A stretch of 64,000 nucleotides of DNA from Bacteroidales bacterium (GTDB lineage: Bacteria > Bacteroidota > Bacteroidia > Bacteroidales > WCHB1-69), in NCBI GenBank assembly GCA_045116675.1, contig JBGUMF010000048.1, positions 3,751 through 67,750 of the forward strand, given 5' to 3'. The notes beneath the pieces were generated by a model that was given only the letters and a program-made list of their open reading frames with translations, searched no databases and was not told where the DNA came from. Position numbers and translations under genes: made by a program. The first letter of the stretch is position 1. Every line of letters starts with the position of its first letter. This document shows, piece after piece, positions 1-64,000 of the stretch.

Positions 1-120
1 GGCTCCCGTCAGGTCCTGATAAGGCTCCGTTAGCTTCTGGAACTGGTATGAAACAGGGGCTTGCGCCTGCAAAGCGAATGTAAGGCAGGCAAGTAAGAGT
101 AATGTAATTGCTTTTTTCAT
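1..120 (-). CDS. 5' end of a secreted protein (partial, continues left of window)
   Basis: Reverse-strand ATG at 118-120 opens MKKAITLLLLACLTFALQAQAPVSYQFQKL..., a typical signal peptide. The frame stays open to position 1. It is missing from the ORF track because it is truncated. Confidence 0.5.
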   Translation of the reverse strand, partial: MKKAITLLLLACLTFALQAQAPVSYQFQKLTEPYQDLTGA

Positions 121-275
121 AGTGAAATATGTTTTGTTGTTAATAGTGATTTTCAGTTTGCAAAGGTATAGAAATTTCATCTATTAAAAGGATGCAAAAA
201 AGACGAAAGGTGACAGTTTGATTAACATCCATTTCCCTAAAAAAAAAGTGTGTGTATTTTGTACACAAAAAACTG

Positions 276-283
276 TATCTTTG
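276..283 (+). promoter_or_regulatory. Bacteroidota -7 promoter box
   Basis: TATCTTTG matches TAnnTTTG, 21 nt upstream of the ATG at 304. It lies inside the longer track ORF, which argues for the 304 start. Confidence 0.5.
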
Positions 284-303
284 CGGGTCAAAAAAAATCA
301 GAC

Positions 304-1413
304 ATGATAGAGATAAAAGAGGTTGTCGGAAAAAAGGCGATACGGGCGTTTCTCGATTTTCCTGCCCGGTTGTATAAAAACTGTCCATATTATGTGCCCC
401 CACTTCGGAATGGGGAACTGAAAATAATGACAAAACATCCGGCTTTGACGTTCTGCGAGGCCAAGTATTGGCTGGCTCTCCGCGACGGTGAGGTGGTGGG
501 ACGTGTGGGTGGCGTTATCAACCGCAGATGCAATGAGCTGAAAGGGCAGAAACGTGTCCGCTTCGGCTGGTTTGACGTGGTGGAGGATCTTTCAGTGGCT
601 AAGGCGCTGCTGGATACGGTGGAACAGTGGGGTAGGGCGCAAGGCATGACCGAAATCTCTGGTCCGTCTCGATTTTCGAATATGGAGAAACAGGCCATGC
701 TGGTGGAGGGCTTTGACCATGCACCTTCTATCGTTTCGGATTACAATTATCCCTATTATCCGCAGTTTATGGATGCTCTCGGTTTTGAGAAGGAGGTTGA
801 CTATATCCAATACAAAGTTCCTGTCAAAGAGGTGCCGGAAAGGATAAAAAATCTGTCGGCTGTGCTGTCGGAGAAGTATCATGTGCATTTGCGCAAATTT
901 CCACATAAGGAGGATTTGAAACGGTCGGGCAAGGAGTTCTTCCATGCGTTGAACCGCAGTTATTCGGAAATCTACAATTTCATTCCCCTGACGGAGGAGG
1001 AGATCGACTGGGCGGTGGACGAAAGCTTCCAGGTGGCCAGTGTGGACTTCTCTTCGATGTTGGAGGATGAGAATGGCAAGTTAGTGGGTTTCGCCTTTTG
1101 TCTGCCCTCCTTGACCGAGGCTTTCCAGAAGGCCAAAGGCCGTCTGCTCCCGTTCGGGTGGGCGCATATCCTCCATGCCCTGCACCACAACCGGAATGTG
1201 GACCTCTATCTCACGGGTGTTCTGCCCGAATATCACAACAGTGGCATCCATGTCATCTACCATCAGCAGTTGCACGAGGCCTTCCTGAAGGCTGGTTTCA
1301 CGTACGCTTTTACTTCCCAGCAGTTGGAAGATAACACGGCTGCCCGCATCTGGCCCAAATATGGCGGTGAGCAGATTGCGCGGCGCAGATGTTACAAGAA
1401 AAATATCGGATGA
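304..1413 (+). CDS. GNAT-like acyltransferase family protein (function unknown)
   Basis: Long ORF. The N-terminus MIEIKEVVGKKAIRAFLDFPARLYKNCPYYVPPL recalls a conserved Bacteroidota GNAT-fold family. Start moved to the Met after the -7 box. Its stop overlaps the next start (ATGA). Confidence 0.6.
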   Translation: MIEIKEVVGKKAIRAFLDFPARLYKNCPYYVPPLRNGELKIMTKHPALTFCEAKYWLALRDGEVVGRVGGVINRRCNELKGQKRVRFGWFDVVEDLSVAKALLDTVEQWGRAQGMTEISGPSRFSNMEKQAMLVEGFDHAPSIVSDYNYPYYPQFMDALGFEKEVDYIQYKVPVKEVPERIKNLSAVLSEKYHVHLRKFPHKEDLKRSGKEFFHALNRSYSEIYNFIPLTEEEIDWAVDESFQVASVDFSSMLEDENGKLVGFAFCLPSLTEAFQKAKGRLLPFGWAHILHALHHNRNVDLYLTGVLPEYHNSGIHVIYHQQLHEAFLKAGFTYAFTSQQLEDNTAARIWPKYGGEQIARRRCYKKNIG

Positions 1414-2204
1414 TGCGGGAAAACCAATCGGAATATGCTCTGATTACGGGTGGCAGTCGCGGACTGGGGCGTGCTCTTGCCGAGGAACTGGCCCGCAGGG
1501 GCGTGCCTACCATCCTCGTGGGCACGAGCGAGTCTGTGCTGCGCGTGTGCGAAGAGATTACAGACACCTTTCATGTTCCGTCTGTGGGTTTTGTCGCTGA
1601 CCTGACCCGCAAGGATGAGGTGCTGGCACTGGCCGAAACCGTCAATCGGGAATACGCTATTGGAATGCTCATCAACAATGCGGGGGTGGGCGGATCCTGC
1701 CGGTTTGAAGAGGCCTCCGTGGAATATCTGGACAGTATCCTGCAGCTGAACGTGCGCTGCACGGCGCTGCTCACGCGTCTGTTGCTGCCGAATCTGCTGC
1801 GCCGTGCGCGCGGCCACATCCTCAACATCGGCAGTATGGCGGCCTGCACCCCCACCGCCTACAAGACGGTTTATCCGGCCAGCAAGAGCTTTGTGCGCGC
1901 CTTCTCCTTGGGCCTGCGTGAAGAGCTGAAGCATACTTCGGTGACGGTGAGCGTGGCCCTGCCTGGAGCCATCGCCACTAATGCGGAGGTGAGCGATAGA
2001 ATCCGACGTCAGGGCTTCTGGGGACGCGCCACATTGAAGTCGCCGGCGGCCATCGCGCGCCGCTGTGTGGATGGGATGCTGAAAGGCCGCCGGCAGATCA
2101 TCCTCAACCCGCTGGCCTACCTCCTCTGCAAGCTCGTGCCCGAAGGTATTCGCGTGCCGCTGCTCTCCCGAATTGTACAAAGGGAGGTGTTCCGTGATCA
2201 GTAG
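1410..2204 (+). CDS. short-chain dehydrogenase/reductase (SDR)
   Basis: TGGSRGLG cofactor motif, NNAG, and catalytic YPASK (YxxxK). The ATG at 1410 overlaps the upstream TGA. Confidence 0.85.
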   Translation: MMRENQSEYALITGGSRGLGRALAEELARRGVPTILVGTSESVLRVCEEITDTFHVPSVGFVADLTRKDEVLALAETVNREYAIGMLINNAGVGGSCRFEEASVEYLDSILQLNVRCTALLTRLLLPNLLRRARGHILNIGSMAACTPTAYKTVYPASKSFVRAFSLGLREELKHTSVTVSVALPGAIATNAEVSDRIRRQGFWGRATLKSPAAIARRCVDGMLKGRRQIILNPLAYLLCKLVPEGIRVPLLSRIVQREVFRDQ

Positions 2205-2283
2205 TCAGGGGTCTGTGATCAGTAGGCCGTGAATGCGTAGTGCCCAACTCCCGAAATCCGGACCGCGTGAGAAAAGATTTTTG

Positions 2284-2311
2284 TATATTTGCGCTTCCTT
2301 ACCTATCTTTG
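2284..2311 (+). promoter_or_regulatory. two tandem -7 boxes
   Basis: TATATTTG (2284-2291) and TATCTTTG (2304-2311), upstream of the ATG at 2355. Confidence 0.4.
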
Positions 2312-2354
2312 AACACGAAAGATAAGTTATTGTATTACAATAAAATGTAATGAT

Positions 2355-5300
2355 ATGTACGCAATCAAAAATCATCCTATTTTAGATATCCCCGAGGGAG
2401 ATGTCGTCACATTTGAATATAAGGGCCAGCAGGTTAAGGCTCAGAAGGGCTACACGATAGCCGCCGCCTTGCACCAGGCCGGGTTCCCGATACACAGCCA
2501 CAGCCTCAAAGGCCGCGAACGCAGCATGGACTGCGGCATCGGCAAGTGCGGCGCCTGCGAGATGCTCGTCGATGGCGAGGTGAAGCGCATCTGCATCACC
2601 AAGGTCGATGGCGTGAAGAAAGTGGAGGAAATCGCCCATGACTATTTCCCCGACAACGATACCAAGAAAAATACTGAAGCACAGAAAGTATATAAGACAC
2701 AGGTGGTTATCATCGGCGCCGGCCCTGCCGGACTGGCCTGCCGTGAAGAACTCAACAAGCTGAAAATCCCCAATATCGTCATCGACAACAACGACCGCAT
2801 CGGCGGCCAGTTCACCATGCAGACCCACCAGTTCTTCTTCTTCGAGAAAGAACAGAAATACGGTGGTATGCGTGGCTTCGACATTGCCAAGACCTTGGCC
2901 GGTGACGATCACTCCGGCATCATGCTCAACAGCACCGTATGGGATATTCTGGAGGGCAAACGCGTGGCTGTCAAGAATATGGAGGACAACAGCATCTTCT
3001 TTGTGGACGCCAACTACTTGGTGGTGGCTACGGGTGCGTTCCCGTTCATGCCCACCTTTGAGAATGATGACTTGCCGGGCGTTTACACGGCTGCCGTGGT
3101 GCAGAAGATGATGAACCTGCAGCACACGCTGCTCGGTAAGCGCATCCTCACCATCGGAGCCGGCAACATCGGCTACCTCACCTCTTACCAGGCCATGCAG
3201 GCGGGTGCGCAGGTGGTGGCTATCGTGGAAGCTATGGACCATGAGGGCGGTTTCCCTGTGCAGGCCAACCGCGTGCGCCGTCTCGGTATCCCCATCATCA
3301 CCTCTCACACGCTGCTGAAGGCTATCCCCAATGAGGACCATACCGGCGTTATCGGCGCGGTGATTGCCGAGTGCAAGAACTTTAAGCCTGTGCCTGGCAC
3401 CGAGCAGATTATCAAAGACATCGATTTAATCAATATTTGTACGGGCTTGAAACCCGACAACCTGATTTTGGAGAAGGGCAAGGTCACGTTCGGCCTCAAC
3501 ACCTTCGGCGTGGGTGACGCCACCCGCGTGGGCGAGGGCACGTGCGCCGTGCTCCGCGGCAAACAGGCCGCTATGGAGATCGCCCAGCAGATGAACGTGC
3601 GTTTCAACTACGACGACTACCTCGCTGTGACCAAGGACTACGCTGATTCCCAGCAACATCCGGTGCGTGTGCTGGACAAACCCAATCGTCCCACCGGCGA
3701 GCGTCTGCAAAAGCCGTTCGTCATGGCCGACTGTATTTACGGCTTTGCCTGCAACCCCTGCTCCTTTGCCTGCCCGCAGGGCGCCATCACCAAGCTGGCG
3801 ACCAACACGGTGCCGCAAATCGACTACGACAAGTGCATCGGCTGTATGAAGTGCGTGAACCACTGTCCCGGTCTGGCACTGTTTGGCTACAACATACCCA
3901 AGAACTGGCTCTTCCTGCCGTTTGAGTACGATGCGGAGGAGAATGCTGAGGTCTATCTGGTCAATGACAATGGCGAGAAGGTAGGAGAGGGTGTGATTGA
4001 AAAGATTACCAAGGGTGCTAATAAGACCAATGTGGCCCGCGTGAAGGCGCTCACCATCGAAGGCGAGGCCTTGGTTGAGGTTACCGGCTTTGTGTTGAAG
4101 GAGCGCTATCCCCAGCCGATACAATGGGAGAAAGCGGATGGCACTGACCATGCGCCCGCATACGTATGCCATTGCGACGACGTGAACATTGAGACCATCT
4201 TGGCGGCGGTGAAGGGCAAGAAGATCATCTCCGTGGACGAGCTGAAGCACATCACGCGCATCGGTATGGGTCCGTGCCGTGGCAAGCGCTGCATCCCGCG
4301 CGTGAAGCAGCTGCTGGCCGGCTACGGCGTGGAGGTGGTGGGCGACGCCACCCCGCGTGGTCCGCTCTCCTCGCAGCTCAATATCGGCGAGCTCTGCCCG
4401 AGCGACAAGCCCGCAACCTTCGTCACCAACGTGAACGGCACACCCACCCGTAAGGTGGAGTGCGACGTGTTTGTGGCCGGCGGCGGCATCACGGGTAGCG
4501 GCCTCTTCCGCTATTTTGCCGAGGCTGGCAAGAAGGTGGTGCTCTGCAACGCCGAGCGCGGCTCCTCCTGGCGCTGCATCGGCGGCGGACGTCCCAGCTT
4601 CTCGGTGCCGGAAATCGCCGACATCGCCGAGCACAACCGCGTGATCTTTGAGGAGATCCAGAAGGTGACCAACATCAACTACAAGCCCACCCGCTATGTG
4701 GGATTTGCCCACGATGAGGCCAACTATAAGGCTTTGGAGAAATCCTTGGAGTGGAGCGATGGCTATATGGTTGACAAAAAGGATTTCGTGAAAGAAGTCT
4801 CTCCATATTTCAACCCGAACCTGAACACCTATCAGGCGGCCTGCATCACCAACGCGTGCTGGCAGGCCACGCCCGGCCCTACCATCAACTACATCCGCAA
4901 TATTGCCATCGAGCATGGTGGTGTGCTGCTGGAAGACACTAAATTGGTGGAGGTGCAGAAGACGGCGAAAGGCTTCATGGCTTTGGTGTTCACGCACGAC
5001 AAGGAGTATGTGGAGTACCACTGCGAGCATTTTGTCAACTCGTTGGGACCGAGTGCCAACAAGTTCGCCGAGCAGCTGGGCATGTATCTCGGCTTGTACC
5101 CGATCAAGCACCAGGCCTTCATCACGCACCGTCTGCCGATGTTGGGCAAGGACGGCGACTCTTTGGACATGCTCATCGACCGTCGGAAATACAAAGGATT
5201 CTCGGCCGTGTATGGCCAGCAGTTTGCCGAAACGGGCCAGATTATCGGGTGCGCGTCGCCCGCGACGGAGCAGTTGCAAGCCGGCAAGGAGCTGAAGTAC

Positions 5301-5585
5301 AACTCCCAGGATTTTCTGCAGGTGTGCGCCGAGATGTTCATCGATTGGATTCCGCAGTTGAAGAATGTGAGCTTCCAGGCCACGTGGGCGGGCTATTACA
5401 CCGAGCCGCGCTACATCGTGGATCCGGAGCACGGTCTGTTGGTCGGTATGCGCGGCCACGGCTTCATGCTGGGTCAGTACTTGGCCAAGATTTACGTGGA
5501 CAAGTACCTTGGCAAGGAGGCCCCGTCCTACATGTCGCGTTTGGCCATCAGCGGCGACGGCCTCAGCGAGAACGCGTTCCAGTAG
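2355..5585 (+). CDS. multidomain flavo-iron-sulfur oxidoreductase (2Fe-2S + FAD/NAD disulfide-oxidoreductase fold + 2x[4Fe-4S] + BFD-like 2Fe-2S + DAO-type FAD oxidase)
   Basis: N-terminal CGIGKCGACEMLVDG (sarcosine-oxidase-alpha/HcnA-type 2Fe-2S). VVIIGAGPAGLA Rossmann motif. CNPCSFACPQG and CIGCMKCVNHCP ferredoxin motifs. CHCDDV...GPCRGKRC BFD-like motif. A second dinucleotide motif VFVAGGGITGSG opens a DAO-like C-terminal half. Confidence 0.8.
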   Translation: MYAIKNHPILDIPEGDVVTFEYKGQQVKAQKGYTIAAALHQAGFPIHSHSLKGRERSMDCGIGKCGACEMLVDGEVKRICITKVDGVKKVEEIAHDYFPDNDTKKNTEAQKVYKTQVVIIGAGPAGLACREELNKLKIPNIVIDNNDRIGGQFTMQTHQFFFFEKEQKYGGMRGFDIAKTLAGDDHSGIMLNSTVWDILEGKRVAVKNMEDNSIFFVDANYLVVATGAFPFMPTFENDDLPGVYTAAVVQKMMNLQHTLLGKRILTIGAGNIGYLTSYQAMQAGAQVVAIVEAMDHEGGFPVQANRVRRLGIPIITSHTLLKAIPNEDHTGVIGAVIAECKNFKPVPGTEQIIKDIDLINICTGLKPDNLILEKGKVTFGLNTFGVGDATRVGEGTCAVLRGKQAAMEIAQQMNVRFNYDDYLAVTKDYADSQQHPVRVLDKPNRPTGERLQKPFVMADCIYGFACNPCSFACPQGAITKLATNTVPQIDYDKCIGCMKCVNHCPGLALFGYNIPKNWLFLPFEYDAEENAEVYLVNDNGEKVGEGVIEKITKGANKTNVARVKALTIEGEALVEVTGFVLKERYPQPIQWEKADGTDHAPAYVCHCDDVNIETILAAVKGKKIISVDELKHITRIGMGPCRGKRCIPRVKQLLAGYGVEVVGDATPRGPLSSQLNIGELCPSDKPATFVTNVNGTPTRKVECDVFVAGGGITGSGLFRYFAEAGKKVVLCNAERGSSWRCIGGGRPSFSVPEIADIAEHNRVIFEEIQKVTNINYKPTRYVGFAHDEANYKALEKSLEWSDGYMVDKKDFVKEVSPYFNPNLNTYQAACITNACWQATPGPTINYIRNIAIEHGGVLLEDTKLVEVQKTAKGFMALVFTHDKEYVEYHCEHFVNSLGPSANKFAEQLGMYLGLYPIKHQAFITHRLPMLGKDGDSLDMLIDRRKYKGFSAVYGQQFAETGQIIGCASPATEQLQAGKELKYNSQDFLQVCAEMFIDWIPQLKNVSFQATWAGYYTEPRYIVDPEHGLLVGMRGHGFMLGQYLAKIYVDKYLGKEAPSYMSRLAISGDGLSENAFQ

Positions 5586-5634
5586 GAACATATTGAATAT
5601 GTCCCGATAGGATAATTTTTTGTATATCCAAACC

Positions 5635-5662
5635 GAATAGGCGCAAGATTTTGCGCCTATTC
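5635..5662. terminator. perfect 12-bp hairpin between convergent genes
   Basis: gaataggcgcaa-gatt-ttgcgcctattc. No adjacent T-run on either strand, so its role as a terminator is uncertain. Confidence 0.45.
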
Positions 5663-5783
5663 GTGTTATGCGTGAAGAAAAAATGTGTTTTGTCCCTTGT
5701 GAAAGAAGAGATTTATGGACAGTAAGATAGAGAATCAGTGAGGCTATTATATATTGTCCGATTTTATGTTTTGAAGAATTACC

Positions 5784-8700
5784 TCACCCCGCCGTGCGGT
5801 CGATGACGCGGATGCCGCTGCGTGTGGGATCGAGGCGGCGCACCTCCACATGCACGGGTATGCGGTCGCGCAACTCCCGCACATGGCTGATCACCCCAAC
5901 GCGTTTGCCCTTCTGTGCCTGCAATCGTTCCAAGAGCGTCATCACCGTGTTCAACTCGTTCTCACTCAGGGTGCCGAAGCCCTCGTCGATGAAGAGCGTG
6001 TCGATGGAGAGCCCCTGCCGGTTCATGGAGGCGAGGGCCAGCGCTAACGCCAGCGAGACGATGAAGCTCTCGCCTCCGCTGAGCGTGTCCACCGGACTGA
6101 CCATGTCGGGCTGGTACTGGTCACGCAGGCTGATGGTCAGCGTGCCGGGGATGCACTCCAGCTTGTAACGCTTGTCCAAATCGTGCAGATAGAGGTTGGC
6201 ACTTCGCAATAGATTTTCTAACAGATAGCTTTGTGCGATGAGGCGGAATCTCATCCCGTCGGAGCCGCCGAAACTTTCGTTGAGGGTGTTCCACTTCTGC
6301 GCTGTGGCCTCTAATTGTGCTACCTTCTTCAAAAGTTCCTTTTGCCGCTCGCGTTCCGCTGCATCATGCTTCAGCTGGTTCTCTAATGTCGTGATTTTCT
6401 TGGATATATCTTCCAAGGTCTTCAATCCCATATCCAGCGCTTGGCGAAGGCTTTCTACCGTGTCCGATTCCTCAAAGGGTGGATGCTCTGACTCGTGGTG
6501 GCGGTTGTACGCTTCCGTGCGGGTTTCCACGGCGCCTTGTGCACGCGTCAGCGCCTCACGCCGTATGCGGCATGTCTGCCGCAAATCCTCGATATTGGCA
6601 TATCCCCGAAGTTCTATTAGGCGCTCTTCCTGGATGGCAGGATGCTGTCTATAAAACTGTTGCAGATTTTCTTCCAATCGGTTAATCTCCTCCTCCGCAC
6701 TCCTCTTTGCCTCGAACAGCTTGCCGGCATTGACGGCAAACGAGCTCCACAAATCGTCCAGTTTTTCTGTGATTAGAGCCCCTGCTGGCTCGTCTTCCGT
6801 TGTCCATGTCGTCCAAAGTTTAAGGACTTGGTCGCACGAATGGTTCATGTTCTTCAGCGAGGTCTCTGCCTGCTGAATGCGGATGCCCAGTTTTCTATGT
6901 TCCTCTTGCAACTGCCGATAAGCTTCCGCCTTGTTTTTAAGATTTGCGACAAATCCGGCCGCGTCCTGCTCCCACTGTTCTTGCCATCCGGGAATGGTCA
7001 TATATTCGGAAACCTCTTGTAGGTTTTTGGAAATCTGTGTATTACGGTTTTTAATTTGCTGTTTGCGGTTTTCCAGATTTTGTGTCTGCTCTCGCAGAAG
7101 ATTAGCTGCTTTTTGTGTTTCCTGCTGTGCCGTGCCCAATTCTTTTTGCAGTTTGGTCTCCATGTCTTTGAAGGAGGAAATGGTTTTCTGCTGGTTGTCC
7201 ACCTTTTTCTGGCGCTCATCCAGTTTTTCCCGCTCTTCCTGCAGCGTCACCCCCACCGTCTCTATTTCCGTCTTCAGCCGCTCGATTATATCTTCCGACA
7301 GTTCCGGTACCTCCACGGCAATCTTACGGCAGCAGTCGCGCACCTTCGCATGAGCGGCCGTCACCTCAGTGGTAGCGGTCGCCTCCTCGCGCTTGAGCTT
7401 TTCTAAGGCGGTCTGACATTCCCTTAGGATGCTTTCCGAGGCTTTTATTTCGGATTGTTTCTCTATCAAGGCTGCCTTTTTTGCATCCAGATCCGCTTGT
7501 AAAGGGTCCAGTATTTGGCGGGCCGCCTCATCCGACAGAAGATTGTGGATCACTTGGCCGCACACGGGACACACGTCGCCCGTTTTCAGCTGTGCCCGAA
7601 TGGCCTGCACCTGGTCGCCGATGGCCAGTTCCGCCGTCCGTACCGCTTCCTGTGATTGCTCGTAGGCGGTTTTGCGTTCGGCTTCCAACGGCTTGGCCGC
7701 TTCCAGTTTCTTCGTCTCGATCTGTCGGGTATTCTCCTTGTCGGCTATGTTATCTCGGATGGTTTGCGCCTTTTGGAGGGCACTTTCCAGACGGCTGGTC
7801 TCCACAAGTGCCGCGTTGAGGTTGGTCTGTTTTTGTTCCACGTTTTGGCGGTCGGTGGCTAGGGCATCCGGGTTCAATGCTACCAAGGCCTGCTCGGCCT
7901 GCTGCACAGCATTATGCTGTTGTGCTGTCGATTTTTCCAGATTCTTCTCCGCTTTTTCGCGGTCGAGAAGCTCCTGTTTCAAGGCGGGTTGCAAATCCTG
8001 CAAACGCTTACATTCGTTATCGTCGTTTTGATTTTCAGTTTGATAACGAACCACCTCGTCCAACTTGGCGGTAATGGTCTGGTATTGGGCGTACATGGGT
8101 TCATGTTCCGCTTCGCTCTCTATTTGTTTGCGTTTTTCCTCACAATCCTGTTGCTCTTTCTGGAGTGTTTCAGCAAAGAGTGTTTTCGAGCGTGCCAGTT
8201 GTGCGAACTGCTTGCGGGCATTGGGCTCCTTTTCCGTCAGAATCCGCTGCATCCGCTCTTTTTGTTGGCGCAAGGTGTCATAATCGGCCCGTGCCGTTGC
8301 CGAGAGGTCGAAGTCGGCCACCCGCTGTTCGTCGGCTTTGAACTGGGGGGCTTCCACCTGTTCGCGGCAGATTGCTAACTGATGTTCAGCCGCCTGTTTG
8401 GCGGCCAAGGTCTCCTTCTCTTTTTCCATCCATCGGAATTTCGCCTCTATGGTCTGCTGTTGTAGCTTTGTTTTATCTTTCTTTGCAGTAGTCAGTTCCA
8501 GATCTTGTAGTACAGCTTCACGTTCGTCTTTTTCCATCAGGTTGATCGCATCTGCTTTGGCCTTTTCGTCCCGGTAGGTCCGTTCCGCTTCCCCACACAT
8601 TTTGAAGATAGTCTGCCCGATGATGCTGTACTGTTCCGTACGTGTCATCTTCTCCAGGATTTTGGACTTGTCATCTTCCGAACTCTTCAGGAATTGGGTG

Positions 8701-9191
8701 AACTGTCCTTGTGCCAGCATGGTGGTGCGGCAGAACTGGTCGAAGTCCATGCCCACGGCGTTCAGCAGCGCAGCCTCCATCTCCTTGCGGTCCACGGGGA
8801 TGCCGTCCACTGTGAGGCTGCGCTTGGTCGGGTCAAGGGTCATGTTGCGTGTACGTCGGGCGTGCCATCCCGCGACGTACTCTTTGCCATCCTCCCCGAT
8901 GAAGGTGAGTTCCACGGAGGCTTCCGTGGCACCGTGCCGCATCAGGTTGCGCGAGTCCTGTGCCGAGATGATGTCGCGTCCGTACTCTTTTTTCCGGTTG
9001 TTGGCCATGCGCAGGCGGGGTGTCACGCCGTACAAGGCCAGACATATCGCGTCTAACAGGGTGCTTTTGCCGCTTCCGGTGTCGCCGCAGATGAGGAATA
9101 GTCGGGCGGTGGAGAGCGGTTTCTGGTCGAAATCCAGCTCGGCATTCTCCAACGAGGCGATATTATGAATGTGTATTTTCTTCAGTATCAT
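5784..9191 (-). CDS. sbcC: exonuclease SbcC (Rad50-like ATPase)
   Basis: Walker A GDTGSGKST, a very long coiled-coil region, zinc hook CPVCG, then LSGGE and DEGFGTL at the C-terminus. Lies downstream of sbcD. Confidence 0.9.
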   Translation of the reverse strand: MILKKIHIHNIASLENAELDFDQKPLSTARLFLICGDTGSGKSTLLDAICLALYGVTPRLRMANNRKKEYGRDIISAQDSRNLMRHGATEASVELTFIGEDGKEYVAGWHARRTRNMTLDPTKRSLTVDGIPVDRKEMEAALLNAVGMDFDQFCRTTMLAQGQFTQFLKSSEDDKSKILEKMTRTEQYSIIGQTIFKMCGEAERTYRDEKAKADAINLMEKDEREAVLQDLELTTAKKDKTKLQQQTIEAKFRWMEKEKETLAAKQAAEHQLAICREQVEAPQFKADEQRVADFDLSATARADYDTLRQQKERMQRILTEKEPNARKQFAQLARSKTLFAETLQKEQQDCEEKRKQIESEAEHEPMYAQYQTITAKLDEVVRYQTENQNDDNECKRLQDLQPALKQELLDREKAEKNLEKSTAQQHNAVQQAEQALVALNPDALATDRQNVEQKQTNLNAALVETSRLESALQKAQTIRDNIADKENTRQIETKKLEAAKPLEAERKTAYEQSQEAVRTAELAIGDQVQAIRAQLKTGDVCPVCGQVIHNLLSDEAARQILDPLQADLDAKKAALIEKQSEIKASESILRECQTALEKLKREEATATTEVTAAHAKVRDCCRKIAVEVPELSEDIIERLKTEIETVGVTLQEEREKLDERQKKVDNQQKTISSFKDMETKLQKELGTAQQETQKAANLLREQTQNLENRKQQIKNRNTQISKNLQEVSEYMTIPGWQEQWEQDAAGFVANLKNKAEAYRQLQEEHRKLGIRIQQAETSLKNMNHSCDQVLKLWTTWTTEDEPAGALITEKLDDLWSSFAVNAGKLFEAKRSAEEEINRLEENLQQFYRQHPAIQEERLIELRGYANIEDLRQTCRIRREALTRAQGAVETRTEAYNRHHESEHPPFEESDTVESLRQALDMGLKTLEDISKKITTLENQLKHDAAERERQKELLKKVAQLEATAQKWNTLNESFGGSDGMRFRLIAQSYLLENLLRSANLYLHDLDKRYKLECIPGTLTISLRDQYQPDMVSPVDTLSGGESFIVSLALALALASMNRQGLSIDTLFIDEGFGTLSENELNTVMTLLERLQAQKGKRVGVISHVRELRDRIPVHVEVRRLDPTRSGIRVIDRTAG

Positions 9192-9208
9192 TTTGAGATT
9201 GTTGTGGT

Positions 9209-9264
9209 TAGTGAATAGTGATTAGTGAATAGTGATCAGTGATTAGTGAATAGTGAATGGTGAT
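9209..9264. repeat. 8 x 7-nt tandem array (nTAGTGA) in the sbcD-sbcC spacer
   Basis: ttagtga atagtga ttagtga atagtga tcagtga ttagtga atagtga atggtga, read directly from the sequence. Confidence 0.85.
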
Positions 9265-9305
9265 AGGCTTTTTTGCAAATTCTCTAAACGCTCAACTCTA
9301 AACTC

Positions 9306-10535
9306 TTAACTATTAATTGCTTGGTTTGACCTCATGATGGCTTCTTTCAGCATCTTCAGCATCTCCTCATCGGGTGGCACGTTGAACTTTTTCCGGAAGA
9401 AGTGGGATGCCAGCTCTATCGGGTCAGGCATGTTGTCGGCGTCGAAGGTGTCGGCGATGGGTTCTTCCTCGTCGTCGGACGAGATGGTCGGCAAGACGGT
9501 CTTCACGCAGCAGTAGCGGGCCTGTTTCCCCTTGAGGGTTTGGGTGATACGCTCCACGTAGTTGGGTGGCAGCGGACCGTTCAGCAGCACATGGAGGCGT
9601 ATGTAAGCCTGTGTGTCGGCGGGCAGCTCTTCCAATTCGGAGAGTGCCTCCTCGAAGGGGGCTGGTTTGGCGGGTAGGGTGAGCAGCGGTCGTGGGTTGC
9701 GGATGGGGATCTCCTCGACCACGGGGGCGGCGTCGCGCGCGATGGTCACTAATGACACGCCATGAGTGCCCTGTTCGTCAAACGACACGGCGATGGGCGT
9801 GCCGCAGTAGCGGGCCATGGCGGCGCCGCCGGTAAAGGTCTTGGCGTTGTGGATGTGCCCCAAAGCCAGATAGGCGTAGCCGTTTCCTAACTGTTCCTGG
9901 TCCACTGTCTCGATGTTGCCGAGGCTCTCCGCGAAGCTGTGGCCGGCGAAGTTGCCGCCTGTCAGGGAGAGGTGGGCGGTGAGCACCACAGGCAGACCGT
10001 CGGGATTGCGGCGGGCGGTCTCGTCCAACAGCAGTTGGAAGAAGGCCTTCTGACGTTCCTCTTTGGTTTGGGCCTCGCCGATTTGCGGGTAGCTGTACTC
10101 ATACACGTGTGGTACGGCGATGATGAAGCCGGCGGGATGCCCCTCATGATCCGTGATTTCCACAATGTGCCGGTCCGCATTAATGGAGCCGTCGTCCAGA
10201 CGTTCCACCTGGCCTATCACCTTCACATTCAGGCGGTCCCAAATCAGAGATTCCACTTCTATGGCGGATTTGCCGTCGTGGTTGCCGGCGGTGATCACGA
10301 TGCGCATATCGGGGCAACGGTCACGCAGGGTGAGGAGGGTGTTCACGTAGAGTTGCCGTGCCTCCACGGAGGGCACCACGCGGTCGAACACGTCGCCGCA
10401 TACGATCAGTGCATCGGGGCGTTCCCGTTCCGCAATGGCGACCAGTTGGTCGAGAAACGAGCGATGTTCATGCGTGCGGTCGTACTCGTACAGCACGTGC
10501 CCGAGGTGCCAGTCGGAGGTATGTAGTATTTTCAT
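9306..10535 (-). CDS. sbcD: exonuclease SbcD (Mre11-like phosphoesterase)
   Basis: MKILHTSDWHLGH, GDVFD and GNHD calcineurin-like phosphoesterase motifs. Confidence 0.9.
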   Translation of the reverse strand: MKILHTSDWHLGHVLYEYDRTHEHRSFLDQLVAIAERERPDALIVCGDVFDRVVPSVEARQLYVNTLLTLRDRCPDMRIVITAGNHDGKSAIEVESLIWDRLNVKVIGQVERLDDGSINADRHIVEITDHEGHPAGFIIAVPHVYEYSYPQIGEAQTKEERQKAFFQLLLDETARRNPDGLPVVLTAHLSLTGGNFAGHSFAESLGNIETVDQEQLGNGYAYLALGHIHNAKTFTGGAAMARYCGTPIAVSFDEQGTHGVSLVTIARDAAPVVEEIPIRNPRPLLTLPAKPAPFEEALSELEELPADTQAYIRLHVLLNGPLPPNYVERITQTLKGKQARYCCVKTVLPTISSDDEEEPIADTFDADNMPDPIELASHFFRKKFNVPPDEEMLKMLKEAIMRSNQAINS

Positions 10536-10550
10536 AACAGAGTAGTTGGG

Positions 10551-12884
10551 TTAATCGAGAAGACAACGGACTGAATAACCGAGCCGTTTGTACCAGCCAG
10601 TGTTGGTCACACACGTATTATCGTAGCGCAGTTGGCGACAACTTGAGAAGGTGCCAGTTCCTCCTGTTGAAGACCAAAAAAACGCGTTTTCGCCCGAGGA
10701 GAAAAAACTCGCACCGCCCCAGTTGCCTGCCGGAACTGCGGAAAACCCTGATGCATTATGCCATGGGTAATTTGCATCGCCAGGGGAGTTGGCGATGTTT
10801 GAAGTGTTCCAATAGTCTCCTGCCAATCTGCTCGCATGGTCTCCGCGTGTGCCTGTACCAGATACGTCCATCTCGGTTTGCGTAGTCTCCATTATGGTCC
10901 ACTCTGCATCACTTGGCACGTGCCAGCCAGTAGGGCAGATGCCCTGTACACCACTCGGAACGCTTGCACTGCTGTTTGCCCCATGCATCACTGCAGTCCA
11001 AGTATAATGGTAACCTCGAGCTTCTAATGGAATATTGGAACTATTGTAATCATAGTAGAAGGGTACATAATCGTTGAAATTGTCGCCACTGCCGGCAGGA
11101 ACAGCTGTCCCATCCGCGTAATGTGTGGTACGAAGGTTCTCCCGCATCCAGCATTGATTACCAATCTGTACCGTGTTATAAACATTACCATCGTAGTCTG
11201 TCACGGTGGCAGCATCCGGACAGGGTCCCTCCGACATGGCAGGAGTCACCAAGATGGTTCTCCCCCTGTCAAAAGCCAATTCCCATTCGGTTATCCAACC
11301 GTTGCAAAGGGGTTCACCATCTACCACTTCAATACTCCAAGTGCCGTTTAAAGGACAACCAATCAAGTTGGCGAAAGAATTTTCCGGATGGAATACGTTG
11401 GTCATTGCCGCCACGTTGGTGGAATCCAGGCGATGGTCACTAGTTATATTGCTGCTTACATAAACATAATTGTCAGGATGGTATTGGTAGTTGTTGTTTG
11501 TATTGTCCGACCAAACATAGTTCCATGGGGTTCCCATTGGATTGCTGGCGGGATTGCATTTGTTTTCATAATAATTGTTGGAAGTACCGTCAATTCCAAA
11601 TTGACAGTTGGGATTTCCTGTTGGAATCCATCCCCATTCCGATTGTGGAATAGCACTTGTGCATTCCGTGGTTGTCGAACTGCTGAATTTCCGTAAGATT
11701 GAGGAAAATTGTCCATTGGGACAAACCAGCGCTATCCATAAATCCCCAACCCACGAATGCTCTATTTTAATCCGCACAAAGCCAATGTCATTAACGCTCT
11801 GTATAGTGTCAGAAGGAGAAAAGTCGTTGATGTTCACAGACGACACGTAGGTGCACCCGTTGCCGCAATTCGTTCCATCGGCCAGAAAAGCAGTGTCTGT
11901 TTGCGTGAAAGATTGGGATATGCGGAACTGATATTCATTGCCATAAACCGTGCCGTAACGAATTGTGGCATAAGCTCTCAAATAGTACCTTTTTTCAGGG
12001 TCCAATCCTGCCAAAATACTGGAAAAGCTGCCCGTACCGCCGTTTTCCACCGAATGGTTGTTTGCCAGGGAGGGATGCGGGAGAGTTCCCCAGCAGAATC
12101 CCCGCGCTAACACGTTTTCATTTGTCGTCACTGTCCCATAGCATTGTACTGTCAACGAGTTATTAGAAGTCAGCGTGTCGGTAGTAACGGTCATAAGGCT
12201 GGTCGGATCAATGAGGAATAGCAACTGAATATCCTCACTTGTGTACTGTTGCTGCGTCACTGTTTCGCTCGGAAACAGTATGCCGTGACTGGAGAAATAA
12301 CCCGAGTATTGCATCTCATCTCCCAATTCAAAATCATGGGAGGATGTGCTTCTCAGACACACCTTCATCGCTTTTTCCGAATGGTTGGCCGTCCGAATCC
12401 TGTCGGCACTGGCATGGCCTTTGTTGATCATTTTCAGGCTGCGAGTGCCTGATGGGGCAGTCACCGACAGAACATATACTTGCGGAGTTGTCACGGAGAT
12501 CTCAAAAAAATTGTTTCCACAAACGAGGTTCCCACTATAGGATGCACATTTTTTCCCGTTTACGTCAACTAAGACCATCGTTACCGGCTCGTCTTTGGCA
12601 GATGAGATGTTGACCCGTGTCTGCCCATCAAATGGGTTTGGCATCACCTCCATGCCTTCCGCCAATTGGGGATCCTCTATCGAGGTGCCGATCTCCAACG
12701 TATATACGGTGTCGGGGAAAAAAATGGTTTCCGACCATCCCCGAGTGATGTTTTTCACGATAACGCTGTCTATCCGCACATAATTGTTGTTCTTGTCAAT
12801 GCCTGAAAACAGTAAATCTATTGTCTCTTGTGCATGAATTGTCAGTGAAAACAACGCTATTGAGAGAAGAAGGATTCTTTTCAT
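10551..12884 (-). CDS. secreted multidomain protein: signal peptide, internal T9SS-CTD-like segment, proprotein-convertase P-domain-like segment, C-terminal FISUMP domain
   Basis: Signal peptide MKRILLLSIALFSLTIHAQ. aa 78-156 read MPNPFDGQTRVNIS...VLVDVNGKK...VYVLSV...LKMI. IKIEHSWVGDLWIALVCPNG is P-domain-like. The C-terminus GNQCWMRENL...ICPTGWHVPSDAEW...NASGFSAVPAG...GYSVRCL matches the Fibrobacter succinogenes major paralogous domain. Confidence 0.75.
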   Translation of the reverse strand: MKRILLLSIALFSLTIHAQETIDLLFSGIDKNNNYVRIDSVIVKNITRGWSETIFFPDTVYTLEIGTSIEDPQLAEGMEVMPNPFDGQTRVNISSAKDEPVTMVLVDVNGKKCASYSGNLVCGNNFFEISVTTPQVYVLSVTAPSGTRSLKMINKGHASADRIRTANHSEKAMKVCLRSTSSHDFELGDEMQYSGYFSSHGILFPSETVTQQQYTSEDIQLLFLIDPTSLMTVTTDTLTSNNSLTVQCYGTVTTNENVLARGFCWGTLPHPSLANNHSVENGGTGSFSSILAGLDPEKRYYLRAYATIRYGTVYGNEYQFRISQSFTQTDTAFLADGTNCGNGCTYVSSVNINDFSPSDTIQSVNDIGFVRIKIEHSWVGDLWIALVCPNGQFSSILRKFSSSTTTECTSAIPQSEWGWIPTGNPNCQFGIDGTSNNYYENKCNPASNPMGTPWNYVWSDNTNNNYQYHPDNYVYVSSNITSDHRLDSTNVAAMTNVFHPENSFANLIGCPLNGTWSIEVVDGEPLCNGWITEWELAFDRGRTILVTPAMSEGPCPDAATVTDYDGNVYNTVQIGNQCWMRENLRTTHYADGTAVPAGSGDNFNDYVPFYYDYNSSNIPLEARGYHYTWTAVMHGANSSASVPSGVQGICPTGWHVPSDAEWTIMETTQTEMDVSGTGTRGDHASRLAGDYWNTSNIANSPGDANYPWHNASGFSAVPAGNWGGASFFSSGENAFFWSSTGGTGTFSSCRQLRYDNTCVTNTGWYKRLGYSVRCLLD

Positions 12885-12906
12885 ATCGGTATATTATTTA
12901 AAGTGA

Positions 12907-12914
12907 CAAAAGTA
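12907..12914 (-). promoter_or_regulatory. -7 box
   Basis: Reverse strand TACTTTTG, 23 nt upstream of the start at 12884. Confidence 0.4.
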
Positions 12915-12940
12915 AAAAAAAATGGAATATCTCTCCATTT
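12914..12940 (-). terminator. hairpin plus T-run after the HTH/membrane gene pair
   Basis: aaatgga-N7-tccattt stem. On the minus strand it runs into a T-run (the A-run at 12914-12922). Confidence 0.5.
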
Positions 12941-13010
12941 CGTTTTTTACCTGTTAGTTGATTTCATTCAGTGTTTATGAATTTGCAGCAAAGATGCTTT
13001 TTCTATATAT

Positions 13011-13041
13011 AGCGAGGTGGTCAAATTTTTTGACCACCTCG
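13011..13041. repeat. 31-nt perfect palindrome
   Basis: gcgaggtggtcaaa-ttt-tttgaccacctcgc, 41 nt downstream of the HTH gene stop. Confidence 0.8.
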
Positions 13042-13081
13042 CCAAAACTCAGATTTTTGCAATCGCGAAAAAAAAACTGTA

Positions 13082-13282
13082 TTAATCCCCCTCCTCCAGC
13101 ATGAACAGCTCTTCCACTGTTTTGCCGAAATATTGCGCCATCTTCAGCGCCAAGAGGGTGCTGGGGACGTATTTGCCTAACTCGATGGAGTTCACCGCTT
13201 GACGGGTCACGCCGATTTTTTCCGCCAGTTCGCCTTGGGTGATGTTAACTTCGGCGCGTGCCACTTTAATCCTGTTTTTCAT
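13082..13282 (-). CDS. small XRE/Cro-type HTH transcriptional regulator
   Basis: MKNRIKVARAEVNITQGELAEKIGVTRQAVNSIELGKYVPS is a canonical Cro/C1 HTH. The internal Met is chosen because the longer N-terminus overlaps the upstream gene. Confidence 0.85.
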   Translation of the reverse strand: MKNRIKVARAEVNITQGELAEKIGVTRQAVNSIELGKYVPSTLLALKMAQYFGKTVEELFMLEEGD

Positions 13283-13775
13283 AGCGCATGGAACGTTTGT
13301 TAAGGTACAGACGAAGGTAAAAACAAATGATGAAGACATACAGGATGGAGAAGATGTTGATCATCATCACCCACAGGAATGGAAGGCCCCATACGAAAAT
13401 CAGACAAAGTAGCACAATCCCGCTGTTGATGTACAGCGATAGGATCAGCGACTCATACCGGAGCTGCTCGATGAACTCATCGTCTTCCTGATTGCGGGAG
13501 AAACCGATGAAAATGCCGGCCACAATCAGCAAAATGCCGATGAATGTCAGCAGAAGGTCGTCGTTTGGGCCGAATGAGGAAGAAAGAAAGCTGGAGAACA
13601 GATCTCCATTGCCGTTCAGTCGTTCCATCCCGAAAAGCTCTCGGATGTTGTTGAGGCTGAAGTCGCATTGACTTTGGAAGATGGAGTGGAATATAATCAG
13701 TACAATGGTGATACCGAATATCCACCAACCTGTTTTTTTGAACCTGCTTGGTAGTAAGAACTTTGTGTTTTTCAT
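13266..13775 (-). CDS. multi-pass membrane protein paired with the HTH regulator
   Basis: Four hydrophobic helices. Overlaps the HTH start by 17 nt. Start set at MKNTKFLL. Confidence 0.65.
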   Translation of the reverse strand: MKNTKFLLPSRFKKTGWWIFGITIVLIIFHSIFQSQCDFSLNNIRELFGMERLNGNGDLFSSFLSSSFGPNDDLLLTFIGILLIVAGIFIGFSRNQEDDEFIEQLRYESLILSLYINSGIVLLCLIFVWGLPFLWVMMINIFSILYVFIICFYLRLYLNKRSMRYEKQD

Positions 13776-13815
13776 AACGTTTTTTTTTAAGGTAAGTAAT
13801 AATTTTTTGACGCCG

Positions 13816-13823
13816 CAAAAATA
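13816..13823 (-). promoter_or_regulatory. -7 box
   Basis: Reverse strand TATTTTTG, 41 nt upstream of the start at 13775. Confidence 0.4.
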
Positions 13824-13960
13824 CACAATTCTTGACAAAAAGCAAGTATAAGTTACAAAAAGTAATGTTTTTAATACAAAACCAATCTATCTGTGTGTGA
13901 ATCAGTATTTTAAAATTTTATTATTTTGTTATTATTGTGCAGGTAGATAGGTGTGGCTGT

Positions 13961-13996
13961 AAAAAAAAACGGCGGGCGTGTCAGAAGCGCCCGCCG
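13961..13996 (-). terminator. Rho-independent terminator
   Basis: GC stem cggcgggcg/cgcccgccg (13970-13996), followed on the minus strand by T9 (13961-13969), 15 nt after the stop at 14011. Confidence 0.75.
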
Positions 13997-14010
13997 CCGT
14001 CATCTGAATG

Positions 14011-14226
14011 CTATTGCTTGCACTTGAAGATGCTGATGCCCTCTGCTTCGTTGAGTTGGGCTTCCATGGCCTTGCACTCGTCTTTGTTTGATGTTTCATC
14101 TTCGTACACGGGTGCGAGGTGTGCGACGTCCGTCTTTGCGTAACAATGGCAACCGACTTTGTTGCAGGAAGTTGAGATTGCCGCCATCATTAACACAGCT
14201 GATACGATAGCCAATACTTTTTTCAT
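14011..14226 (-). CDS. small Cys-rich lipoprotein
   Basis: MKKVLAIVSAVLMMAAISTSC lipobox-type signal, with four further Cys in a 50-aa mature part. A dedicated terminator follows. Confidence 0.6.
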   Translation of the reverse strand: MKKVLAIVSAVLMMAAISTSCNKVGCHCYAKTDVAHLAPVYEDETSNKDECKAMEAQLNEAEGISIFKCKQ

Positions 14227-14329
14227 AATTTTTCTGAAGACTTCTTGGTTAAAAATAATGGGGTGACTGTGATCCTCTTTGCGGAAGTCTGTAACACATA
14301 GATATCGGCAGCCACTTTTTAATTGGGTT

Positions 14330-15034
14330 TTAGAATGATAAGGTCAGGCCTGCTCCGCCCGGTGTGAGGCCGAAGCGGAGTTGCATCGCCATGGTGGGTG
14401 ACGCATTGAAACGGTTGACAATCTGGTTGATGCGTACCTTGCTTCTGACTGTCAGCACGGCGGCGGGTACGATGAATGCGGTGGCCGCAAGGGCTCCGCC
14501 TGCACAAAGGAACACGCCGTACATTGCACTGCGCCAGAGAATGACACCAAGATCGTCGCTGTTGAGAATCTGCTCGTTATACTTTGCTGTCTGCACAAAA
14601 GAAGCGCAGAACTGGTATAGCCCGAGACCGGCTGTCACCGCGGCGGCACCGCCGGCCACAAAGAGCGGAATGCTGATGTACTGGTTGCGCTTCGCCTTGC
14701 GGTAATCCTTGTATTCAGATATGGAGAGCAGCCATTCCAAATCGCTGTTGTAGAGCCGGAAAAGCTCGTCGGATCCTGTGAGGTACATGTTCCCCTTCGC
14801 GTAATAAAGTCGTCCGGTGCCCCTGTCTTGGAGAAAAAGCTCTATCAGCTCATCCTTGCTCATCCCGGTATAGTCGGGGAGCGTGTCGCGCACATATAGC
14901 GTGTCGTAGGTGATTTCCTCCTCATAGATGTAGATCGTGTCCTGGTGAGTATGATCCCCATCCACTTGTGCGGTGGCGGAGAGTGTGGTTCCAGCAACGA
15001 TGAAAATCAGAAGTGCTCTTTTTAATAGGTTCAT
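14330..15034 (-). CDS. signal-peptide protein with two C-terminal TM helices (unknown function)
   Basis: MNLLKRALLIFIVAGTTLSATAQ, then a soluble domain, then two Gly/Ala-rich helices. Lies 13 nt downstream of the sigma gene. Confidence 0.6.
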   Translation of the reverse strand: MNLLKRALLIFIVAGTTLSATAQVDGDHTHQDTIYIYEEEITYDTLYVRDTLPDYTGMSKDELIELFLQDRGTGRLYYAKGNMYLTGSDELFRLYNSDLEWLLSISEYKDYRKAKRNQYISIPLFVAGGAAAVTAGLGLYQFCASFVQTAKYNEQILNSDDLGVILWRSAMYGVFLCAGGALAATAFIVPAAVLTVRSKVRINQIVNRFNASPTMAMQLRFGLTPGGAGLTLSF

Positions 15035-15047
15035 TATTATATTGCTG

Positions 15048-16118
15048 CTATTTTGTGGAATCTTGAATGACAATGATATGTTTGGTCTGTCGAATCTTCT
15101 TGACCACCACGGGTTGCGGAGTTTCTGACATTACGGTTGGATTGTCCAATGGGGCTGTCTCTTTGGGTGTGGTGGGTGCGGAAGAGGATGGGGTAGAGCG
15201 TTTTACGACAGGGCTTTTGTTCCCCGCTTCAAACAAAGCCGGCTCTTCCGAATCGTTTTCGGCGCTGCTGTCTGCCTCTGCTATAATGGGCTGAGGTTTT
15301 GAAACCTGCGGCGTTACGGTTGGATTGTCTTGCGGTGAGGGGAAGAGTAGGATGCCGGCGGTGATGGCTGCGCCGGTGGATGCGATGCCAGCGGTGACAG
15401 GAGCCCTGTGTGCATACATCCACAACTTGGGCGAGACTTTTGAGGTGGTGGGGAAGGCCTCTTCCTTCAGTGGTTGCAGCGGGGGGATGGCGAAATCTTT
15501 CAGCTGCGAGCGGCAATAACCGTCGATGGCTGTATCGGGATGAATGAATAATGGCAACAGTATCATAAGCAGGTGCTTTTTCTCTTTTGATTTGTTGAAC
15601 AATATCTTTTGCAGCTCCTTGCGCGCCCGTAGCAGGTGCGATTTGGAGGTGTTCGGAGAGATGTCCAGCAGTTTTGCAATCTGCTGATGGGTGAGCCGTT
15701 CGAAAACGTACAGGTTCAGCACTGTCCGGTGATGGTTGGGCAGTTGCGCGATGGCGTCCAGAATCTCCTCTTGGGAGAAGTCGGCTTTCCGGATGGCGGC
15801 CATCATATCGTCGGATGATAGCTCATTCTCTTCCGGAGTATCCGCTCCCAATGCTCTGGCATCATCCTTCAGTGGGCGTATGCGCTCCTGCTCCCTCAGG
15901 TGGAGCAGTGCCTTGTTGGCGGCAATACGCATCAGCCACCCCTCAAAGGAGCCGAACCCCCGGAAGGTGTCCGCCTTCTCGATGGCGGTGAGAAAGGCGT
16001 CGTGCGCAAGATCCTCGGCGATTGGCCGGTCAAGGACATATCGGTAGCACACGCCGATCATCTTTTCGATATTCTTTCTGTACGCTCTGGTCCAGAACGG
16101 TCTCATTCCATTTGTCAT
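15048..16118 (-). CDS. ECF-type sigma-70 factor with a 180-aa membrane-spanning C-terminal extension
   Basis: Region 2 DLAHDAFLTAI...WLMRIAANKA. Region 4 LPNHHRTVLNLYVFERLTHQQIAKLLDISPNTSKSHLLRARKEL. Then TM APVTAGIASTGAAITAGILLF and a Pro/Ser/Thr-rich tail. Confidence 0.8.
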   Translation of the reverse strand: MTNGMRPFWTRAYRKNIEKMIGVCYRYVLDRPIAEDLAHDAFLTAIEKADTFRGFGSFEGWLMRIAANKALLHLREQERIRPLKDDARALGADTPEENELSSDDMMAAIRKADFSQEEILDAIAQLPNHHRTVLNLYVFERLTHQQIAKLLDISPNTSKSHLLRARKELQKILFNKSKEKKHLLMILLPLFIHPDTAIDGYCRSQLKDFAIPPLQPLKEEAFPTTSKVSPKLWMYAHRAPVTAGIASTGAAITAGILLFPSPQDNPTVTPQVSKPQPIIAEADSSAENDSEEPALFEAGNKSPVVKRSTPSSSAPTTPKETAPLDNPTVMSETPQPVVVKKIRQTKHIIVIQDSTK

Positions 16119-16144
16119 ACTTGCAATTCAGTGCTTTTCCGCGG

Positions 16145-16152
16145 CAAAACTA
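16145..16152 (-). promoter_or_regulatory. -7 box
   Basis: Reverse strand TAGTTTTG, 27 nt upstream of the start at 16118. Confidence 0.4.
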
Positions 16153-16310
16153 CAAAAATGCCAGTGTTGAACGGAATCCCTCTTAATTTTTTTTTCTTTT
16201 CCCTTTTATTGATTTCGTTAGACAATCATTCGTTATACATCCGTGGATGTAACACTATGATGCAAGAATCGCAAATGGTTGCAGTAGGTTGAAAAATTTT
16301 TTTCGATGAA

Positions 16311-16365
16311 TGATTTGGCCGCAAACAATGTCGTTCAGTTCACGAGCCAAGGCTGATTTGTGGAC
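16311..16365 (-). pseudogene. relic of a HEPN gene 3' end
   Basis: About 80 percent identical by eye to 19717-19770 of the intact HEPN gene. The minus-frame translation KSALARELNDIVCGQII compares with KSALARELNETVCGQII. No start and no upstream half. Confidence 0.55.
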
Positions 16366-16390
16366 ATTCTCCCATTCTTATTTTGATTAC

Positions 16391-16423
16391 AAAAAACAGC
16401 GACTTACTTTCGTAAATCGCTGT
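16391..16423 (-). terminator. hairpin plus T-run after tRNA-fragment copy A
   Basis: acagcgactta/taaatcgctgt stem, homologous to the hairpin behind the intact tRNA at 20320-20350. Confidence 0.5.
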
Positions 16424-16430
16424 CGTTTTT

Positions 16431-16459
16431 TGAGCGACAGACGGGGTTCGAACCCGCGA
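16431..16459 (-). repeat. tRNA 3'-end fragment, copy A (att-like direct repeat)
   Basis: tgagcgacagacggggttcgaacccgcga is the T-arm plus 3' acceptor strand only. Identical to copy B. Shares the 21-nt block agacggggttcgaacccgcga with the intact tRNA-Gly. Confidence 0.85.
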
Positions 16460-16464
16460 TTTTA

Positions 16465-16481
16465 GGGATAGAACGGAGAAA
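16465..16481. repeat. degenerate inverted copy of the GGGACA arm motif
   Basis: gggatagaacggagaaa compares with the reverse complement of the arm motif, gggacagaaacgggacaaa. Confidence 0.5.
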
Positions 16482-16491
16482 TTCCGTAAAG

Positions 16492-17994
16492 CTAAACGCC
16501 TTTGTAAGGCGTTCTCAAATGTTGGCCACGGAGTTCGTCCAGCTTTTCCTGGTTAAAGGTGCCGTTCTCCCACATTTGGTCAATTTCTTGTTGTGCCTTT
16601 TCGGCATACATAGTTGTGTCTTCAGTTTCGTCGTACAGATTGGAGATTGTAAATAGCGGCAGTATTTTCACATGCCGTAACGCGCCATTGTCTTTTTTGT
16701 CGCAATGCTCCAATTCGGCAAAATTCTCCAGAGAGCATCGGACAGCTTCGGTCAGATGTTTCTGTCGCATAAACTCATACAGACTTTTCATCTTACCGCT
16801 CATTCCAGCCTTACATTCGATAGGTAGCACTTTCATGTCGCGGGCTATGATGTAATCCACCTCTGAACGCGTTCCTTCGGCGGTGTTCTCCCAATAGTAT
16901 AGCTCATGTTGGGAACGAGGGTTGTTGTATTTTATGAGTTCCCAGCCTAACACCATCTCGGTCAGGCCGCCTTTGTTTACCAAATCTTCGGTAGTGCCGG
17001 CCAGAATCATATCGGTCAACTGTCGCGCACCACCCAAATCCAAGTCGAGAATGCGCAGCAACAGTCCGCTGTCAAGATATAGATATTTGCGATATTTTTC
17101 ATTGACCTCCGCCCCGAGCGGCAATCCGTTGCCCGCCGTGTGGCTCACCCGCTTGATGATACCTGCATCGCACAGGAGCTTCAATGCCTTTTTCACCTCT
17201 TCGGCACGATAGCCTCCCTCCACATGACTGTAGGTAAACTTCTCTCCAATCTGTATTACGACACTTTGCAGTGTGTTGCGAAGCAGAGTAGGATCGACCT
17301 TTTTAGCGTATTTTGGGAAATCATCGTAGTAGGTAAGTTGTATGTCATCAAGTTCGGTCTGGCATTGGCGGTAGTCGTGGGTTGAAACCCAGGCGGCCAC
17401 GCTGGCGGGCATGCCGCCTACCATCAGGAAGGTGCGGAAGTGTTGCACAAGTTCGTTGTGCATAGCCGTAAGCAGCGGATTCTCTGTGTTTGCATCCTTC
17501 TTGGCTTTCACCCAGGCCGATTTCCCTTCCGCCACCAAAAACTCGTCGAACGAGAAAGGATAGACGAATAGCGAGCGTATGCGTCCCACCCCAAACGATG
17601 GCAACTCTTTGAGAGTGAACTCCAGTAATGAGCCTGCTGCCACCACGTGAAGTTCCGGAAAATCTTCCTTGAATGACCAGAGACTCTTAATGGCATCGGC
17701 AGAAGCCTGTATCTCATCCAGGAAAAGCAAAGTTTTCCCAGGAATCACCGGAGTGCTATATAGCATGCTCAGGTTATTGGCCAAGTCATGTATATCATGG
17801 ATTTTCTGAAAAACCTCCAACATGTCGGGTCGTTTTTCAAAGTTGACTTCAATGAAGTAATCGAACGTTTCACCCAAATGTTTTACTGCTGACGATTTAC
17901 CAACTTGGCGTGCCCCTCTTAGCAAAAGTGGTTTGAGCCGTTTGCTATTCTTCCATTCCAGGAGCAAAGAGTCGATAGGTCTTTCTATATACAT
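16492..17994 (-). CDS. AAA+ ATPase fused to a DUF4143-type PD-(D/E)xK nuclease-like domain
   Basis: Walker A GARQVGKSS, Walker B LLFLDEIQ, and a C-terminal EVDYII...VLPIECKAG restriction-endonuclease-like motif (COG1373-type architecture). An extra acidic tail of about 45 aa follows. Confidence 0.85.
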   Translation of the reverse strand: MYIERPIDSLLLEWKNSKRLKPLLLRGARQVGKSSAVKHLGETFDYFIEVNFEKRPDMLEVFQKIHDIHDLANNLSMLYSTPVIPGKTLLFLDEIQASADAIKSLWSFKEDFPELHVVAAGSLLEFTLKELPSFGVGRIRSLFVYPFSFDEFLVAEGKSAWVKAKKDANTENPLLTAMHNELVQHFRTFLMVGGMPASVAAWVSTHDYRQCQTELDDIQLTYYDDFPKYAKKVDPTLLRNTLQSVVIQIGEKFTYSHVEGGYRAEEVKKALKLLCDAGIIKRVSHTAGNGLPLGAEVNEKYRKYLYLDSGLLLRILDLDLGGARQLTDMILAGTTEDLVNKGGLTEMVLGWELIKYNNPRSQHELYYWENTAEGTRSEVDYIIARDMKVLPIECKAGMSGKMKSLYEFMRQKHLTEAVRCSLENFAELEHCDKKDNGALRHVKILPLFTISNLYDETEDTTMYAEKAQQEIDQMWENGTFNQEKLDELRGQHLRTPYKGV

Positions 17995-18024
17995 TTCTAT
18001 TTTTATCGTTGATGATTACGCCGG

Positions 18025-18032
18025 CAAAAATA
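18025..18032 (-). promoter_or_regulatory. -7 box
   Basis: Reverse strand TATTTTTG, 31 nt upstream of the start at 17994. Confidence 0.45.
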
Positions 18033-18041
18033 ATAAATTTC

Positions 18042-18125
18042 GATAAAACCGAGATGAATAAACGCAAGTTTTTTGATAAAACCGAGACGAATAATGATTC
18101 GATTTTTGATAAAACCGAGACGAAT
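18042..18125. repeat. three 18-nt direct repeats at an exact 33-nt period
   Basis: gataaaaccgaga(t/c)gaat at 18042, 18075 and 18108, immediately upstream of the ATPase promoter. Confidence 0.85.
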
Positions 18126-18195
18126 CTTTATTAATAAACTTTAATACGCTGAATTTCAAATATCTACAATCAAGATATTCCTGTATAAAATCTCA

Positions 18196-18220
18196 TTTCG
18201 TCCCGTTTCTGTCCCGATTT
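18196..18220. repeat. GGGACA arm motif, copy 1
   Basis: tttcgtcccgtttctgtcccgattt, near-identical to 20287-20311. Confidence 0.8.
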
Positions 18221-18259
18221 TAAAACAAAAATCAGTAGCTTACATCGGTAAGTTACTGA
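18221..18259 (-). terminator. hairpin plus T-rich tract after tRNA-fragment copy B
   Basis: 12-bp stem tcagtagcttac/gtaagttactga (one G-T pair), then tttttgtttta on the minus strand. Confidence 0.5.
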
Positions 18260-18281
18260 CACTGATTTGATTACAAGACTT

Positions 18282-18310
18282 TGAGCGACAGACGGGGTTC
18301 GAACCCGCGA
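18282..18310 (-). repeat. tRNA 3'-end fragment, copy B (att-like direct repeat)
   Basis: tgagcgacagacggggttcgaacccgcga, identical to copy A. No 5' acceptor strand, D-arm or anticodon arm upstream. Confidence 0.85.
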
Positions 18311-18314
18311 TTCT

Positions 18315-18337
18315 CGGACACTGCCCCCTTGGACAAA
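18315..18337. repeat. inverted GGACA half-sites flanking copy B
   Basis: cggacactgcccccttggacaaa. Two GGACA half-sites in the opposite orientation to the arm motif, with a longer spacer. Confidence 0.45.
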
Positions 18338-18402
18338 TTCTTTTTATCAACTTGCTGAATGTTAATAATTTGAGAATTACACTTTTGGTCATTTTTGCAT
18401 TG

Positions 18403-18426
18403 TTTTGTCCCGATTCTGTCCCGAAA
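18403..18426. repeat. GGGACA arm motif, internal copy
   Basis: ttttgtcccgattctgtcccgaaa, followed by two small hairpins (18445-18470 and 18474-18507) but no tRNA-like core. Confidence 0.7.
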
Positions 18427-18557
18427 CAAAACAATAAAAATAACTGATTTTCAATCAATTATCAGTATTTTTGATGCACCCTTTACGATAGGGGAAAAGC
18501 GGTGCATTTTTTTGTTGTTTCTCAAAGAACGCAAAATTTTGTAGCAAAAATTTGCGG

Positions 18558-18565
18558 CAAAAATA
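18558..18565 (-). promoter_or_regulatory. orphan -7 box facing the non-coding 18.3-18.55 kb stretch
   Basis: Reverse strand TATTTTTG. No credible ORF lies downstream. Confidence 0.3.
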
Positions 18566-18648
18566 TGCATTTTTTGGACTCCAAAAGCGTGTGTTCTAAC
18601 AAAAAAATGGATGACAAATATCGTACTGTGCCAGTATGAGAAAAAATG

Positions 18649-18656
18649 TATTTTTG
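18649..18656 (+). promoter_or_regulatory. -7 box
   Basis: TATTTTTG, 57 nt upstream of the ATG at 18713. Confidence 0.45.
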
Positions 18657-18712
18657 CGAGGTCATAGCTATTAGAGAGATAATATGACAAGAGAGAATAA
18701 TTATTATTACGT

Positions 18713-19339
18713 ATGCAAATTGAAGATTCACATCGCGACTATTACGATTATGCTTGTCCGCATTTGATTGACAAAGCCATAGTCTATCATCGGAACAGTC
18801 AGATTGTTTTGGGACAGGAACTCTTTTTCAACTCAAACCCTTTCCAGATCGATATGGACAAATGGTTCAATAAGTTTGATCATCAGTGGCATTGTCAAAC
18901 GTGGGAGTTTGGACTCTATGTCGGGTATGAATACTACAAATTTTTAGTTGGCAGATATTTCGAAAAAAGTCATCTCATTCTGGAATATTTGCAAGCTACG
19001 GAGTCAGAGCGTGAGAAAAATGAACGAGAATCTTTGAAACGGCCATCCAACGCTGCAATCGTATTGGTTTCAAAATACGGGATGTATAATGACCGTTTTG
19101 CCGGACGGGAATTGCGTTTCACCCGGGAGTATTGGCAAGTTGATCATGCTCTAATAGAAAACCCAATTTTAAAAGAGACATGGCTCACAAAGGTTCTTTC
19201 GCCCGAGAGCGTATGGACCAATGTCTATAACTATTTGGTGGCCACAAAAGATGAGCCCGTTCAGGACAGTCGCACAAACACAGAGAAAATTCTGTCAGCA
19301 GGCTTTGACACAAAGACCAGTTTCAGAAATGTGAAATAA
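18713..19339 (+). CDS. hypothetical protein, no recognisable domain
   Basis: 208-aa ORF with its own promoter box and protein-like composition (rich in W/Y/H/E). Visibly AT-rich codon usage. Convergent with HEPN-MNT. Confidence 0.6.
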   Translation: MQIEDSHRDYYDYACPHLIDKAIVYHRNSQIVLGQELFFNSNPFQIDMDKWFNKFDHQWHCQTWEFGLYVGYEYYKFLVGRYFEKSHLILEYLQATESEREKNERESLKRPSNAAIVLVSKYGMYNDRFAGRELRFTREYWQVDHALIENPILKETWLTKVLSPESVWTNVYNYLVATKDEPVQDSRTNTEKILSAGFDTKTSFRNVK

Positions 19340-19394
19340 AGAACAATGAATGCAAAAATAGGTCTGCAAAACGAAAAAAGTACCTATTCAAATA

Positions 19395-19691
19395 CTACAC
19401 GGCAACTCCCGTGCGCAGGACATCATCATACAAGGGTGAAGGATAGCGTTCCTCTAAAAGGACAGGTTCAATAAGTGTATTCAGTTTCCGGGAGGCTGTC
19501 CAAAGCTTTGTGGTGGCGGTCAACCAGTCGCCGTCCAGCAACGGCACCACAACGGCAATGTCAATGTCGCTGCCGTCATGTGCGCATCCCTTGCTGTAGG
19601 AACCGTACAAGAACACTTTCGGAGAGTTGAAAAGCCCCGAAATCTCTTCCTTGTATTGCTTGGCTAACATTAGAGCTTGTTCTCTATCCAT
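19395..19691 (-). CDS. minimal nucleotidyltransferase (MNT) of a HEPN-MNT pair
   Basis: LYGSYSKGCAHDGSDIDIAVV (GS...DxD). An alternative start at 19670 overlaps the HEPN stop (TAATG). Confidence 0.85.
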   Translation of the reverse strand: MDREQALMLAKQYKEEISGLFNSPKVFLYGSYSKGCAHDGSDIDIAVVVPLLDGDWLTATTKLWTASRKLNTLIEPVLLEERYPSPLYDDVLRTGVAV

Positions 19692-20071
19692 TGTTTCAGA
19701 TTCTTTGTTCGTTCAATAATTTGGCCGCAAACGGTCTCATTCAGTTCGCGAGCCAGAGCTGACTTATAAGAGGGGTATCTTGCCTCAATGTTCATAGGCA
19801 TCATCATATCAAGGAACAACCGTTGCTCTTCTGTCATCTCTTCCAAAATACCAGAATTCTCCGCCAATCTGACCAAGTTGTGGACGTAAGGCGGGTCAAT
19901 CTCTTGTGAGGAGCACCAGTAAGCCTTGAGGGTTTTCTCCAACACTTGATGGCACATGAAACCCACGTACAACCACCGTTTGGTGGAGTACATTGCCTCA
20001 GCCGTGACAACGTCATAGTCGGCCAGTTCCATCCAGTATGATATTTTTTCCTCTCTTGTCATAATATTCAT
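19670..20071 (-). CDS. HEPN domain protein of a HEPN-MNT pair
   Basis: 133-aa helical protein (CHQVLEKTLKAYW...VHNLVRLAE...EARYP), directly upstream of and overlapping the MNT gene, which is the usual arrangement. Confidence 0.8.
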   Translation of the reverse strand: MNIMTREEKISYWMELADYDVVTAEAMYSTKRWLYVGFMCHQVLEKTLKAYWCSSQEIDPPYVHNLVRLAENSGILEEMTEEQRLFLDMMMPMNIEARYPSYKSALARELNETVCGQIIERTKNLKQWIENKL

Positions 20072-20088
20072 GAATAGAATATCAACGG

Positions 20089-20096
20089 CAAAAATA
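20089..20096 (-). promoter_or_regulatory. -7 box
   Basis: Reverse strand TATTTTTG, 18 nt upstream of the start at 20071. Confidence 0.4.
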
Positions 20097-20286
20097 CATT
20101 TTTTTGTTTACATATACGTAGAGACACAAAATTTTGCGTCACTACAGATGATTCGCGTGTCCTTGTACCCGTTAGGATGCCTTAATCGGTCCTCGAACCA
20201 ATGTGTCTGCGGTTCGAAAACAATAATTTTGTAACATATTGAAGTTCAACATCTTATGTTTCAATAGGAAACAGTATAAAACCTCA

Positions 20287-20311
20287 TTTTGTCCCGTTTC
20301 TGTCCCGATTT
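20287..20311. repeat. GGGACA arm motif, copy 2
   Basis: ttttgtcccgtttctgtcccgattt. The flank ..gtataaaa(c/t)ctcattt.. is also shared with the copy at 18181-18195. Confidence 0.8.
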
Positions 20312-20312
20312 G

Positions 20313-20350
20313 CAAAAAAAACAGCGATTTTACGGCTGTAAATCGCTGTT
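20313..20350 (-). terminator. Rho-independent terminator of tRNA-Gly
   Basis: 11-bp stem aacagcgattt/aaatcgctgtt, followed on the minus strand by a T-run (the A-run at 20314-20319). Confidence 0.7.
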
Positions 20351-20363
20351 TTTCAGTGTTTTG

Positions 20364-20436
20364 AGCGGTAGACGGGGTTCGAACCCGCGACCTGCGGCTT
20401 GGGAAGCCGCCGCTCTGCCAACTGAGCTACTACCGC
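20364..20436 (-). tRNA. tRNA-Gly (anticodon CCC)
   Basis: Hand-folded cloverleaf. Acceptor GCGGTAG/CTACCGC, D-arm GCTC-AGTTGGCA-GAGC, anticodon arm GCGGC-TTCCCAA-GCCGC, 5-nt variable loop, T-arm GCGGG-TTCGAAC-CCCGT, discriminator T. CCA is not encoded. Confidence 0.9.
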
Positions 20437-20476
20437 ACTATTTTATTAAGTTATTAAAATATTAAATCATTAAAAA

Positions 20477-20484
20477 CAAAGATA
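20477..20484 (-). promoter_or_regulatory. -7 box for the tRNA
   Basis: Reverse strand TATCTTTG, about 40 nt upstream of the tRNA 5' end. Confidence 0.4.
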
Positions 20485-20558
20485 ACACGCTTTCAAATTA
20501 CCGATTGTTGTGTGTTTATAATTTAGCAGTTTAATAATTTAATAGTTTAATAGCATTA

Positions 20559-21656
20559 TTATACATTGAATCGAATATGCAGAATGTCACCGTCCTGCAC
20601 TTCGTAATTCTTCCCCTCTACATATAGTTTGCCGGCCTCTTTGCATTTGAGCTCGGAGCCGAGCGTTTTCAAATCCTCGTATTTGATGACCTCGGCGCGG
20701 ATGAAGCCGCGTTCCAGGTCGCTGTGTATGACGCCTGCGGCCTGCGGCGCCAGCATGCCTCGTCGGATGGTCCAGGCGCGGTTCTCCTTTCCACCCACCG
20801 TGAAGAAGGAGATGAGGTCCAGCATCTTGTATGCCGCGCGTATCACCTTGTTCACGCCCGGTTCGGTAAGCCCCACGTCCTCAAGGAACGCCTTGCGGTC
20901 CTCTTCACTGTCCAACTCGGCGATTTCCGATTCTATCTTAGCGGCTATCACCAGCATCTCGCCACCATTCTCCTCCACATATTTCTTCACCGCCTCCGAA
21001 TAGGTGTTGCCGTTGACAGCATCGTCGTCATTCACATTGCACACGAAAAGCACCGGTTTTTCCGTCAGCAGCATCATATCGGCCACCACGGCGTGCTCGT
21101 CGTCCGTCACCTCCAAGGTGCGCACATTCTGGAAACCCTCCAGATGCTCCTTGTATTTTTTCAGCACCTCATAATCGTGTTTGGCAGTCTTGTCGCCGAT
21201 TTTGGCGGCTTTTTCCACTTTGGCAATCTTCCGCTCAACCTGTTCCAAGTCCTTGCACTGCAGCTCAAAATCCACAATCTCGATATCGCGGACGGGATCT
21301 ACGGAGCCTTCCTCGTGGGGGAGGGCCGGGTTGTCGAAGCAGCGCAGCACGTGGATCAGCGCGTCGCAGAGGCGCACGTCGGCCAGGAAGCTGTTGCCGA
21401 TGCCGGCACCCTGGCTGGCACCTTTTGCCAAACCGGGGATGTCCACCAGGTCCAAGTTGGCAAACACCAACTTGTCAGCCTTGATGAAGGTGTTGATGTG
21501 GGTCAAGCGGTCATCGGGCACCGCGCAAACCCCGATGTTGGATTTGTTGGTGCTGTAGGCAAACTCGGTCACGGCAGCCTTGGTGTTCGATATGCAATTG
21601 AACATCGTTGTCTTACCGGAGTTCGTCAGTCCCACTATGCCGCATTTGAGTCCCAT
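20559..21656 (-). CDS. ychF: redox-regulated ATPase YchF
   Basis: MGLKCGIVGLTNSGKTT P-loop, DIPGLAKGAS, and a C-terminal TGS-like end GDILHIRFNV. Confidence 0.95.
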   Translation of the reverse strand: MGLKCGIVGLTNSGKTTMFNCISNTKAAVTEFAYSTNKSNIGVCAVPDDRLTHINTFIKADKLVFANLDLVDIPGLAKGASQGAGIGNSFLADVRLCDALIHVLRCFDNPALPHEEGSVDPVRDIEIVDFELQCKDLEQVERKIAKVEKAAKIGDKTAKHDYEVLKKYKEHLEGFQNVRTLEVTDDEHAVVADMMLLTEKPVLFVCNVNDDDAVNGNTYSEAVKKYVEENGGEMLVIAAKIESEIAELDSEEDRKAFLEDVGLTEPGVNKVIRAAYKMLDLISFFTVGGKENRAWTIRRGMLAPQAAGVIHSDLERGFIRAEVIKYEDLKTLGSELKCKEAGKLYVEGKNYEVQDGDILHIRFNV

Positions 21657-21690
21657 GATGTTAGCTTTTGGTTATAGGTTATTGGTGAAC

Positions 21691-21746
21691 AATTATTAAT
21701 TGTTAATTATTCATTGTTAATTATTCATTATTCATTGTTAATTGTC
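21691..21746. repeat. 8 x 7-nt tandem array ((a/c)att(a/g)tt) in the nifU-like/ychF spacer
   Basis: aattatt aattgtt aattatt cattgtt aattatt cattatt cattgtt aattgtc, read directly from the sequence. Confidence 0.85.
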
Positions 21747-21993
21747 AAAACCCCAGGATAATGTCTTCCACCCGGTCAATCTCGGGCAGATAGTGCTTGA
21801 GAGTCTGCTCCACACCGTTTTTCAGAGTCATCTTGGCATGGGGACAGGAACCGCAGGCACCCTGCAGCTTTACTTTTACCACATTGTCGGAAGTGAGTTC
21901 CACAAATTCAATGTCGCCGCCATCCTGCTGGAGGTAGGGGCGGATTTGGTCGATGATGGATTTCACTTTCTGTTCGAGTGTCGGACTTTCCAT
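21745..21993 (-). CDS. NifU-like (Nfu C-terminal domain) Fe-S cluster protein
   Basis: IRPYLQQDGGDIEFV...LQGACGSCPHA with the CxxC motif. Confidence 0.85.
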   Translation of the reverse strand: MESPTLEQKVKSIIDQIRPYLQQDGGDIEFVELTSDNVVKVKLQGACGSCPHAKMTLKNGVEQTLKHYLPEIDRVEDIILGF

Positions 21994-22015
21994 GTGCTTT
22001 GTTTTTTACGGCTGC

Positions 22016-22023
22016 AAAGATAC
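22016..22023 (-). promoter_or_regulatory. -7 box
   Basis: Reverse strand TATCTTTG (followed by CAGCC), 23 nt upstream of the start at 21993. Confidence 0.5.
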
Positions 22024-22031
22024 GATTTTTT

Positions 22032-23039
22032 TTATTTTCTCAACAGCAGGAAGATAAAATAGGGGGCTCCGGCCAGGGCTGTGATGCTGCCCACGGGCAG
22101 CTCTGACGGTGCGGCGATGGTGCGGGCCAGCGTGTCGGCGACCAGCAGGAAGAACGCCCCGAAGAAGATGGAATAGACGAACAGCCGGCGGTTGTTGCTG
22201 CCGAAGATCAGGCGGCAGATATGGGGCACAATCAGGCCGATGAAGCCGATGACTCCGCAAAAGGAGACCACCACGCCCACCAGCAGCGACGAGAGCAGGA
22301 GCGTGGCATGTACCGTACGGGAGGTGTTCACCCCGAGGCTTTGCGCCGACTCCTCGCCCATCTGTATGATGTTGAGGTCTTTAGCGTAATAAAACAGTAC
22401 CGTAATGATGGCGACGGCTACGGGCAGCAGGCAGGCGATTTCACGCCAGGAGACTGCCGCCAGGCCGCCCATCGTCCAGAAGAAAATCTGGTGCATCTCC
22501 TTCTGGTTGACGACCATCAGGAGGGTGATGACGGCGGAGATGAAGAAGTTGACCGCGATACCCGTAAGCAGGAGCGTCTGGGTGGAGTTGCGTCCGCGCA
22601 GACGGGCCACCCCCATGATGAGCAGGAGGGTGAGCACAGCCGTCAGCAGTGCCGGCACGGTGATGCCGAACAGGAGGGCATCCCAGCCTAAGATGATAGC
22701 GATGGCGGCACCTAACGAAGCACCGGAGGAGATACCCAGGATATAGGGGTCGCAGATGGGATTGCGGAATATGCTTTGGAAGACACAGCCGCACACGGCC
22801 AGCGCAGCACCCGCCAGCAGGCTCATGACGATGCGCGGCAAGCGTAGCTGCCAGATGACCATGTCGTAGTAAGCCGGCACAATATGCGTGTCAGGAAGAT
22901 GAAAATGGTGCATGAAACTGTACCATACTGTATCGAACGGGATGGGAATCACCCCGATGAAGATGGCCGCCACGGCACATGCCAGCAGCAGCAGACCTAA
23001 AAGGATAGGTAGAACGATATGCCTGCGTTGTGCCTTCAT
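22032..23039 (-). CDS. FecCD/BtuC-family ABC permease (iron-siderophore, haem or B12 type)
   Basis: About 9-10 TM helices, with typical LRLPRI..., ICDPYILGISSGASLGA and GxxxALAGAPYF motifs. Confidence 0.85.
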   Translation of the reverse strand: MKAQRRHIVLPILLGLLLLACAVAAIFIGVIPIPFDTVWYSFMHHFHLPDTHIVPAYYDMVIWQLRLPRIVMSLLAGAALAVCGCVFQSIFRNPICDPYILGISSGASLGAAIAIILGWDALLFGITVPALLTAVLTLLLIMGVARLRGRNSTQTLLLTGIAVNFFISAVITLLMVVNQKEMHQIFFWTMGGLAAVSWREIACLLPVAVAIITVLFYYAKDLNIIQMGEESAQSLGVNTSRTVHATLLLSSLLVGVVVSFCGVIGFIGLIVPHICRLIFGSNNRRLFVYSIFFGAFFLLVADTLARTIAAPSELPVGSITALAGAPYFIFLLLRK

Positions 23040-23042
23040 ATC

Positions 23043-23864
23043 CTATTGCGTGATGGCCCCTTCTTTGATGGCCTTCTCGTAGAGCTTGTCCACATACGCA
23101 TCGATAAACTGTTTCTTGCGCTGGTTTGTCAGCATCATCCGGGCCGATGCCTGCTCCTCTTCAGTTTCACTTACCGACCGTTGGTTTTTATAATCCAGAA
23201 TCACAAGCAGATAATGGTAGTCGTCCACATCTTTCTCCACATATTTGTTGTTGGGCTTGTTGGGGCTGAAATCGAAAGGCACGTCGTTCTGCACATCTTG
23301 CAGATAGAGCCAGGTGTCCTCTATCAGATACTCGATGGAATCGCCCAGCATGGTGGCCAGCTCCGCTTTCTCGTTCTGACGGCGTCCCTCATCAAACAGG
23401 ATAGCCTTGACGGGTGCTATCAGACGGGAGTTGCGTGACAGCTTCACATAGTTCACCTTCACAATTTCCTTGTCCACCGTATATTGCTTGCCAAAGGATT
23501 TCACGAATTCTGTCATCTCGTTGTCGGTGATGCCGAATTCGGTGCTGTCGGCCACCAGCTTGTCGAAAAAGGCATTCACTAACAGCTGGTTCCGGTATTC
23601 ATCCATTTGTCGGCGGAAATTCTTCTCGCGCGGGGAGAGTTTATTCTCCGCCTCATGGATGATGAGTTGTTCCTTGATCCAGCTGTCCACGAAATCGCGC
23701 ACCAATGCCAGACTGTCGTCGGTAGAGAGGCCCGTCGGCATGCCGGCGCGTATTTCCGACAGATAGAGTTTATGGTAATAGACCTGCGCCACTACCGGGT
23801 CCTTCTCGCGTTTGCATGCGGAAAGACACAGGACTGCGGACAATAGGATGAGGAGTTTTCTCAC
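23043..23864 (-). CDS. lipoprotein, possibly a SurA-N-like chaperone domain
   Basis: MRKLLILLSAVLCLSAC lipobox. Helical content. Sits directly downstream of the parvulin gene. The functional call is weak. Confidence 0.5.
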   Translation of the reverse strand: MRKLLILLSAVLCLSACKREKDPVVAQVYYHKLYLSEIRAGMPTGLSTDDSLALVRDFVDSWIKEQLIIHEAENKLSPREKNFRRQMDEYRNQLLVNAFFDKLVADSTEFGITDNEMTEFVKSFGKQYTVDKEIVKVNYVKLSRNSRLIAPVKAILFDEGRRQNEKAELATMLGDSIEYLIEDTWLYLQDVQNDVPFDFSPNKPNNKYVEKDVDDYHYLLVILDYKNQRSVSETEEEQASARMMLTNQRKKQFIDAYVDKLYEKAIKEGAITQ

Positions 23865-23865
23865 G

Positions 23866-25617
23866 TTATTTTTTCAAGATGGACTTAAACACTTGTTCGT
23901 CAACCACCACTGGGTATTTGGCTTTCAGCTCTTTGAGCCATTGCTTTTCCAGCACATCCTGATAGCGGTTGATGATGATGGCGCGGATCTCTGAAAGCGG
24001 TTTGTATTGGAGGCTGTCGTTGGGTTGGGCCACCGGATATTCGGTCTTCACCGATTCGTAGTAGCGTTCGAGGCCGACGCTGTCCTGAATGGCCGCGTTC
24101 CAGACCTTTTGGGCGTTGATTTCATACAGGAGCATGCCGTCGTGGAACTCCTTCACCAGCTCGCGGTATTCGGGGTATTTGTTTGTCAGCTGGGTGTTCT
24201 CATATTGCAGCATCTTGTCGCCGACCATCTTCTGGAAGATTTGTTCCAGAAAGTCCTCCACGGGTACGTTGAGTTGTGTGCCTTGGAAGCGCGACACGAA
24301 ACGGGCGAATTCCACAGCGGTGATTTTCTGGTCGGCATAGGTGCACATGGGTTTCAGTTTCCCGATGCCTTTCAGGGAGTCGATAGCCACGCGGGTGGAC
24401 TGGAAGTAGGATTCCGGCAGATTCTTCTTGAAGAACTTCATGGCTGCCGCCTTTCCTTTCTCACTATAGTTGTATTCTTTTTTCAGTTTGTTCAGCAGGG
24501 ATGCTTTGCTCTTCTGGGAGCGTGCGTCGCGGGAGAGTTTGTTTTTCAGCATGAAGCGGGTCTCATCGTTGACCGTGGAATAGACAATGGAGTCCAGACG
24601 CAGGAAATGCCAGCCCAGAAGGGAGGCCACCGGTTCGGAGTGCTGGCCGGGTTTCAGTTTGATGGCGGCGGCCACATAGTCACCGGGACGGCGGTTCGGG
24701 GTGAAGGGGTCCATGCGGCCTTGCTTCTCCTTGCTGGCCACATCTTCGCTGTATTTTGCTACAACATCCTCATAGGAGCTGTTCATCAGAGCGGTCTGTA
24801 TCTCCGCCAATTTTGCCTTGATTTCCGGACGCGCTTCACCTCTCAGTGCCAGCGAGTCGCTGACGAAGATTTGGGAAATGAATATCTTGGCCATGGCGGG
24901 AACCTTGTCGCGCACATAGATCAGGTGGTAGCCGAATTGCGTGCGCACGGGCATCGACACCTGTCCCAGGGGTGTGTTGAAGGCGCCGCATTCAAAGGGG
25001 TAAATCATTTCCATGACGGAGAAGTAGCCCAGATCGCCCTTGTTCCCGTAGTGGAAACGTTGGGTTTGGGGGTTCACAAAGTCGCGCGCCGACTCATCCT
25101 CGGAGTATTTTACGGCAGCCTCGGCGAAGTCCAGGCCGTTGAGGATCTCATTGCGGATTTGGATGGCTTTGTGATACGCGGCCAGCGTGTCTTTGGGTTG
25201 GGCCGTGGGCAGGCAGCGCAGCAGGATATGGGAGGCGCGGATTTGGTATTTCGAGCGCTCGTATGCCTCGTTCAACAGCTGGTCGGTGACCTCCGCGTCG
25301 GTGAGGTACTGCTGGGCCGACTGGTTCTTGTAGGAGGAAAGCTCACGTTGGAATGCCACGGAGGTGTCCATCTGCAGGGATTCCGCCTCCTGGACCTTCA
25401 TCCGGTAATTCGCGTAAAGCTCCAGATATTCGCGCAGGTCCTTCTCGGAGGCCTCGCTGATAAGATTGTTCTTCTGATAGGCGCTGACAAACTCGCCTTT
25501 GGAGATTTTCTCATTCCCCACTTTCAACAGAATGTCGCTATTGCTTTGAGCAAACAGGTTTCCCATCGCCATAATGGCAACAAGAGATAATGCTAACCTT
25601 CTCATTTTCATATTCAA
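23866..25617 (-). CDS. periplasmic peptidyl-prolyl isomerase (parvulin/SurA-like)
   Basis: Signal peptide. Parvulin core IRASHILL...GDLGYF...FGYHLIYVRDK. Confidence 0.8.
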   Translation of the reverse strand: MNMKMRRLALSLVAIMAMGNLFAQSNSDILLKVGNEKISKGEFVSAYQKNNLISEASEKDLREYLELYANYRMKVQEAESLQMDTSVAFQRELSSYKNQSAQQYLTDAEVTDQLLNEAYERSKYQIRASHILLRCLPTAQPKDTLAAYHKAIQIRNEILNGLDFAEAAVKYSEDESARDFVNPQTQRFHYGNKGDLGYFSVMEMIYPFECGAFNTPLGQVSMPVRTQFGYHLIYVRDKVPAMAKIFISQIFVSDSLALRGEARPEIKAKLAEIQTALMNSSYEDVVAKYSEDVASKEKQGRMDPFTPNRRPGDYVAAAIKLKPGQHSEPVASLLGWHFLRLDSIVYSTVNDETRFMLKNKLSRDARSQKSKASLLNKLKKEYNYSEKGKAAAMKFFKKNLPESYFQSTRVAIDSLKGIGKLKPMCTYADQKITAVEFARFVSRFQGTQLNVPVEDFLEQIFQKMVGDKMLQYENTQLTNKYPEYRELVKEFHDGMLLYEINAQKVWNAAIQDSVGLERYYESVKTEYPVAQPNDSLQYKPLSEIRAIIINRYQDVLEKQWLKELKAKYPVVVDEQVFKSILKK

Positions 25618-25650
25618 ATAATTTCTGTTTAGAATACGTGTTCAAGGCTG

Positions 25651-25658
25651 CAAAAATA
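25651..25658 (-). promoter_or_regulatory. -7 box
   Basis: Reverse strand TATTTTTG, 34 nt upstream of the start at 25617. Confidence 0.45.
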
Positions 25659-25717
25659 CAAAATCATCCCTAAATGGCAATAGTTATGGGAGAAAAGATT
25701 TTCGAGGGGTTTCGGAA

Positions 25718-25945
25718 CTATTTTTTCAAATGCAGGCAGTTGGAGAATTCCTTGAAGAAGTCGTAGTTGAGCTCTTGTGAGATTTTGAAGAGCAGCTGTG
25801 TGTTGATGTGGTCTTTGGCAAAGATGTTATACAGATTCTCACGGGTACAGGAGAGTTGGCTGGCCAGCCATGTGACTGTACGGCCCTGTTCTTTGAGCTT
25901 TTCCTTGATTATCTTTCCGATGAAGGGTTTCTTTTTGATTTCCAT
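25718..25945 (-). CDS. small HTH-like DNA-binding protein
   Basis: 75 aa. GRTVTWLASQLSCTRENLYNIF resembles a helix-turn-helix. Confidence 0.5.
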   Translation of the reverse strand: MEIKKKPFIGKIIKEKLKEQGRTVTWLASQLSCTRENLYNIFAKDHINTQLLFKISQELNYDFFKEFSNCLHLKK

Positions 25946-26175
25946 AATACTGATGTTTTGTTTTCATAACATGAAAAAGGCGTAAACAATTTCGTTGAAA
26001 CGTACCGGAAGCGAAAGGCTCTGGAAACCCGCGAAACCAGTAGTACGAAACAATCCACGCCTGAAACGTGAACCTTCGCAGCGTACTCTCGTTTCTAAAA
26101 TTTTCCAGATTTTATCGCTTCGAGAATAGAGCGGCAGTTCTATTTGGTTACATTTTTCACCATTCTAAAACGGTG

Positions 26176-26183
26176 CAAAGATA
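26176..26183 (-). promoter_or_regulatory. -7 box about 230 nt upstream of the small HTH gene
   Basis: Reverse strand TATCTTTG. Implies a long leader or a separate small transcript. Confidence 0.35.
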
Positions 26184-26229
26184 CAAAAAAATAATAACTT
26201 GTTTTCTTTGTTCGCGAAAACATTTTTTG

Positions 26230-26237
26230 TACATTTG
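26230..26237 (+). promoter_or_regulatory. -7 box
   Basis: TACATTTG, 21 nt upstream of the ATG at 26258. Confidence 0.5.
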
Positions 26238-26257
26238 CGCCCGCAAAAAACAGCATA

Positions 26258-27295
26258 ATGGATAACCGCAAGATTCTTGTCATCTACACGGGCGGCACCA
26301 TCGGAATGATGATGGATCCCGAGACTCGGGCACTAAGACCGGTTGAATTCGACAACATACGCCAGCAGCTTCCCATGTTGGACCTGATAGGTGCCGACAT
26401 CACTTTCCGGGACATGCTTCCGCTGATTGACTCTTCCGACACCAATCCGGATTTCTGGATCCGGTTGGCTGCCATGATTGGCCGCCATTATGATGAATAT
26501 GACGGCTTTGTGGTGCTGCACGGCACCGACACGATGGCCTACACGGCCTCTGCCTTGAGCTTCCTGCTGGAGAACCTTGCCAAGCCCGTCATCCTTACGG
26601 GCTCGCAGCTGCCGTTGGGCGTGATACGCACCGACGGACGCCGCAACATCCTCAACGCTATTGCCATCGCCGCCGAGTATCGGAACAACCGTCCGGTCAT
26701 TCAGGAGGTGTGCATCTATTTTCAGAACAATCTGTTCCGCGGCAACCGCACCTACAAGGACGATGCCTCGCGGTTCAACGCGTTCATGTCGCCCAACTAC
26801 CATCATCTGGCCGATGTGAACACCGATATAGAGTTCCATTTCGAGAATATCCATTATGAGGAGGATCCGCAGCCGCTCATCGTTCACGATACCATGGACG
26901 ACCATGTGGCGTTGGTGAAGCTCTATCCCGGCATCCGTCCCGAATATCTGCGTACGGTGTTCCGCACACCCGGCCTTCGGGCGGTGGTGCTGGAGACCTA
27001 CGGCGTCGGCAACGCCCCCACCAACCCCGAGTTCGCCCGCATCCTGCAGGAAGCGGTGGACAACGGCGTCATCATCCTCAACGTCACCCAGTGCAAGGGT
27101 GGCGGACGGGTGGAGATGGACCGGTACCTTACCGGCAAGCGGCTCGCAGACATCGGCATTATCAGCGGCCTTGACATGACTACCGAGGCTGCCGTCACCA
27201 AACTCATGTACGTCCTCGGGCAGATTCCCGACCAGGCGGAGGCCAAATTCCGGATGCAGGGGTCGTTGCGGGGCGAGATGACCATGGACAGTTGA
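26258..27295 (+). CDS. ansA: L-asparaginase, type I
   Basis: KILVIYTGGTIGM and HGTDTMAYTASAL active-site motifs. Confidence 0.9.
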   Translation: MDNRKILVIYTGGTIGMMMDPETRALRPVEFDNIRQQLPMLDLIGADITFRDMLPLIDSSDTNPDFWIRLAAMIGRHYDEYDGFVVLHGTDTMAYTASALSFLLENLAKPVILTGSQLPLGVIRTDGRRNILNAIAIAAEYRNNRPVIQEVCIYFQNNLFRGNRTYKDDASRFNAFMSPNYHHLADVNTDIEFHFENIHYEEDPQPLIVHDTMDDHVALVKLYPGIRPEYLRTVFRTPGLRAVVLETYGVGNAPTNPEFARILQEAVDNGVIILNVTQCKGGGRVEMDRYLTGKRLADIGIISGLDMTTEAAVTKLMYVLGQIPDQAEAKFRMQGSLRGEMTMDS

Positions 27296-27326
27296 TTTCC
27301 GTTTCACAAATATAACGACAGCGAAT

Positions 27327-29030
27327 ATGACTTTTTTCACTCTACTGAAGCTTTTAGGTTGCCTGGCCCTTTTGATGTATGGTATGAAAACCATGAGTGA
27401 GGCACTGCAGAAGCTGACGGGCGGCGGCTTGCGCCGTGTGCTCGCCACTATGACCACCAACCGTGTCACCGGCATTTTCTCCGGTGCGTTGGTCACCACG
27501 GCCATCCAGTCCTCCACGGCCACCACGGTGTTGACGGTAAGCTTTGTCAATGCCAGCCTGCTAACCCTCGCACAGGCCATCTCCGTCATTATGGGTGCCA
27601 ACATCGGTACTACAGTCACGGCGTGGATTATCGCCCTGTTCGGATTCAACTTTCAGGTCAGTGCCCTGGTGTTCCCGCTGTTTGCGTTGGGTATTATGCT
27701 GTCCTATTTCAAAAGCCCCGGGTCGAAGTCTTTCGGCGAGTTCATTTTCGGATTCTCATTCCTGTTTCTTGGCATCGCCACCCTCAGGGAGAACGCCATC
27801 GCCATGGATTTGTCGCATAACGCGACGGTCATGGGCTTCTTTGAATCGTGCCGGAGCCTGGGCTTCCTCTCATATCTTATATTCCTGATTCTGGGTGGCG
27901 TCCTGACGATGTGCGTGCAGTCGTCCGTGGCTATCATGGCCATCACCATGATCTTGTGCTCCACCGGCGTGGCCGACATCTATCAGGGTATCGCACTGGT
28001 ACTGGGTGAGAATATAGGTACCACCATTACCTCGAACATTGTGGCCTTGAATGCCAATACCAACGCCCGCCGGGCCGCATTGTCGCATCTGATCTTCAAC
28101 TTGTTCGGGGTGTGCTGGATTCTTATTGTGTTCCGCCCGTTCATTAGTCTGGTGTGCAATACGGTGGGCTTCAACCCCACTGCCGACCTTTCTCAGGATC
28201 CGGACGCCATGTCCCGCATCAATTACGCCCTGTGTGCTTTCCATACCGCATTCAACACTTGCAACGTACTGATTCTGGTCTGGTTCATCCCCACATTTGA
28301 GAAAATCGTTTGCCATTTGATTAAAGGCAAGGAAGAGGATGAGGACATGCGTCTGCGTTTCATCAGCGGTGGTCTCATGTCCACGGCGGAGCTTTCCCTG
28401 CTGGAAGCCCGTAAGGAAATCAACCACTTTGCGGTTCGTGCTCACCGCATGTTCGGTTTCATTCCCACCCTGCTCGAAATCAAAAACAATGATGAGTTTG
28501 TGAAACTCTATACCCGCATTGAGAAATATGAGGGTATCAGCGACAATATGGAGGTGGAAATTGCCAATTATCTGAACAAAGTGTCCGAAGGTCGTTTGAG
28601 TCCTGAAAGTAAAACGCAGATACGTTGTATGTTGCGTGAGATTTCCGAGATTGAAAGCATCTGCGACAGCTGTTATAATATGGGTAGGGCCATTAACCGC
28701 AAGAATAGCCTGCGCGAGGATTTTACGGCGGATCAGGTGGCGCATCTTAAGCATATCTGGAAACTTTGCGACGACGCCCTTACGCAAATGGAACTGGTGC
28801 TGAACGATGCCGACAACAGGGTGGACCCGCGTGTTTCACTCAATATCGAGAATGAAATCAACCATTACCGCACCCAGTTGAAGGAAATCAACCTGACGGA
28901 TGTTAATGAGAAGAAATACGACTATCAGACGGGCGTGACCTATATGGACATTGTGGGTGATAGCGAGAAACTGGGCGACTATGCCATCAATGTGGTGGAG
29001 GCCCACACCCAGACGAAACTGACTGTATAA
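27327..29030 (+). CDS. Na/Pi cotransporter family protein with a PhoU-like C-terminal domain
   Basis: Duplicated GANIGTT/GENIGTT membrane motifs and a helical C-terminal half. Confidence 0.85.
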   Translation: MTFFTLLKLLGCLALLMYGMKTMSEALQKLTGGGLRRVLATMTTNRVTGIFSGALVTTAIQSSTATTVLTVSFVNASLLTLAQAISVIMGANIGTTVTAWIIALFGFNFQVSALVFPLFALGIMLSYFKSPGSKSFGEFIFGFSFLFLGIATLRENAIAMDLSHNATVMGFFESCRSLGFLSYLIFLILGGVLTMCVQSSVAIMAITMILCSTGVADIYQGIALVLGENIGTTITSNIVALNANTNARRAALSHLIFNLFGVCWILIVFRPFISLVCNTVGFNPTADLSQDPDAMSRINYALCAFHTAFNTCNVLILVWFIPTFEKIVCHLIKGKEEDEDMRLRFISGGLMSTAELSLLEARKEINHFAVRAHRMFGFIPTLLEIKNNDEFVKLYTRIEKYEGISDNMEVEIANYLNKVSEGRLSPESKTQIRCMLREISEIESICDSCYNMGRAINRKNSLREDFTADQVAHLKHIWKLCDDALTQMELVLNDADNRVDPRVSLNIENEINHYRTQLKEINLTDVNEKKYDYQTGVTYMDIVGDSEKLGDYAINVVEAHTQTKLTV

Positions 29031-29051
29031 AAGAGTTTTTCTTTTTCTTAA

Positions 29052-29087
29052 AGATGCACTGCGTTGCGTCTGTATTTTTCTTTTTTT
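29052..29087 (+). terminator. weak hairpin plus T-rich tract
   Basis: agatgcac/ttgcgtct imperfect stem, followed by gtatttttcttttttt. Confidence 0.35.
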
Positions 29088-29109
29088 AACCTTACCAACC
29101 TTTAACCTT

Positions 29110-29820
29110 ATGTCACCCATTGTTGTGGAGATTTGTTGCGGCTCGATTCAATCGGCTGCCAACGCACGCGCTGCCGGCGCGACCCGTATAGAACTTTGTC
29201 AGAATCTGAACCAGGGCGGTACCACTCCCTCGTATGCGACTATACGCCAGTGTGTGGAGGATCTGCATCTGGACGTCTTTGTGCTGGTGCGCCCGCGACC
29301 GGGCGATTTCGTCTATAATCGGCTGGAAATCGACAATATGGTCCGCGATGTGCAGATGTGTAAGGAGTGTGGTGCGGCAGGTGTTGTGGTCGGCTTTCTG
29401 CATCCTGACGGGCGCGTGGACAAGGCGATGACCCGCAGATTTGTGGAGATAGCGGCTCCGCTGCCGGTGACCTTTCACAGGGCCTTCGACCGCTGTCCGG
29501 ATTGGCCGCAGGCCTTGGAGGATGTGATTGACTGCGGTTGCCGGCGTATCCTGACCTCCGGCTGCCAGCCTGCGGCGACGGAAGGACGTGAAACGTTGAG
29601 ATCGATAGTGGACCTCGCCGGCGAGCGTATCACCATTCTGATGGGTGGCGGTGTACGTTCCGAAAATGTGCGTGATCTGCTGGAATATACGGGTGTGCAT
29701 GAAGTTCATGGCTCCTGTAAGAGGCTCATGCCGAACGGGTGCGAGGAGACCGATACTGCGGAGGTGACCCGCCTGTTGGAGGTTTGCCGACGGGGATGGG
29801 ATTGTAATAATATGGTATAA
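29110..29820 (+). CDS. cutC: copper homeostasis protein CutC
   Basis: VEICCGSIQSAANARAAGATRIELC and FHRAFD motifs. Confidence 0.85.
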   Translation: MSPIVVEICCGSIQSAANARAAGATRIELCQNLNQGGTTPSYATIRQCVEDLHLDVFVLVRPRPGDFVYNRLEIDNMVRDVQMCKECGAAGVVVGFLHPDGRVDKAMTRRFVEIAAPLPVTFHRAFDRCPDWPQALEDVIDCGCRRILTSGCQPAATEGRETLRSIVDLAGERITILMGGGVRSENVRDLLEYTGVHEVHGSCKRLMPNGCEETDTAEVTRLLEVCRRGWDCNNMV

Positions 29821-29830
29821 TTGGAAAAAA

Positions 29831-30724
29831 ATGGATACACAAACAAGAACGAAAACCATCACTCGTGTCACGGTTGTCGGGGGTGTGTGCAATTTGATGC
29901 TGCTGTTGTTGAAATTTGTGGCGGGCATCGTGGGCCGAAGCGGAGCCATGATTGCCGATGCCATCCATTCCCTGTCGGATTTCGTGACCGATGCAGTCGT
30001 GTTGCTGTTTGTTCGGATTTCGTCCAAGCCCAGCGACGAATCCCACGATTATGGACACGGGAAATTTGAGACGCTCTCCACAGGCATCATAGCCATGGTC
30101 CTGTTCGTTGTGGCGGCGGGGATTTTGGTAAAAAGCGCTACGGCCATTGCGGCCATTACCCATGGTGAGGTGATTCCCCGTCCGGGAGTGATTGCCCTTG
30201 TAGCCGCCGCCGTCTCCATTGTTGTGAAAGAGGGACTCTTCTGGTACACATCCCTACATGGGAAAAGGCTTAACAGCAAGGTGCTGCTGGCCAATGCCTG
30301 GCACCATCGTTCGGATGCACTCTCCTCCGTGGCCACGCTGACGGGTGTCGGATTCGCGTACTTTCTGGGTGACAAATGGACCATTATGGATCCTATTGCG
30401 GCCATTGTTGTGGGAGCCATGATTCTGAAGGTCTCCTTCAACCTCTTCATTCCGGCCATCAATGAGCTGTTGGAGTGTTCGCTGTCGAAAGAGACGGAGG
30501 ACAGGATCCTGCAAATCATCACCGAAGACCCTGCTGTTCAGGATCCGCACAATCTGAAAACCCGAAAGATTGGGAACCGGACAGCCATTGAGGTCCACAT
30601 CCGGTTGGATGCGGCTATGACGGTGGCCGAATCGCACGATATTACGGTGGGGATTGAGAATCGGCTGAAACGGGAATATGGTCCGGAGACGATGATTATT
30701 GTGCATGTGGAGCCGCAGAAGTAG
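29831..30724 (+). CDS. cation diffusion facilitator (CDF) transporter
   Basis: ADAIHSLSDFVTD, HDYGHGKFE, and six TM helices plus a cytoplasmic domain. Confidence 0.85.
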   Translation: MDTQTRTKTITRVTVVGGVCNLMLLLLKFVAGIVGRSGAMIADAIHSLSDFVTDAVVLLFVRISSKPSDESHDYGHGKFETLSTGIIAMVLFVVAAGILVKSATAIAAITHGEVIPRPGVIALVAAAVSIVVKEGLFWYTSLHGKRLNSKVLLANAWHHRSDALSSVATLTGVGFAYFLGDKWTIMDPIAAIVVGAMILKVSFNLFIPAINELLECSLSKETEDRILQIITEDPAVQDPHNLKTRKIGNRTAIEVHIRLDAAMTVAESHDITVGIENRLKREYGPETMIIVHVEPQK

Positions 30725-31664
30725 CGGCTTCGCCGAGGGCGGCGGCTCCGAGGATGGCGGCCTCGTTGAGGTTTAGTTCGGAGTAGCGCAGTTGTACCCT
30801 GTTTTTATATAGGAAAAGCAGATTATCCTCAAAATAGTGTTTCAGGGGCTTCATCAGGGCTTCGCCGGCGCGTGTGGGCCCACCCATCAGGAAGATGGCT
30901 TCCGGGGCTGAAAAGGCCACAGCGTTGGTTAAGGCGATGCCCAGCCAGTAGGCGGTGGTGTCGTAGGCGGCCATGGCGATGGGATCGCCGGTGAGGGCGG
31001 CCTCGCCGACCATCTGGCAGGTGAGGTTTTGTGTGGCCTCGGTGGTCAGGGGCTGGTGCACGTGGGAGGCGGCGTCCAAATAGTTCTGGCAGATGCCGCG
31101 GGCGGAGGCGTACATCTCCAGACAGCCTTTGCGTCCGCACCCGCACAGACGGCCCTCGGGTTGCACGATGGCGTGTCCGAGTTCGCCGGCGGTGCCGGTG
31201 CTGCCATGCAGAATCTGCCGGTTGATGACAATGCCGCTGCCGATGCCCGTACCCATCGTGAGCATGATAAAATGGCGCATGTGCTTGGCCCCGCCGTAGA
31301 TCATCTCGCCGATAGCGGCGGCGTTGGCATCGTTGTCCAGAGCCACTGGCACATGGAAGCGTGCGCCCAGCACCTCCCGGAAGGGAATGCGCTCCTTTAT
31401 GTTGAGGTTTGGGGTGTTGGCTTCGATGCTGCCGGTCTGCGGGTTGCCGTTGGGAGCTCCGATGCCGATGCTGCGGATGTCGGCCATGTCCTGATCCTCC
31501 GTCAGTCGTTGGATGGTGTCCCCGATAGCGCGCATATAGTCGGCGGCGGTGTGGTATTCGGCGGTGGGAAGCTGGCGGCGGCGCACCACCTGACCAGAGT
31601 CGCTGACCAGCCCGATGTCGGTGTTGGTGCCGCCGATGTCAATGCCGATGGAATAGTGGTTCAT
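30696..31664 (-). CDS. ROK family sugar kinase (glucokinase-like)
   Basis: IGIDIGGTNTD and the ROK zinc motif GHAIV...CGCGRKGCLE. Confidence 0.8.
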   Translation of the reverse strand: MNHYSIGIDIGGTNTDIGLVSDSGQVVRRRQLPTAEYHTAADYMRAIGDTIQRLTEDQDMADIRSIGIGAPNGNPQTGSIEANTPNLNIKERIPFREVLGARFHVPVALDNDANAAAIGEMIYGGAKHMRHFIMLTMGTGIGSGIVINRQILHGSTGTAGELGHAIVQPEGRLCGCGRKGCLEMYASARGICQNYLDAASHVHQPLTTEATQNLTCQMVGEAALTGDPIAMAAYDTTAYWLGIALTNAVAFSAPEAIFLMGGPTRAGEALMKPLKHYFEDNLLFLYKNRVQLRYSELNLNEAAILGAAALGEAATSAAPHAQ

Positions 31665-31670
31665 AAGGGG

Positions 31671-32693
31671 TTATCGTTTGATGTTCTGCTTGTTGAGGGC
31701 GGCGCGGTATCGTGCGGCATTGTGACTGTGCTCGGCGGCGCTGGCGGTGAAGTTATGGTAGCCGGAGAAGTCCTCCTTGGCACACATGTAGAGGTAGTTG
31801 TGATGCCGGTAGTGGAGTACGGAGTCCATGGTGGAGGCCTCTGGGATACGAATAGGTCCGGGGGGCAGGCCTTTGTATTTGTACGTGTTGTAGGGGGATT
31901 CCACCTGAAGGTCGCTGTTGAGGATGCGCTGGCGGGCGAAGTCGTGGATGGCGTATTTCACCGTGGGGTCCGACTGCAGCAGCATCCCTTTATGAAGCCG
32001 GTTAATGTAGAGGCCGGCGATGATGGCTTTCTCGGAAGGGCGGAAATTCTCCTCTTCCACGATGGAGGCCAGCGTGGCCACTTCCACGGGCGTCAGTCCG
32101 ATGGAGTCGGCCAGGGCCCTGCGTCGTTCGTTCCAGAAGTGCGTTGTGTAGCTGTATAGTTTGTCGATGAACTCTTCGGGGGTCACATCGTAGAATATCT
32201 CGTAGGTGTTGGGGATGAAGAGGGTGGGGGCGGTGGCCGGGGTTACGTTGTATTTTTGAAGGAAATCGGGGTCAAGCAGCAGGCTTGCGAGTTCTTTGGG
32301 CTCGAAGAAGAAGCGGTTGCCCACGTGGTCCACAAACTGTCGCATCGTGCGGATGTTGTTGAAGGAGAACTTCACGGGGTAGTGCTGGCCTGCGCGGAGC
32401 ATCTTGATCAGGTGGTAGTTGTTCATGCCCGCCTCCACGGGGTATTTCCCGCAGCGCATGGTCTTGAAGCGCATGATCTTGACAGCCAGCCCGAAGGTGT
32501 TCTCGTTTTTGAGGATTTCCTGGTTGTCGAATGCATCCATCACATCGGCCAGCGTGGCGTGGCGCGGCACGGTCACGATGACGTTCTCCGTGTTCTGGGT
32601 GTTGGGCGCGAAGAGGATGTAATAGGCACTGCCTGCGGCAAGCAGGCCGAGGAGGCAAAGTATGGATCCGGTAATCAGTAGGATTTTTTTCAT
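31671..32693 (-). CDS. mltG: endolytic murein transglycosylase MltG (YceG-like)
   Basis: N-terminal TM, then ...LASIVEEE...LQSDPTVKY...YNTYKYKGLPPGPI. Start moved to MKKILL because the -7 box lies inside the longer ORF. Confidence 0.85.
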   Translation of the reverse strand: MKKILLITGSILCLLGLLAAGSAYYILFAPNTQNTENVIVTVPRHATLADVMDAFDNQEILKNENTFGLAVKIMRFKTMRCGKYPVEAGMNNYHLIKMLRAGQHYPVKFSFNNIRTMRQFVDHVGNRFFFEPKELASLLLDPDFLQKYNVTPATAPTLFIPNTYEIFYDVTPEEFIDKLYSYTTHFWNERRRALADSIGLTPVEVATLASIVEEENFRPSEKAIIAGLYINRLHKGMLLQSDPTVKYAIHDFARQRILNSDLQVESPYNTYKYKGLPPGPIRIPEASTMDSVLHYRHHNYLYMCAKEDFSGYHNFTASAAEHSHNAARYRAALNKQNIKR

Positions 32694-32720
32694 TCTTGGA
32701 GTGTCCGTTTTTTCAGGCTG

Positions 32721-32728
32721 CAAAAATA
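32721..32728 (-). promoter_or_regulatory. -7 box
   Basis: Reverse strand TATTTTTG (followed by CAGCC), 28 nt upstream of the start at 32693. Confidence 0.5.
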
Positions 32729-33038
32729 TCCTTTTTTATGGTATTTGGGCAATAAATGAGTGCCATGAGTTTTTTCATTTATTTTCAGTCTCGGCAATAC
32801 CGACGACGTACGTAAATGCAATAATACCCTGTTTTATTGTTCATTGTTTGATTGAGGTTTTTTTTTTTCAAAAAAACATTCAACATGTTGTTGTGATGGA
32901 AAGATATTGGGATGATTTTTTTCTGAAAAAATAGTGATATGAAAATTTTTTTGTATTAAAAAAATACAGCTCTCGCCCAATATTTTCTCCGCAACTTACG
33001 TTATTATATTAGAAACCTTTATCAAAACCTTAACCGTT

Positions 33039-33920
33039 ATGAAAAAAATCACCTTTATCATTCTTTTTATTGCCACAGTGGCGGCAGCTTGGGCGCAGAA
33101 GCCCGACAAGAAAACCGTGAAATTGGAGAAACAGCTTGTGGGGACTTTCGTGGAAATTCCCTCGGTGCATTACACCGAGTACATCCGCGACACGAACATG
33201 GAAGTGTACGCGTCTCAGGAAATCACGCTGGCGGGATTCCGCATGTTGGAAACGGAGGTGTCCAACAAGGTGTATGACGCCTTTCTGGAGGATTTGAAAG
33301 CACAGGGCCGGATGAAGGATTACGAGTCGGCCCGTGTCCATAACGAGGGCTGGGCTCCCTGGTTGGACAGACCTGTTGACGAGTTCCTGCAAAATCAGGG
33401 AGACTGGGCACCGGTTTATGCCAATTGCCCGGTGGTGAACATCAGCTACGAAAGCGCACAACTGTTTTGCCAGTGGCTGAATGAGAAGATAGCAAGTCCG
33501 GAGTGGGAATATATGCTGCCTACTCGAGAACAATGGCGGGGTGCGGCAAGTTGTGGTGACCCTAATGCATCCTATTCTAATGGTTCTCCATTTCTTGAAA
33601 CCATTGCTAACAAACCCAGATATAACTATTGGCATGTCCCCGAAATGTATATCTCCCGCACGGACGATGGGTATAAAGTGATGGGTCTTTGGTCTGTAAA
33701 ATATCATATTCCCCCTACAGTGCCGGTGAAGACATACTACCGTAACGCCTACGGTCTTTACAATATGTGCGGCAACGCGGCGGAGATGGTTGATGAGCGC
33801 GGCGTCGCGATCGGCGGCAGCTGGTACGACCCTGGCTACGACATCCGTATCGACAGCGAGAAGCCCTACGACGCCCCGTCCCCGCTGATCGGCTTCAGGG
33901 TGATTGCGGTGAAAAAGTAA
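33039..33920 (+). CDS. SUMF1/FGE-fold (formylglycine-generating-enzyme family) protein
   Basis: Signal peptide, then ...MLETEVSNKVYDAFL..., GLYNMCGNAAEMV, GGSW and IGFRV. Confidence 0.75.
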   Translation: MKKITFIILFIATVAAAWAQKPDKKTVKLEKQLVGTFVEIPSVHYTEYIRDTNMEVYASQEITLAGFRMLETEVSNKVYDAFLEDLKAQGRMKDYESARVHNEGWAPWLDRPVDEFLQNQGDWAPVYANCPVVNISYESAQLFCQWLNEKIASPEWEYMLPTREQWRGAASCGDPNASYSNGSPFLETIANKPRYNYWHVPEMYISRTDDGYKVMGLWSVKYHIPPTVPVKTYYRNAYGLYNMCGNAAEMVDERGVAIGGSWYDPGYDIRIDSEKPYDAPSPLIGFRVIAVKK

Positions 33921-33940
33921 CCACGAATCGAAAAAGTCGT

Positions 33941-33948
33941 ATCTTTGC
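33941..33948 (+). promoter_or_regulatory. -7 box
   Basis: TATCTTTG just upstream of the ATG at 33964 or 33979. Confidence 0.45.
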
Positions 33949-33963
33949 GATGAAAATAGTACT

Positions 33964-35181
33964 ATGACAGTGAAAGTTATGAAAAACCGGCTCGTTGCTG
34001 TTGCCAGTCTGTTGATTGTCGCACTGTTGGGTTTTGCATCGTGTGGCGGTACCAAAACCAATAATATGGGCAAGGTCACCATGGACGAGATTCGCAAGAC
34101 CGATTTGTCGCGGCTTATTATGTCCGATACCATCTTTTTAGAGCCGGATGATTATGTTTCCGAGACCGAAGAGAATGTTTTCAATGAGAAGAACTTAGAG
34201 TCGCGCTGGTTTGAGCCGATCGGTTTCCGCGGCAGCGACTGCCAGCGTTTCTACATACACTACGACTCCGTTTATCACAAAGGTAACGGTGTGTATAGGG
34301 TGTATGGTCGCACTCGTTACCGCGACACTATCCGATTATTCACCGGAATGCTTATGCTGGATTCTCTGTGGTTGAATGAGGAGGAATATCTGCCAAAATA
34401 TGCTGAATTCGGCAGGTTATACGGCTACTACATGTATGAAGAAGACGAATTTTCCGGTGGCGGGGTGCTGTCTGGCAAGATGCGGATTGACTTTGCCAAA
34501 GTAAACGGACGATTCTACTACGATGCCGTTATGCTCGGTTGCGCTGATGGTTACGAGAACAGCCAGTACGAAGGAACTTGGACGTCGAAGGATTTATCCC
34601 GCAAAGAAAAGTGCAACTGGGGCGACTTCCGGATTCCCGACTCCCAATACTTGGATGCCGGCGCGGGAGAGTTTAGTCCTGACGAAAAGTGTTTGGACCG
34701 AGGGTGGCGCATCTATACATACATTTTTGAGGAGAATGACTCCTTGCAGGCACTCTTGCGGGCTGATGAACAGTGGTTTACGCATGAAAACGACTATGTT
34801 ATCCCTTATTCCGGCAGGTTGCAGCGTTACCTCAAAACATACGGTCGCCACAAACGCCCAGCCGCCAAGGTGGTGTTGGCCACTATTCCGTCAACCGAAG
34901 AGGAATTTTATGTCTGGTATAAGGTGGTGGAAGAGCCCCTGTCACAAGACAATCACCTTTGGAATCGGATAAGCGAGTACGCCTTCGCCGACAGTACCGG
35001 CATCATGTTCGCCTACATGCGCATGGGCGAATTTTCAGACGGGTACATTTCGGAGGGTCTTTTCGATGATTATATCAGATTAAAGGAAAAACACCCTGTT
35101 CTTTTCGCCCAATATCGTAAACGGTTATCGCGAATGTGGAACGAGGTGTATGACGAATGGGAGACGTTGTACGGAGAGTAA
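33964..35181 (+). CDS. lipoprotein of unknown function
   Basis: MKNRLVAVASLLIVALLGFASCGG lipobox (the start may be 33979). No recognisable domain. Confidence 0.6.
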   Translation: MTVKVMKNRLVAVASLLIVALLGFASCGGTKTNNMGKVTMDEIRKTDLSRLIMSDTIFLEPDDYVSETEENVFNEKNLESRWFEPIGFRGSDCQRFYIHYDSVYHKGNGVYRVYGRTRYRDTIRLFTGMLMLDSLWLNEEEYLPKYAEFGRLYGYYMYEEDEFSGGGVLSGKMRIDFAKVNGRFYYDAVMLGCADGYENSQYEGTWTSKDLSRKEKCNWGDFRIPDSQYLDAGAGEFSPDEKCLDRGWRIYTYIFEENDSLQALLRADEQWFTHENDYVIPYSGRLQRYLKTYGRHKRPAAKVVLATIPSTEEEFYVWYKVVEEPLSQDNHLWNRISEYAFADSTGIMFAYMRMGEFSDGYISEGLFDDYIRLKEKHPVLFAQYRKRLSRMWNEVYDEWETLYGE

Positions 35182-35222
35182 ACATATCTTATGTTTTATT
35201 ATTCAGTTCACAGGAAAATGAC

Positions 35223-35230
35223 TATCTTTG
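35223..35230 (+). promoter_or_regulatory. -7 box
   Basis: TATCTTTG, 21 nt upstream of the ATG at 35251. Confidence 0.5.
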
Positions 35231-35250
35231 CCCTCTAATATTCGAACGCC

Positions 35251-35700
35251 ATGTTGTTATCCAAAGAAATTGCCGTCTATATCAATCTGGCCGCCTGCCG
35301 GCTGAAGCAATACACCGCCGCCATGCTGAAGCAGAATAACATGGGGCTGACTCCGGAGCAGTTCCTGTTGGTGGACATCCTCTGGAATCAGGGCCCGATG
35401 TCGCAGCAGAGCCTGGCTAACAACATGCAGAAAGACAAGAACTCTGTTACCAAGCTGGTAGATGCGTTGGAGAAAAAGTCCTTTATTGCCCGGCGGAAAA
35501 ATCCCAACGACAAGCGTTCCAATATCATTGTGCTCACACCTAAGGGCGAGCGCATGAAGCAGGAAGCCAAGCAGTTTGGTATCTCTATGTTGGACAAAGT
35601 CCTCGCCGGCATCAGCGAGGAGGAACTGCGCAACTTTCTGGTTACCTTGGACAAGCTGTCGGAGAACATGTCGCAACCACTTGCGGAGGAGTACATGTAG
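35251..35700 (+). CDS. MarR family transcriptional regulator
   Basis: Winged-helix core LTPEQFLLVDILWNQGPMSQQSLANNMQKDKNSVTKLVDALEKKSFIARRKNPNDKRS. Confidence 0.85.
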   Translation: MLLSKEIAVYINLAACRLKQYTAAMLKQNNMGLTPEQFLLVDILWNQGPMSQQSLANNMQKDKNSVTKLVDALEKKSFIARRKNPNDKRSNIIVLTPKGERMKQEAKQFGISMLDKVLAGISEEELRNFLVTLDKLSENMSQPLAEEYM

Positions 35701-35854
35701 TCCTGTGTGAGGCCCCGAAATGCCTTCAAAGATTGCGCAACCCGAGAACTGTCAAGCTTGCAGGGGTGGTTGGTGCCTCGATTATGATAAACAATGGAAA
35801 ATCATTCGCGCTTTGCGCTCGCTTGGATAGGAACAGCAATCTGTTTGCGTCTGA

Positions 35855-37138
35855 TTAGAACAACGCGCTCACCTTCTCGATGATGGTCTCGGATGGCAGG
35901 TCGGGCGAGAGGATGAGGTCGGGCTCTTTGAAGACGAATCCCTTGCTCATGGCGGTGAGGGAGCCTCCGCCGGTGCAGTTGAGCATGATGTATTCCTCCT
36001 TTTTCACCACCCCTTCCTTGACGGCTTGCGCCAGCGCGCTCACGGCCACACAGGCGGCGGGCAGAAGGTCGTAGCCCTCCAGATTACGGTACTGCATCAT
36101 CCAATACATGATGTCGTTGTTGTCGGCCAGGAACACGTCGCCGTGGCTTTCCGTCAGCGTGTCGAACAGGCCGCCGGCGAGACTGTAGGGCGGTTTGCGG
36201 TTGGAGAGCACCTTGGCGAGGATGACCTCGGCCTGACGGCGGCCCTCTTCAGCGGAAAGGTCGGGCAGGGCCCGTGACTGGGCCTTCCAGGCGTCGTACA
36301 TGAGGGTGAAGGGCTTGTTCTGGGCCACATATACGCGCATGTTGTTGTTGCCGAAGCGTCCGTCGGCCTCCAGACGGCAGGCGTTCTCCCAGGCGGCGAT
36401 GGCTCCGGTGCCGGAACCTACGGCCTGGAAGTAGGCGTCAGGGATGCGTTGCATCTGCTCCACACAGCTCAGCAGGGTGGTGCCCATGCCGTCGCGGCGC
36501 GCCACGTTCTTGGCCCCGCCTTCCAGAAAATAACGGTGGTCTTCCGCCAGCTTCTCGCCAACGGCGATGGCATCGTAATAGTCATACCCATGGGGCACGG
36601 CCACTAACTTGACGCACTTGTCCAGCTTCTTGCTGAACCAGAGGTCGTGGAGGTTGTCATAGGGCACGCACAGCACGATGGGGATGTGGTTGTCGGAACA
36701 CACCTGTGCGAAGGCGCGGGCCGTGTTGCCGGCGGACTGTACCACGAGGATGCGGTTTTCGTTGCGGCTGATGCGGGCCAGCACCGAGTAGGCCTCCGTC
36801 TCCTTGAAGGAGCAGGTGCGCATCTTGGCCCCGATCTTCGGGCACCAGCCGGAGAAGGTGATGTACAGGTTGTCCAAACCCAGGAATTTGGCCAGACCCT
36901 TGGACTTGTAGGTGACGGGGGCGCAGGATTTCTTCAGAGTGCGGTTGATGGGCATCCAGTCCGCATAGCGGTAGATACCTTTCAGGTCTTCGCGCGGGGT
37001 GAACAGGATGTTCTTGTAGATGGCGCGGATCAGCGACGGCTTCTTGCCGTCGGGGTCACTCAATGTCCAACCTTTGTCTTCAAATGTATGGCCGTTCTCA
37101 ACATTGACGAGAAGGTATTGCGTGGGTTTGAATCTCAT
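35855..37138 (-). CDS. threonine-synthase-fold PLP enzyme, most likely cysteate synthase (CapA-type)
   Basis: PLP-lysine context CSFKETEAY. N-terminus ...FEDKGWTLSDPDGKKPSLIRAIYKN...YRYADWMPI recalls annotated cysteate synthases. Shares an operon with an alpha-oxoamine synthase and an SDR. Confidence 0.65.
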   Translation of the reverse strand: MRFKPTQYLLVNVENGHTFEDKGWTLSDPDGKKPSLIRAIYKNILFTPREDLKGIYRYADWMPINRTLKKSCAPVTYKSKGLAKFLGLDNLYITFSGWCPKIGAKMRTCSFKETEAYSVLARISRNENRILVVQSAGNTARAFAQVCSDNHIPIVLCVPYDNLHDLWFSKKLDKCVKLVAVPHGYDYYDAIAVGEKLAEDHRYFLEGGAKNVARRDGMGTTLLSCVEQMQRIPDAYFQAVGSGTGAIAAWENACRLEADGRFGNNNMRVYVAQNKPFTLMYDAWKAQSRALPDLSAEEGRRQAEVILAKVLSNRKPPYSLAGGLFDTLTESHGDVFLADNNDIMYWMMQYRNLEGYDLLPAACVAVSALAQAVKEGVVKKEEYIMLNCTGGGSLTAMSKGFVFKEPDLILSPDLPSETIIEKVSALF

Positions 37139-37174
37139 AATCGTTATGGTTTTTAAGGGTGAATTATTGTTTGG

Positions 37175-39004
37175 TTATTTATTTCCTTTCTGGGTGGATG
37201 TGGATTGTGCGTTGATGATTTCCGCCAGGTCGCGCACGGGCCGGTCGGAATATCGGGCGAAGGTGGCGAGGCAGAGCGGGCAGGCGGTGGCGATGGCGTC
37301 GGCGCGGCTGGTGTAGAGGTTCTCCAAGGCGGCGCGTGTCATCTCCTCGCGCTGGGCGAAGCTGAGCGTCAGCGAGCCTAACGATCCGCCGCAGCAAATG
37401 CTCTCCTCACGGTTCTTTTCGGCCTCCGCAATGCTTGCCGACTTGCCGATGAGCTTCCGCGGCTCGTCGTAGATGCCGCATCCGCGTCCCAGCTCGCAGG
37501 GGTCGTGGAACACGTAGCACAGGTCGCTCTTCTCCAGTCGAATCTTGTCTTGTTGCACCAACTCGTTGAAATAGTGGCTGTAATGGACCACTCGGATGCC
37601 TGGCAGGTGGTATTCTTCCATGAACATCTTATAGCAGATGGGACAGCTCACCAGCAGGGTGTCGGCACCGCTGCCCAATATGATTTCTTCGTTTTTGTGC
37701 ATCAGCTCTTTGGCCGCTTCGGCACGTCCGGCGGTCAGCAGCGGTCGTCCGCAGCAGAGACCGCCGTCGCGGTCCATCCACACATAGTCCACGCCCGCTT
37801 TCTTGAGGATGGATTCCATGCTCTGTCCGATGGCGGGGGTGAGCTGGCTCATGCAGCCGCTGAAATAGAGCACCTTCCCATGGCTGGCGGTTTCGGTCAT
37901 GGGCTGTGTATTGATGTTTGAGTAGTCGGGGGAGAGGTTGTAGTGGCGGCGCGAACGTTCCATGATGCGCAGTTGCGGGCCTTCGACGCACACCTGGCAT
38001 ACGCTGTGGCACTTGCCGCAGAGGAGGCACTTGTCGGAAATCTCCTCAATGCGTTTCTCGTTGCCACGGCGCATCTGGCGGGTGAGATAGACAGTACAAT
38101 CCTTCAGATGGCTCCGGTTGACGCTCATCGGGCAGGCATCGATGCAGACGCCGCAGTTGGGACAACTGTAGACTTGCAGCTTGGCGAACCCTTTGCGGGA
38201 GTCGCGGATCTTGAGACCGGCATTGCGCAGGGGTATGAGCATCATCTCCGCCGGGATGTGCATGTAGCGCGTGAAGGGCAGCACGCACATAAAGACGCAG
38301 AGGGCGATGGAGTAGGCCCACCACGTGGGGAGCATGTTGAGGTCGTTGCCGAGGAACTGGCGGAAGATCCAGTTGGCCGGGATGGTCAGGAAGGAGCCGC
38401 CGCTGATGTGGGCGGTGAAACTCTCGGCCAGCAGTCGCAACGGGAAGATGGCCCACAACGCATAGAGGCCGATTTGGTTCAACAGGGAGGGACGTGCCGT
38501 GCGCCTCATGCCGAAGAAACGGGAGTGCACGCGCTTGATCATGGCCAGCACGATGCCGCTGAGCACAATCAGCAAAAAGAGGTCCATGAGGAACATCAGC
38601 AGGGAGCCTTGCAGGGTCACATCCGGCCCTTCAGCCACGAAGTAGTTGAAGAAGATGGGGTAGTAGAACATGTGGATACGTTCGGGTACGAAGAGGAAGA
38701 CCTCAAGATGGCCGAGTACAATGAGCATGAACCAGCCGAAGGCGATGCTGGAGTGCATGTAGCCCAACAGCTTGTTACGTTTCCAGAGTTTGACGTGGAT
38801 GAGGCAGTCCTTGAGGATGTCCCAGCAGTTCTTGACGATGATCTTGGGGTTGATAAGCGACAGCAGGAACTTGCGCAGGTCTTTTCTGGGCAGTTGCCAT
38901 AATATACGTACCATCCCGAAGAGGCAGTATGACAGTACGAAGACCATTCCGAAGAGGAAGGGCAGCACGAACGGGTGAAAGCCGGAAGGTATTCTATCAA
39001 TCAT
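37175..39004 (-). CDS. membrane-anchored HdrD/DsrK-like Fe-S protein (NarI/DsrM-like 5-TM N-domain fused to 2x[4Fe-4S] and two CCG domains)
   Basis: Five N-terminal helices with conserved His. CPNCGVCIDACP and CLLCGKCHSVCQ. CCG-type GLCCGRP...SCPICY and DPCELG...SICCGGS...ACPLC. Confidence 0.75.
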   Translation of the reverse strand: MIDRIPSGFHPFVLPFLFGMVFVLSYCLFGMVRILWQLPRKDLRKFLLSLINPKIIVKNCWDILKDCLIHVKLWKRNKLLGYMHSSIAFGWFMLIVLGHLEVFLFVPERIHMFYYPIFFNYFVAEGPDVTLQGSLLMFLMDLFLLIVLSGIVLAMIKRVHSRFFGMRRTARPSLLNQIGLYALWAIFPLRLLAESFTAHISGGSFLTIPANWIFRQFLGNDLNMLPTWWAYSIALCVFMCVLPFTRYMHIPAEMMLIPLRNAGLKIRDSRKGFAKLQVYSCPNCGVCIDACPMSVNRSHLKDCTVYLTRQMRRGNEKRIEEISDKCLLCGKCHSVCQVCVEGPQLRIMERSRRHYNLSPDYSNINTQPMTETASHGKVLYFSGCMSQLTPAIGQSMESILKKAGVDYVWMDRDGGLCCGRPLLTAGRAEAAKELMHKNEEIILGSGADTLLVSCPICYKMFMEEYHLPGIRVVHYSHYFNELVQQDKIRLEKSDLCYVFHDPCELGRGCGIYDEPRKLIGKSASIAEAEKNREESICCGGSLGSLTLSFAQREEMTRAALENLYTSRADAIATACPLCLATFARYSDRPVRDLAEIINAQSTSTQKGNK

Positions 39005-39314
39005 AAATTCTGTAAAGGGTCAAAATGAGGTGACGGGTGTTGATAGCGCGGGGGCACACCATGGTGCATTTGCCGCAGAGCATACAGTTGGATAACATGG
39101 GGCGCACATCCTGGTCGCGCTGGAGGGCGAGGATGACCTTGCGGAGGCTCATGCCGCTGAAGGATGCGGCGGTGCAGCTCGCACTGCAAGAACCGCAGCT
39201 CATGCAGATGCGGGCGTCCGGCTCCATGTTGCAGAGCTTCTTGTACAGGGTGTTGTCCACCGTGTCGAGGTTGATGGTGGAGCTTTTGCTGAGGGAGAAT
39301 CCGAAATCCATCAT
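38997..39314 (-). CDS. small di-cluster ferredoxin-like protein (HdrC-like core)
   Basis: Start taken at MMDFGF, whose ATG overlaps the upstream TGA (ATGA). CMSCGSCSASC and CMLCGKCTMVCP. The longer track ORF N-terminus is Arg/Gly junk that overlaps the hdrA-like gene. Confidence 0.65.
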   Translation of the reverse strand: MMDFGFSLSKSSTINLDTVDNTLYKKLCNMEPDARICMSCGSCSASCTAASFSGMSLRKVILALQRDQDVRPMLSNCMLCGKCTMVCPRAINTRHLILTLYRIYD

Positions 39315-40324
39315 GCCTGTGTCAGATAATGGTGAATACTGAGCACGGCGGCGCGGGCCTCGGCCACGGTCTCCGGCACGGTCTTGGTGCCCGTGCACGC
39401 GCCGGCGTAGAAGATGCCCGGTCGGTTCGACTCCATGATGGAATATACGTTGTCGCGGCTCTTGAGGAAGCCGTCGTCGTCAATGTCAAGGCCGATCATC
39501 TCAGCCAGCTCGCTGGTGCGCGGGTTGCACACCATGCCCGACATGAGCACAAGCAGGTCGAGGGTGACCTTCAACGGCTTGCCGGTGAGCGTGTCCTCCG
39601 CCTTCACCTGCACGCGGTTGTCAATGGTCTCGCCCACTTCCGACACGCGGCCACGGATGAAGTGCACGCCGAAGTCGCGCTGCGCGTTGATGTAGAAGTC
39701 TTCATATTTTTTGCCGAACAGACGCAGATCCATGTAGAAGCAATAGACCTCCGTGTCGGGGAATATCTCCTTGATTTCGATGGCCTGCTTGATGGCTGTC
39801 GTGCAGCACACCTTGGAGCATTGGCTGTTGCCGGCCTTCAGGTCGCGCGAGCCCACGCAATGCACGAAGCCAACCGCTTTGGGGTGCTCGGGGATGCGGG
39901 CATCGGCACGCTTGTTGAACCAGGCTTCCAGGTCGGCGTTGGTGATGACCCGGTCATACACGCCGTAGCCGTATTCCTCCTTCTTGGCTGCATCAAAAAG
40001 ATGGAAGCCACTGGCGACAAGGACGGCTTTGGCCACAATGTTGACACCGTTGTTTAAAATCACATTATAACTGTCTCCCAATGCGTTGATGGAGTTTACC
40101 TTGGTCTCCAGAAACACGTTGGCATCCTTGATCTGGTTGGACAAACCGTCGAGCAGCTCGTGCGAGGAGGTCATGTCGGGGAACAGCTTGTGCCATTGTG
40201 ACACGTGGCCGCCGAGGTGGTCCTGCTGTTCGATGATGATGGGGTTGTAGCCGAGTACGAGAAGCTGCTTGGCTGCCTCCATGCCGGCTATGCCGCCACC
40301 GATGATTACGATATTTTCTTTCAT
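39311..40324 (-). CDS. HdrA-like FAD/[4Fe-4S] oxidoreductase (minimal core, sHdrA/QmoA-sized)
   Basis: IVIIGGGIAGMEAA dinucleotide motif and the HdrA-family cluster signature CVGSRDLKAGNSQCSKVCC. Confidence 0.8.
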   Translation of the reverse strand: MKENIVIIGGGIAGMEAAKQLLVLGYNPIIIEQQDHLGGHVSQWHKLFPDMTSSHELLDGLSNQIKDANVFLETKVNSINALGDSYNVILNNGVNIVAKAVLVASGFHLFDAAKKEEYGYGVYDRVITNADLEAWFNKRADARIPEHPKAVGFVHCVGSRDLKAGNSQCSKVCCTTAIKQAIEIKEIFPDTEVYCFYMDLRLFGKKYEDFYINAQRDFGVHFIRGRVSEVGETIDNRVQVKAEDTLTGKPLKVTLDLLVLMSGMVCNPRTSELAEMIGLDIDDDGFLKSRDNVYSIMESNRPGIFYAGACTGTKTVPETVAEARAAVLSIHHYLTQA

Positions 40325-40328
40325 AATG

Positions 40329-41399
40329 CTAACAACATTTTATGGATTTGGGAAGCTCAGGACGCATAATATCTTCTTTGTTCAAGCCCAAATACTTGGC
40401 TTTCGGGTCGTATTCCACGCCGATTTTGTCTAAGAAAGGTTCCACAGCCACCTGGTGCAGTTGCAGACCGAGGTCCCAGGGATCATAGCCGAGGATGATG
40501 CCGGCCAGTTCCTCGTATGTCAACACGGGGATTCCGTAGCCATCTTTGCCGTAGGTCTTGCCTGTCTGCTCGGCGATGACGTACTGCCAACGGTCGAGGA
40601 AGTAGGGGCATCCGGGGCAGTTGGTGATGATGGCGTCGGGGTGGAAGGGCTCCATGGATTCAAATTTCTTCCAGGTGTTGGACACGCTGTAACTCCGGTT
40701 GGCCTTCACGTGGTATTGCCGGAACCCATAGCCGCAGCAGTGGCGCCGCTCAGGGTAGTCCACCACCTGCCCGCCCCAGCTCTCGATCATGCCGGCCAGC
40801 ACGTAGGGGTACTCCGCACCGCCCACGCCCTTGCTGGGGAACATCTTCGCATAATGGCAGCCGATGTGCTCCACAATCTTCAGTGGCTCGCCGGTCTCCT
40901 TGTTGACGAGATGGTATTTGGCCTTGGCGGCAATGGCGTTGCGCCAATGGTAGATGAGGTCGCTGGTGTGCGCCAGATACTTGGGCTTTTTGAACTCCCG
41001 CTTGCAGGCTTTCCACAGGTTCTCGCGGATCTTGGCCTCCAGCTCGGGAAACTCGTGCCATGTTTCCAAGATCTCGCAATAGTTGCCGAAGGAGGTGATG
41101 CAGCTGGGCACGTAGTTCTCGTAGCCGGCCTCCGTCATCAGGGCGAACTGCCGCGCCACGATGGTCATGACCGTCTCCTGGGGGATGGTGTCGCAGTGGT
41201 AGGCGATACCACCACAGGTGGTGTGATGAGGGGTCTCATAGAGGTCCTTTCCCAACACTTTTTGCGTGATTTCCGTGAACATCTTCTCACTGGCGGGGAA
41301 GAAATTCTGCCGGATGCAGCTGCGCACGTAATACCAGTGGTCATCGGGGATTTCCTTCTGGTAGTCGCTCCATATCTTTTGTTTGCCTTCTGTAATCAT
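40329..41399 (-). CDS. HdrB-like protein with two CCG domains
   Basis: First domain is degenerate (TTCGG). Second domain reads RRHCCGYG...TNCPGC. Follows the HdrC-like gene after 6 nt. Confidence 0.75.
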   Translation of the reverse strand: MITEGKQKIWSDYQKEIPDDHWYYVRSCIRQNFFPASEKMFTEITQKVLGKDLYETPHHTTCGGIAYHCDTIPQETVMTIVARQFALMTEAGYENYVPSCITSFGNYCEILETWHEFPELEAKIRENLWKACKREFKKPKYLAHTSDLIYHWRNAIAAKAKYHLVNKETGEPLKIVEHIGCHYAKMFPSKGVGGAEYPYVLAGMIESWGGQVVDYPERRHCCGYGFRQYHVKANRSYSVSNTWKKFESMEPFHPDAIITNCPGCPYFLDRWQYVIAEQTGKTYGKDGYGIPVLTYEELAGIILGYDPWDLGLQLHQVAVEPFLDKIGVEYDPKAKYLGLNKEDIMRPELPKSIKCC

Positions 41400-41405
41400 A
41401 ACGGA

Positions 41406-42122
41406 TTAATGGTTAAAATGTTTGTCCGAGCAGTACTCGAATGCCTGTCTTTCGTATTCTTCAATATCCATACCCATCTCTTCGGCCTTGGCTTTGGAGT
41501 ACTCCTCCACGATGCGGATGCGTTCGGTGCCGCCAGTCACATCGAAGATGGCCTTGAGCTCGTCAAGCGACTCCTGCGGTATCTTCCGCAGGATGCCGGG
41601 CCCGTCGCCCATGTAGTTGGCACCCTGGCGTGCGAGGCTCTGCTCGAGATGCTCGGTATGCCATTTCCAGACGGGGCCGGACTCTTTATGATCCTCCCAT
41701 TTGAAGGATTTGGGATGGACGCAGTAGCCGTAGTTGAGGATGTTGCCCGTCATGATGTGGGTGAGGGGCAACAACTGGCGACCCTTCTCCGATTCGGTGA
41801 AGTAGCCGAGGCGGGCACTGAGGTCGCGCAGGGCGATGATGACGAGGCCGGGCCCGTTCTTGCGCGGGCAGCGCGTCACGCAGCTCATGCACTCGCCGCA
41901 GTACCAGATGATGTCCGACTTCAGCAACTCTTCGATCTGCTTGTCGTCGCGTGTCTGCACGATGCTGACGATTTTTCGGGGATCATATTTGTAAAACTCT
42001 GCCGCCGGACATATCGCCGTGCAGGTCCCGCAGTTGATGCAGGTGTGGAACCCTTCTTTGAAACGGTAGTCCTTGCAAAGCTCCTCGTATAGGTTCTTGG
42101 GTTTGTTGTCTTCGTTGTTCAT
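41406..42122 (-). CDS. HdrC-like 2x[4Fe-4S] protein
   Basis: CINCGTCTAICP and CGECMSCVTRCP with a long helical C-terminal extension. Its ATG abuts the SDR stop (TAAATG). Confidence 0.75.
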   Translation of the reverse strand: MNNEDNKPKNLYEELCKDYRFKEGFHTCINCGTCTAICPAAEFYKYDPRKIVSIVQTRDDKQIEELLKSDIIWYCGECMSCVTRCPRKNGPGLVIIALRDLSARLGYFTESEKGRQLLPLTHIMTGNILNYGYCVHPKSFKWEDHKESGPVWKWHTEHLEQSLARQGANYMGDGPGILRKIPQESLDELKAIFDVTGGTERIRIVEEYSKAKAEEMGMDIEEYERQAFEYCSDKHFNH

Positions 42123-42920
42123 TTACATGGGTTTTATTCGTTTGGCAATACGGGCGCACAGGCCTGGGAAAAACCGTTTTACATATACCATGATGAGTTC
42201 CTTGCGTCCCACGAGCACCTCGCGTTTGCCTTTGTCAATGGCCTTCTGGATTATTTTCGCGGCCTGGTCGGGGGAAAGCCCTCCGCCCTGACCGGGGTCC
42301 ATTTTGCCGTGTGGCTGGCCGCCCTTGTCCAAAGCCCGTAACGAGATGTTGGTCCGCACGCGTCCCGGGCATACGATGGTCACACGGATGTTGCGGTCCG
42401 AATATTCGGCCTGCAGGGTCTCGAAGAAACCGTAGAGGGCATGTTTGGAGGAACAGTAGCCGCAGCGCAGCGGGAATCCGAATCGTCCGGCGATGGAGGT
42501 GGTCACGGCGATGTGGCCGCCGCCCGCCGCCAGCATCTTCGGCAGCACGGTCTTGGCGATGGCCACCGGGGCGAAGTAGTTGATTTCCATAAGCTGGCGT
42601 ATCATCCCCATGGAGGTGTCCTCCACCGTGGTGCGCTGGCTGATGCCGGCGTTGCAATACAGGATGTCGATGCGGTTGAACGCACGCCAGGCTTCTTCGG
42701 CCAGTGCCTCGATGCCGTCCGGTTGCTGCAAGTCGTAGGGTAGGGCATGGACTTTCGCGCCAAGGTCACGGCATTTGGCCACCACCGGCACCAACTCTTC
42801 TGCTGTCAAGGCGGTCAGGACCAGGGAGGCGTGCTCTGCGGCATAGCGGTAGGCGCACGCTTCCCCGATGCCGGAGGAAGCCCCTGTAATCCAGATTACT
42901 TGTCCGTTTCGTTCTGTCAT
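42123..42920 (-). CDS. SDR ketoreductase (candidate dehydrocapnine / 3-keto-sphingoid reductase, CapC-type)
   Basis: ITGASSGIGEA, CNAG and YCSSK. Lies directly downstream of the alpha-oxoamine synthase. Confidence 0.8.
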   Translation of the reverse strand: MTERNGQVIWITGASSGIGEACAYRYAAEHASLVLTALTAEELVPVVAKCRDLGAKVHALPYDLQQPDGIEALAEEAWRAFNRIDILYCNAGISQRTTVEDTSMGMIRQLMEINYFAPVAIAKTVLPKMLAAGGGHIAVTTSIAGRFGFPLRCGYCSSKHALYGFFETLQAEYSDRNIRVTIVCPGRVRTNISLRALDKGGQPHGKMDPGQGGGLSPDQAAKIIQKAIDKGKREVLVGRKELIMVYVKRFFPGLCARIAKRIKPM

Positions 42921-42947
42921 GATATCGGTTTGTGTTGTATGATGCCG

Positions 42948-44207
42948 TTAAAGAGCCATGTTGGGGATCTCGTGGTCGTAGTCGCCCTTGGCCAGACGCT
43001 CCTTGATGTCGCGGAAGGCATCCAGGGTGCGGTCCACGTCCTCGATGCTGTGCGCGGCGGTGGGGATGATGCGGAAGATCAGCATTCCGGGAGGAATGAC
43101 CGGGTAGGTGACGATAGAGCAGAAGATGTTGTAGTTCTCGCGCAGATCGACGGCGATGTTGGTGGCCTGGTTCACGCCGCATTTCAGGTGCACGGGCGTG
43201 ACGCATGCCTCCGCGGGACCGATTTCGTAGCCGAGGTCGCGGAAGCCCTTCTGGAGCCGGCGGGTGACCTCCCACAGGTGGGCACGACGGGCATCGCCTT
43301 CGGCACTGCGGATGATCTCCAGACGTTTCAGACAGCCTTCCACGATGGGCATGGGCAGCGATTTGGCGTACATCTGCGAGCGCATGTTGTATTTCAGATA
43401 ATCGATGATGGCCTTCTCCGTGGCGACGAAACCGCCGATGGTGGCCATGGACTTGGCGTAGGCACCGATGTAGATGTCAATGTCGTCCATCACGCCGAAA
43501 TGTTCGGAGGTGCCGCGTCCGTTAGGTCCCATCACGCCGAAACCGTGCGCATCGTCGATGAGGATGCGGAATTTGTATTTTTTCTTCAGGGCGGCAATCT
43601 GGTCCAGGATGCCCAGTGCGCCGGTCATGCCGAAGACACCTTCTGTGATGAGCAGCACGCCGCCGCCGTTCTGGTCGGCCACCTCGGTGGCATGAGCCAT
43701 CACGCGGTCGCAGTCCTCGATGTTGTTGTGGCGGAATTTGTACTTGTGGCCCAGATGCAGACGGATGCCGTCCAGCAGGCAGGCGTGTGCCTCTGCGTCA
43801 TACACGATGACATCGTGGCGGTTCACCAGCGAGTCGATGGTGGAGAGGATGCCCTGGTAGCCGAAGTTGAACTCGAAGGCGGCCTCTTTGCCCTCGAACT
43901 CGGCCAGCTCGCGCTCCAGTTTCTCGTGCAGGGCCGTTTGCCCCGTCATCATACGGCTGCCCATCGGGTAGGCCATACCCCAGCGGGCTGCAGCCTCCGC
44001 GTCGGTCTTTCTGATCTCCGGGTGGTTGGCAAGACCCAGGTAGTTGTTGAGGCTCCAGCAGAGCACTTCTTTGCCGTTGAAACGCATGTGCGGACCCAAT
44101 TCGCCTTCCAGTTTCGGGAAAGTGAAATAACCTTCCGCTTTATCACGGTATTGCCCGATAGGGCCGCCCGTGGATTGTTTGATTCTTTCGAAAATGTCTT
44201 TTTGCAT
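42948..44207 (-). CDS. alpha-oxoamine synthase family PLP enzyme (candidate cysteate-C-fatty-acyltransferase, CapB/SulA-type; serine palmitoyltransferase is the alternative)
   Basis: ...NNYLGLANHP..., DDAHGFGVMG, and PLP-lysine context YAKSMA. 419 aa, typical of the AONS/SPT fold. Confidence 0.8.
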   Translation of the reverse strand: MQKDIFERIKQSTGGPIGQYRDKAEGYFTFPKLEGELGPHMRFNGKEVLCWSLNNYLGLANHPEIRKTDAEAAARWGMAYPMGSRMMTGQTALHEKLERELAEFEGKEAAFEFNFGYQGILSTIDSLVNRHDVIVYDAEAHACLLDGIRLHLGHKYKFRHNNIEDCDRVMAHATEVADQNGGGVLLITEGVFGMTGALGILDQIAALKKKYKFRILIDDAHGFGVMGPNGRGTSEHFGVMDDIDIYIGAYAKSMATIGGFVATEKAIIDYLKYNMRSQMYAKSLPMPIVEGCLKRLEIIRSAEGDARRAHLWEVTRRLQKGFRDLGYEIGPAEACVTPVHLKCGVNQATNIAVDLRENYNIFCSIVTYPVIPPGMLIFRIIPTAAHSIEDVDRTLDAFRDIKERLAKGDYDHEIPNMAL

Positions 44208-44230
44208 AATGTTATAAATGTGATTGTTAA

Positions 44231-45316
44231 TTAATTGTCTGATTTGCTGACCTTTTCACGGGATACTAAGCCCATGGCTTTGAACAGGAATTTGGGCAGG
44301 GGCTTCTCCCGTTTCCGGTTGATGAGGTCGATGAACCATCCGAGCTTCTTGATGACGGGAATCTTGTGGGTCTCCACAAATTCTATCAGGGTGCCGTCCG
44401 GGTCTTCAATGTAGGTGAAATGGCCGGAGGCATCGCCCATGTCAAAGACCTCGTTGTCGGGACAGCTGTCCACGGTGAAGGGATGGCCTTTCGAGGCGCA
44501 GAACTCGCCCAGCTTTTTCATGTTGGTGATGTCGAAGCAGAGCTGGATGAACCCCGGGTCGCCCCAGTAACGTCCTTCATAAATTTTCCTTGGCGTGCGG
44601 TCCAATGCCTGCACCAGCTCGATGCTGCCTTTCGGCATAATCTCGGACAACGGTCCTTTGGGCTTGGAGGGGTCTTTGAGCAGCACGCGACGGTACTGTT
44701 CGCCGGAGCCGGGCATGATCTGCCAGTCGTCGAACTGGCCGGTTTCATCGTAAATCACCTGCTCGTAGCCCAGCACTTCACGGTAAAAACGCACGGAAGC
44801 ATCCATGTCGGTGACCCCGATGACCGCGCCCGCCACGCCACCGGTGAGACAATGCTGTTCAATGTATATGTCGGATTGCTCCACCACCTGGAGGCAATTG
44901 CCGTACAGGTCACGAATGTACAGGCAGGGCGTTCCGTCGGGTAGGGCGGATATGGCGCTGCAGTCCGGCCATTTCGAGGAGGCGAATGCATGAAATGCTT
45001 TCACGTCGCGGCATTTGATCTTGGCGGCGAAAATGCCAAGGTCGCCCACGGCGATGTCAAAGGCCACCGGCACGGGCGTGCGCTCGCTGTACTGCCAGAT
45101 CTCCAAACCGCCGCCGCCCTGCAGGCTCACGGCGATGCAGGCATGCCGCTTCTGCGGCTGGTTGCCCGTGTAGGGGAGCATCCGCTCCGCCACCGTGTCG
45201 TCTTCCAAAATCTTGATGTCAATGCCGAACATGTCGATGTACCAGTCCCACGACTTCCGCATATCTACGGTTCCTACACCAACTTGTTGAATGCCGGAAA
45301 TAAAAAAATCACTCAT
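44231..45316 (-). CDS. two-domain VOC (glyoxalase/dioxygenase-fold) protein
   Basis: Two repeated beta-alpha-beta-beta-beta-type halves (GIQQVGVGTVDM... and VAGAVIGVTDMDASVRFY...). First gene after the operon promoter. Confidence 0.65.
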   Translation of the reverse strand: MSDFFISGIQQVGVGTVDMRKSWDWYIDMFGIDIKILEDDTVAERMLPYTGNQPQKRHACIAVSLQGGGGLEIWQYSERTPVPVAFDIAVGDLGIFAAKIKCRDVKAFHAFASSKWPDCSAISALPDGTPCLYIRDLYGNCLQVVEQSDIYIEQHCLTGGVAGAVIGVTDMDASVRFYREVLGYEQVIYDETGQFDDWQIMPGSGEQYRRVLLKDPSKPKGPLSEIMPKGSIELVQALDRTPRKIYEGRYWGDPGFIQLCFDITNMKKLGEFCASKGHPFTVDSCPDNEVFDMGDASGHFTYIEDPDGTLIEFVETHKIPVIKKLGWFIDLINRKREKPLPKFLFKAMGLVSREKVSKSDN

Positions 45317-45348
45317 AAATGGTAAAAGCTTTTACTAATTTTAGGCTG

Positions 45349-45356
45349 CAAAGATA
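45349..45356 (-). promoter_or_regulatory. -7 box of the nine-gene operon
   Basis: Reverse strand TATCTTTG (followed by CAGCC), 33 nt upstream of the start at 45316. No other box was seen inside the operon. Confidence 0.5.
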
Positions 45357-45436
45357 ACAAAAGATATTGCTATCTCGGAATTTTTGGGTGGAATAATGTG
45401 ATGAAATGTCTGTTGCTAATGATAAGATTTTGAAAA

Positions 45437-46231
45437 TCAGAGTATTCTCTTGATAATCCGAAGGGTATGGGTATAGCGGCCCATCGATTGGTTGAATATG
45501 CCGTTTTCGTCTAAGGTATTGATTTGGACGAATCCGGAGGCGTGGAGGATTTGCTGGTGCCCGCACACGATGCCCGTGTGAACGATCTGGCCTTCGTCGT
45601 TGGCGAAAAAGGCCACGTCGCCGATTTGGGCTTCCTCCACAAAATCAACCACCTCGCCGTGGTTGATTTGCTGGGAGGCGTCGCGGGGCAGGTTGATGTC
45701 CAGGCTGCGGAAGACCATCTGCACGAAGCCGGAGCAGTCGATGCCGGCAGGTGTGCGTCCGCCCCACAGGTAGGGGGCGTTAAGGTAATGGAAGGCGAAA
45801 GCGAGCAGGTCGTCCTGTTGCGGGGTCAGGCCTTCGTGATGGAGGGGTTCGGCAGGCTCGGGCAGCTCCACGGTGAAGCTTTGTCTTCCCAAGGTGAACC
45901 GCCCGTTGTCCGGCATGGGGAAGGAACTCCCGATGCATACCGGGAAGGCGATATGGGTGGCCGCATTGCGTACATACAGGAAGGTGTCGCGCACAAAATA
46001 ACGGGGCGTGTTCCGGAGCAGTTCCAGCTCCTCATCTGTCAGCGGCGTGTGCTGCTTGCGGGGCAGCCAGCCTTCGTAGGCGCAGTCGTGCGTGCTGATT
46101 TTGAGCCATTCGTCGGCACACTCTACAACCGAATAGGTCTCGCCGAACAGCAGTTGGGAAACCATTTCGGAACGGTGGGAGGCCTCAGCTCTCAGGGCCG
46201 CCGACATCCAGGTGCATACACCATGTTCCAT
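45437..46231 (-). CDS. NlpC/P60 (C40) peptidase with N-terminal SH3-like domains
   Basis: YLWGGRTPAGIDCSGFVQMVF...HTGIV catalytic Cys/His context. Confidence 0.85.
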   Translation of the reverse strand: MEHGVCTWMSAALRAEASHRSEMVSQLLFGETYSVVECADEWLKISTHDCAYEGWLPRKQHTPLTDEELELLRNTPRYFVRDTFLYVRNAATHIAFPVCIGSSFPMPDNGRFTLGRQSFTVELPEPAEPLHHEGLTPQQDDLLAFAFHYLNAPYLWGGRTPAGIDCSGFVQMVFRSLDINLPRDASQQINHGEVVDFVEEAQIGDVAFFANDEGQIVHTGIVCGHQQILHASGFVQINTLDENGIFNQSMGRYTHTLRIIKRIL

Positions 46232-46270
46232 AATTCCGGAATCTTGGATGAATATTTCAGAAGATGGGGT

Positions 46271-46717
46271 TTAGAACGGCAGGTCGTCGCCTATACCGTT
46301 GTCGGTGAACGTGTCGCCAGCCGGTTCCAGGTCGGGCAGCTGCGTGTTGGCGGGATTCACCGTATGCTGCGGGGCGGGGTTGAAGTTAGGTTGGGCAGGG
46401 TAGGTGAAGTCTCCGCCTTGGGGAGGCATGGGAACACCAACTTGCGGACGCTCCAGTTTCCAGGCCTTCACATCCGTGTACCATCTGCCGTTGAACTCCC
46501 GGGATTCCAGGTCGAAAGAGACTTTTATCAAGTCGCCGATGTTGTACTGGTTGAGCTGGTCAATCTTGTCGCCCCAGAGGTTGGCGCATATTTTTCTCGG
46601 ATACTGGTCTTCGGTTTCAATGACGAATTCCTGTTTCTGCCAGGTGTTCCCCTTGGAACTGGTCCCACCCACAGGTTGCATTTTCTGGATTAATCTTCCT
46701 GTTATTTCTAATGACAT
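46271..46717 (-). CDS. DUF3127 domain protein
   Basis: MSLEITGRLIQKMQPVGGTSSKGNTWQKQEFVIET...LWGDKIDQL is the OB-like DUF3127 pattern. Low-complexity Pro-rich tail. Confidence 0.7.
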   Translation of the reverse strand: MSLEITGRLIQKMQPVGGTSSKGNTWQKQEFVIETEDQYPRKICANLWGDKIDQLNQYNIGDLIKVSFDLESREFNGRWYTDVKAWKLERPQVGVPMPPQGGDFTYPAQPNFNPAPQHTVNPANTQLPDLEPAGDTFTDNGIGDDLPF

Positions 46718-46738
46718 TGTATTAAAAGTAAAAATGTG

Positions 46739-47728
46739 TTATTGTGAATCTTTTTTCTTGTCTTTTTTGCCAAAAACGGTGACGTTGATGTATTTTGACG
46801 GGTGGGCCTTGAGGTCTTTCACGAGTTCGTTGAGGCTTTCCAAGGTCTTGTTGATGTTAGAGTAGAGGGTGTCGTTGTTGATCAGCTGGCCGGCGGTGCC
46901 CTCGCCTGATTCTATCTTGGCGGTGATGGCGTTGACGTTGGCCATCGTCTTTCCGGCGTCGTTCATCAGGGCGTTGATGTTGGCTTTCGCCAGCGAGTCG
47001 GAGATGTGGTCAAGGTTCTGGATGATAGCGTTGATTTGCGGGGAGGCGTCGCTCAGCGTGTTGCTTAACGTGCTCAGCTTGTTGACGATGTCGTTGACGG
47101 AGCTTTCGTTGGCGGCGAGGATCCGGTTGAGGTGGCGGGTGGAGGCCTCAAGGTTCACGAGAGTGGCTTTCAGCATGAGGGCGCCGTTTTCTTCATCGGT
47201 CGGCAGGAAGGCCGTCTTGACAGTTTGGCCGATGGTGTCCACGGAGGCCATGACGCTGTGGAGCTGCACGAGGATGTCGTCCAGGCCGTCCAGCATGCCG
47301 CCCGCCACAGAGCAGGCCAGCGTGTCGCCGCTGCGGGCCATCTTGGACGAGGTGCCCAGCAGGAGGTTGACGCCGGTGCCGCCCAGCACGTCTGTCTGGA
47401 CCACCTCGAGGCGGGAGTCCGACGGGATATCCACGTCTTCCGTGACCAGTATCTTGGCGCAGATGCGCACGGGCCTGGAACTCTGCATGGTGATCTGGCT
47501 CACCTTCCCGATGGGGAACCCGTTCAGGGACACGGTGGTGCTTTCGTGCAGACTGCCGATGTTGTCGAATATGGCGTAGTAATAGGTCTTTTTGCCGAAG
47601 ACGTTGATGCCTTTCAGAAGGCTGGCGCCAAAGTAGAACACGATCATGGCCGTAATGCAGAAGATGGCCACTTTCATGTTGCGGATGTTTTTTTCCGAAT
47701 ATTCCTGTTTATCTTTCTTATCGCTCAT
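46739..47728 (-). CDS. MlaD/MCE family protein
   Basis: N-terminal TM, MCE beta-barrel region (...VSLNGFPIGKVSQI...) and a helical C-terminus. Confidence 0.75.
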   Translation of the reverse strand: MSDKKDKQEYSEKNIRNMKVAIFCITAMIVFYFGASLLKGINVFGKKTYYYAIFDNIGSLHESTTVSLNGFPIGKVSQITMQSSRPVRICAKILVTEDVDIPSDSRLEVVQTDVLGGTGVNLLLGTSSKMARSGDTLACSVAGGMLDGLDDILVQLHSVMASVDTIGQTVKTAFLPTDEENGALMLKATLVNLEASTRHLNRILAANESSVNDIVNKLSTLSNTLSDASPQINAIIQNLDHISDSLAKANINALMNDAGKTMANVNAITAKIESGEGTAGQLINNDTLYSNINKTLESLNELVKDLKAHPSKYINVTVFGKKDKKKDSQ

Positions 47729-47747
47729 GCGGCATATTTTGGAGCCG

Positions 47748-47755
47748 CAAAAATA
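47748..47755 (-). promoter_or_regulatory. -7 box
   Basis: Reverse strand TATTTTTG, 20 nt upstream of the start at 47728. Confidence 0.4.
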
Positions 47756-48961
47756 TCATTTTTTCTGCAATTTCAAAGCCTCCTTCTCGCTTATTTTTTT
47801 GCCGTTTTGGAAAGCGATGACAAAAGCGTCCGGGAATTTGCGTTTCACTTCGGTGAGAATTTCGCGGATGGCTTCGTGGGAGGTTTCGTTGCCGGCGGTG
47901 TATTTCCAGAGGTTGTTTTCAAAATAGCGGTCCACCTTGGGCAGGTTGCGGAAACGGCTGTCGGTGAGGGGGAGTTTCTCCGGCGAGGCCAGGAACTGCA
48001 CTTTGAAGCGGATGACGTTGCTGTCGGGGACTACCTCCTCGGCGATGGCTTGCAGCTTCTCCTGCTCCGGTTTCTCCGGCTTGGGCGTGACGGTCCCGGT
48101 GGGCACGTTCTCCTGCGGGATGTTCTCTTTCACGATTATAGGCTTCGGTGCGGCGGGCGTGACGGCCTCGTGCGCGTGCGGCTGGCTGTTGGTGACGGCG
48201 GCCAGGTAGTCCACGAAGGCGTTGTATATGCTGGCAGCCTCCTTCTTGCGGTTCTCCGTTGAGGAGAGGAAAGCCTCGTCGTTCTTGTTGCTCAGGAAGC
48301 CCATCTCGATGAGGATGCTGGGCATGGCCACCTTGTAGAGCACCCAGAAACCGGCCTGCTTCACGCCGCGGTTGACGAGGTGCGTACTGGCGATGAGGTT
48401 CTTCTGCACCTTGTCGGCCAGCATCACCGAGTTCTTCAGGTAGGCGGATGAGTAGAGCGAGAAGAGCACGTTGGCCTCCGGCGAGTTGGGGTCGAAGCCG
48501 TCGTAGTTGTTCTTGTAGTTCTTCTCTTTCAGCATGGCGGCGTTCTCGGCCCGCGCCACCGCCTGGTTGGCCTCGCTCTTGTGCAGGCCCATCACCCACG
48601 TTTCGATACCGTTGCCGATGTGGTCCTCCGAAGCGTTGCAGTGGAATGAGATGAACAAATCGGCGTGCTCGGCGTTCGCGATCTGCGCCCGACGGTACAA
48701 CTCGACGAACACGTCGGTCTTGCGGGTGTAGATCACCTTCACCTCCGGACAATGGTCGCTGATGAGCTTGCCCACCATGAGGGCGATGTCCAGACTTACA
48801 TCTTTTTCCTTCAGATGACTGCCCAGACAGCCGGAGTCGTGACCGCCGTGTCCCGCGTCAATAACCACTTTGAAGGTCTTCTCCTGCGCCTGTATGCATA
48901 GGGGCGAAACAAGAAAAAGTGCGAGGAAATATACGAATATCTGTTTTTTAAAGTTCATCAT
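47756..48961 (-). CDS. N-acetylmuramoyl-L-alanine amidase (Amidase_3) with a C-terminal SPOR-like domain
   Basis: IDAGHGGHDSG, FISFHCNA, a Pro-rich linker, then FKVQFLAS...AFVIAFQNGKKIS. Confidence 0.85.
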   Translation of the reverse strand: MMNFKKQIFVYFLALFLVSPLCIQAQEKTFKVVIDAGHGGHDSGCLGSHLKEKDVSLDIALMVGKLISDHCPEVKVIYTRKTDVFVELYRRAQIANAEHADLFISFHCNASEDHIGNGIETWVMGLHKSEANQAVARAENAAMLKEKNYKNNYDGFDPNSPEANVLFSLYSSAYLKNSVMLADKVQKNLIASTHLVNRGVKQAGFWVLYKVAMPSILIEMGFLSNKNDEAFLSSTENRKKEAASIYNAFVDYLAAVTNSQPHAHEAVTPAAPKPIIVKENIPQENVPTGTVTPKPEKPEQEKLQAIAEEVVPDSNVIRFKVQFLASPEKLPLTDSRFRNLPKVDRYFENNLWKYTAGNETSHEAIREILTEVKRKFPDAFVIAFQNGKKISEKEALKLQKK

Positions 48962-48999
48962 TTTGGAGATTTTGATTATTTTTGCCGATTTTAAAATCG

Positions 49000-49007
49000 C
49001 AAAGGTA
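49000..49007 (-). promoter_or_regulatory. -7 box
   Basis: Reverse strand TACCTTTG, 39 nt upstream of the start at 48961. Confidence 0.4.
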
Positions 49008-49084
49008 TTTTTTTTGTATTTGTTATAAAGGGTTTGTCTGAAAAATTATACACAATAGTTTTTTCATATTTCGGGAGATTGATT

Positions 49085-51637
49085 ATGCTCTTCATTTTCA
49101 GTCTCTTGACGGTGTGTGCGACAGCCCAGGATGTGCATGGGCGAAGGCCTGTTAGACATACGCAGGACACTTCGGTTTATTCCCGACAGCCGGTGAAAAT
49201 GGATTCGCTTGTGCGCGATTCTGTCGTCCGGCATCCCAAGCGCATTTCCCAAAATGCGGTGAAATCCGTCGTCTTCTACAGCGCAAAGGACTCCACCGTC
49301 AACGACCTGAACCGCCGATACACCTATCTTTTCGGGGATGCGGTGGTGAAATACGAGGATCTGGAACTCCGTGCCGATTATATTGAGATAGACTTCAAAA
49401 ACAGCGAGTTGTATGCCTCCGGTGTGGCCGATTCCAACGGCAACGTGCACGGCAGTCCGCTCTTTATCCAGGGTGAGTCCCGTTACCGTGCCCACGAGAT
49501 CAAGTATAATTTTACCACCCAGAAGGGCAAGATTACCCATGTGATCACCACGCAGGACGAGGGTTTCATTCATGGGGAGCAGATCAAGAAGATGGGCGAC
49601 AATGTGGCTTTCCTCAAGAACGGAAAATACACGACCTGTGAGCTGGACCATCCCCATTACGAGATTGATTTCACCAAGGCCAAGCTGATCCAGCACGACA
49701 AGATTGTCATCGGGCCCGCCTACCTGAGCTTCACGGGGGTGCCCACCCCGCTGGCGGTGCCGTTCGGCTTCTTCCCGCTGGACAAGGGCCGCCGTTCCGG
49801 CTTCGTGATGCCCTCTTTCGGCCAGTCCACCAACCTCGGATTCTATCTTCAGGACCTTGGTTACTACTTCGCCATCAACGACAACCTTGACCTGCTCCTC
49901 GGCGCCGATGTCTATACGCGAGGCAGCTGGGGCATCAAGGCGAAATCCAACTACGTGTTCCGCTACATCTGCACGGGCAATGTGCATCTGGAGTTCGCCC
50001 AGACCCGCGTCGGCGACAAGTTGGATTCCACTTACCGCTGTTCCAACAATTTCAAAATCTATTGGGACCACAAACAGGATATCAAGTCCCATCCCACCAC
50101 GCGTTTCAATGCCCACATCGATATTGTCAGCTCCAATTACGCCAAATACAACCTCACCTCGACACAGGATTATCTCTCCAACCAGTACAGCTCCTCCATC
50201 AACGTGTCCACCTCCGCGCGCGACATCTTCTTCCTGGATGCCACGCTTTCCTACTCCCAGAACACGAGAACCCAGGAGGTGAACTTCAAACTGCCGGATA
50301 TGAACATGTCGGTAGTGCAGTTTTATCCGTTCCGGAAGAAAAACAAGGCGGGCATGCTGAAATGGTACGACAACATCTCGTTGAAGTGGTCTTCCCAGTT
50401 TACCGGGCAGATTGACACCTACGACACGCTGTTCCTGAAACCCGAGACGTGGGAGTCAATCAATGTGGGCATGCGCCATGTGATTCCCCTTACCATCCCC
50501 ATCAAGATTGCGAAGCTCGTCAACTGGAACACCACGGCCACACTGACGGAGAAATGGTATCTGCAGTCCTACACCCGCGACATGACCATCGACACGCTGG
50601 ATGATATACCCACCGTGACGTATAACCAGTATTTCCATCGGGGTTTCAAGATGTTGCACGACTTGAACCTATCCTCGTCGCTCTCCACGAAAATCTATGT
50701 GATGTACAGCTTCAAGAAGGGTGGGCTGCAGGCCATCCGCCACATCGTGACCCCGAACCTGAGTTTCATCTACCGTCCGAATCTGTCTGGCGGCACCATG
50801 GCCCACTACTTCAACCCGATCACGGGCGAGCAGGTCGAGTATTCGATGTTCGACAACGCCATCTTCGGAGGGGTCACGACGCAGACGCAGGCGCTGGCGC
50901 AGCTCTCCTTCGGCAACAACGTGGAAATCAAGGTGCGTTCGCGCAAGGATACGATCACCGGTTTCAAAAAGGTGCCGCTGATCGATAACCTGAACATAAG
51001 TATGTACTACAACTTCGCCGCCGACTCGCTGCGCTGGTCCAAGCTGACCCTCAACGGCCGGAGTACGCTCTTCAAGCAACTTTACCTGACCTACAATTTT
51101 GCCTTCGACCCATACGTCATCGGGGAGAACGGCAACCGGGTCAACCGCTTTGAGGTCAAGGAGAACCACCGTCTGTTCCGTCTCTCATCCACTGATTTCA
51201 GCCTGGCCCTCAATTGGCGGCTGGACCAGAACACTTTCAAATCCAAAAAGAAGAAGGAGGAGGTCAAGCGACTGCCATGGTCGCTGACGCTGAATTACAC
51301 CTTCACCTACGGCATCAATGACAATATATATTATTATATGCGGATGGACACCGTCCTCTACAAGCACAACATGGTCCACACCATCAATGTGGTGGGTGAT
51401 TTCCACATCACCAAGAAGTGGCGGGTGGGCTTCACCACGGGGTACGATTTTGTGCAGAAGAAGCTTTCCTACACCTCCATCGACATCCATCGCGACATGC
51501 ATTGTTGGGAGATGAGTTTCAACTGGGTGCCCTTTGGATACCGCAAGGGATGGGCATTCCAGATCAACGTCAAGGCTGCCGTGCTCAAGGATGTGCTTAA
51601 ACTTCCGTTGCATCAGGATTACCGTGATAATCTGTAA
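49085..51637 (+). CDS. lptD: LptD-like outer-membrane LPS assembly protein
   Basis: Signal peptide MLFIFSLLTVCATAQ. OstA-like N-domain (GDAVVKYEDLELRADYIEIDF...). Large aromatic-rich beta-barrel. Start moved to an ATG because the track start is TTG. Confidence 0.7.
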   Translation: MLFIFSLLTVCATAQDVHGRRPVRHTQDTSVYSRQPVKMDSLVRDSVVRHPKRISQNAVKSVVFYSAKDSTVNDLNRRYTYLFGDAVVKYEDLELRADYIEIDFKNSELYASGVADSNGNVHGSPLFIQGESRYRAHEIKYNFTTQKGKITHVITTQDEGFIHGEQIKKMGDNVAFLKNGKYTTCELDHPHYEIDFTKAKLIQHDKIVIGPAYLSFTGVPTPLAVPFGFFPLDKGRRSGFVMPSFGQSTNLGFYLQDLGYYFAINDNLDLLLGADVYTRGSWGIKAKSNYVFRYICTGNVHLEFAQTRVGDKLDSTYRCSNNFKIYWDHKQDIKSHPTTRFNAHIDIVSSNYAKYNLTSTQDYLSNQYSSSINVSTSARDIFFLDATLSYSQNTRTQEVNFKLPDMNMSVVQFYPFRKKNKAGMLKWYDNISLKWSSQFTGQIDTYDTLFLKPETWESINVGMRHVIPLTIPIKIAKLVNWNTTATLTEKWYLQSYTRDMTIDTLDDIPTVTYNQYFHRGFKMLHDLNLSSSLSTKIYVMYSFKKGGLQAIRHIVTPNLSFIYRPNLSGGTMAHYFNPITGEQVEYSMFDNAIFGGVTTQTQALAQLSFGNNVEIKVRSRKDTITGFKKVPLIDNLNISMYYNFAADSLRWSKLTLNGRSTLFKQLYLTYNFAFDPYVIGENGNRVNRFEVKENHRLFRLSSTDFSLALNWRLDQNTFKSKKKKEEVKRLPWSLTLNYTFTYGINDNIYYYMRMDTVLYKHNMVHTINVVGDFHITKKWRVGFTTGYDFVQKKLSYTSIDIHRDMHCWEMSFNWVPFGYRKGWAFQINVKAAVLKDVLKLPLHQDYRDNL

Positions 51638-51705
51638 GTTAGCACAATCTTTCTTTTTGTTGAAAAAAACTGTTTGGGCTTGATTGTTTCATGCTACAAT
51701 TTTTG

Positions 51706-51713
51706 TATATTTG
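51706..51713 (+). promoter_or_regulatory. -7 box
   Basis: TATATTTG, 63 nt upstream of the ATG at 51776. Confidence 0.45.
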
Positions 51714-51775
51714 CAACCTTGAAATTTTTATGTCGAAATTTATATAAATTATTAAAAATCAAATAAATAAAAGAG

Positions 51776-54700
51776 ATGAAAAACAAAGGACTTGTATTAT
51801 TCTTTACGATTCTCCTTGCGCTTGTTTGTTTGTACTGTCTGTCTTTCTCCTTCGTCACGTGGCGTGTGGAGAAGAAGGCTGACGCGTATGCACACAACGA
51901 GGCCGCCATTGCAGAGGTGAAGAAGGCAGCGAACGGTGATTTGATGTTGGAGAAGCATCTGATTGACTCTTTGATTGATGCACGGAAGCTTCAGTATCTG
52001 ACCAACATGAACGATTCCACCGTGTTCTTGGGAAACACTTACAAGAAGTGTAAGTACAAAGAGTTGAACTTGGGTTTGGACTTGAAGGGCGGTATGAACG
52101 TTACCCTCGAAATCTCCATGCCGGATGTGGTGCAAAGCTTGGCCGTCAACAAGGACGACGAGCTGTTCAAGACGGCTTTCGAGCAGGCTGAGAAACAGTT
52201 CGCCAACACGACGAACGGCGACTTTATCGATATCTTCGTGGACAATTTCAACAAGCAGAAGAGTGCGCTGAAGTTGAACAATGCGAACCTGCGCACCTAC
52301 TTCGGCGAGCGTTCCGGCATCAAGAATGCCTCTGACGCCCAGATCATTTCCTGGTTGAAGAAGGAATCCGGCGAGATTGCGGACCGTACGTTCAAGATCC
52401 TCCGCACCCGTATCGACCGTTTCGGCGTGGCCCAGCCCAACCTGCAGTTGCTCCAGGGCGGACGTATCCTCGTGGAGCTTCCCGGCGTGAAGGAGCCTGA
52501 GCGTGTCACCGACCTGTTGAAGAGCACCGCCAAGCTGGAGTTCTGGGAGGTCTATAACGACATCGTGGGCGGACGCTCCATCCAGCAGCGCTTCTTCGAG
52601 GCGGATGCCAAACTGGCAGAACAGCTGAAGAACCAGAAAGAGAACCCCACAGAGACTGTTGCCCAGGATTCCGTTGCCGACGCACTGGGTCTGGCAGATG
52701 CCGAGGTGGAAGAGGATGAGGACGAAATCGAAGACATTGATGTCACCACGGGTGCCATCATGAGCAAGGCGGTTGCCGTTCCCGGCAGCTTCGTCATCGG
52801 CTACTTCAAAGAGGCCGACATGCCCGCCATCAACAGCATGCTCCCGCAGCTGCAGCGCATCCTTGGCGACAACAGCGTCGTCTTTTACTGGGGTGCCCCC
52901 GAGAAGGAATACAACAACGCATTCCCGCTCTATCCGTTGAAGAAGAAAAACGACCGTATCGGACCGCTCTTGAGCTCCGAGACCATCGGCGGCGCACGCG
53001 TGGTGCGCACGGCCCGTCAGGATGTCGATCAGAATAACCGCGTGGTTGTCAACATGTCCATGGAAGACCAGGCCGCCGACGTGTGGCGTAAGATCACCAA
53101 GGAGGCTGCCGACAACAGCGCCTCCAAGCTGACGGCCATCGCCATCGTGCTTGACGAATTCGTCTATTCCGCTCCTACGGTGCGTTCCGAGATTCCCAAC
53201 GGTAACTCCGAGATCTCCGGCCATTTCACCGTGGATGAGGCCAAGGACCTCGCCACCGTGCTGAACTCCGGTAACCTGGAAGCCCGCGTCAATGTGGTGC
53301 AATCCGAAATCGTGGGTCCCACCCTTGGTAAGGAATCCATCCGTTCCGGTTTGCTCTCCTTCCTCGCCGCTTTCATCCTGGTGGTCATCTACATGTTCCT
53401 GTACTACAGCCGCGCCGGTCTCGTTGCCGACCTGGCTCTGTTCTCCAACGTGTTCTTCATCGTGGGCGTGCTCGCCTCCATGGGTGCTGTGCTCACCCTG
53501 CCGGGTATCGCCGGTATCGTGTTGACCTTGGGTATGGCCGTTGACGCCAACGTGATTATCTACGAGCGTGTGCGTGAGGAAGTGCGTGCCGGCAAGGGTA
53601 TCCGTGTCGCGGTGGACGAAGGTTTCAAACACTCCTACTCCGCTATCATCGACGGTAACGTGACCACCCTTATCACCGCTATCGTCCTTTACATCTTCGG
53701 TTCCGGTCCCATCCAGGGTTTCGCCACCACGTTGATCATCGGTATCCTCTCCTCACTGTTCACCGCCATCTTGCTGTCCCGTCTTGTCATTGAGGCTCGT
53801 CTGAAGAAAGGCAAAACCCTTGAGGTGGGTAACCGCGTGACATTGAACGCTTTCACCAACACCAATATTGATTTCCTCAGCAAGAGAAAGATATTCTACA
53901 CTATCTCTCTGGTTCTGATTGCCATTTCCACGATTTCCTTCTTCACCCTGAAGTTGCAACCCGGTATCGATTTCACCGGTGGCCGTTGCTATGTGGTGCG
54001 TTTCGACAAGGATGTCACCACCAAGGATGTGCGTGCGGCTGTGATTAAGGAGTTCGGCGGCAATCCGGAAGTCAAGACCTTCGGTGCCAACGACCAGATC
54101 CGTATCATCACCAACTTCAGAATCGAAAGCAACAACCAGGCGGATGACCAGCTCTGCGAGAAGAAACTCTACAACTGCTTGAAGGGCTTCTACGCTAAGC
54201 AGGATCTCACCGAATATGACTTCACGCACCTGACCAACGATGTGCGTGGTATCCAGTCTTCCCAGAAGATCCAGCCCACCATCGCCAAGGAATTGTTGAT
54301 GAAGGCTGTTTGGGCTGTCTTGGTTTCTTTGGTGTTGATATTCATCTACATCGCCTTGCGTTTCCGCAACTGGCAGTTCGGTGTGGCGGGTGTGTGCGCT
54401 CTGTTCCACGATACCTTCCTGACGGTGGGTATGTTCTCCCTCCTCTACAAGGTGATGCCGTTCTCCATGGAAATTGACCAGAACTTCATCGCCGCCATCC
54501 TGACGGTGATCGGTTACTCCATCAACAACAACGTGGTGATTTTCGACCGTGTTCGTGAGAACCTGGCCCTCTATCCGAAGCGTACCAACTACGAGAACTT
54601 CAACAACGCCATCAACCAGACGCTCGGCCGTAACATCAACACCGCCGGCACCACGTTGGTGACGCTGCTCGTGATCTTCCTGTTTGGTGGCGAGGTGATC

Positions 54701-54838
54701 CGCGGTTTCGTGTTCGCCATGTTCGTGGGTATCCTCATCGGTACTTACTCCGGTATCCTCGTTTCCAACCCGTTCGCCTTCGACCTCTTCAGATTGTCTG
54801 GCGACAAGGTGAAACGCGCCAAAACCACTGTTGCATAA
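51776..54838 (+). CDS. secDF: protein translocase subunit SecDF (fused)
   Basis: 1020 aa with two 6-TM blocks (the SecD then SecF pattern) and the large periplasmic domain typical of the Bacteroidota fusion. Confidence 0.95.
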   Translation: MKNKGLVLFFTILLALVCLYCLSFSFVTWRVEKKADAYAHNEAAIAEVKKAANGDLMLEKHLIDSLIDARKLQYLTNMNDSTVFLGNTYKKCKYKELNLGLDLKGGMNVTLEISMPDVVQSLAVNKDDELFKTAFEQAEKQFANTTNGDFIDIFVDNFNKQKSALKLNNANLRTYFGERSGIKNASDAQIISWLKKESGEIADRTFKILRTRIDRFGVAQPNLQLLQGGRILVELPGVKEPERVTDLLKSTAKLEFWEVYNDIVGGRSIQQRFFEADAKLAEQLKNQKENPTETVAQDSVADALGLADAEVEEDEDEIEDIDVTTGAIMSKAVAVPGSFVIGYFKEADMPAINSMLPQLQRILGDNSVVFYWGAPEKEYNNAFPLYPLKKKNDRIGPLLSSETIGGARVVRTARQDVDQNNRVVVNMSMEDQAADVWRKITKEAADNSASKLTAIAIVLDEFVYSAPTVRSEIPNGNSEISGHFTVDEAKDLATVLNSGNLEARVNVVQSEIVGPTLGKESIRSGLLSFLAAFILVVIYMFLYYSRAGLVADLALFSNVFFIVGVLASMGAVLTLPGIAGIVLTLGMAVDANVIIYERVREEVRAGKGIRVAVDEGFKHSYSAIIDGNVTTLITAIVLYIFGSGPIQGFATTLIIGILSSLFTAILLSRLVIEARLKKGKTLEVGNRVTLNAFTNTNIDFLSKRKIFYTISLVLIAISTISFFTLKLQPGIDFTGGRCYVVRFDKDVTTKDVRAAVIKEFGGNPEVKTFGANDQIRIITNFRIESNNQADDQLCEKKLYNCLKGFYAKQDLTEYDFTHLTNDVRGIQSSQKIQPTIAKELLMKAVWAVLVSLVLIFIYIALRFRNWQFGVAGVCALFHDTFLTVGMFSLLYKVMPFSMEIDQNFIAAILTVIGYSINNNVVIFDRVRENLALYPKRTNYENFNNAINQTLGRNINTAGTTLVTLLVIFLFGGEVIRGFVFAMFVGILIGTYSGILVSNPFAFDLFRLSGDKVKRAKTTVA

Positions 54839-54875
54839 TAACAGGTCGTTATACGACGATTTTTATAAAAAATAA

Positions 54876-54908
54876 TTCGGGATGGTGTTAAAACTATCCC
54901 GAATTTTT
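54876..54908 (+). terminator. Rho-independent terminator of secDF
   Basis: ttcgggat-N12-atcccgaa followed by ttttt. Confidence 0.6.
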
Positions 54909-54953
54909 ATTATTTTAGCGGCCCAATTATTATAAGGTAAAAAATCATTAAAA

Positions 54954-57479
54954 ATGAAACTATACAAACTGTCTCTGTTTCTTTTATCTATTTTAATAAC
55001 AGTTACTTGCACCGTATCAGCACAGGGTCCTGTGTTGCGTGATGCCGACAACCTGTTTCGGGACTGCCAGTATGAAAAATCCTTGGAACAATATAAAAAA
55101 GGTATAAAGAAGCTGCAGGGCAACCGCGTGGAGATCCAGCGCGCCACTTTCCAGATAGCCGAATGTTACCGTATCATGGGCGATTTGAAGAAGGCTGAAC
55201 AGCAGTATCTCCGTTTGGAAAAGAAGAACTACCAGAAGGACAACCCCATTATCCTCTTTCATCTTGGCAGCATCTACAATCTTCGTGGGGAATATGACCA
55301 GGCATTGAAGTATTACAACAGCTTCAAGAAGCGTGCTCCCGAGGATTCGCGTGCAGATGCCCGCATTGAGGGCTGTAACAACGCTAAGATGTGGACGGAG
55401 AACCCCACCCGCTACGAGGTGGAGAACCTCAAGAAATTCAACACCCGTGAGGATGAATGGGCACCGCGCTGGGGTAATGATGAGAAGCGCAACTCCATCA
55501 TCTTCACCTCCAACCGTGAAGGTTCCAAGGGCAAAGGCACCGACCAATGGACGGGTGTCAACTTTTCCGACATTTATGTGACCAACAAGCCGAAAAGCAA
55601 GAATACCGACTGGCCGGGTGAGTGGTCTCCGGTGACGACCTTGGACGAGGGTGAGACGCTGAACACGGGCGTGAACGAGGGCGAGGCCTCCTCCAACCGC
55701 AAGGGAACGGTCTATTATTTCACCAAGTGTCCGCAAGATAAGAAGAAAGTGCAAGGTTGCTATATCTACAAGTCGATGAAGAAGGGCAAAGCCTGGGGCG
55801 AAGCCGAACTGGTATATATGGGAGACTCCGCTTATAATTATGTGCATCCTTTCATCTCCGGCGATGAGCTGACGATCTATTTCGCCTCCAACCGTCCGGG
55901 TGGACAGGGTGGCTATGACATCTGGATGGCCACTCGCGCCAAGAAATCGGCCAAGTTCTCCAACATCACCAATCTCGGTCCCAATGTGAACACGGCCGGA
56001 CAGGAGGTGTTTCCGAGCCTGCGCAACGACCAGGAACTCTATTTCTCATCGGACGGCTGGCCCGGTATGGGTGGCCTTGACCTGTTCGTCTCACACAACA
56101 AGGGTGGCACATGGCAGAAGGCTGAGAACCTGATGGTGCCTATCAATTCCTGTGGCGATGACCTTGGCATTATCTTCGATGAAAATGAGGCTATTGACCC
56201 CAAGTCCAAATCACCCTATCTGGCCAAGGGTTATTTCTCCTCCAACCGTGCAGGCGGACGTGGCGGCGACGACATCTACTACTTCCTTCTTCGCCCGCTG
56301 GTCTATACGATCTCAGGTTATGTGCGTGACAAGAACAACGGTCAGTACATGGATGGTGTGGAAGTGGAGATCGAAGGCTCGGATGGTACCAGCTACAAGA
56401 CCACCACGGATGTGAAGGGTTATTATCATTTCGACAAAACGAAGATCCTTGGATCCACTACGTATAATTTGAAGGTGAAGAAGACCGGCTATTGGGAGAA
56501 CGGTAATACCGCCCAGCAGACGACTGTCGGTTTGACGGAAAACACCGACCTCAAACAGGATTTCTCGCTGGAGCCTATCCCGAAGGAGCCGATCCTGCTG
56601 CCGGAGATTTTGTATGATCTGGCCAAGTGGGACCTCAAACCTCAGTATAAGGACTCTTTGATGTACCTATATAATATTATGGTAAAGAATCCGACGATTG
56701 TCATCGAGTTGCGTTCTCACACCGACTCGCGTGACACGGAGGAGAAGAACGACATTCTGTCCCAGAACCGTGCCCAATCCTGCGTCGACTTCCTCGTGAA
56801 TGAGATGGGCATCGCCGCCGACCGTATTGTGGCCAAGGGTTATGGTGAGCGTGTTCCCAGAAAGCTGGAGAAGGACATGTACTCCACCTATAACGGGAAG
56901 AAGTATTTCTTCGCCAAGGGAACGGTGCTGACGGAGGCTTACTGCGAATCCTTCCCCACGAAGAACGAGAAGGAGGCTGCCCACCAGCTCAACCGTCGTA
57001 CGGAGTTCATCATCCTGCGTGACGACTATGTGCCGAGCAGCGATAACATTGACAGCGTGCGTCGTGGTGGTGGTATCGCCTTGGTGCAGGAACGTACGGT
57101 GCCCGTAACCATTGTCGGTGACGATGTGAAGGGTACCTGTTTCGCCAACAGCAAGTCGATGGATTTCGTGATAGGGAACAAGAGCGACGAAATCTTCATG
57201 AACTATGCGGATGCCACCCGTTTCCTGAAAGAGTCCATCATCAACTTGGATGATTTCGAGGAGAAAGCCGCCGCCATCAAGCAGGAGGACGGTAGTATTA
57301 TTGACGGTGTGGTGCTCTATCTGCAGGAGATCCGTGTGGGTGATGACTATGCCGAGAATGTGAAGGTGACGGTGAAGAAGAACCTGCCTGCCGCCTTTGT
57401 GATTGGTGATGGCTTCATCCAGGGCGAATGGGGCAACTTCACCATCGACAAATCGCGCAGCCTCTTGATTTACCGATAG
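54954..57479 (+). CDS. OmpA-family protein with TPR, TolB-like beta-propeller and CarboxypepD_reg-like domains
   Basis: Signal peptide, TPR-like N-terminus, repeated FTSNR/FASNR/FSSNR propeller blades, and an OmpA_C core IELRSHTDSRD...NRRTEF. A further unassigned 140 aa follows at the C-terminus. Confidence 0.8.
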   Translation: MKLYKLSLFLLSILITVTCTVSAQGPVLRDADNLFRDCQYEKSLEQYKKGIKKLQGNRVEIQRATFQIAECYRIMGDLKKAEQQYLRLEKKNYQKDNPIILFHLGSIYNLRGEYDQALKYYNSFKKRAPEDSRADARIEGCNNAKMWTENPTRYEVENLKKFNTREDEWAPRWGNDEKRNSIIFTSNREGSKGKGTDQWTGVNFSDIYVTNKPKSKNTDWPGEWSPVTTLDEGETLNTGVNEGEASSNRKGTVYYFTKCPQDKKKVQGCYIYKSMKKGKAWGEAELVYMGDSAYNYVHPFISGDELTIYFASNRPGGQGGYDIWMATRAKKSAKFSNITNLGPNVNTAGQEVFPSLRNDQELYFSSDGWPGMGGLDLFVSHNKGGTWQKAENLMVPINSCGDDLGIIFDENEAIDPKSKSPYLAKGYFSSNRAGGRGGDDIYYFLLRPLVYTISGYVRDKNNGQYMDGVEVEIEGSDGTSYKTTTDVKGYYHFDKTKILGSTTYNLKVKKTGYWENGNTAQQTTVGLTENTDLKQDFSLEPIPKEPILLPEILYDLAKWDLKPQYKDSLMYLYNIMVKNPTIVIELRSHTDSRDTEEKNDILSQNRAQSCVDFLVNEMGIAADRIVAKGYGERVPRKLEKDMYSTYNGKKYFFAKGTVLTEAYCESFPTKNEKEAAHQLNRRTEFIILRDDYVPSSDNIDSVRRGGGIALVQERTVPVTIVGDDVKGTCFANSKSMDFVIGNKSDEIFMNYADATRFLKESIINLDDFEEKAAAIKQEDGSIIDGVVLYLQEIRVGDDYAENVKVTVKKNLPAAFVIGDGFIQGEWGNFTIDKSRSLLIYR

Positions 57480-57496
57480 GAATCGGATAGACGATA

Positions 57497-57528
57497 ACAA
57501 AAAAGGATGGCAATTGCCATCCTTTTTT
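57497..57528. terminator. bidirectional terminator
   Basis: aaaaaaaa-ggatggcaattgccatcc-tttttt, between the convergent OmpA-family and lptB genes. Confidence 0.7.
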
Positions 57529-57546
57529 GTTTGGGCTTGTGAGGGC

Positions 57547-58278
57547 TTATTTCCGCAACTCGAAATTGGAACCTAAATAGACCTTCTTGACCATCGGGTC
57601 GCTGGCCAGCTCCTCCGCAGTGCCCGACTTGAGCACCCGTCCCTCGTACAACAGGTAGGCACGGTCGGTGATGGAGAGCGTCTCATGGACGTTGTGGTCG
57701 GTGATGACGATGCCGATGTTCTTGTCCTTCAGCTTGGCCACGATGTTCTGGATGTCCTCCACAGCGATGGGGTCCACGCCGGCGAAGGGCTCGTCCAAGA
57801 GGATGAATTTGGGGTCGGAGGCCAGGCAGCGGGCGATCTCCACACGACGGCGCTCGCCACCGGAGAGGTTGTTGCCCTTGTTCTTCCGCACCTTCTGGAT
57901 ATTGAACTCGGAGATGAGGCTCTCCAGCTTGTCCTTCTGCTCCTCTTTGCTCTTGCCGCTGAACTCCAGTATGGCCTTGATGTTGTCCTCTACGGTCAGC
58001 TGGCGAAACACGGAAGCCTCCTGCGGCAGGTAGGCGAGGCCCAGCTGCGCGCGGCGGTACATGGGCAGGTCGGTGATCTCCTGGTCGTTCAGGAAGATTC
58101 GGCCCGAATAGGGCTTGATGAGCCCCACAATCATGTAGAAGGAGGTGGTCTTGCCGGCACCGTTCGGGCCGAGCAGCCCCACAATCTCCCCTTGGGTGAA
58201 CTCGATGGAGACTTCGTTCACTACCGTCCTGTTCTTGTATTTCTTGACTAATTTTTCCGTTCGGATATGGTATTCCAT
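57547..58278 (-). CDS. lptB: LPS export ABC transporter ATP-binding protein LptB
   Basis: [22 protein letters not shown] and [12 protein letters not shown], with the LptB-type length and C-terminus. Confidence 0.9.
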
Positions 58279-58279
58279 G

Positions 58280-58684
58280 TTAGCTCCTTTCTATAACCTC
58301 TTTTAGTTTGCCCATGACAGTGCCCATCATCTGCTCCATCGGACCTTTGAGCATGGCCTGGATCCAGAAGGGCATGTCGGCCTCCGCCTCCACCTGCAAG
58401 GTGCTCTCCGTACCCATGCTTTCAATCCGGAAATGCACATTGGCCGATACGCTCTTGTCGGTGTCCAAATGATAGATGACATATTGGTAAGGAACCGCAT
58501 CGGTCAGGCGCATGTTGCAGGTAATCATGTTCTTGATGGTGAAGGAACACCCCTGTTCGTCGGCGTGCCAGTCGGTGATGTCGGGGATGGGGGGAGCCTG
58601 CGTGGTCTGGATCAGATGGCAGAGGAAATCGTAGGTCTTCGTCGCACTGGCGGCAATGGTCTCCGTGTTGCTTGTCAGCTTCAT
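58280..58684 (-). CDS. SRPBCC-like small protein (unknown function)
   Basis: 134 aa. The beta-rich then C-terminal-helix pattern is my reading only. Start set at MKLTSN, downstream of the -7 box. Confidence 0.45.
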
Positions 58685-58708
58685 AGATTTTATCTTAAAA
58701 AAGTTGTG

Positions 58709-58716
58709 CAAAGATA
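58709..58716 (-). promoter_or_regulatory. -7 box
   Basis: Reverse strand TATCTTTG, 25 nt upstream of the start at 58684. Confidence 0.45.
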
Positions 58717-58728
58717 TGCTTTTTTTTG

Positions 58729-58736
58729 TACTTTTG
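58729..58736 (+). promoter_or_regulatory. -7 box (divergent partner)
   Basis: TACTTTTG, 38 nt upstream of the ATG at 58774. Confidence 0.45.
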
Positions 58737-58773
58737 CGGTGGAAAAAATAGTATTAACCAAAATCGCATTATT

Positions 58774-59208
58774 ATGAAAAAGTTTTTACAAGAGTTCAAG
58801 GACTTCGCCATGAAGGGAAATGTCATGGATATGGCGATTGGTGTCATCATCGGCGGCGCTTTCGGTAAAATCGTCACCTCTCTGGTGAACGACCTCCTCA
58901 TGCCCCTGGTCGGCGCTTTGATCGGCAATGTGGACTTCACAACCCTGTCCGCCACGCTGCGTGCCCCGAAATTGGGCGAGGGCGGCGAGATCGTCAAAGA
59001 GGCCGTCACGCTGAATTATGGTAATTTCATCCAGACGACGGTGGACTTCCTCATCGTGGCACTCTGTATCTTCGGTGTCATCAAGCTCATCAACAAGGCT
59101 ACATCTTTGGCCAAGAAGAAAGAGGAAGAGGCTCCCGCACCCGCTCCCGAACCGACCAAGGAGGAAGTGTTGCTAACCGAAATCCGCGACATCTTGAAAC
59201 AAAAATAA
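58774..59208 (+). CDS. mscL: large-conductance mechanosensitive channel MscL
   Basis: [44 protein letters not shown] is the canonical MscL N-terminus. Confidence 0.9.
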
Positions 59209-59229
59209 AAACCTTTTCTGACAATAGGA

Positions 59230-59258
59230 GAGGGGACCGCAGGGTTCCCTCTTTTTTT
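59230..59258 (+). terminator. Rho-independent terminator of mscL
   Basis: 9-bp stem gaggggacc/ggttccctc with loop gcag, followed by T7. Confidence 0.75.
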
Positions 59259-59289
59259 GTGCGATAGATGTTGATCTACGAGGGCGATT

Positions 59290-59500
59290 TAATGGTGGGG
59301 TAGTAAAGAGATTGAACAATAAATCATCGCCTCGGAGAGGCACAACGCACTCAGTGCAATTAACTCCACACAAGCCGTCAGGCGCAGTGTGGGGTGGTGG
59401 TGTGCGTGTACGACCACTCGCGGCGCGTGACTGGTCTGTGCCGAAGAAGTGTACCTTCTCGCCGCGAAAGTCACACACTATCAATATGTGAAAATGATGA
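59290..59500. ncRNA. candidate structured RNA of unknown class (or a decayed gene remnant)
   Basis: GC-rich block in an otherwise AT-rich spacer. Several nested helices can be drawn: cgagggcgat/atcgcctcg, ctccacac/gtgtgggg, cgcggcg/cgccgcg and cgaagaag/cttctcg. No credible ORF. The strand is unresolved. Confidence 0.3.
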
Positions 59501-59527
59501 GATTGCAAGACTAAACGAGAAAAACAG

Positions 59528-59535
59528 TATCTTTG
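59528..59535 (+). promoter_or_regulatory. -7 box
   Basis: TATCTTTG, 93 nt upstream of the ATG at 59628. Confidence 0.4.
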
Positions 59536-59627
59536 CCGCACAAATATAAAAAACATAAATAAATAATGTGCAGAGTATGAGAGATTAGAGGTGACAGAGC
59601 AATGATTTAAGAATAAAAACAGAAATT

Positions 59628-60803
59628 ATGATATTTTCAAAAGTACACATCATTGACGACACATTGGACACGCTTGCCAATCTGGTCGTGGAGAACGGCC
59701 TGATACAGCGGATTGACATCCTGGACGGCACACCGGACCCGTCGCTGCCGGTATATCTGCCCGCCTTTACGGACTTGCACGCGCATTTCCGCGATCCGGG
59801 TCTCACCTATAAGGAGGATGTGGAGTCGGGCAGCCGGGCGGCCGTGCGCGGCGGCTACACGGCCGTGAACCTCATGCCCAACACCCTGCCGGTGGTCAGC
59901 AGCGTGGCGCAGGCCCGTGACGTGGAAGACCGCATCGCGAAACTGGATCTGATACAGGCCAATCAGGTGGTGAGCATGACACTGAACGAACAGGGCCAGG
60001 ACTGCTCCCATCTGCGCAATATTCCCGCGGGCACCATCCCATTCGTCTCCGACGATGGCAAGGGCGTGAACCGCGACGATGTGATGGAGGAGATATTCAA
60101 CATCTGCAAGGAGAAAGACTTCCTCATCATGGCGCATGAGGAGGATGCCCGTTACAGTCCGCAGGATTTGCGCATGGCCGAGAACGCCATGACATTCCGC
60201 GACTTGGCCCTTTGCGAGAAGACGGACGGCAGCATCCACTTCTGCCATGTCAGCACGATAGAGGCCATCACGGCCATTGCCGAGGCCAAGGCGAAAGGCT
60301 TGCGCGTGTCGTGCGAGGTGTGCCCGCATCATATCTATTTCAATGCGGAGCAGGCCAACTACTATCGTGTGGCGCCGCCGTTCCGCAACGACGAAGACAT
60401 CACCGCCCTCATCCGGGGGATGCAGGACGGCACGGTGGATGCCATCAGCACCGACCACGCGCCGCACACGCCCGAAGACAAGGCCAACGGGGCCAACGGC
60501 ATCTCTGGCATTGAGACGGCTTTTGCGCTCTGTTATACGAAGTTGGTGCGCGGCGGCTTCCTCACTATCAACCAGTTGGTGAAGCTGATGTCCACCACGC
60601 CATCGGCCATGATGCGCGTCCCCAAGGGAAGTTTCAAGGTGGGTATGCGGGCTGATTTCGTGAAGGTGGATTTGAACACTCCGTATGTGATCCGTTCGGA
60701 GGAGTTCGCCTCGCGCGGAAAGAACACGCCTTTCGAAGGTCAGCAAGTGTATGGACGCGTGCTCGAGACCGTCAAGGCGGGCAAAACGGTTTATAAGGCA
60801 TAA
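59628..60803 (+). CDS. pyrC: dihydroorotase (amidohydrolase superfamily)
   Basis: DLHAHFRDPG metal-binding motif, HVST, and a late DHAPH motif. Confidence 0.85.
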   Translation: MIFSKVHIIDDTLDTLANLVVENGLIQRIDILDGTPDPSLPVYLPAFTDLHAHFRDPGLTYKEDVESGSRAAVRGGYTAVNLMPNTLPVVSSVAQARDVEDRIAKLDLIQANQVVSMTLNEQGQDCSHLRNIPAGTIPFVSDDGKGVNRDDVMEEIFNICKEKDFLIMAHEEDARYSPQDLRMAENAMTFRDLALCEKTDGSIHFCHVSTIEAITAIAEAKAKGLRVSCEVCPHHIYFNAEQANYYRVAPPFRNDEDITALIRGMQDGTVDAISTDHAPHTPEDKANGANGISGIETAFALCYTKLVRGGFLTINQLVKLMSTTPSAMMRVPKGSFKVGMRADFVKVDLNTPYVIRSEEFASRGKNTPFEGQQVYGRVLETVKAGKTVYKA

Positions 60804-60805
60804 CG

Positions 60806-62194
60806 ATGGAAACCAAGCGGGAGACATTTCAGGATTATCCGGTATATTCGTTGTCGGAGATTGCGTTCAGCCTGCACAAGGTGGTGGAGCGCACCTATCC
60901 GCAACCCTATTATATCAAGGCGGAGATCTTGAAGCTCAATTATTATCCTCACAGTGGGCATTGTTATCCCGAACTGGTTGAAAAAGAGGGGAATACTATC
61001 AAGGCGGAGATGCGGGCTGTGATCTGGGCCTCCCACTATCAGCGCATCAACGAGCGTTTTATTCAGATTACGGGCAATCCCTTGAAGGAGAATATCCGCA
61101 TCCTTTGTCTGGCCAATATCGAGTTCAGTCCGAAGCACGGCTTGGCGCTTCATATTCAGGATATTGAGCCGAGCTACACGTTGGGCGAGATGGTGAAAAA
61201 CCGCAACGCCGTCATCGAGCGTTTGAAGAAGGAGGGAGTGTTCACGGCCAACAAGCGTTTGGAGATGCCGTTGCTGCCCAAGCGCATCGCTGTGATTTCG
61301 GTGGAGACCAGCAAGGGTTTCAGCGATTTCATGACCACGCTGAACGGAAACCGTTACGGCTATCGTTTTGAGACGGAGCTCTTCCCGTCCATCTTGCAGG
61401 GCGACAAGGCTATCGTGGGCATCACGGGTCGCCTGGCGGAGATTGAGATGCGGCGGCAGGATTTCGACTGTGTGGTGATTGTGCGCGGCGGCGGAGGCGA
61501 TGTGGGCCTCAGCTGTTACGACGAGTACGAGATGGCGCGTTGCGTGGCCACGTTTCCATTGCCGGTGCTTACGGGCATCGGGCACTCCACCAACCTCAGT
61601 GTCACCGACATGGTGGCGCACACCTACAACATCACGCCCACGGACGTGGCCTTTGCACTCATTGGCTATTTTCAGTCGTTTGACGAACAGGTGCAGGAGT
61701 GTCAGAAACGTTTGGTGGAGGTGGCAAAAGTCCTGCTCGCCGATGAGCAGGTGAAGTTGGTGGAGCTGGATGCACGGCGCAAAATCGCCGTCCCGAAGGT
61801 GATCAGTCAAAGCCGCAATCGGCTTATCCAGTTGTCGCAGGACATTGCCTTGAAATCGAAGGGTTTGTTGATGTTTCAGCGAACCCTTCTCCAAAATGCG
61901 AGTGCTGGCATGGAGCGTCTGTGTCAGGCGCGTATGTCGGGCGAGCGCAAGGAGTTGGAGCGTTTGTCCGAAAGTCTGAAGACGTTGGGGCCGCTTTGTC
62001 TGTCACGGCAAAACGAACGGGTTGGCAATCTGGAAGATAAGATTCAATTGCTGCATCCCGACAACATTCTCCGGCGTGGTTTCAGCATCACGCGGCACAA
62101 CGGCAAGGCGGTCACTGAAGCCTCACAGCTGACATCTGGCGACGAGATTGTCACGCAGGTGTACGCAGGCGAGGTGAAGAGTAGGGTGGAGTGA
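60806..62194 (+). CDS. xseA: exodeoxyribonuclease VII large subunit
   Basis: N-terminal OB fold (YSLSEIAFSLHKVVE...YIKAEI...HCYPELVE), catalytic core IAVISVETSKGFSDF...RGGGG, and a coiled-coil tail. Confidence 0.9.
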   Translation: METKRETFQDYPVYSLSEIAFSLHKVVERTYPQPYYIKAEILKLNYYPHSGHCYPELVEKEGNTIKAEMRAVIWASHYQRINERFIQITGNPLKENIRILCLANIEFSPKHGLALHIQDIEPSYTLGEMVKNRNAVIERLKKEGVFTANKRLEMPLLPKRIAVISVETSKGFSDFMTTLNGNRYGYRFETELFPSILQGDKAIVGITGRLAEIEMRRQDFDCVVIVRGGGGDVGLSCYDEYEMARCVATFPLPVLTGIGHSTNLSVTDMVAHTYNITPTDVAFALIGYFQSFDEQVQECQKRLVEVAKVLLADEQVKLVELDARRKIAVPKVISQSRNRLIQLSQDIALKSKGLLMFQRTLLQNASAGMERLCQARMSGERKELERLSESLKTLGPLCLSRQNERVGNLEDKIQLLHPDNILRRGFSITRHNGKAVTEASQLTSGDEIVTQVYAGEVKSRVE

Positions 62195-62195
62195 T

Positions 62196-64000
62196 TTACC
62201 ATACTGTGATGCTGCCTTTTGTTTTGCGTGATTTGCCGTCGATGTTGAGGTATAAGATAACGTAATTGTAAACGGTTTCGTGATAAACTCTCCCATTGTA
62301 TTCACCGTTCCATTTGAAGTATTTATCAAAGGACATGAAGACGAGCTCGCCCCAGCGGTTGTAGATAAAGATCTTGAAGTCCTCGTCCTGCACTTGTTCG
62401 AGGGAGCCCTCGGGTATGCAGAAGTAATCGTTCAGGTTGTCTCCGTTAGGCGTGAAGGCGTTGGGCAGGAGTAGCGGGTGCTCACAGGGCTTGATGGTAA
62501 TCTCGGCCTCGAGCACACATTCGCCTTGGGTGGCGGTGACGGAGTAAATTCCGGCCTCATTCACGACGATGGTTGATTGGGTCTCGCCGTTGTTCCATAG
62601 GTAATTGGTCAGTTCGCACTGTACTTCCAGTACGGCAGTCTCATTTTCGCAGAAGTTGCGGGTGTGCGAGACGACCTGTATTGTGGTGTTCACGTAAATC
62701 AGATGTAGGGTGTCCACCTGCTCGCAGCCGTTCTCGTCGGGATGGGCGAAGGTGTAGTCGCCGGGTGCTGTGTAGGTGTTGTTGTTCCAGGTGTAATCGT
62801 CGCAGACATATACGGTCTCGGCGGTGTGTGCTGGATGGTTGATGGTGAGGTGGAGGGTGACGGTCGAATCGGCACCTTCGGTAGTTAGGAAGTGCTGGGT
62901 GTAATCGCCTGAGACGGTATAGACACTATCATTCCATGTGTAATCAACACATCCTGAATCCACTAACTCTATGAATGATGAATAATAGACGGTAAGATGT
63001 AGGGTGTCCACTTGTGTGCAACCATTGGCATCTGGATGTTCGTGTGTGTAGGTTCCAGTACTGTCATAAACGGTGCCGTTCCAAGTGTAGTTGTCGTAGG
63101 CAGTAACGGTGGTGTCTGTGTGTACTGGGTAGTTCACCGTCAGGTGCAGCGTCACGGTGGAATCGCAGCCGTGGACGGTCTGGAAGTGCTGTATGTAAAC
63201 TCCAGATCGGGTATAGACGGAGTCGTTCCAAGCGAATGTTTCGCAAGCTGTATCTGTTATGGAGAGATTCTGAGGATAATTGATGCTGAGATGGAGCACG
63301 GTAATGGAGTCACAGCCGGCGAGAGTCTGTGTGGTGTCGGCGTAAGTTCCCGCAGTGGTGTAGTCACTGTTGCCGAAGTGGTATGTGGTGCCGTGGCAGA
63401 TGCTGCGGTGTATGGTGTCGCGGATGTAGTCGTCGACGGATAGTGTCAGTGTGGTGATGGAGTCGCAGCCGGCGATAGTTTGTGTAGTGTCGGCGTAGAT
63501 GCCGCTTTCGGTCAGGACTCTGCTGCCGAAGGAGAAGCTGCCGCCGTGGCAGACGGTATCGCTGACGCTCACACGGATGTAGTCCTCTACGGTGAGATGG
63601 AGCACGGTAATGGAGTCACAGCCGGCGGGTGTCTGTGTGGTGTCGGCGTAGACCCCCGTAGCGTCGTAGTCCCTGTTGCCGAAGTGGTATGTGGTGCCGT
63701 GGCAGATGCTGCGGTGTATGGTGTCGCGCAGAGAGGGGTTGATGAGGATGAGTTGAACGTGCGAGGTGCTGTGACAATGGGTGGAAACCGTCCAGATCCT
63801 AGTGATCGTATCTTGTGATACGATGTGCGATGTTGCTATGTCTGAATAGCTAATGGAGAAATCATTAGTACAGTTGGCCCAGATCCCAAAAGGAGTACCC
63901 GTGATGGTGGTGTCGGTATTAAATGTGCCGTCAGAGTTTCTACAGATGGCTGTATTTGTTGGTGTTATAAAGGTTGGTATAATACTGTCATTTATAAAAT
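62196..64000 (-). CDS. T9SS type-B (gliding-motility C-terminal, CHU_C-like) sorted surface protein with tandem Cys-containing repeats; 5'-partial
   Basis: C-terminus LLLPNAFTPNGDNLNDYF...IYNRWGELVF. Upstream are at least 8 modules of about 51 aa each (C..Y.W....Y...G.Y......GCDS..TL.LTV). I translated the frame by hand from 63606 to 64000 and found no stop, so the gene runs off the window. The track start at 63605 is an internal GTG. Confidence 0.8.
   Translation of the reverse strand, partial: FINDSIIPTFITPTNTAICRNSDGTFNTDTTITGTPFGIWANCTNDFSISYSDIATSHIVSQDTITRIWTVSTHCHSTSHVQLILINPSLRDTIHRSICHGTTYHFGNRDYDATGVYADTTQTPAGCDSITVLHLTVEDYIRVSVSDTVCHGGSFSFGSRVLTESGIYADTTQTIAGCDSITTLTLSVDDYIRDTIHRSICHGTTYHFGNSDYTTAGTYADTTQTLAGCDSITVLHLSINYPQNLSITDTACETFAWNDSVYTRSGVYIQHFQTVHGCDSTVTLHLTVNYPVHTDTTVTAYDNYTWNGTVYDSTGTYTHEHPDANGCTQVDTLHLTVYYSSFIELVDSGCVDYTWNDSVYTVSGDYTQHFLTTEGADSTVTLHLTINHPAHTAETVYVCDDYTWNNNTYTAPGDYTFAHPDENGCEQVDTLHLIYVNTTIQVVSHTRNFCENETAVLEVQCELTNYLWNNGETQSTIVVNEAGIYSVTATQGECVLEAEITIKPCEHPLLLPNAFTPNGDNLNDYFCIPEGSLEQVQDEDFKIFIYNRWGELVFMSFDKYFKWNGEYNGRVYHETVYNYVILYLNIDGKSRKTKGSITVW
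63288..63728. repeat. intragenic near-identical DNA repeats, 306 nt apart
   Basis: 63288-63422 and 63594-63728 share long identical runs (gagatggagcacggtaatggagtcacagccggcg... and ...ctgttgccgaagtggtatgtggtgccgtggcagatgctgcggtgtatggtgtcgcg). Confidence 0.8.

Follow-up and report, generated by a model that had tools for sequence, protein, structure and literature searches.

What reaction is carried out by five Hdr-like genes in an uncultured rumen Bacteroidales bacterium, and which pathway does it serve? The original prediction for this locus was a compact set of the sHdr type, a system credited with the oxidation of sulfane sulfur to sulfite (PMC11094781), and its presence in Bacteroidales was considered unexpected. 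We analysed the window, the whole DNA stretch of 64,000 nt, together with related loci.

A nine-gene run including the Hdr-like pentad

The five genes (the pentad) are collinear ORFs on the minus strand, exactly filling positions 37175-42122. They are embedded in a nine-gene run, VOC-SulA-SDR-five hdr-like genes-cysteate synthase, which lies on a single strand with intergenic gaps of 36 nt or less. From the 5' end of the run, the features of the locus are as follows.

45349..45356, minus strand: -7 promoter match TATCTTTG, fitting the Bacteroidetes consensus TAnnTTTG, 33 nt 5' of the VOC start codon
44231..45316, minus strand: VOC/glyoxalase-family protein, 361 aa, two-domain, first gene of the run (Pfam Glyoxalase, 2e-12)
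42948..44207, minus strand: SulA/CapB-type cysteate acyl-ACP (C-fatty acyl) transferase (best PDB matches, 7U7H and 28eh)
42123..42920, minus strand: short-chain dehydrogenase (SDR), 265 aa (Pfam adh_short, 5e-50)
41406..42122, minus strand: HdrC1-like 2x[4Fe-4S] subunit, 238 aa (NCBIfam HdrC, 6.7e-22)
40329..41399, minus strand: HdrB1-like putative catalytic subunit, 356 aa (NCBIfam HdrB, 4.8e-36)
39311..40324, minus strand: short HdrA-like FAD/[4Fe-4S] flavoprotein, 337 aa (NCBIfam HdrA2, 1e-70)
38997..39314, minus strand: 2x[4Fe-4S] ferredoxin, 105 aa, at the sHdrC2 position (Pfam Fer4_9/Fer4_8)
37175..39004, minus strand: 609-aa membrane protein with five TM helices, 2x[4Fe-4S] and two canonical CCG domains (Pfam CCG, 7.6e-23)
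35855..37138, minus strand: cysteate synthase, final gene of the run, separated from the 609-aa gene by 36 nt (TIGR03844)
35251..35700, plus strand: MarR-family regulator, convergent with cysteate synthase (Pfam MarR, 8.8e-19)

The sulfonolipid genes flanking the pentad (35855-37138 on one side, SDR and SulA at 42123-44207 on the other) had not been mentioned in the original prediction, and they change the picture of the locus. Based on its single consensus match, TATCTTTG is a possible start of a nine-gene operon; scans for sigma-70 promoters and terminators within 35000-46500 gave scores not above the shuffled expectation. In related loci a MarR gene either immediately precedes hdrC in the same orientation (in L001-L007 and in 8/63 loci) or lies convergent downstream, as in the window; its product probably serves as a dedicated regulator of these genes.

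Subunits of the pentad and their relation to sHdr

All motifs on which the Hdr-type assignment had been based were found in the translations, including CINCGTCTAICP and CGECMSCVTRCP of the HdrC-like protein, HCCGYG and TNCPGC of the HdrB-like protein, GGGIAG followed by CVGSRDLKAGNSQCSKVCC of the HdrA-like protein, CMSCGSCSASC and CMLCGKCTMVCP of the ferredoxin, and GLCCGRP and SICCGGS of the 609-aa protein. The profile matches listed above are far beyond chance, and all Fe-S cysteines of the pentad are 99-100% conserved among about 80 orthologues. The gene order parallels shdrC1-B1-A-(H)-C2-B2, as had been claimed.

The HdrC-like protein shows 31% identity (89 bits) by blastp to sHdrC1 of a reference sHdr locus, and matches methanogen HdrC (5ODC_C) with 48 bits by phmmer; its eight Cys are 99-100% conserved among orthologues. 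For the HdrA-like protein, residues 4-329 align with Hyphomicrobium denitrificans sHdrA (PDB 6TJR, 349 aa; 205 bits), while with methanogen HdrA only residues 4-55, the FAD-binding N-terminal stretch, and 94-330, the core region, are aligned. Its cysteines C156, C169, C173, C174 and C195 are 100% conserved. As judged from this full-length alignment, it is of the short sHdrA-type architecture, in agreement with the original prediction.

The HdrB-like protein carries the most specific signature. According to the ligand table, its N-terminal CCG site is remodelled, Cys41 being replaced by Thr and Cys81 by Ser with the other eight Cys retained, and its C-terminal CCG site is canonical; C28, C62, C100, C181, C221, C222, C261 and C264 are invariant across 85 orthologues. 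The same replacements (Cys41 to Thr/Ser, Cys81 to Ser) and the motifs 'CxTSFGNY' and 'CCGxGFR' are shared with sHdrB1, whereas canonical HdrB and sHdrB2 have the full set of ten Cys. In a crude neighbour-joining tree with thin sampling, the replacements are confined to a clade of sHdrB1, the HdrB-like family and relatives, and the family is sister to sHdrB1 (85% of 100 replicates), apart from methanogen HdrB. Overall identity to sHdrB1 is only 26%, below the 30% identity to methanogen HdrB.

The second C/B pair had been predicted to be remodelled, and it has indeed become a small ferredoxin and a membrane-bound HdrDE/EMO-like fusion. As an open frame the ferredoxin ORF spans 38997-39398, but the start is most likely at 39314 (MMDFGF..., 105 aa), because orthologues are 105-111 aa long and a gene beginning there shares 4 nt with the hdrA stop. 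Similarity to sHdrC2-type proteins is weak (36-42 bits); the eight Cys are invariant among 71 orthologues. For the 609-aa protein, the earlier description as HdrD/B-like holds with respect to the two CCG domains, both retaining all five Cys, but is incomplete, since the five TM helices and its own 2x[4Fe-4S] clusters were overlooked. The N-terminal domain is NarI/HdrE-like, of the cytochrome-b type, with five predicted TM helices. The best PDB match by sequence is Mycobacterium smegmatis EtfD (9OJN, 2e-16), and the same structure is the top Foldseek hit of the AF2 model (pLDDT 71.5; E 1.9e-17, full-length alignment). Four histidines, H70, H84, H99 and H249, show conservation of 99% or more, H249 being aligned with the EtfD heme ligand His241 (PMC13083937). 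The 609-aa protein is thus an HdrDE/EMO/EtfD-type fusion and presumably the link to menaquinone, the role proposed for EMO in type II sHdr (PMC11094781).

CCG-domain proteins also occur in Lut/GlpC/GlcF-type electron modules of lactate, glycolate or glycerol-3-phosphate dehydrogenases and in the Qmo-type link between quinone and APS reductase. The 609-aa protein gives partial matches to LdhH (93 bits), GlpC (51 bits) and GlcF (43 bits), and a LutA model ranks second in the Foldseek search. These scores are, however, far under the cut-offs of 800, 278 and 333 bits, respectively; the HdrB-like protein matches the HdrB equivalog with 124.6 bits versus 26 bits for LdhH and groups with sHdrB1 in the tree, not with Lut/Glp/Glc proteins; and genes for LutB/LutC, GlpA/B, GlcD/E and AprAB are absent from the window and related loci. 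With scores below cut-off, partner genes missing and the HdrB tree against it, an identity of this kind is essentially refuted.

The sHdr assignment stands for gene order, the short HdrA and the sHdrB1 site, but not for the accessory genes. LbpA, lipoate ligase, sHdrH and DsrE/TusA are reported to 'always' accompany sHdr. As the original prediction had noted for lipoate-binding and sulfur-carrier genes, six-frame ORFs of the window gave no match to LbpA and DsrE profile HMMs or to the TusA motif, and tblastn found no LplA, sHdrH, rhodanese or TauE in the window. Neither sHdrH, LbpA, lipoate ligase nor DsrE/TusA was found in the window plus 87 related loci (88 neighbourhoods, 1.56 Mb). Lacking these defining companions, the set belongs to neither of the two defined sHdr types, I and II. 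On sequence grounds, the pentad encodes a membrane-anchored sHdr-like iron-sulfur flavoprotein complex.

Sulfonolipid genes and conservation of the neighbourhood

The last gene of the run encodes cysteate synthase, as identified by the NCBIfam equivalog TIGR03844 (418.7 bits against a cut-off of 324.9); orthologues that occupy this position in distant lineages reach 454-459 bits. The enzyme converts O-phosphoserine and sulfite into L-cysteate, sulfite being the co-substrate. SulA matches Alistipes finegoldii SulA (7U7H) with 568 bits and 28eh ('cysteate-C-fatty acyltransferase') with 545 bits, versus only 221 bits for serine palmitoyltransferase, and the SulA-specific Lys (PMC9304779) is present within 'SQMYAKSLPMP'. 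The SulA step is the second in sulfonolipid synthesis, after cysteate synthase, although it is numbered as the first in PMC9304779. The SDR gene, with its stop abutting the hdrC start (gap 0 nt), probably encodes 3-ketocapnine reductase, in view of its position and the known pathway (PMC11211663).

Among species-representative genomes, at least 592 matched stretches contain the conserved pentad, the best 80 being almost all from uncultured Bacteroidales. The view that such a set is unexpected in this order therefore needs qualifying, the set being widespread in uncultured gut and rumen members; none of the carriers was recognised as a cultured sulfonolipid producer. Cysteate synthase is located directly downstream in 35 of the 66 informative loci, at a distance of 6-96 nt in all pairs but one (306 nt), and this junction is shared by lineages whose 609-aa proteins are only 50-60% identical and whose outer flanks differ. 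SulA is directly upstream in 12 loci, all 12 having cysteate synthase downstream; SDR and SulA together precede hdrC in 10/63 loci, and VOC is directly 5' of SulA in 13/63.

In the remaining 31/66 loci the adjacent cysteate synthase is absent and the downstream genes are unrelated, indicating that the pentad can stand alone. As an autonomous and strictly conserved unit, it could be a general redox or energy module, coupling thiol/disulfide or ferredoxin/NAD(H) to menaquinone, and HdrA might carry out flavin-based bifurcation or confurcation; the adjacency of cysteate synthase would then be inherited synteny. Sister-clade sets occur in heterogeneous contexts, beside nif and [2Fe-2S] ferredoxin genes, sensor kinases or a polysaccharide cluster, and the CCG sites of the 609-aa protein are fully canonical HdrD-type, as expected of a disulfide reductase. 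We consider a general module rather unlikely: the hdr-cysteate synthase junction survives deep divergence despite turnover of the flanks, the addition of SulA and SDR on the other side in a subset would leave a biosynthetic operon interrupted by five 'unrelated' genes, the site in the catalytic subunit is the one specific to sHdrB1 and not the canonical heterodisulfide site, and the neighbourhood encodes no candidate partner dehydrogenase (Mvh/Flx/Fdh/Etf).

A possible supply of sulfite for sulfonate synthesis

The strongest indication of function comes from the cysteate synthase and sulfonolipid operon context, which agrees with the sulfite-forming chemistry that has been proposed for sHdr. 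A homologous C-B-A-C2-B2 set in one sister-clade locus (L012), which has as neighbours a fusion of persulfide dioxygenase and rhodanese, a rhodanese and a gene of the TauE family, also speaks for a role in sulfur oxidation. We give about an even chance (roughly 0.5) to the pentad being a menaquinone-linked, LbpA-independent sHdr variant in which reduced sulfur is oxidised to sulfite to feed the synthesis of cysteate and sulfonolipid; this function is inferred from gene context and from homology to sHdr, whose own chemistry is not yet reconstituted. Persulfide or sulfane sulfur, or sulfide, would be oxidised to sulfite at the HdrB1-like site, and electrons would travel via HdrC, the FAD and [4Fe-4S] of HdrA, the ferredoxin and the Fe-S clusters and heme b of the 609-aa protein to menaquinone, and onward to, for example, fumarate reductase. 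Sulfite would be consumed at once by the co-transcribed cysteate synthase, reacting with O-phosphoserine, and cysteate would be converted into capnine and sulfonolipid via SulA and SDR of the same operon. The standard potentials are about -116 mV for HSO3-/HS-, -40 mV for HSO3-/S0 and -74 mV for menaquinone. Given these values, sulfane oxidation with menaquinone is feasible only if pulled by the use of sulfite and an oxidised quinone pool.

Sulfite could also be supplied reductively, by cleavage of thiosulfate, S-sulfocysteine or another R-S-SO3- compound with electrons from menaquinol and/or a low-potential donor, and such a product would likewise account for the linkage to cysteate synthase. 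Hdr chemistry is cleavage of S-S bonds at non-cubane clusters (PMC13083937). Canonical catalytic-type CCG sites are present, two in the 609-aa subunit and one in HdrB. At about -400 mV, the potential of the thiosulfate/(sulfide + sulfite) couple is far too negative for menaquinol to drive this release by itself. Moreover, no thiosulfate/sulfonate transporter or sulfurtransferase is encoded nearby, and sHdrB1, the closest functional relative by signature, is assigned to oxidation; reductive supply thus appears quite improbable.

Under the oxidative reading, the pentad would be a module that provides an anaerobic sulfonolipid pathway with sulfite, operating without the lipoate-binding protein or sulfur transferases of canonical sHdr. 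We found no published link between such a pentad and sulfonolipid synthesis, and the sulfite source for sulfonate biosynthesis in sulfide-grown anaerobes has been described as unclear (PMC6286981). If this reading is true, the pentad may explain how strict anaerobes obtain sulfite for sulfonate lipids.

Gene organization around the hdr-like set

Five genes on the minus strand between positions 37175 and 42122 encode HdrC-, HdrB- and HdrA-like proteins, a small ferredoxin and a 609-aa protein, and all the motifs quoted for them in the original prediction were found in the translations of these open reading frames. The original prediction did not mention the flanks of the set, and missed the cysteate synthase gene that follows after 36 nt, together with the genes for a short-chain dehydrogenase/reductase (SDR), SulA, a VOC protein and a MarR-family regulator. 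The genes of this region are listed below in the order of transcription, followed by the convergent regulator gene.

Genes of the hdr-like set and its flanks
44231-45316, minus strand: two-domain VOC/glyoxalase-family protein, 361 aa, preceding SulA
upstream of the SDR gene, minus strand: SulA, alpha-oxoamine synthase (7U7H, 568 bits; cysteate-C-fatty acyltransferase, 545 bits)
directly upstream of hdrC with a 0-nt gap, minus strand: SDR, adjoining SulA
41406-42122, minus strand: HdrC-like protein, 238 aa (NCBIfam HdrC, 6.7e-22)
40329-41399, minus strand: HdrB-like protein, 356 aa (NCBIfam HdrB, 4.8e-36)
39311-40324, minus strand: HdrA-like protein, 337 aa (NCBIfam HdrA2, 1e-70)
38997-39314, minus strand: small ferredoxin, 105 aa (best reading of the start)
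37175-39004, minus strand: 609-aa protein (Pfam CCG, 7.6e-23)
35855-37138, minus strand: cysteate synthase, 36 nt downstream of the 609-aa gene (TIGR03844, 418.7 bits against a cut-off of 324.9)
35251-35700, plus strand: MarR-family regulator, convergent after the cysteate synthase gene

The HdrC-, HdrB- and HdrA-like genes follow one another in this order with gaps of 4-6 nt. The ferredoxin gene was assigned to 38997-39314 because its orthologues are 105-111 aa in length and the chosen start overlaps the hdrA stop by 4 nt. The NCBIfam Hdr scores of the window HdrC, HdrB and HdrA are all far under the equivalog cut-offs, indicating that these proteins are relatives, not members, of the methanogen enzymes. 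The cluster-binding Cys residues of the five proteins are 99-100% conserved among about 80 orthologues, and on sequence grounds the five open reading frames are judged to be real genes under selection. Two long antisense reading frames are also present on the plus strand, one of 545 aa opposite hdrB and hdrC (40455-42092) and one of 495 aa opposite SulA (42747-44234). Both look like GC-rich shadow reading frames rather than genes, the strong family matches belonging to the minus-strand proteins.

Cysteate synthase and SulA among the flanking genes belong to sulfonolipid synthesis. SulA of the window matches serine palmitoyltransferase with only 221 bits, as against 568 bits for its best solved relative, 7U7H, which is SulA of A. 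finegoldii, and carries the diagnostic SulA-specific Lys within 'YAKSLPMP' (PMC9304779). A sulfonolipid cluster, as recognized by a cysteate synthase over the equivalog cut-off and a SulA with the specific Lys, is thus present. The sulfonolipid (capnine/sulfobacin) pathway consists of CapA/Cys, CapB/SulA/CFAT and CapC/KCR, for which the window has cysteate synthase, SulA and, as the probable KCR, the adjacent SDR. In A. finegoldii the KCR genes are reported to be scattered and not clustered with cfat and cys (PMC11211663), whereas in the window all three steps form one gene run together with the hdr-like set and the VOC gene. The VOC gene immediately precedes SulA both in the window and in 13 of 63 related loci (VOC-SulA-SDR triad); in the sulfonolipid literature consulted for the pathway, no role of a VOC protein is described.

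The nine genes, VOC-SulA-SDR-HdrC-HdrB-HdrA-ferredoxin-609aa-CysS, share one strand and are separated by at most 36 nt, and a TAnnTTTG box is located 33 nt ahead of the VOC gene. Scans of the run for consensus promoters and terminators gave counts at or below the shuffled expectation, and the strict Bacteroidetes promoter pattern had no match between 35 and 46 kb, the TAnnTTTG box ahead of the VOC gene being a lone element. Because these scans were uninformative, the operon structure was assigned by spacing and strand alone. The MarR gene travels with the hdr-like set: in seven related loci (L001-L007, at approximately 8820-9330) it immediately precedes hdrC on the same strand, and in the lineage of the window it is convergent after the cysteate synthase gene. 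The MarR protein may be a sulfur- or sulfite-responsive regulator.

Two other regions of the window were noted. At 304-5585 (plus strand), three adjacent genes encode a GNAT-type acyltransferase (369 aa), an SDR (271 aa) and a fusion protein of 1076 aa with Fer2_4, Pyr_redox_2, 4Fe-4S, BFD [2Fe-2S] and DAO domains; in a sulfonolipid producer, the pairing of an N-acyltransferase with an SDR may merit attention. At 33039-33920 (plus strand), a gene located 2 kb away from the operon encodes a lipoprotein-like protein of 293 aa, which contains an FGE-sulfatase (formylglycine-generating enzyme-like) domain.

Relationship to sHdr and other Hdr systems

The HdrA-like protein aligned over its whole length (residues 4-329, 205 bits) with sHdrA of H. 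denitrificans (6TJR, 349 aa), a subunit of the sulfur-oxidising heterodisulfide-reductase-like (sHdr) system. The sHdr core, recognized by the C1-B1-A gene order and a short HdrA (about 340-350 aa, with one FAD and one [4Fe-4S] cluster), was found, the genes following the order HdrC-HdrB-HdrA and HdrA being 337 aa in length. As references, 80 bona fide sHdr loci were retrieved from metagenomes with the 6TJR sequence; their genes are arranged in the order C1-B1-A-H-C2-B2-x-LbpA (LbpA, lipoate-binding protein), with lipoate ligase and DsrE upstream.

Pairwise comparison of the window proteins with reference subunits
HdrB and sHdrB1: 26% identity, 99 bits
HdrB and methanogen HdrB: 30% identity, 118 bits
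HdrB and sHdrB2: 29% identity (partial), 56 bits
HdrC and sHdrC1: 31% identity, 89 bits
HdrA and sHdrA: 32% identity, 183 bits

The ligand pattern of HdrB is more telling than these modest pairwise scores. All ten cluster Cys residues are kept in canonical HdrB and in sHdrB2, while 8 of the 10 are present in the window HdrB. The replacement of Cys81 by Ser, mostly together with that of Cys41 by Ser or Thr, is common to sHdrB1, the window HdrB and its relatives, and these substitutions sit in the conserved motifs 'HT[TS]CG..YH', 'C.TSFGNY' and 'CCG.GFR'. The signature of the window HdrB, with Cys41 replaced by Thr, Cys81 replaced by Ser, 'CxTSFGNY' and 'CCGxGFR', is shared with all of the reference sHdrB1 sequences (56/56). 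Cys81 belongs to the pair of bridging (or catalytic) Cys residues on the Hdr catalytic irons (PMC13083937). Cys231 is retained in the window HdrB but is Asp in sHdrB1.

The original prediction of a compact sHdr-type set with a remodelled second C/B pair had proposed a phylogeny, which was carried out for HdrB as a rough neighbour-joining tree (300 columns, 100 bootstraps). Two sister groupings, joined at 85%, were obtained: one of the Bacteroidales, deltaproteobacterial and Altiarchaeales/cyanobacterial groups (100%), and the other of sHdrB1 and two unnamed relatives (100%). The window HdrB is thus located in the sister clade of sHdrB1, not inside sHdrB1, and methanogen HdrB is placed elsewhere in the tree. 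Two objections that had been anticipated did not materialize: HdrB does not branch with the Lut/Glp proteins, and the CCG residues are not lost, one site being complete and the other altered in the manner of sHdrB1. The Lut/GlpC/GlcF family scores were 26-93 bits against cut-offs of 278-800, and no LutB/LutC, GlpA/B or GlcD/E partner genes were found in the window or the related loci. The Lut/GlpC/GlcF systems and Qmo were therefore ruled out by HMM scores, absent partner genes and tree position.

The search for the sHdr companion genes covered the window together with 87 related loci (1.56 Mb). Nothing was detected for LbpA and DsrE by profile HMMs or for TusA by motif search, and tblastn was negative for LplA, rhodaneses and TauE. 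The sole exception is a GcvH-like reading frame in one related locus (L058), at a distance of about 9 kb from the hdr-like genes. For sHdrH, which is present in the reference sHdr loci, tblastn gave no match in the 88 sequences, and nothing is encoded between hdrA and the ferredoxin gene. The earlier statement that no lipoate-binding or sulfur-carrier genes are in view thus holds for the window by HMM, motif and tblastn searches.

Type I sHdr (shdrC1B1AHC2B2 plus lbpA, as in Hyphomicrobium denitrificans and Aquifex aeolicus) shares with the window the C1-B1-A start, the short 6TJR-like HdrA, the HdrB1 features (Cys41 to Ser/Thr, Cys81 to Ser, 'CxTSFGNY' and 'CCGxGFR'), and a second ferredoxin and CCG module after C1-B1-A, the latter with canonical sites; its proposed product, sulfite, would suit the neighbouring cysteate synthase. 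In contrast, the type I reference loci are flanked by sHdrH, LbpA, lipoate ligase and DsrE/TusA, all of which the window lacks, and the identity of the window proteins to type I sHdr is only 26-32%. Furthermore, the C-terminal site of HdrB is canonical in the window and altered (Cys231 to Asp) in type I sHdrB1, the second module of the window is membrane-bound, and the host is a strict anaerobe with the set in a biosynthetic context, unlike the dissimilatory type I system.

Methanogenic HdrABC (PDB 5ODC etc.) resembles the set in its subunit families and cluster-binding folds, and its HdrB (30% identity, 118 bits) has an intact C-terminal non-cubane site as in the window. Methanogen HdrA of 643-671 aa, however, aligns only with residues 4-55 (FAD-binding) and 94-330 (core) of the window protein, the rest of the longer protein having no counterpart in the 337-aa HdrA. 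Two of the ten Cys ligands of methanogen HdrB, among them Cys81, are missing from the window HdrB, and neither a hydrogenase nor a formate dehydrogenase is encoded as a partner. A canonical methanogen-type HdrABC was ruled out by the HdrA architecture and the HdrB ligand set.

The 609-aa membrane protein

For the fifth protein, the original prediction of a CCG protein proved correct as to that part, but its N-terminal membrane domain and two [4Fe-4S] motifs had been missed. The membrane domain covers about 260 residues with five predicted transmembrane helices, and H70, H84, H99 and H249 are conserved in at least 99% of the orthologues. The remainder contains two [4Fe-4S] motifs and two CCG domains with five Cys residues each, and all 18 cluster Cys are conserved in the orthologues.

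The top solved relative by sequence was PDB 9OJN (2e-16), and Foldseek with an AF2 model again gave 9OJN first (E 1.9e-17), aligned over the full length with 18% identity and a TM score of about 0.47. The model is of medium confidence (pLDDT 71.5, pTM 0.54; shallow alignment of 24 sequences with 73-100% identity) and was used for the topology and the top Foldseek match, not for details. 9OJN is Mycobacterium smegmatis EtfD, which has five transmembrane helices, a heme b on His78/His241 beside the menaquinone site and, beyond the heme, an Fe-S wire homologous to HdrBC/HdrD (PMC13083937). EtfD His241 is aligned with H249 of the window protein. H84/H249 further correspond in position to His87/His251, the proximal-heme ligands in Syntrophus (S. 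aciditrophicus) EMO, the transmembrane domain of which ends near residue 260 (preprint 10.64898/2026.08.18.745454).

The architecture of HdrDE, EMO and EtfD, i.e., a NarI/HdrE-like b-cytochrome domain of five transmembrane helices with heme-b His residues, two [4Fe-4S] clusters and two CCG domains, is thus found in the 609-aa protein within one chain, whereas HdrDE is composed of two subunits. The distal CCG site of M. smegmatis EtfD is altered, with Cys replaced by Thr539 and with His583 completing cluster D2 (PMC13083937), and that of S. aciditrophicus EMO lacks one Cys ligand (preprint 10.64898/2026.08.18.745454). The 609-aa protein keeps the full HdrD-type ligand set with both non-cubane sites complete, and could therefore be catalytic in addition to serving as an electron wire. 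EMO, EtfD and HdrDE occur alone or with Etf, whereas the 609-aa protein is encoded with HdrABC-like partners; no etfAB genes were found in the window region or the related loci. The substrate of HdrDE is CoM-S-S-CoB; the host of the window is a bacterium, and no methanogenesis genes are in view in the window.

The C1-B1-A core is common to the set and type II sHdr (shdrC1B1AHB3-etfAB-emo), as is a membrane protein of the EMO type, through which electrons presumably reach menaquinone (PMC11094781). Unlike type II sHdr, the window lacks EtfAB, sHdrH and a separate sHdrB3, and the EMO-like protein is encoded directly behind the small ferredoxin and has two complete HdrD-type non-cubane sites. The ferredoxin occupies the C2 position, the canonical double-CCG protein beyond it is fused to the membrane domain, and EtfAB is absent; by sequence, the second module is not an exact match to either sHdrC2B2 or sHdrB3-EtfAB-EMO. 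Taken at the level of sequence, the set is an sHdr-like core with an HdrDE/EMO-type membrane subunit, lacking LbpA and sulfur transferases and placed in a biosynthetic context.

Distribution, linkage to cysteate synthase and proposed role

The HdrB-like family is sharply delimited, with 748 matches at E<=1e-3 and 59 at E<=1e-30 (50% clustering): a tight Bacteroidales clade of at least 65% identity is followed by groups at about 45% and then by archaeal HdrB at 29-37%. A scan of species-representative genomes gave at least 592 matching stretches, of which the best 80 were nearly all from uncultured rumen or gut Bacteroidales (Candidatus Cryptobacteroides, Egerieisoma, and bins labelled Rikenellaceae and Lentimicrobiaceae), including a water-buffalo reticulum MAG 99% identical to the window. 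The five genes are intact in every locus long enough to show them. The 20 proteins in two cluster look-ups carried MAG names only, two cyanobacterial entries coming from another search, and none of the 20 was from a proven sulfonolipid producer such as Alistipes finegoldii. Two bins labelled 'Methanomethylophilaceae archaeon' (L077) and 'Eggerthellaceae bacterium' (L084) have a Bacteroidales-type MarR-plus-five-gene set with HdrB of 78% identity, arranged as in the Bacteroidales bins L083, L086, L088 and L089; these are probably mis-binned contigs.

The cysteate synthase gene is located directly behind the 609-aa gene in 35 of the 66 loci reaching far enough, with a spacing of 6-96 nt except for one pair (306 nt). 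The linked loci include lineages in which the 609-aa proteins are only 50-60% identical and the outer flanks are entirely different; the downstream proteins of these distant lineages score 454-459 bits to the cysteate synthase equivalog. SulA is directly upstream in 12 of 63 loci, all 12 of which also have the cysteate synthase gene downstream. In the remaining 31 of the 66 loci, considering adjacency at the locus only, the downstream genes are unrelated (hydrolases, deformylase, lipocalin-like protein, ABC1 kinase and TrpB-like enzyme), and no alternative sulfite consumer was found downstream. In L058, a TrpB-like PLP enzyme (14271-15629; NF009057, 688 bits) occupies the slot that cysteate synthase has in other loci.

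The components of the set, their cofactor ligands and the linkage of the genes are read from the sequence, and from these and the context we infer the function of the set as follows. The HdrB1-like site would oxidise reduced sulfur to sulfite, and the electrons would be relayed by HdrC, HdrA, the ferredoxin and then the 609-aa protein, with its Fe-S clusters and heme, to menaquinone. The sulfite would be trapped by cysteate synthase, and the cysteate converted to capnine by SulA and the SDR. At about even odds, the set is a membrane-anchored, menaquinone-linked and LbpA-independent sHdr variant that makes sulfite for cysteate and sulfonolipid synthesis. By standard potentials, the oxidation by menaquinone is slightly favourable for sulfide and slightly unfavourable for sulfane sulfur, so that product removal and an oxidised quinone pool would be needed.

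By analogy with sHdr, sulfane-sulfur oxidation to sulfite may be the activity of the hdr-like complex, a sulfite-consuming cysteate synthase being encoded in the same operon. A reductive supply of sulfite, from thiosulfate or S-sulfonates, is improbable. The oxidative mechanism accords with the sHdr chemistry, in which sulfane sulfur is converted to sulfite, and with the role proposed for EMO in type II sHdr (PMC11094781). It also suits a sulfide-rich, oxygen-free habitat, where the sulfite source of sulfonates is regarded as unresolved; for sulfide-grown anaerobes, the origin of sulfite for sulfonate cofactors has been described as unclear (PMC6286981). We tentatively propose that such an LbpA-independent, menaquinone-coupled complex provides the missing anaerobic conversion of sulfide or sulfane sulfur to sulfite for sulfonate synthesis, and that in Bacteroidales it serves cysteate and sulfonolipid formation specifically.

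The main rival explanation takes the five genes as a general quinone-linked thiol/ferredoxin redox module, the linkage to cysteate synthase being inherited synteny. The 31 unlinked loci speak for this view, as do the heterogeneous contexts of the sister clades, and we consider it unlikely on the whole. These sister-clade contexts are mixed, sulfur-related in one case (L012) and otherwise with nif and ferredoxin genes, sensor kinases, a polysaccharide cluster or an orphan hdrB beside psbA, and as independent support for the proposed role they carry little weight.

Among the outlying loci, L012 (6099-13659; GCA_943367425.1) of a sister clade has the order C-B-A-C2-B2 without sHdrH, and just upstream a persulfide-dioxygenase/rhodanese fusion, a rhodanese-YgaP protein, a TauE-family membrane protein and a 155-aa reading frame. 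In an Altiarchaeales-like locus (L175, 4552-11511), C-B-A is accompanied by two small ferredoxins and by a 632-aa protein orthologous to the membrane protein of the window, with 34% identity along its entire length and the same four His; a C2 (166 aa) and B2 (288 aa) pair is present as well, so that both kinds of second module occur in one locus. In cyanobacteria-like loci (L176, 1-13636; L177, L178 and L179), C-B-A-C2-B2 adjoins a divergent [2Fe-2S] ferredoxin gene; the set is within about 7 kb of nifK-nifV-nifZ-nifT in L176, and near sufBD and a NifH-like gene in L179. A deltaproteobacterial MAG (L010, 5028-10187; L011) carries C(320)-B(346)-A(351), a 422-aa Fer4 and CCG fusion (sHdrB3-like) and an amidohydrolase inside a polysaccharide-biosynthesis cluster. 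In Phormidium (L008, 10001-12403), an orphan hdrB-like gene, 43% identical to that of the window and without HdrA or HdrC, neighbours a psbA-type (Photo_RC) gene. As pure speculation, a sulfite-supply role in the cyanobacteria-like loci (L176-L179) is conceivable because L-cluster assembly has been reported to use a sulfite-derived ninth sulfur (PMC10622910). The wider family (Altiarchaeales-like, cyanobacterial and deltaproteobacterial) may be a general 'biosynthetic sulfite generator'; suggestive in this respect are one sister locus that has a TauE-family gene and rhodaneses as neighbours, and others with nif cofactor-assembly genes nearby.

Full-text literature searches, which also covered Bacteroid*, Alistipes and Rikenellaceae, gave no prior description of a linkage of hdr or sHdr genes to cysteate synthase or sulfonolipid. 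The sulfonolipid pathway descriptions searched name cysteate synthase, CFAT/SulA and KCR, with no mention of hdr-like genes or of a sulfite source. Cysteate synthase, at which the published pathway starts, requires sulfite. The sulfonolipids made by gut Bacteroidota have immunological activity, and a link to inflammatory bowel disease has been described. Should the role proposed here prove wrong, gut anaerobes would still have in this set a widespread, uncharacterised Hdr-like complex bound to the membrane. If it is right, the complex would be an enzyme making sulfite anaerobically, for biosynthesis and not for energy. Its sHdr-type chemistry would proceed without lipoate-binding protein and be wired to menaquinone through an HdrDE-like subunit, which would constrain the mechanistic models of sHdr. 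The set would also be a genomic marker for sulfonolipid production, carried by many uncultured rumen and gut Bacteroidales, and the nine-gene operon could be expressed to predict and test this production.
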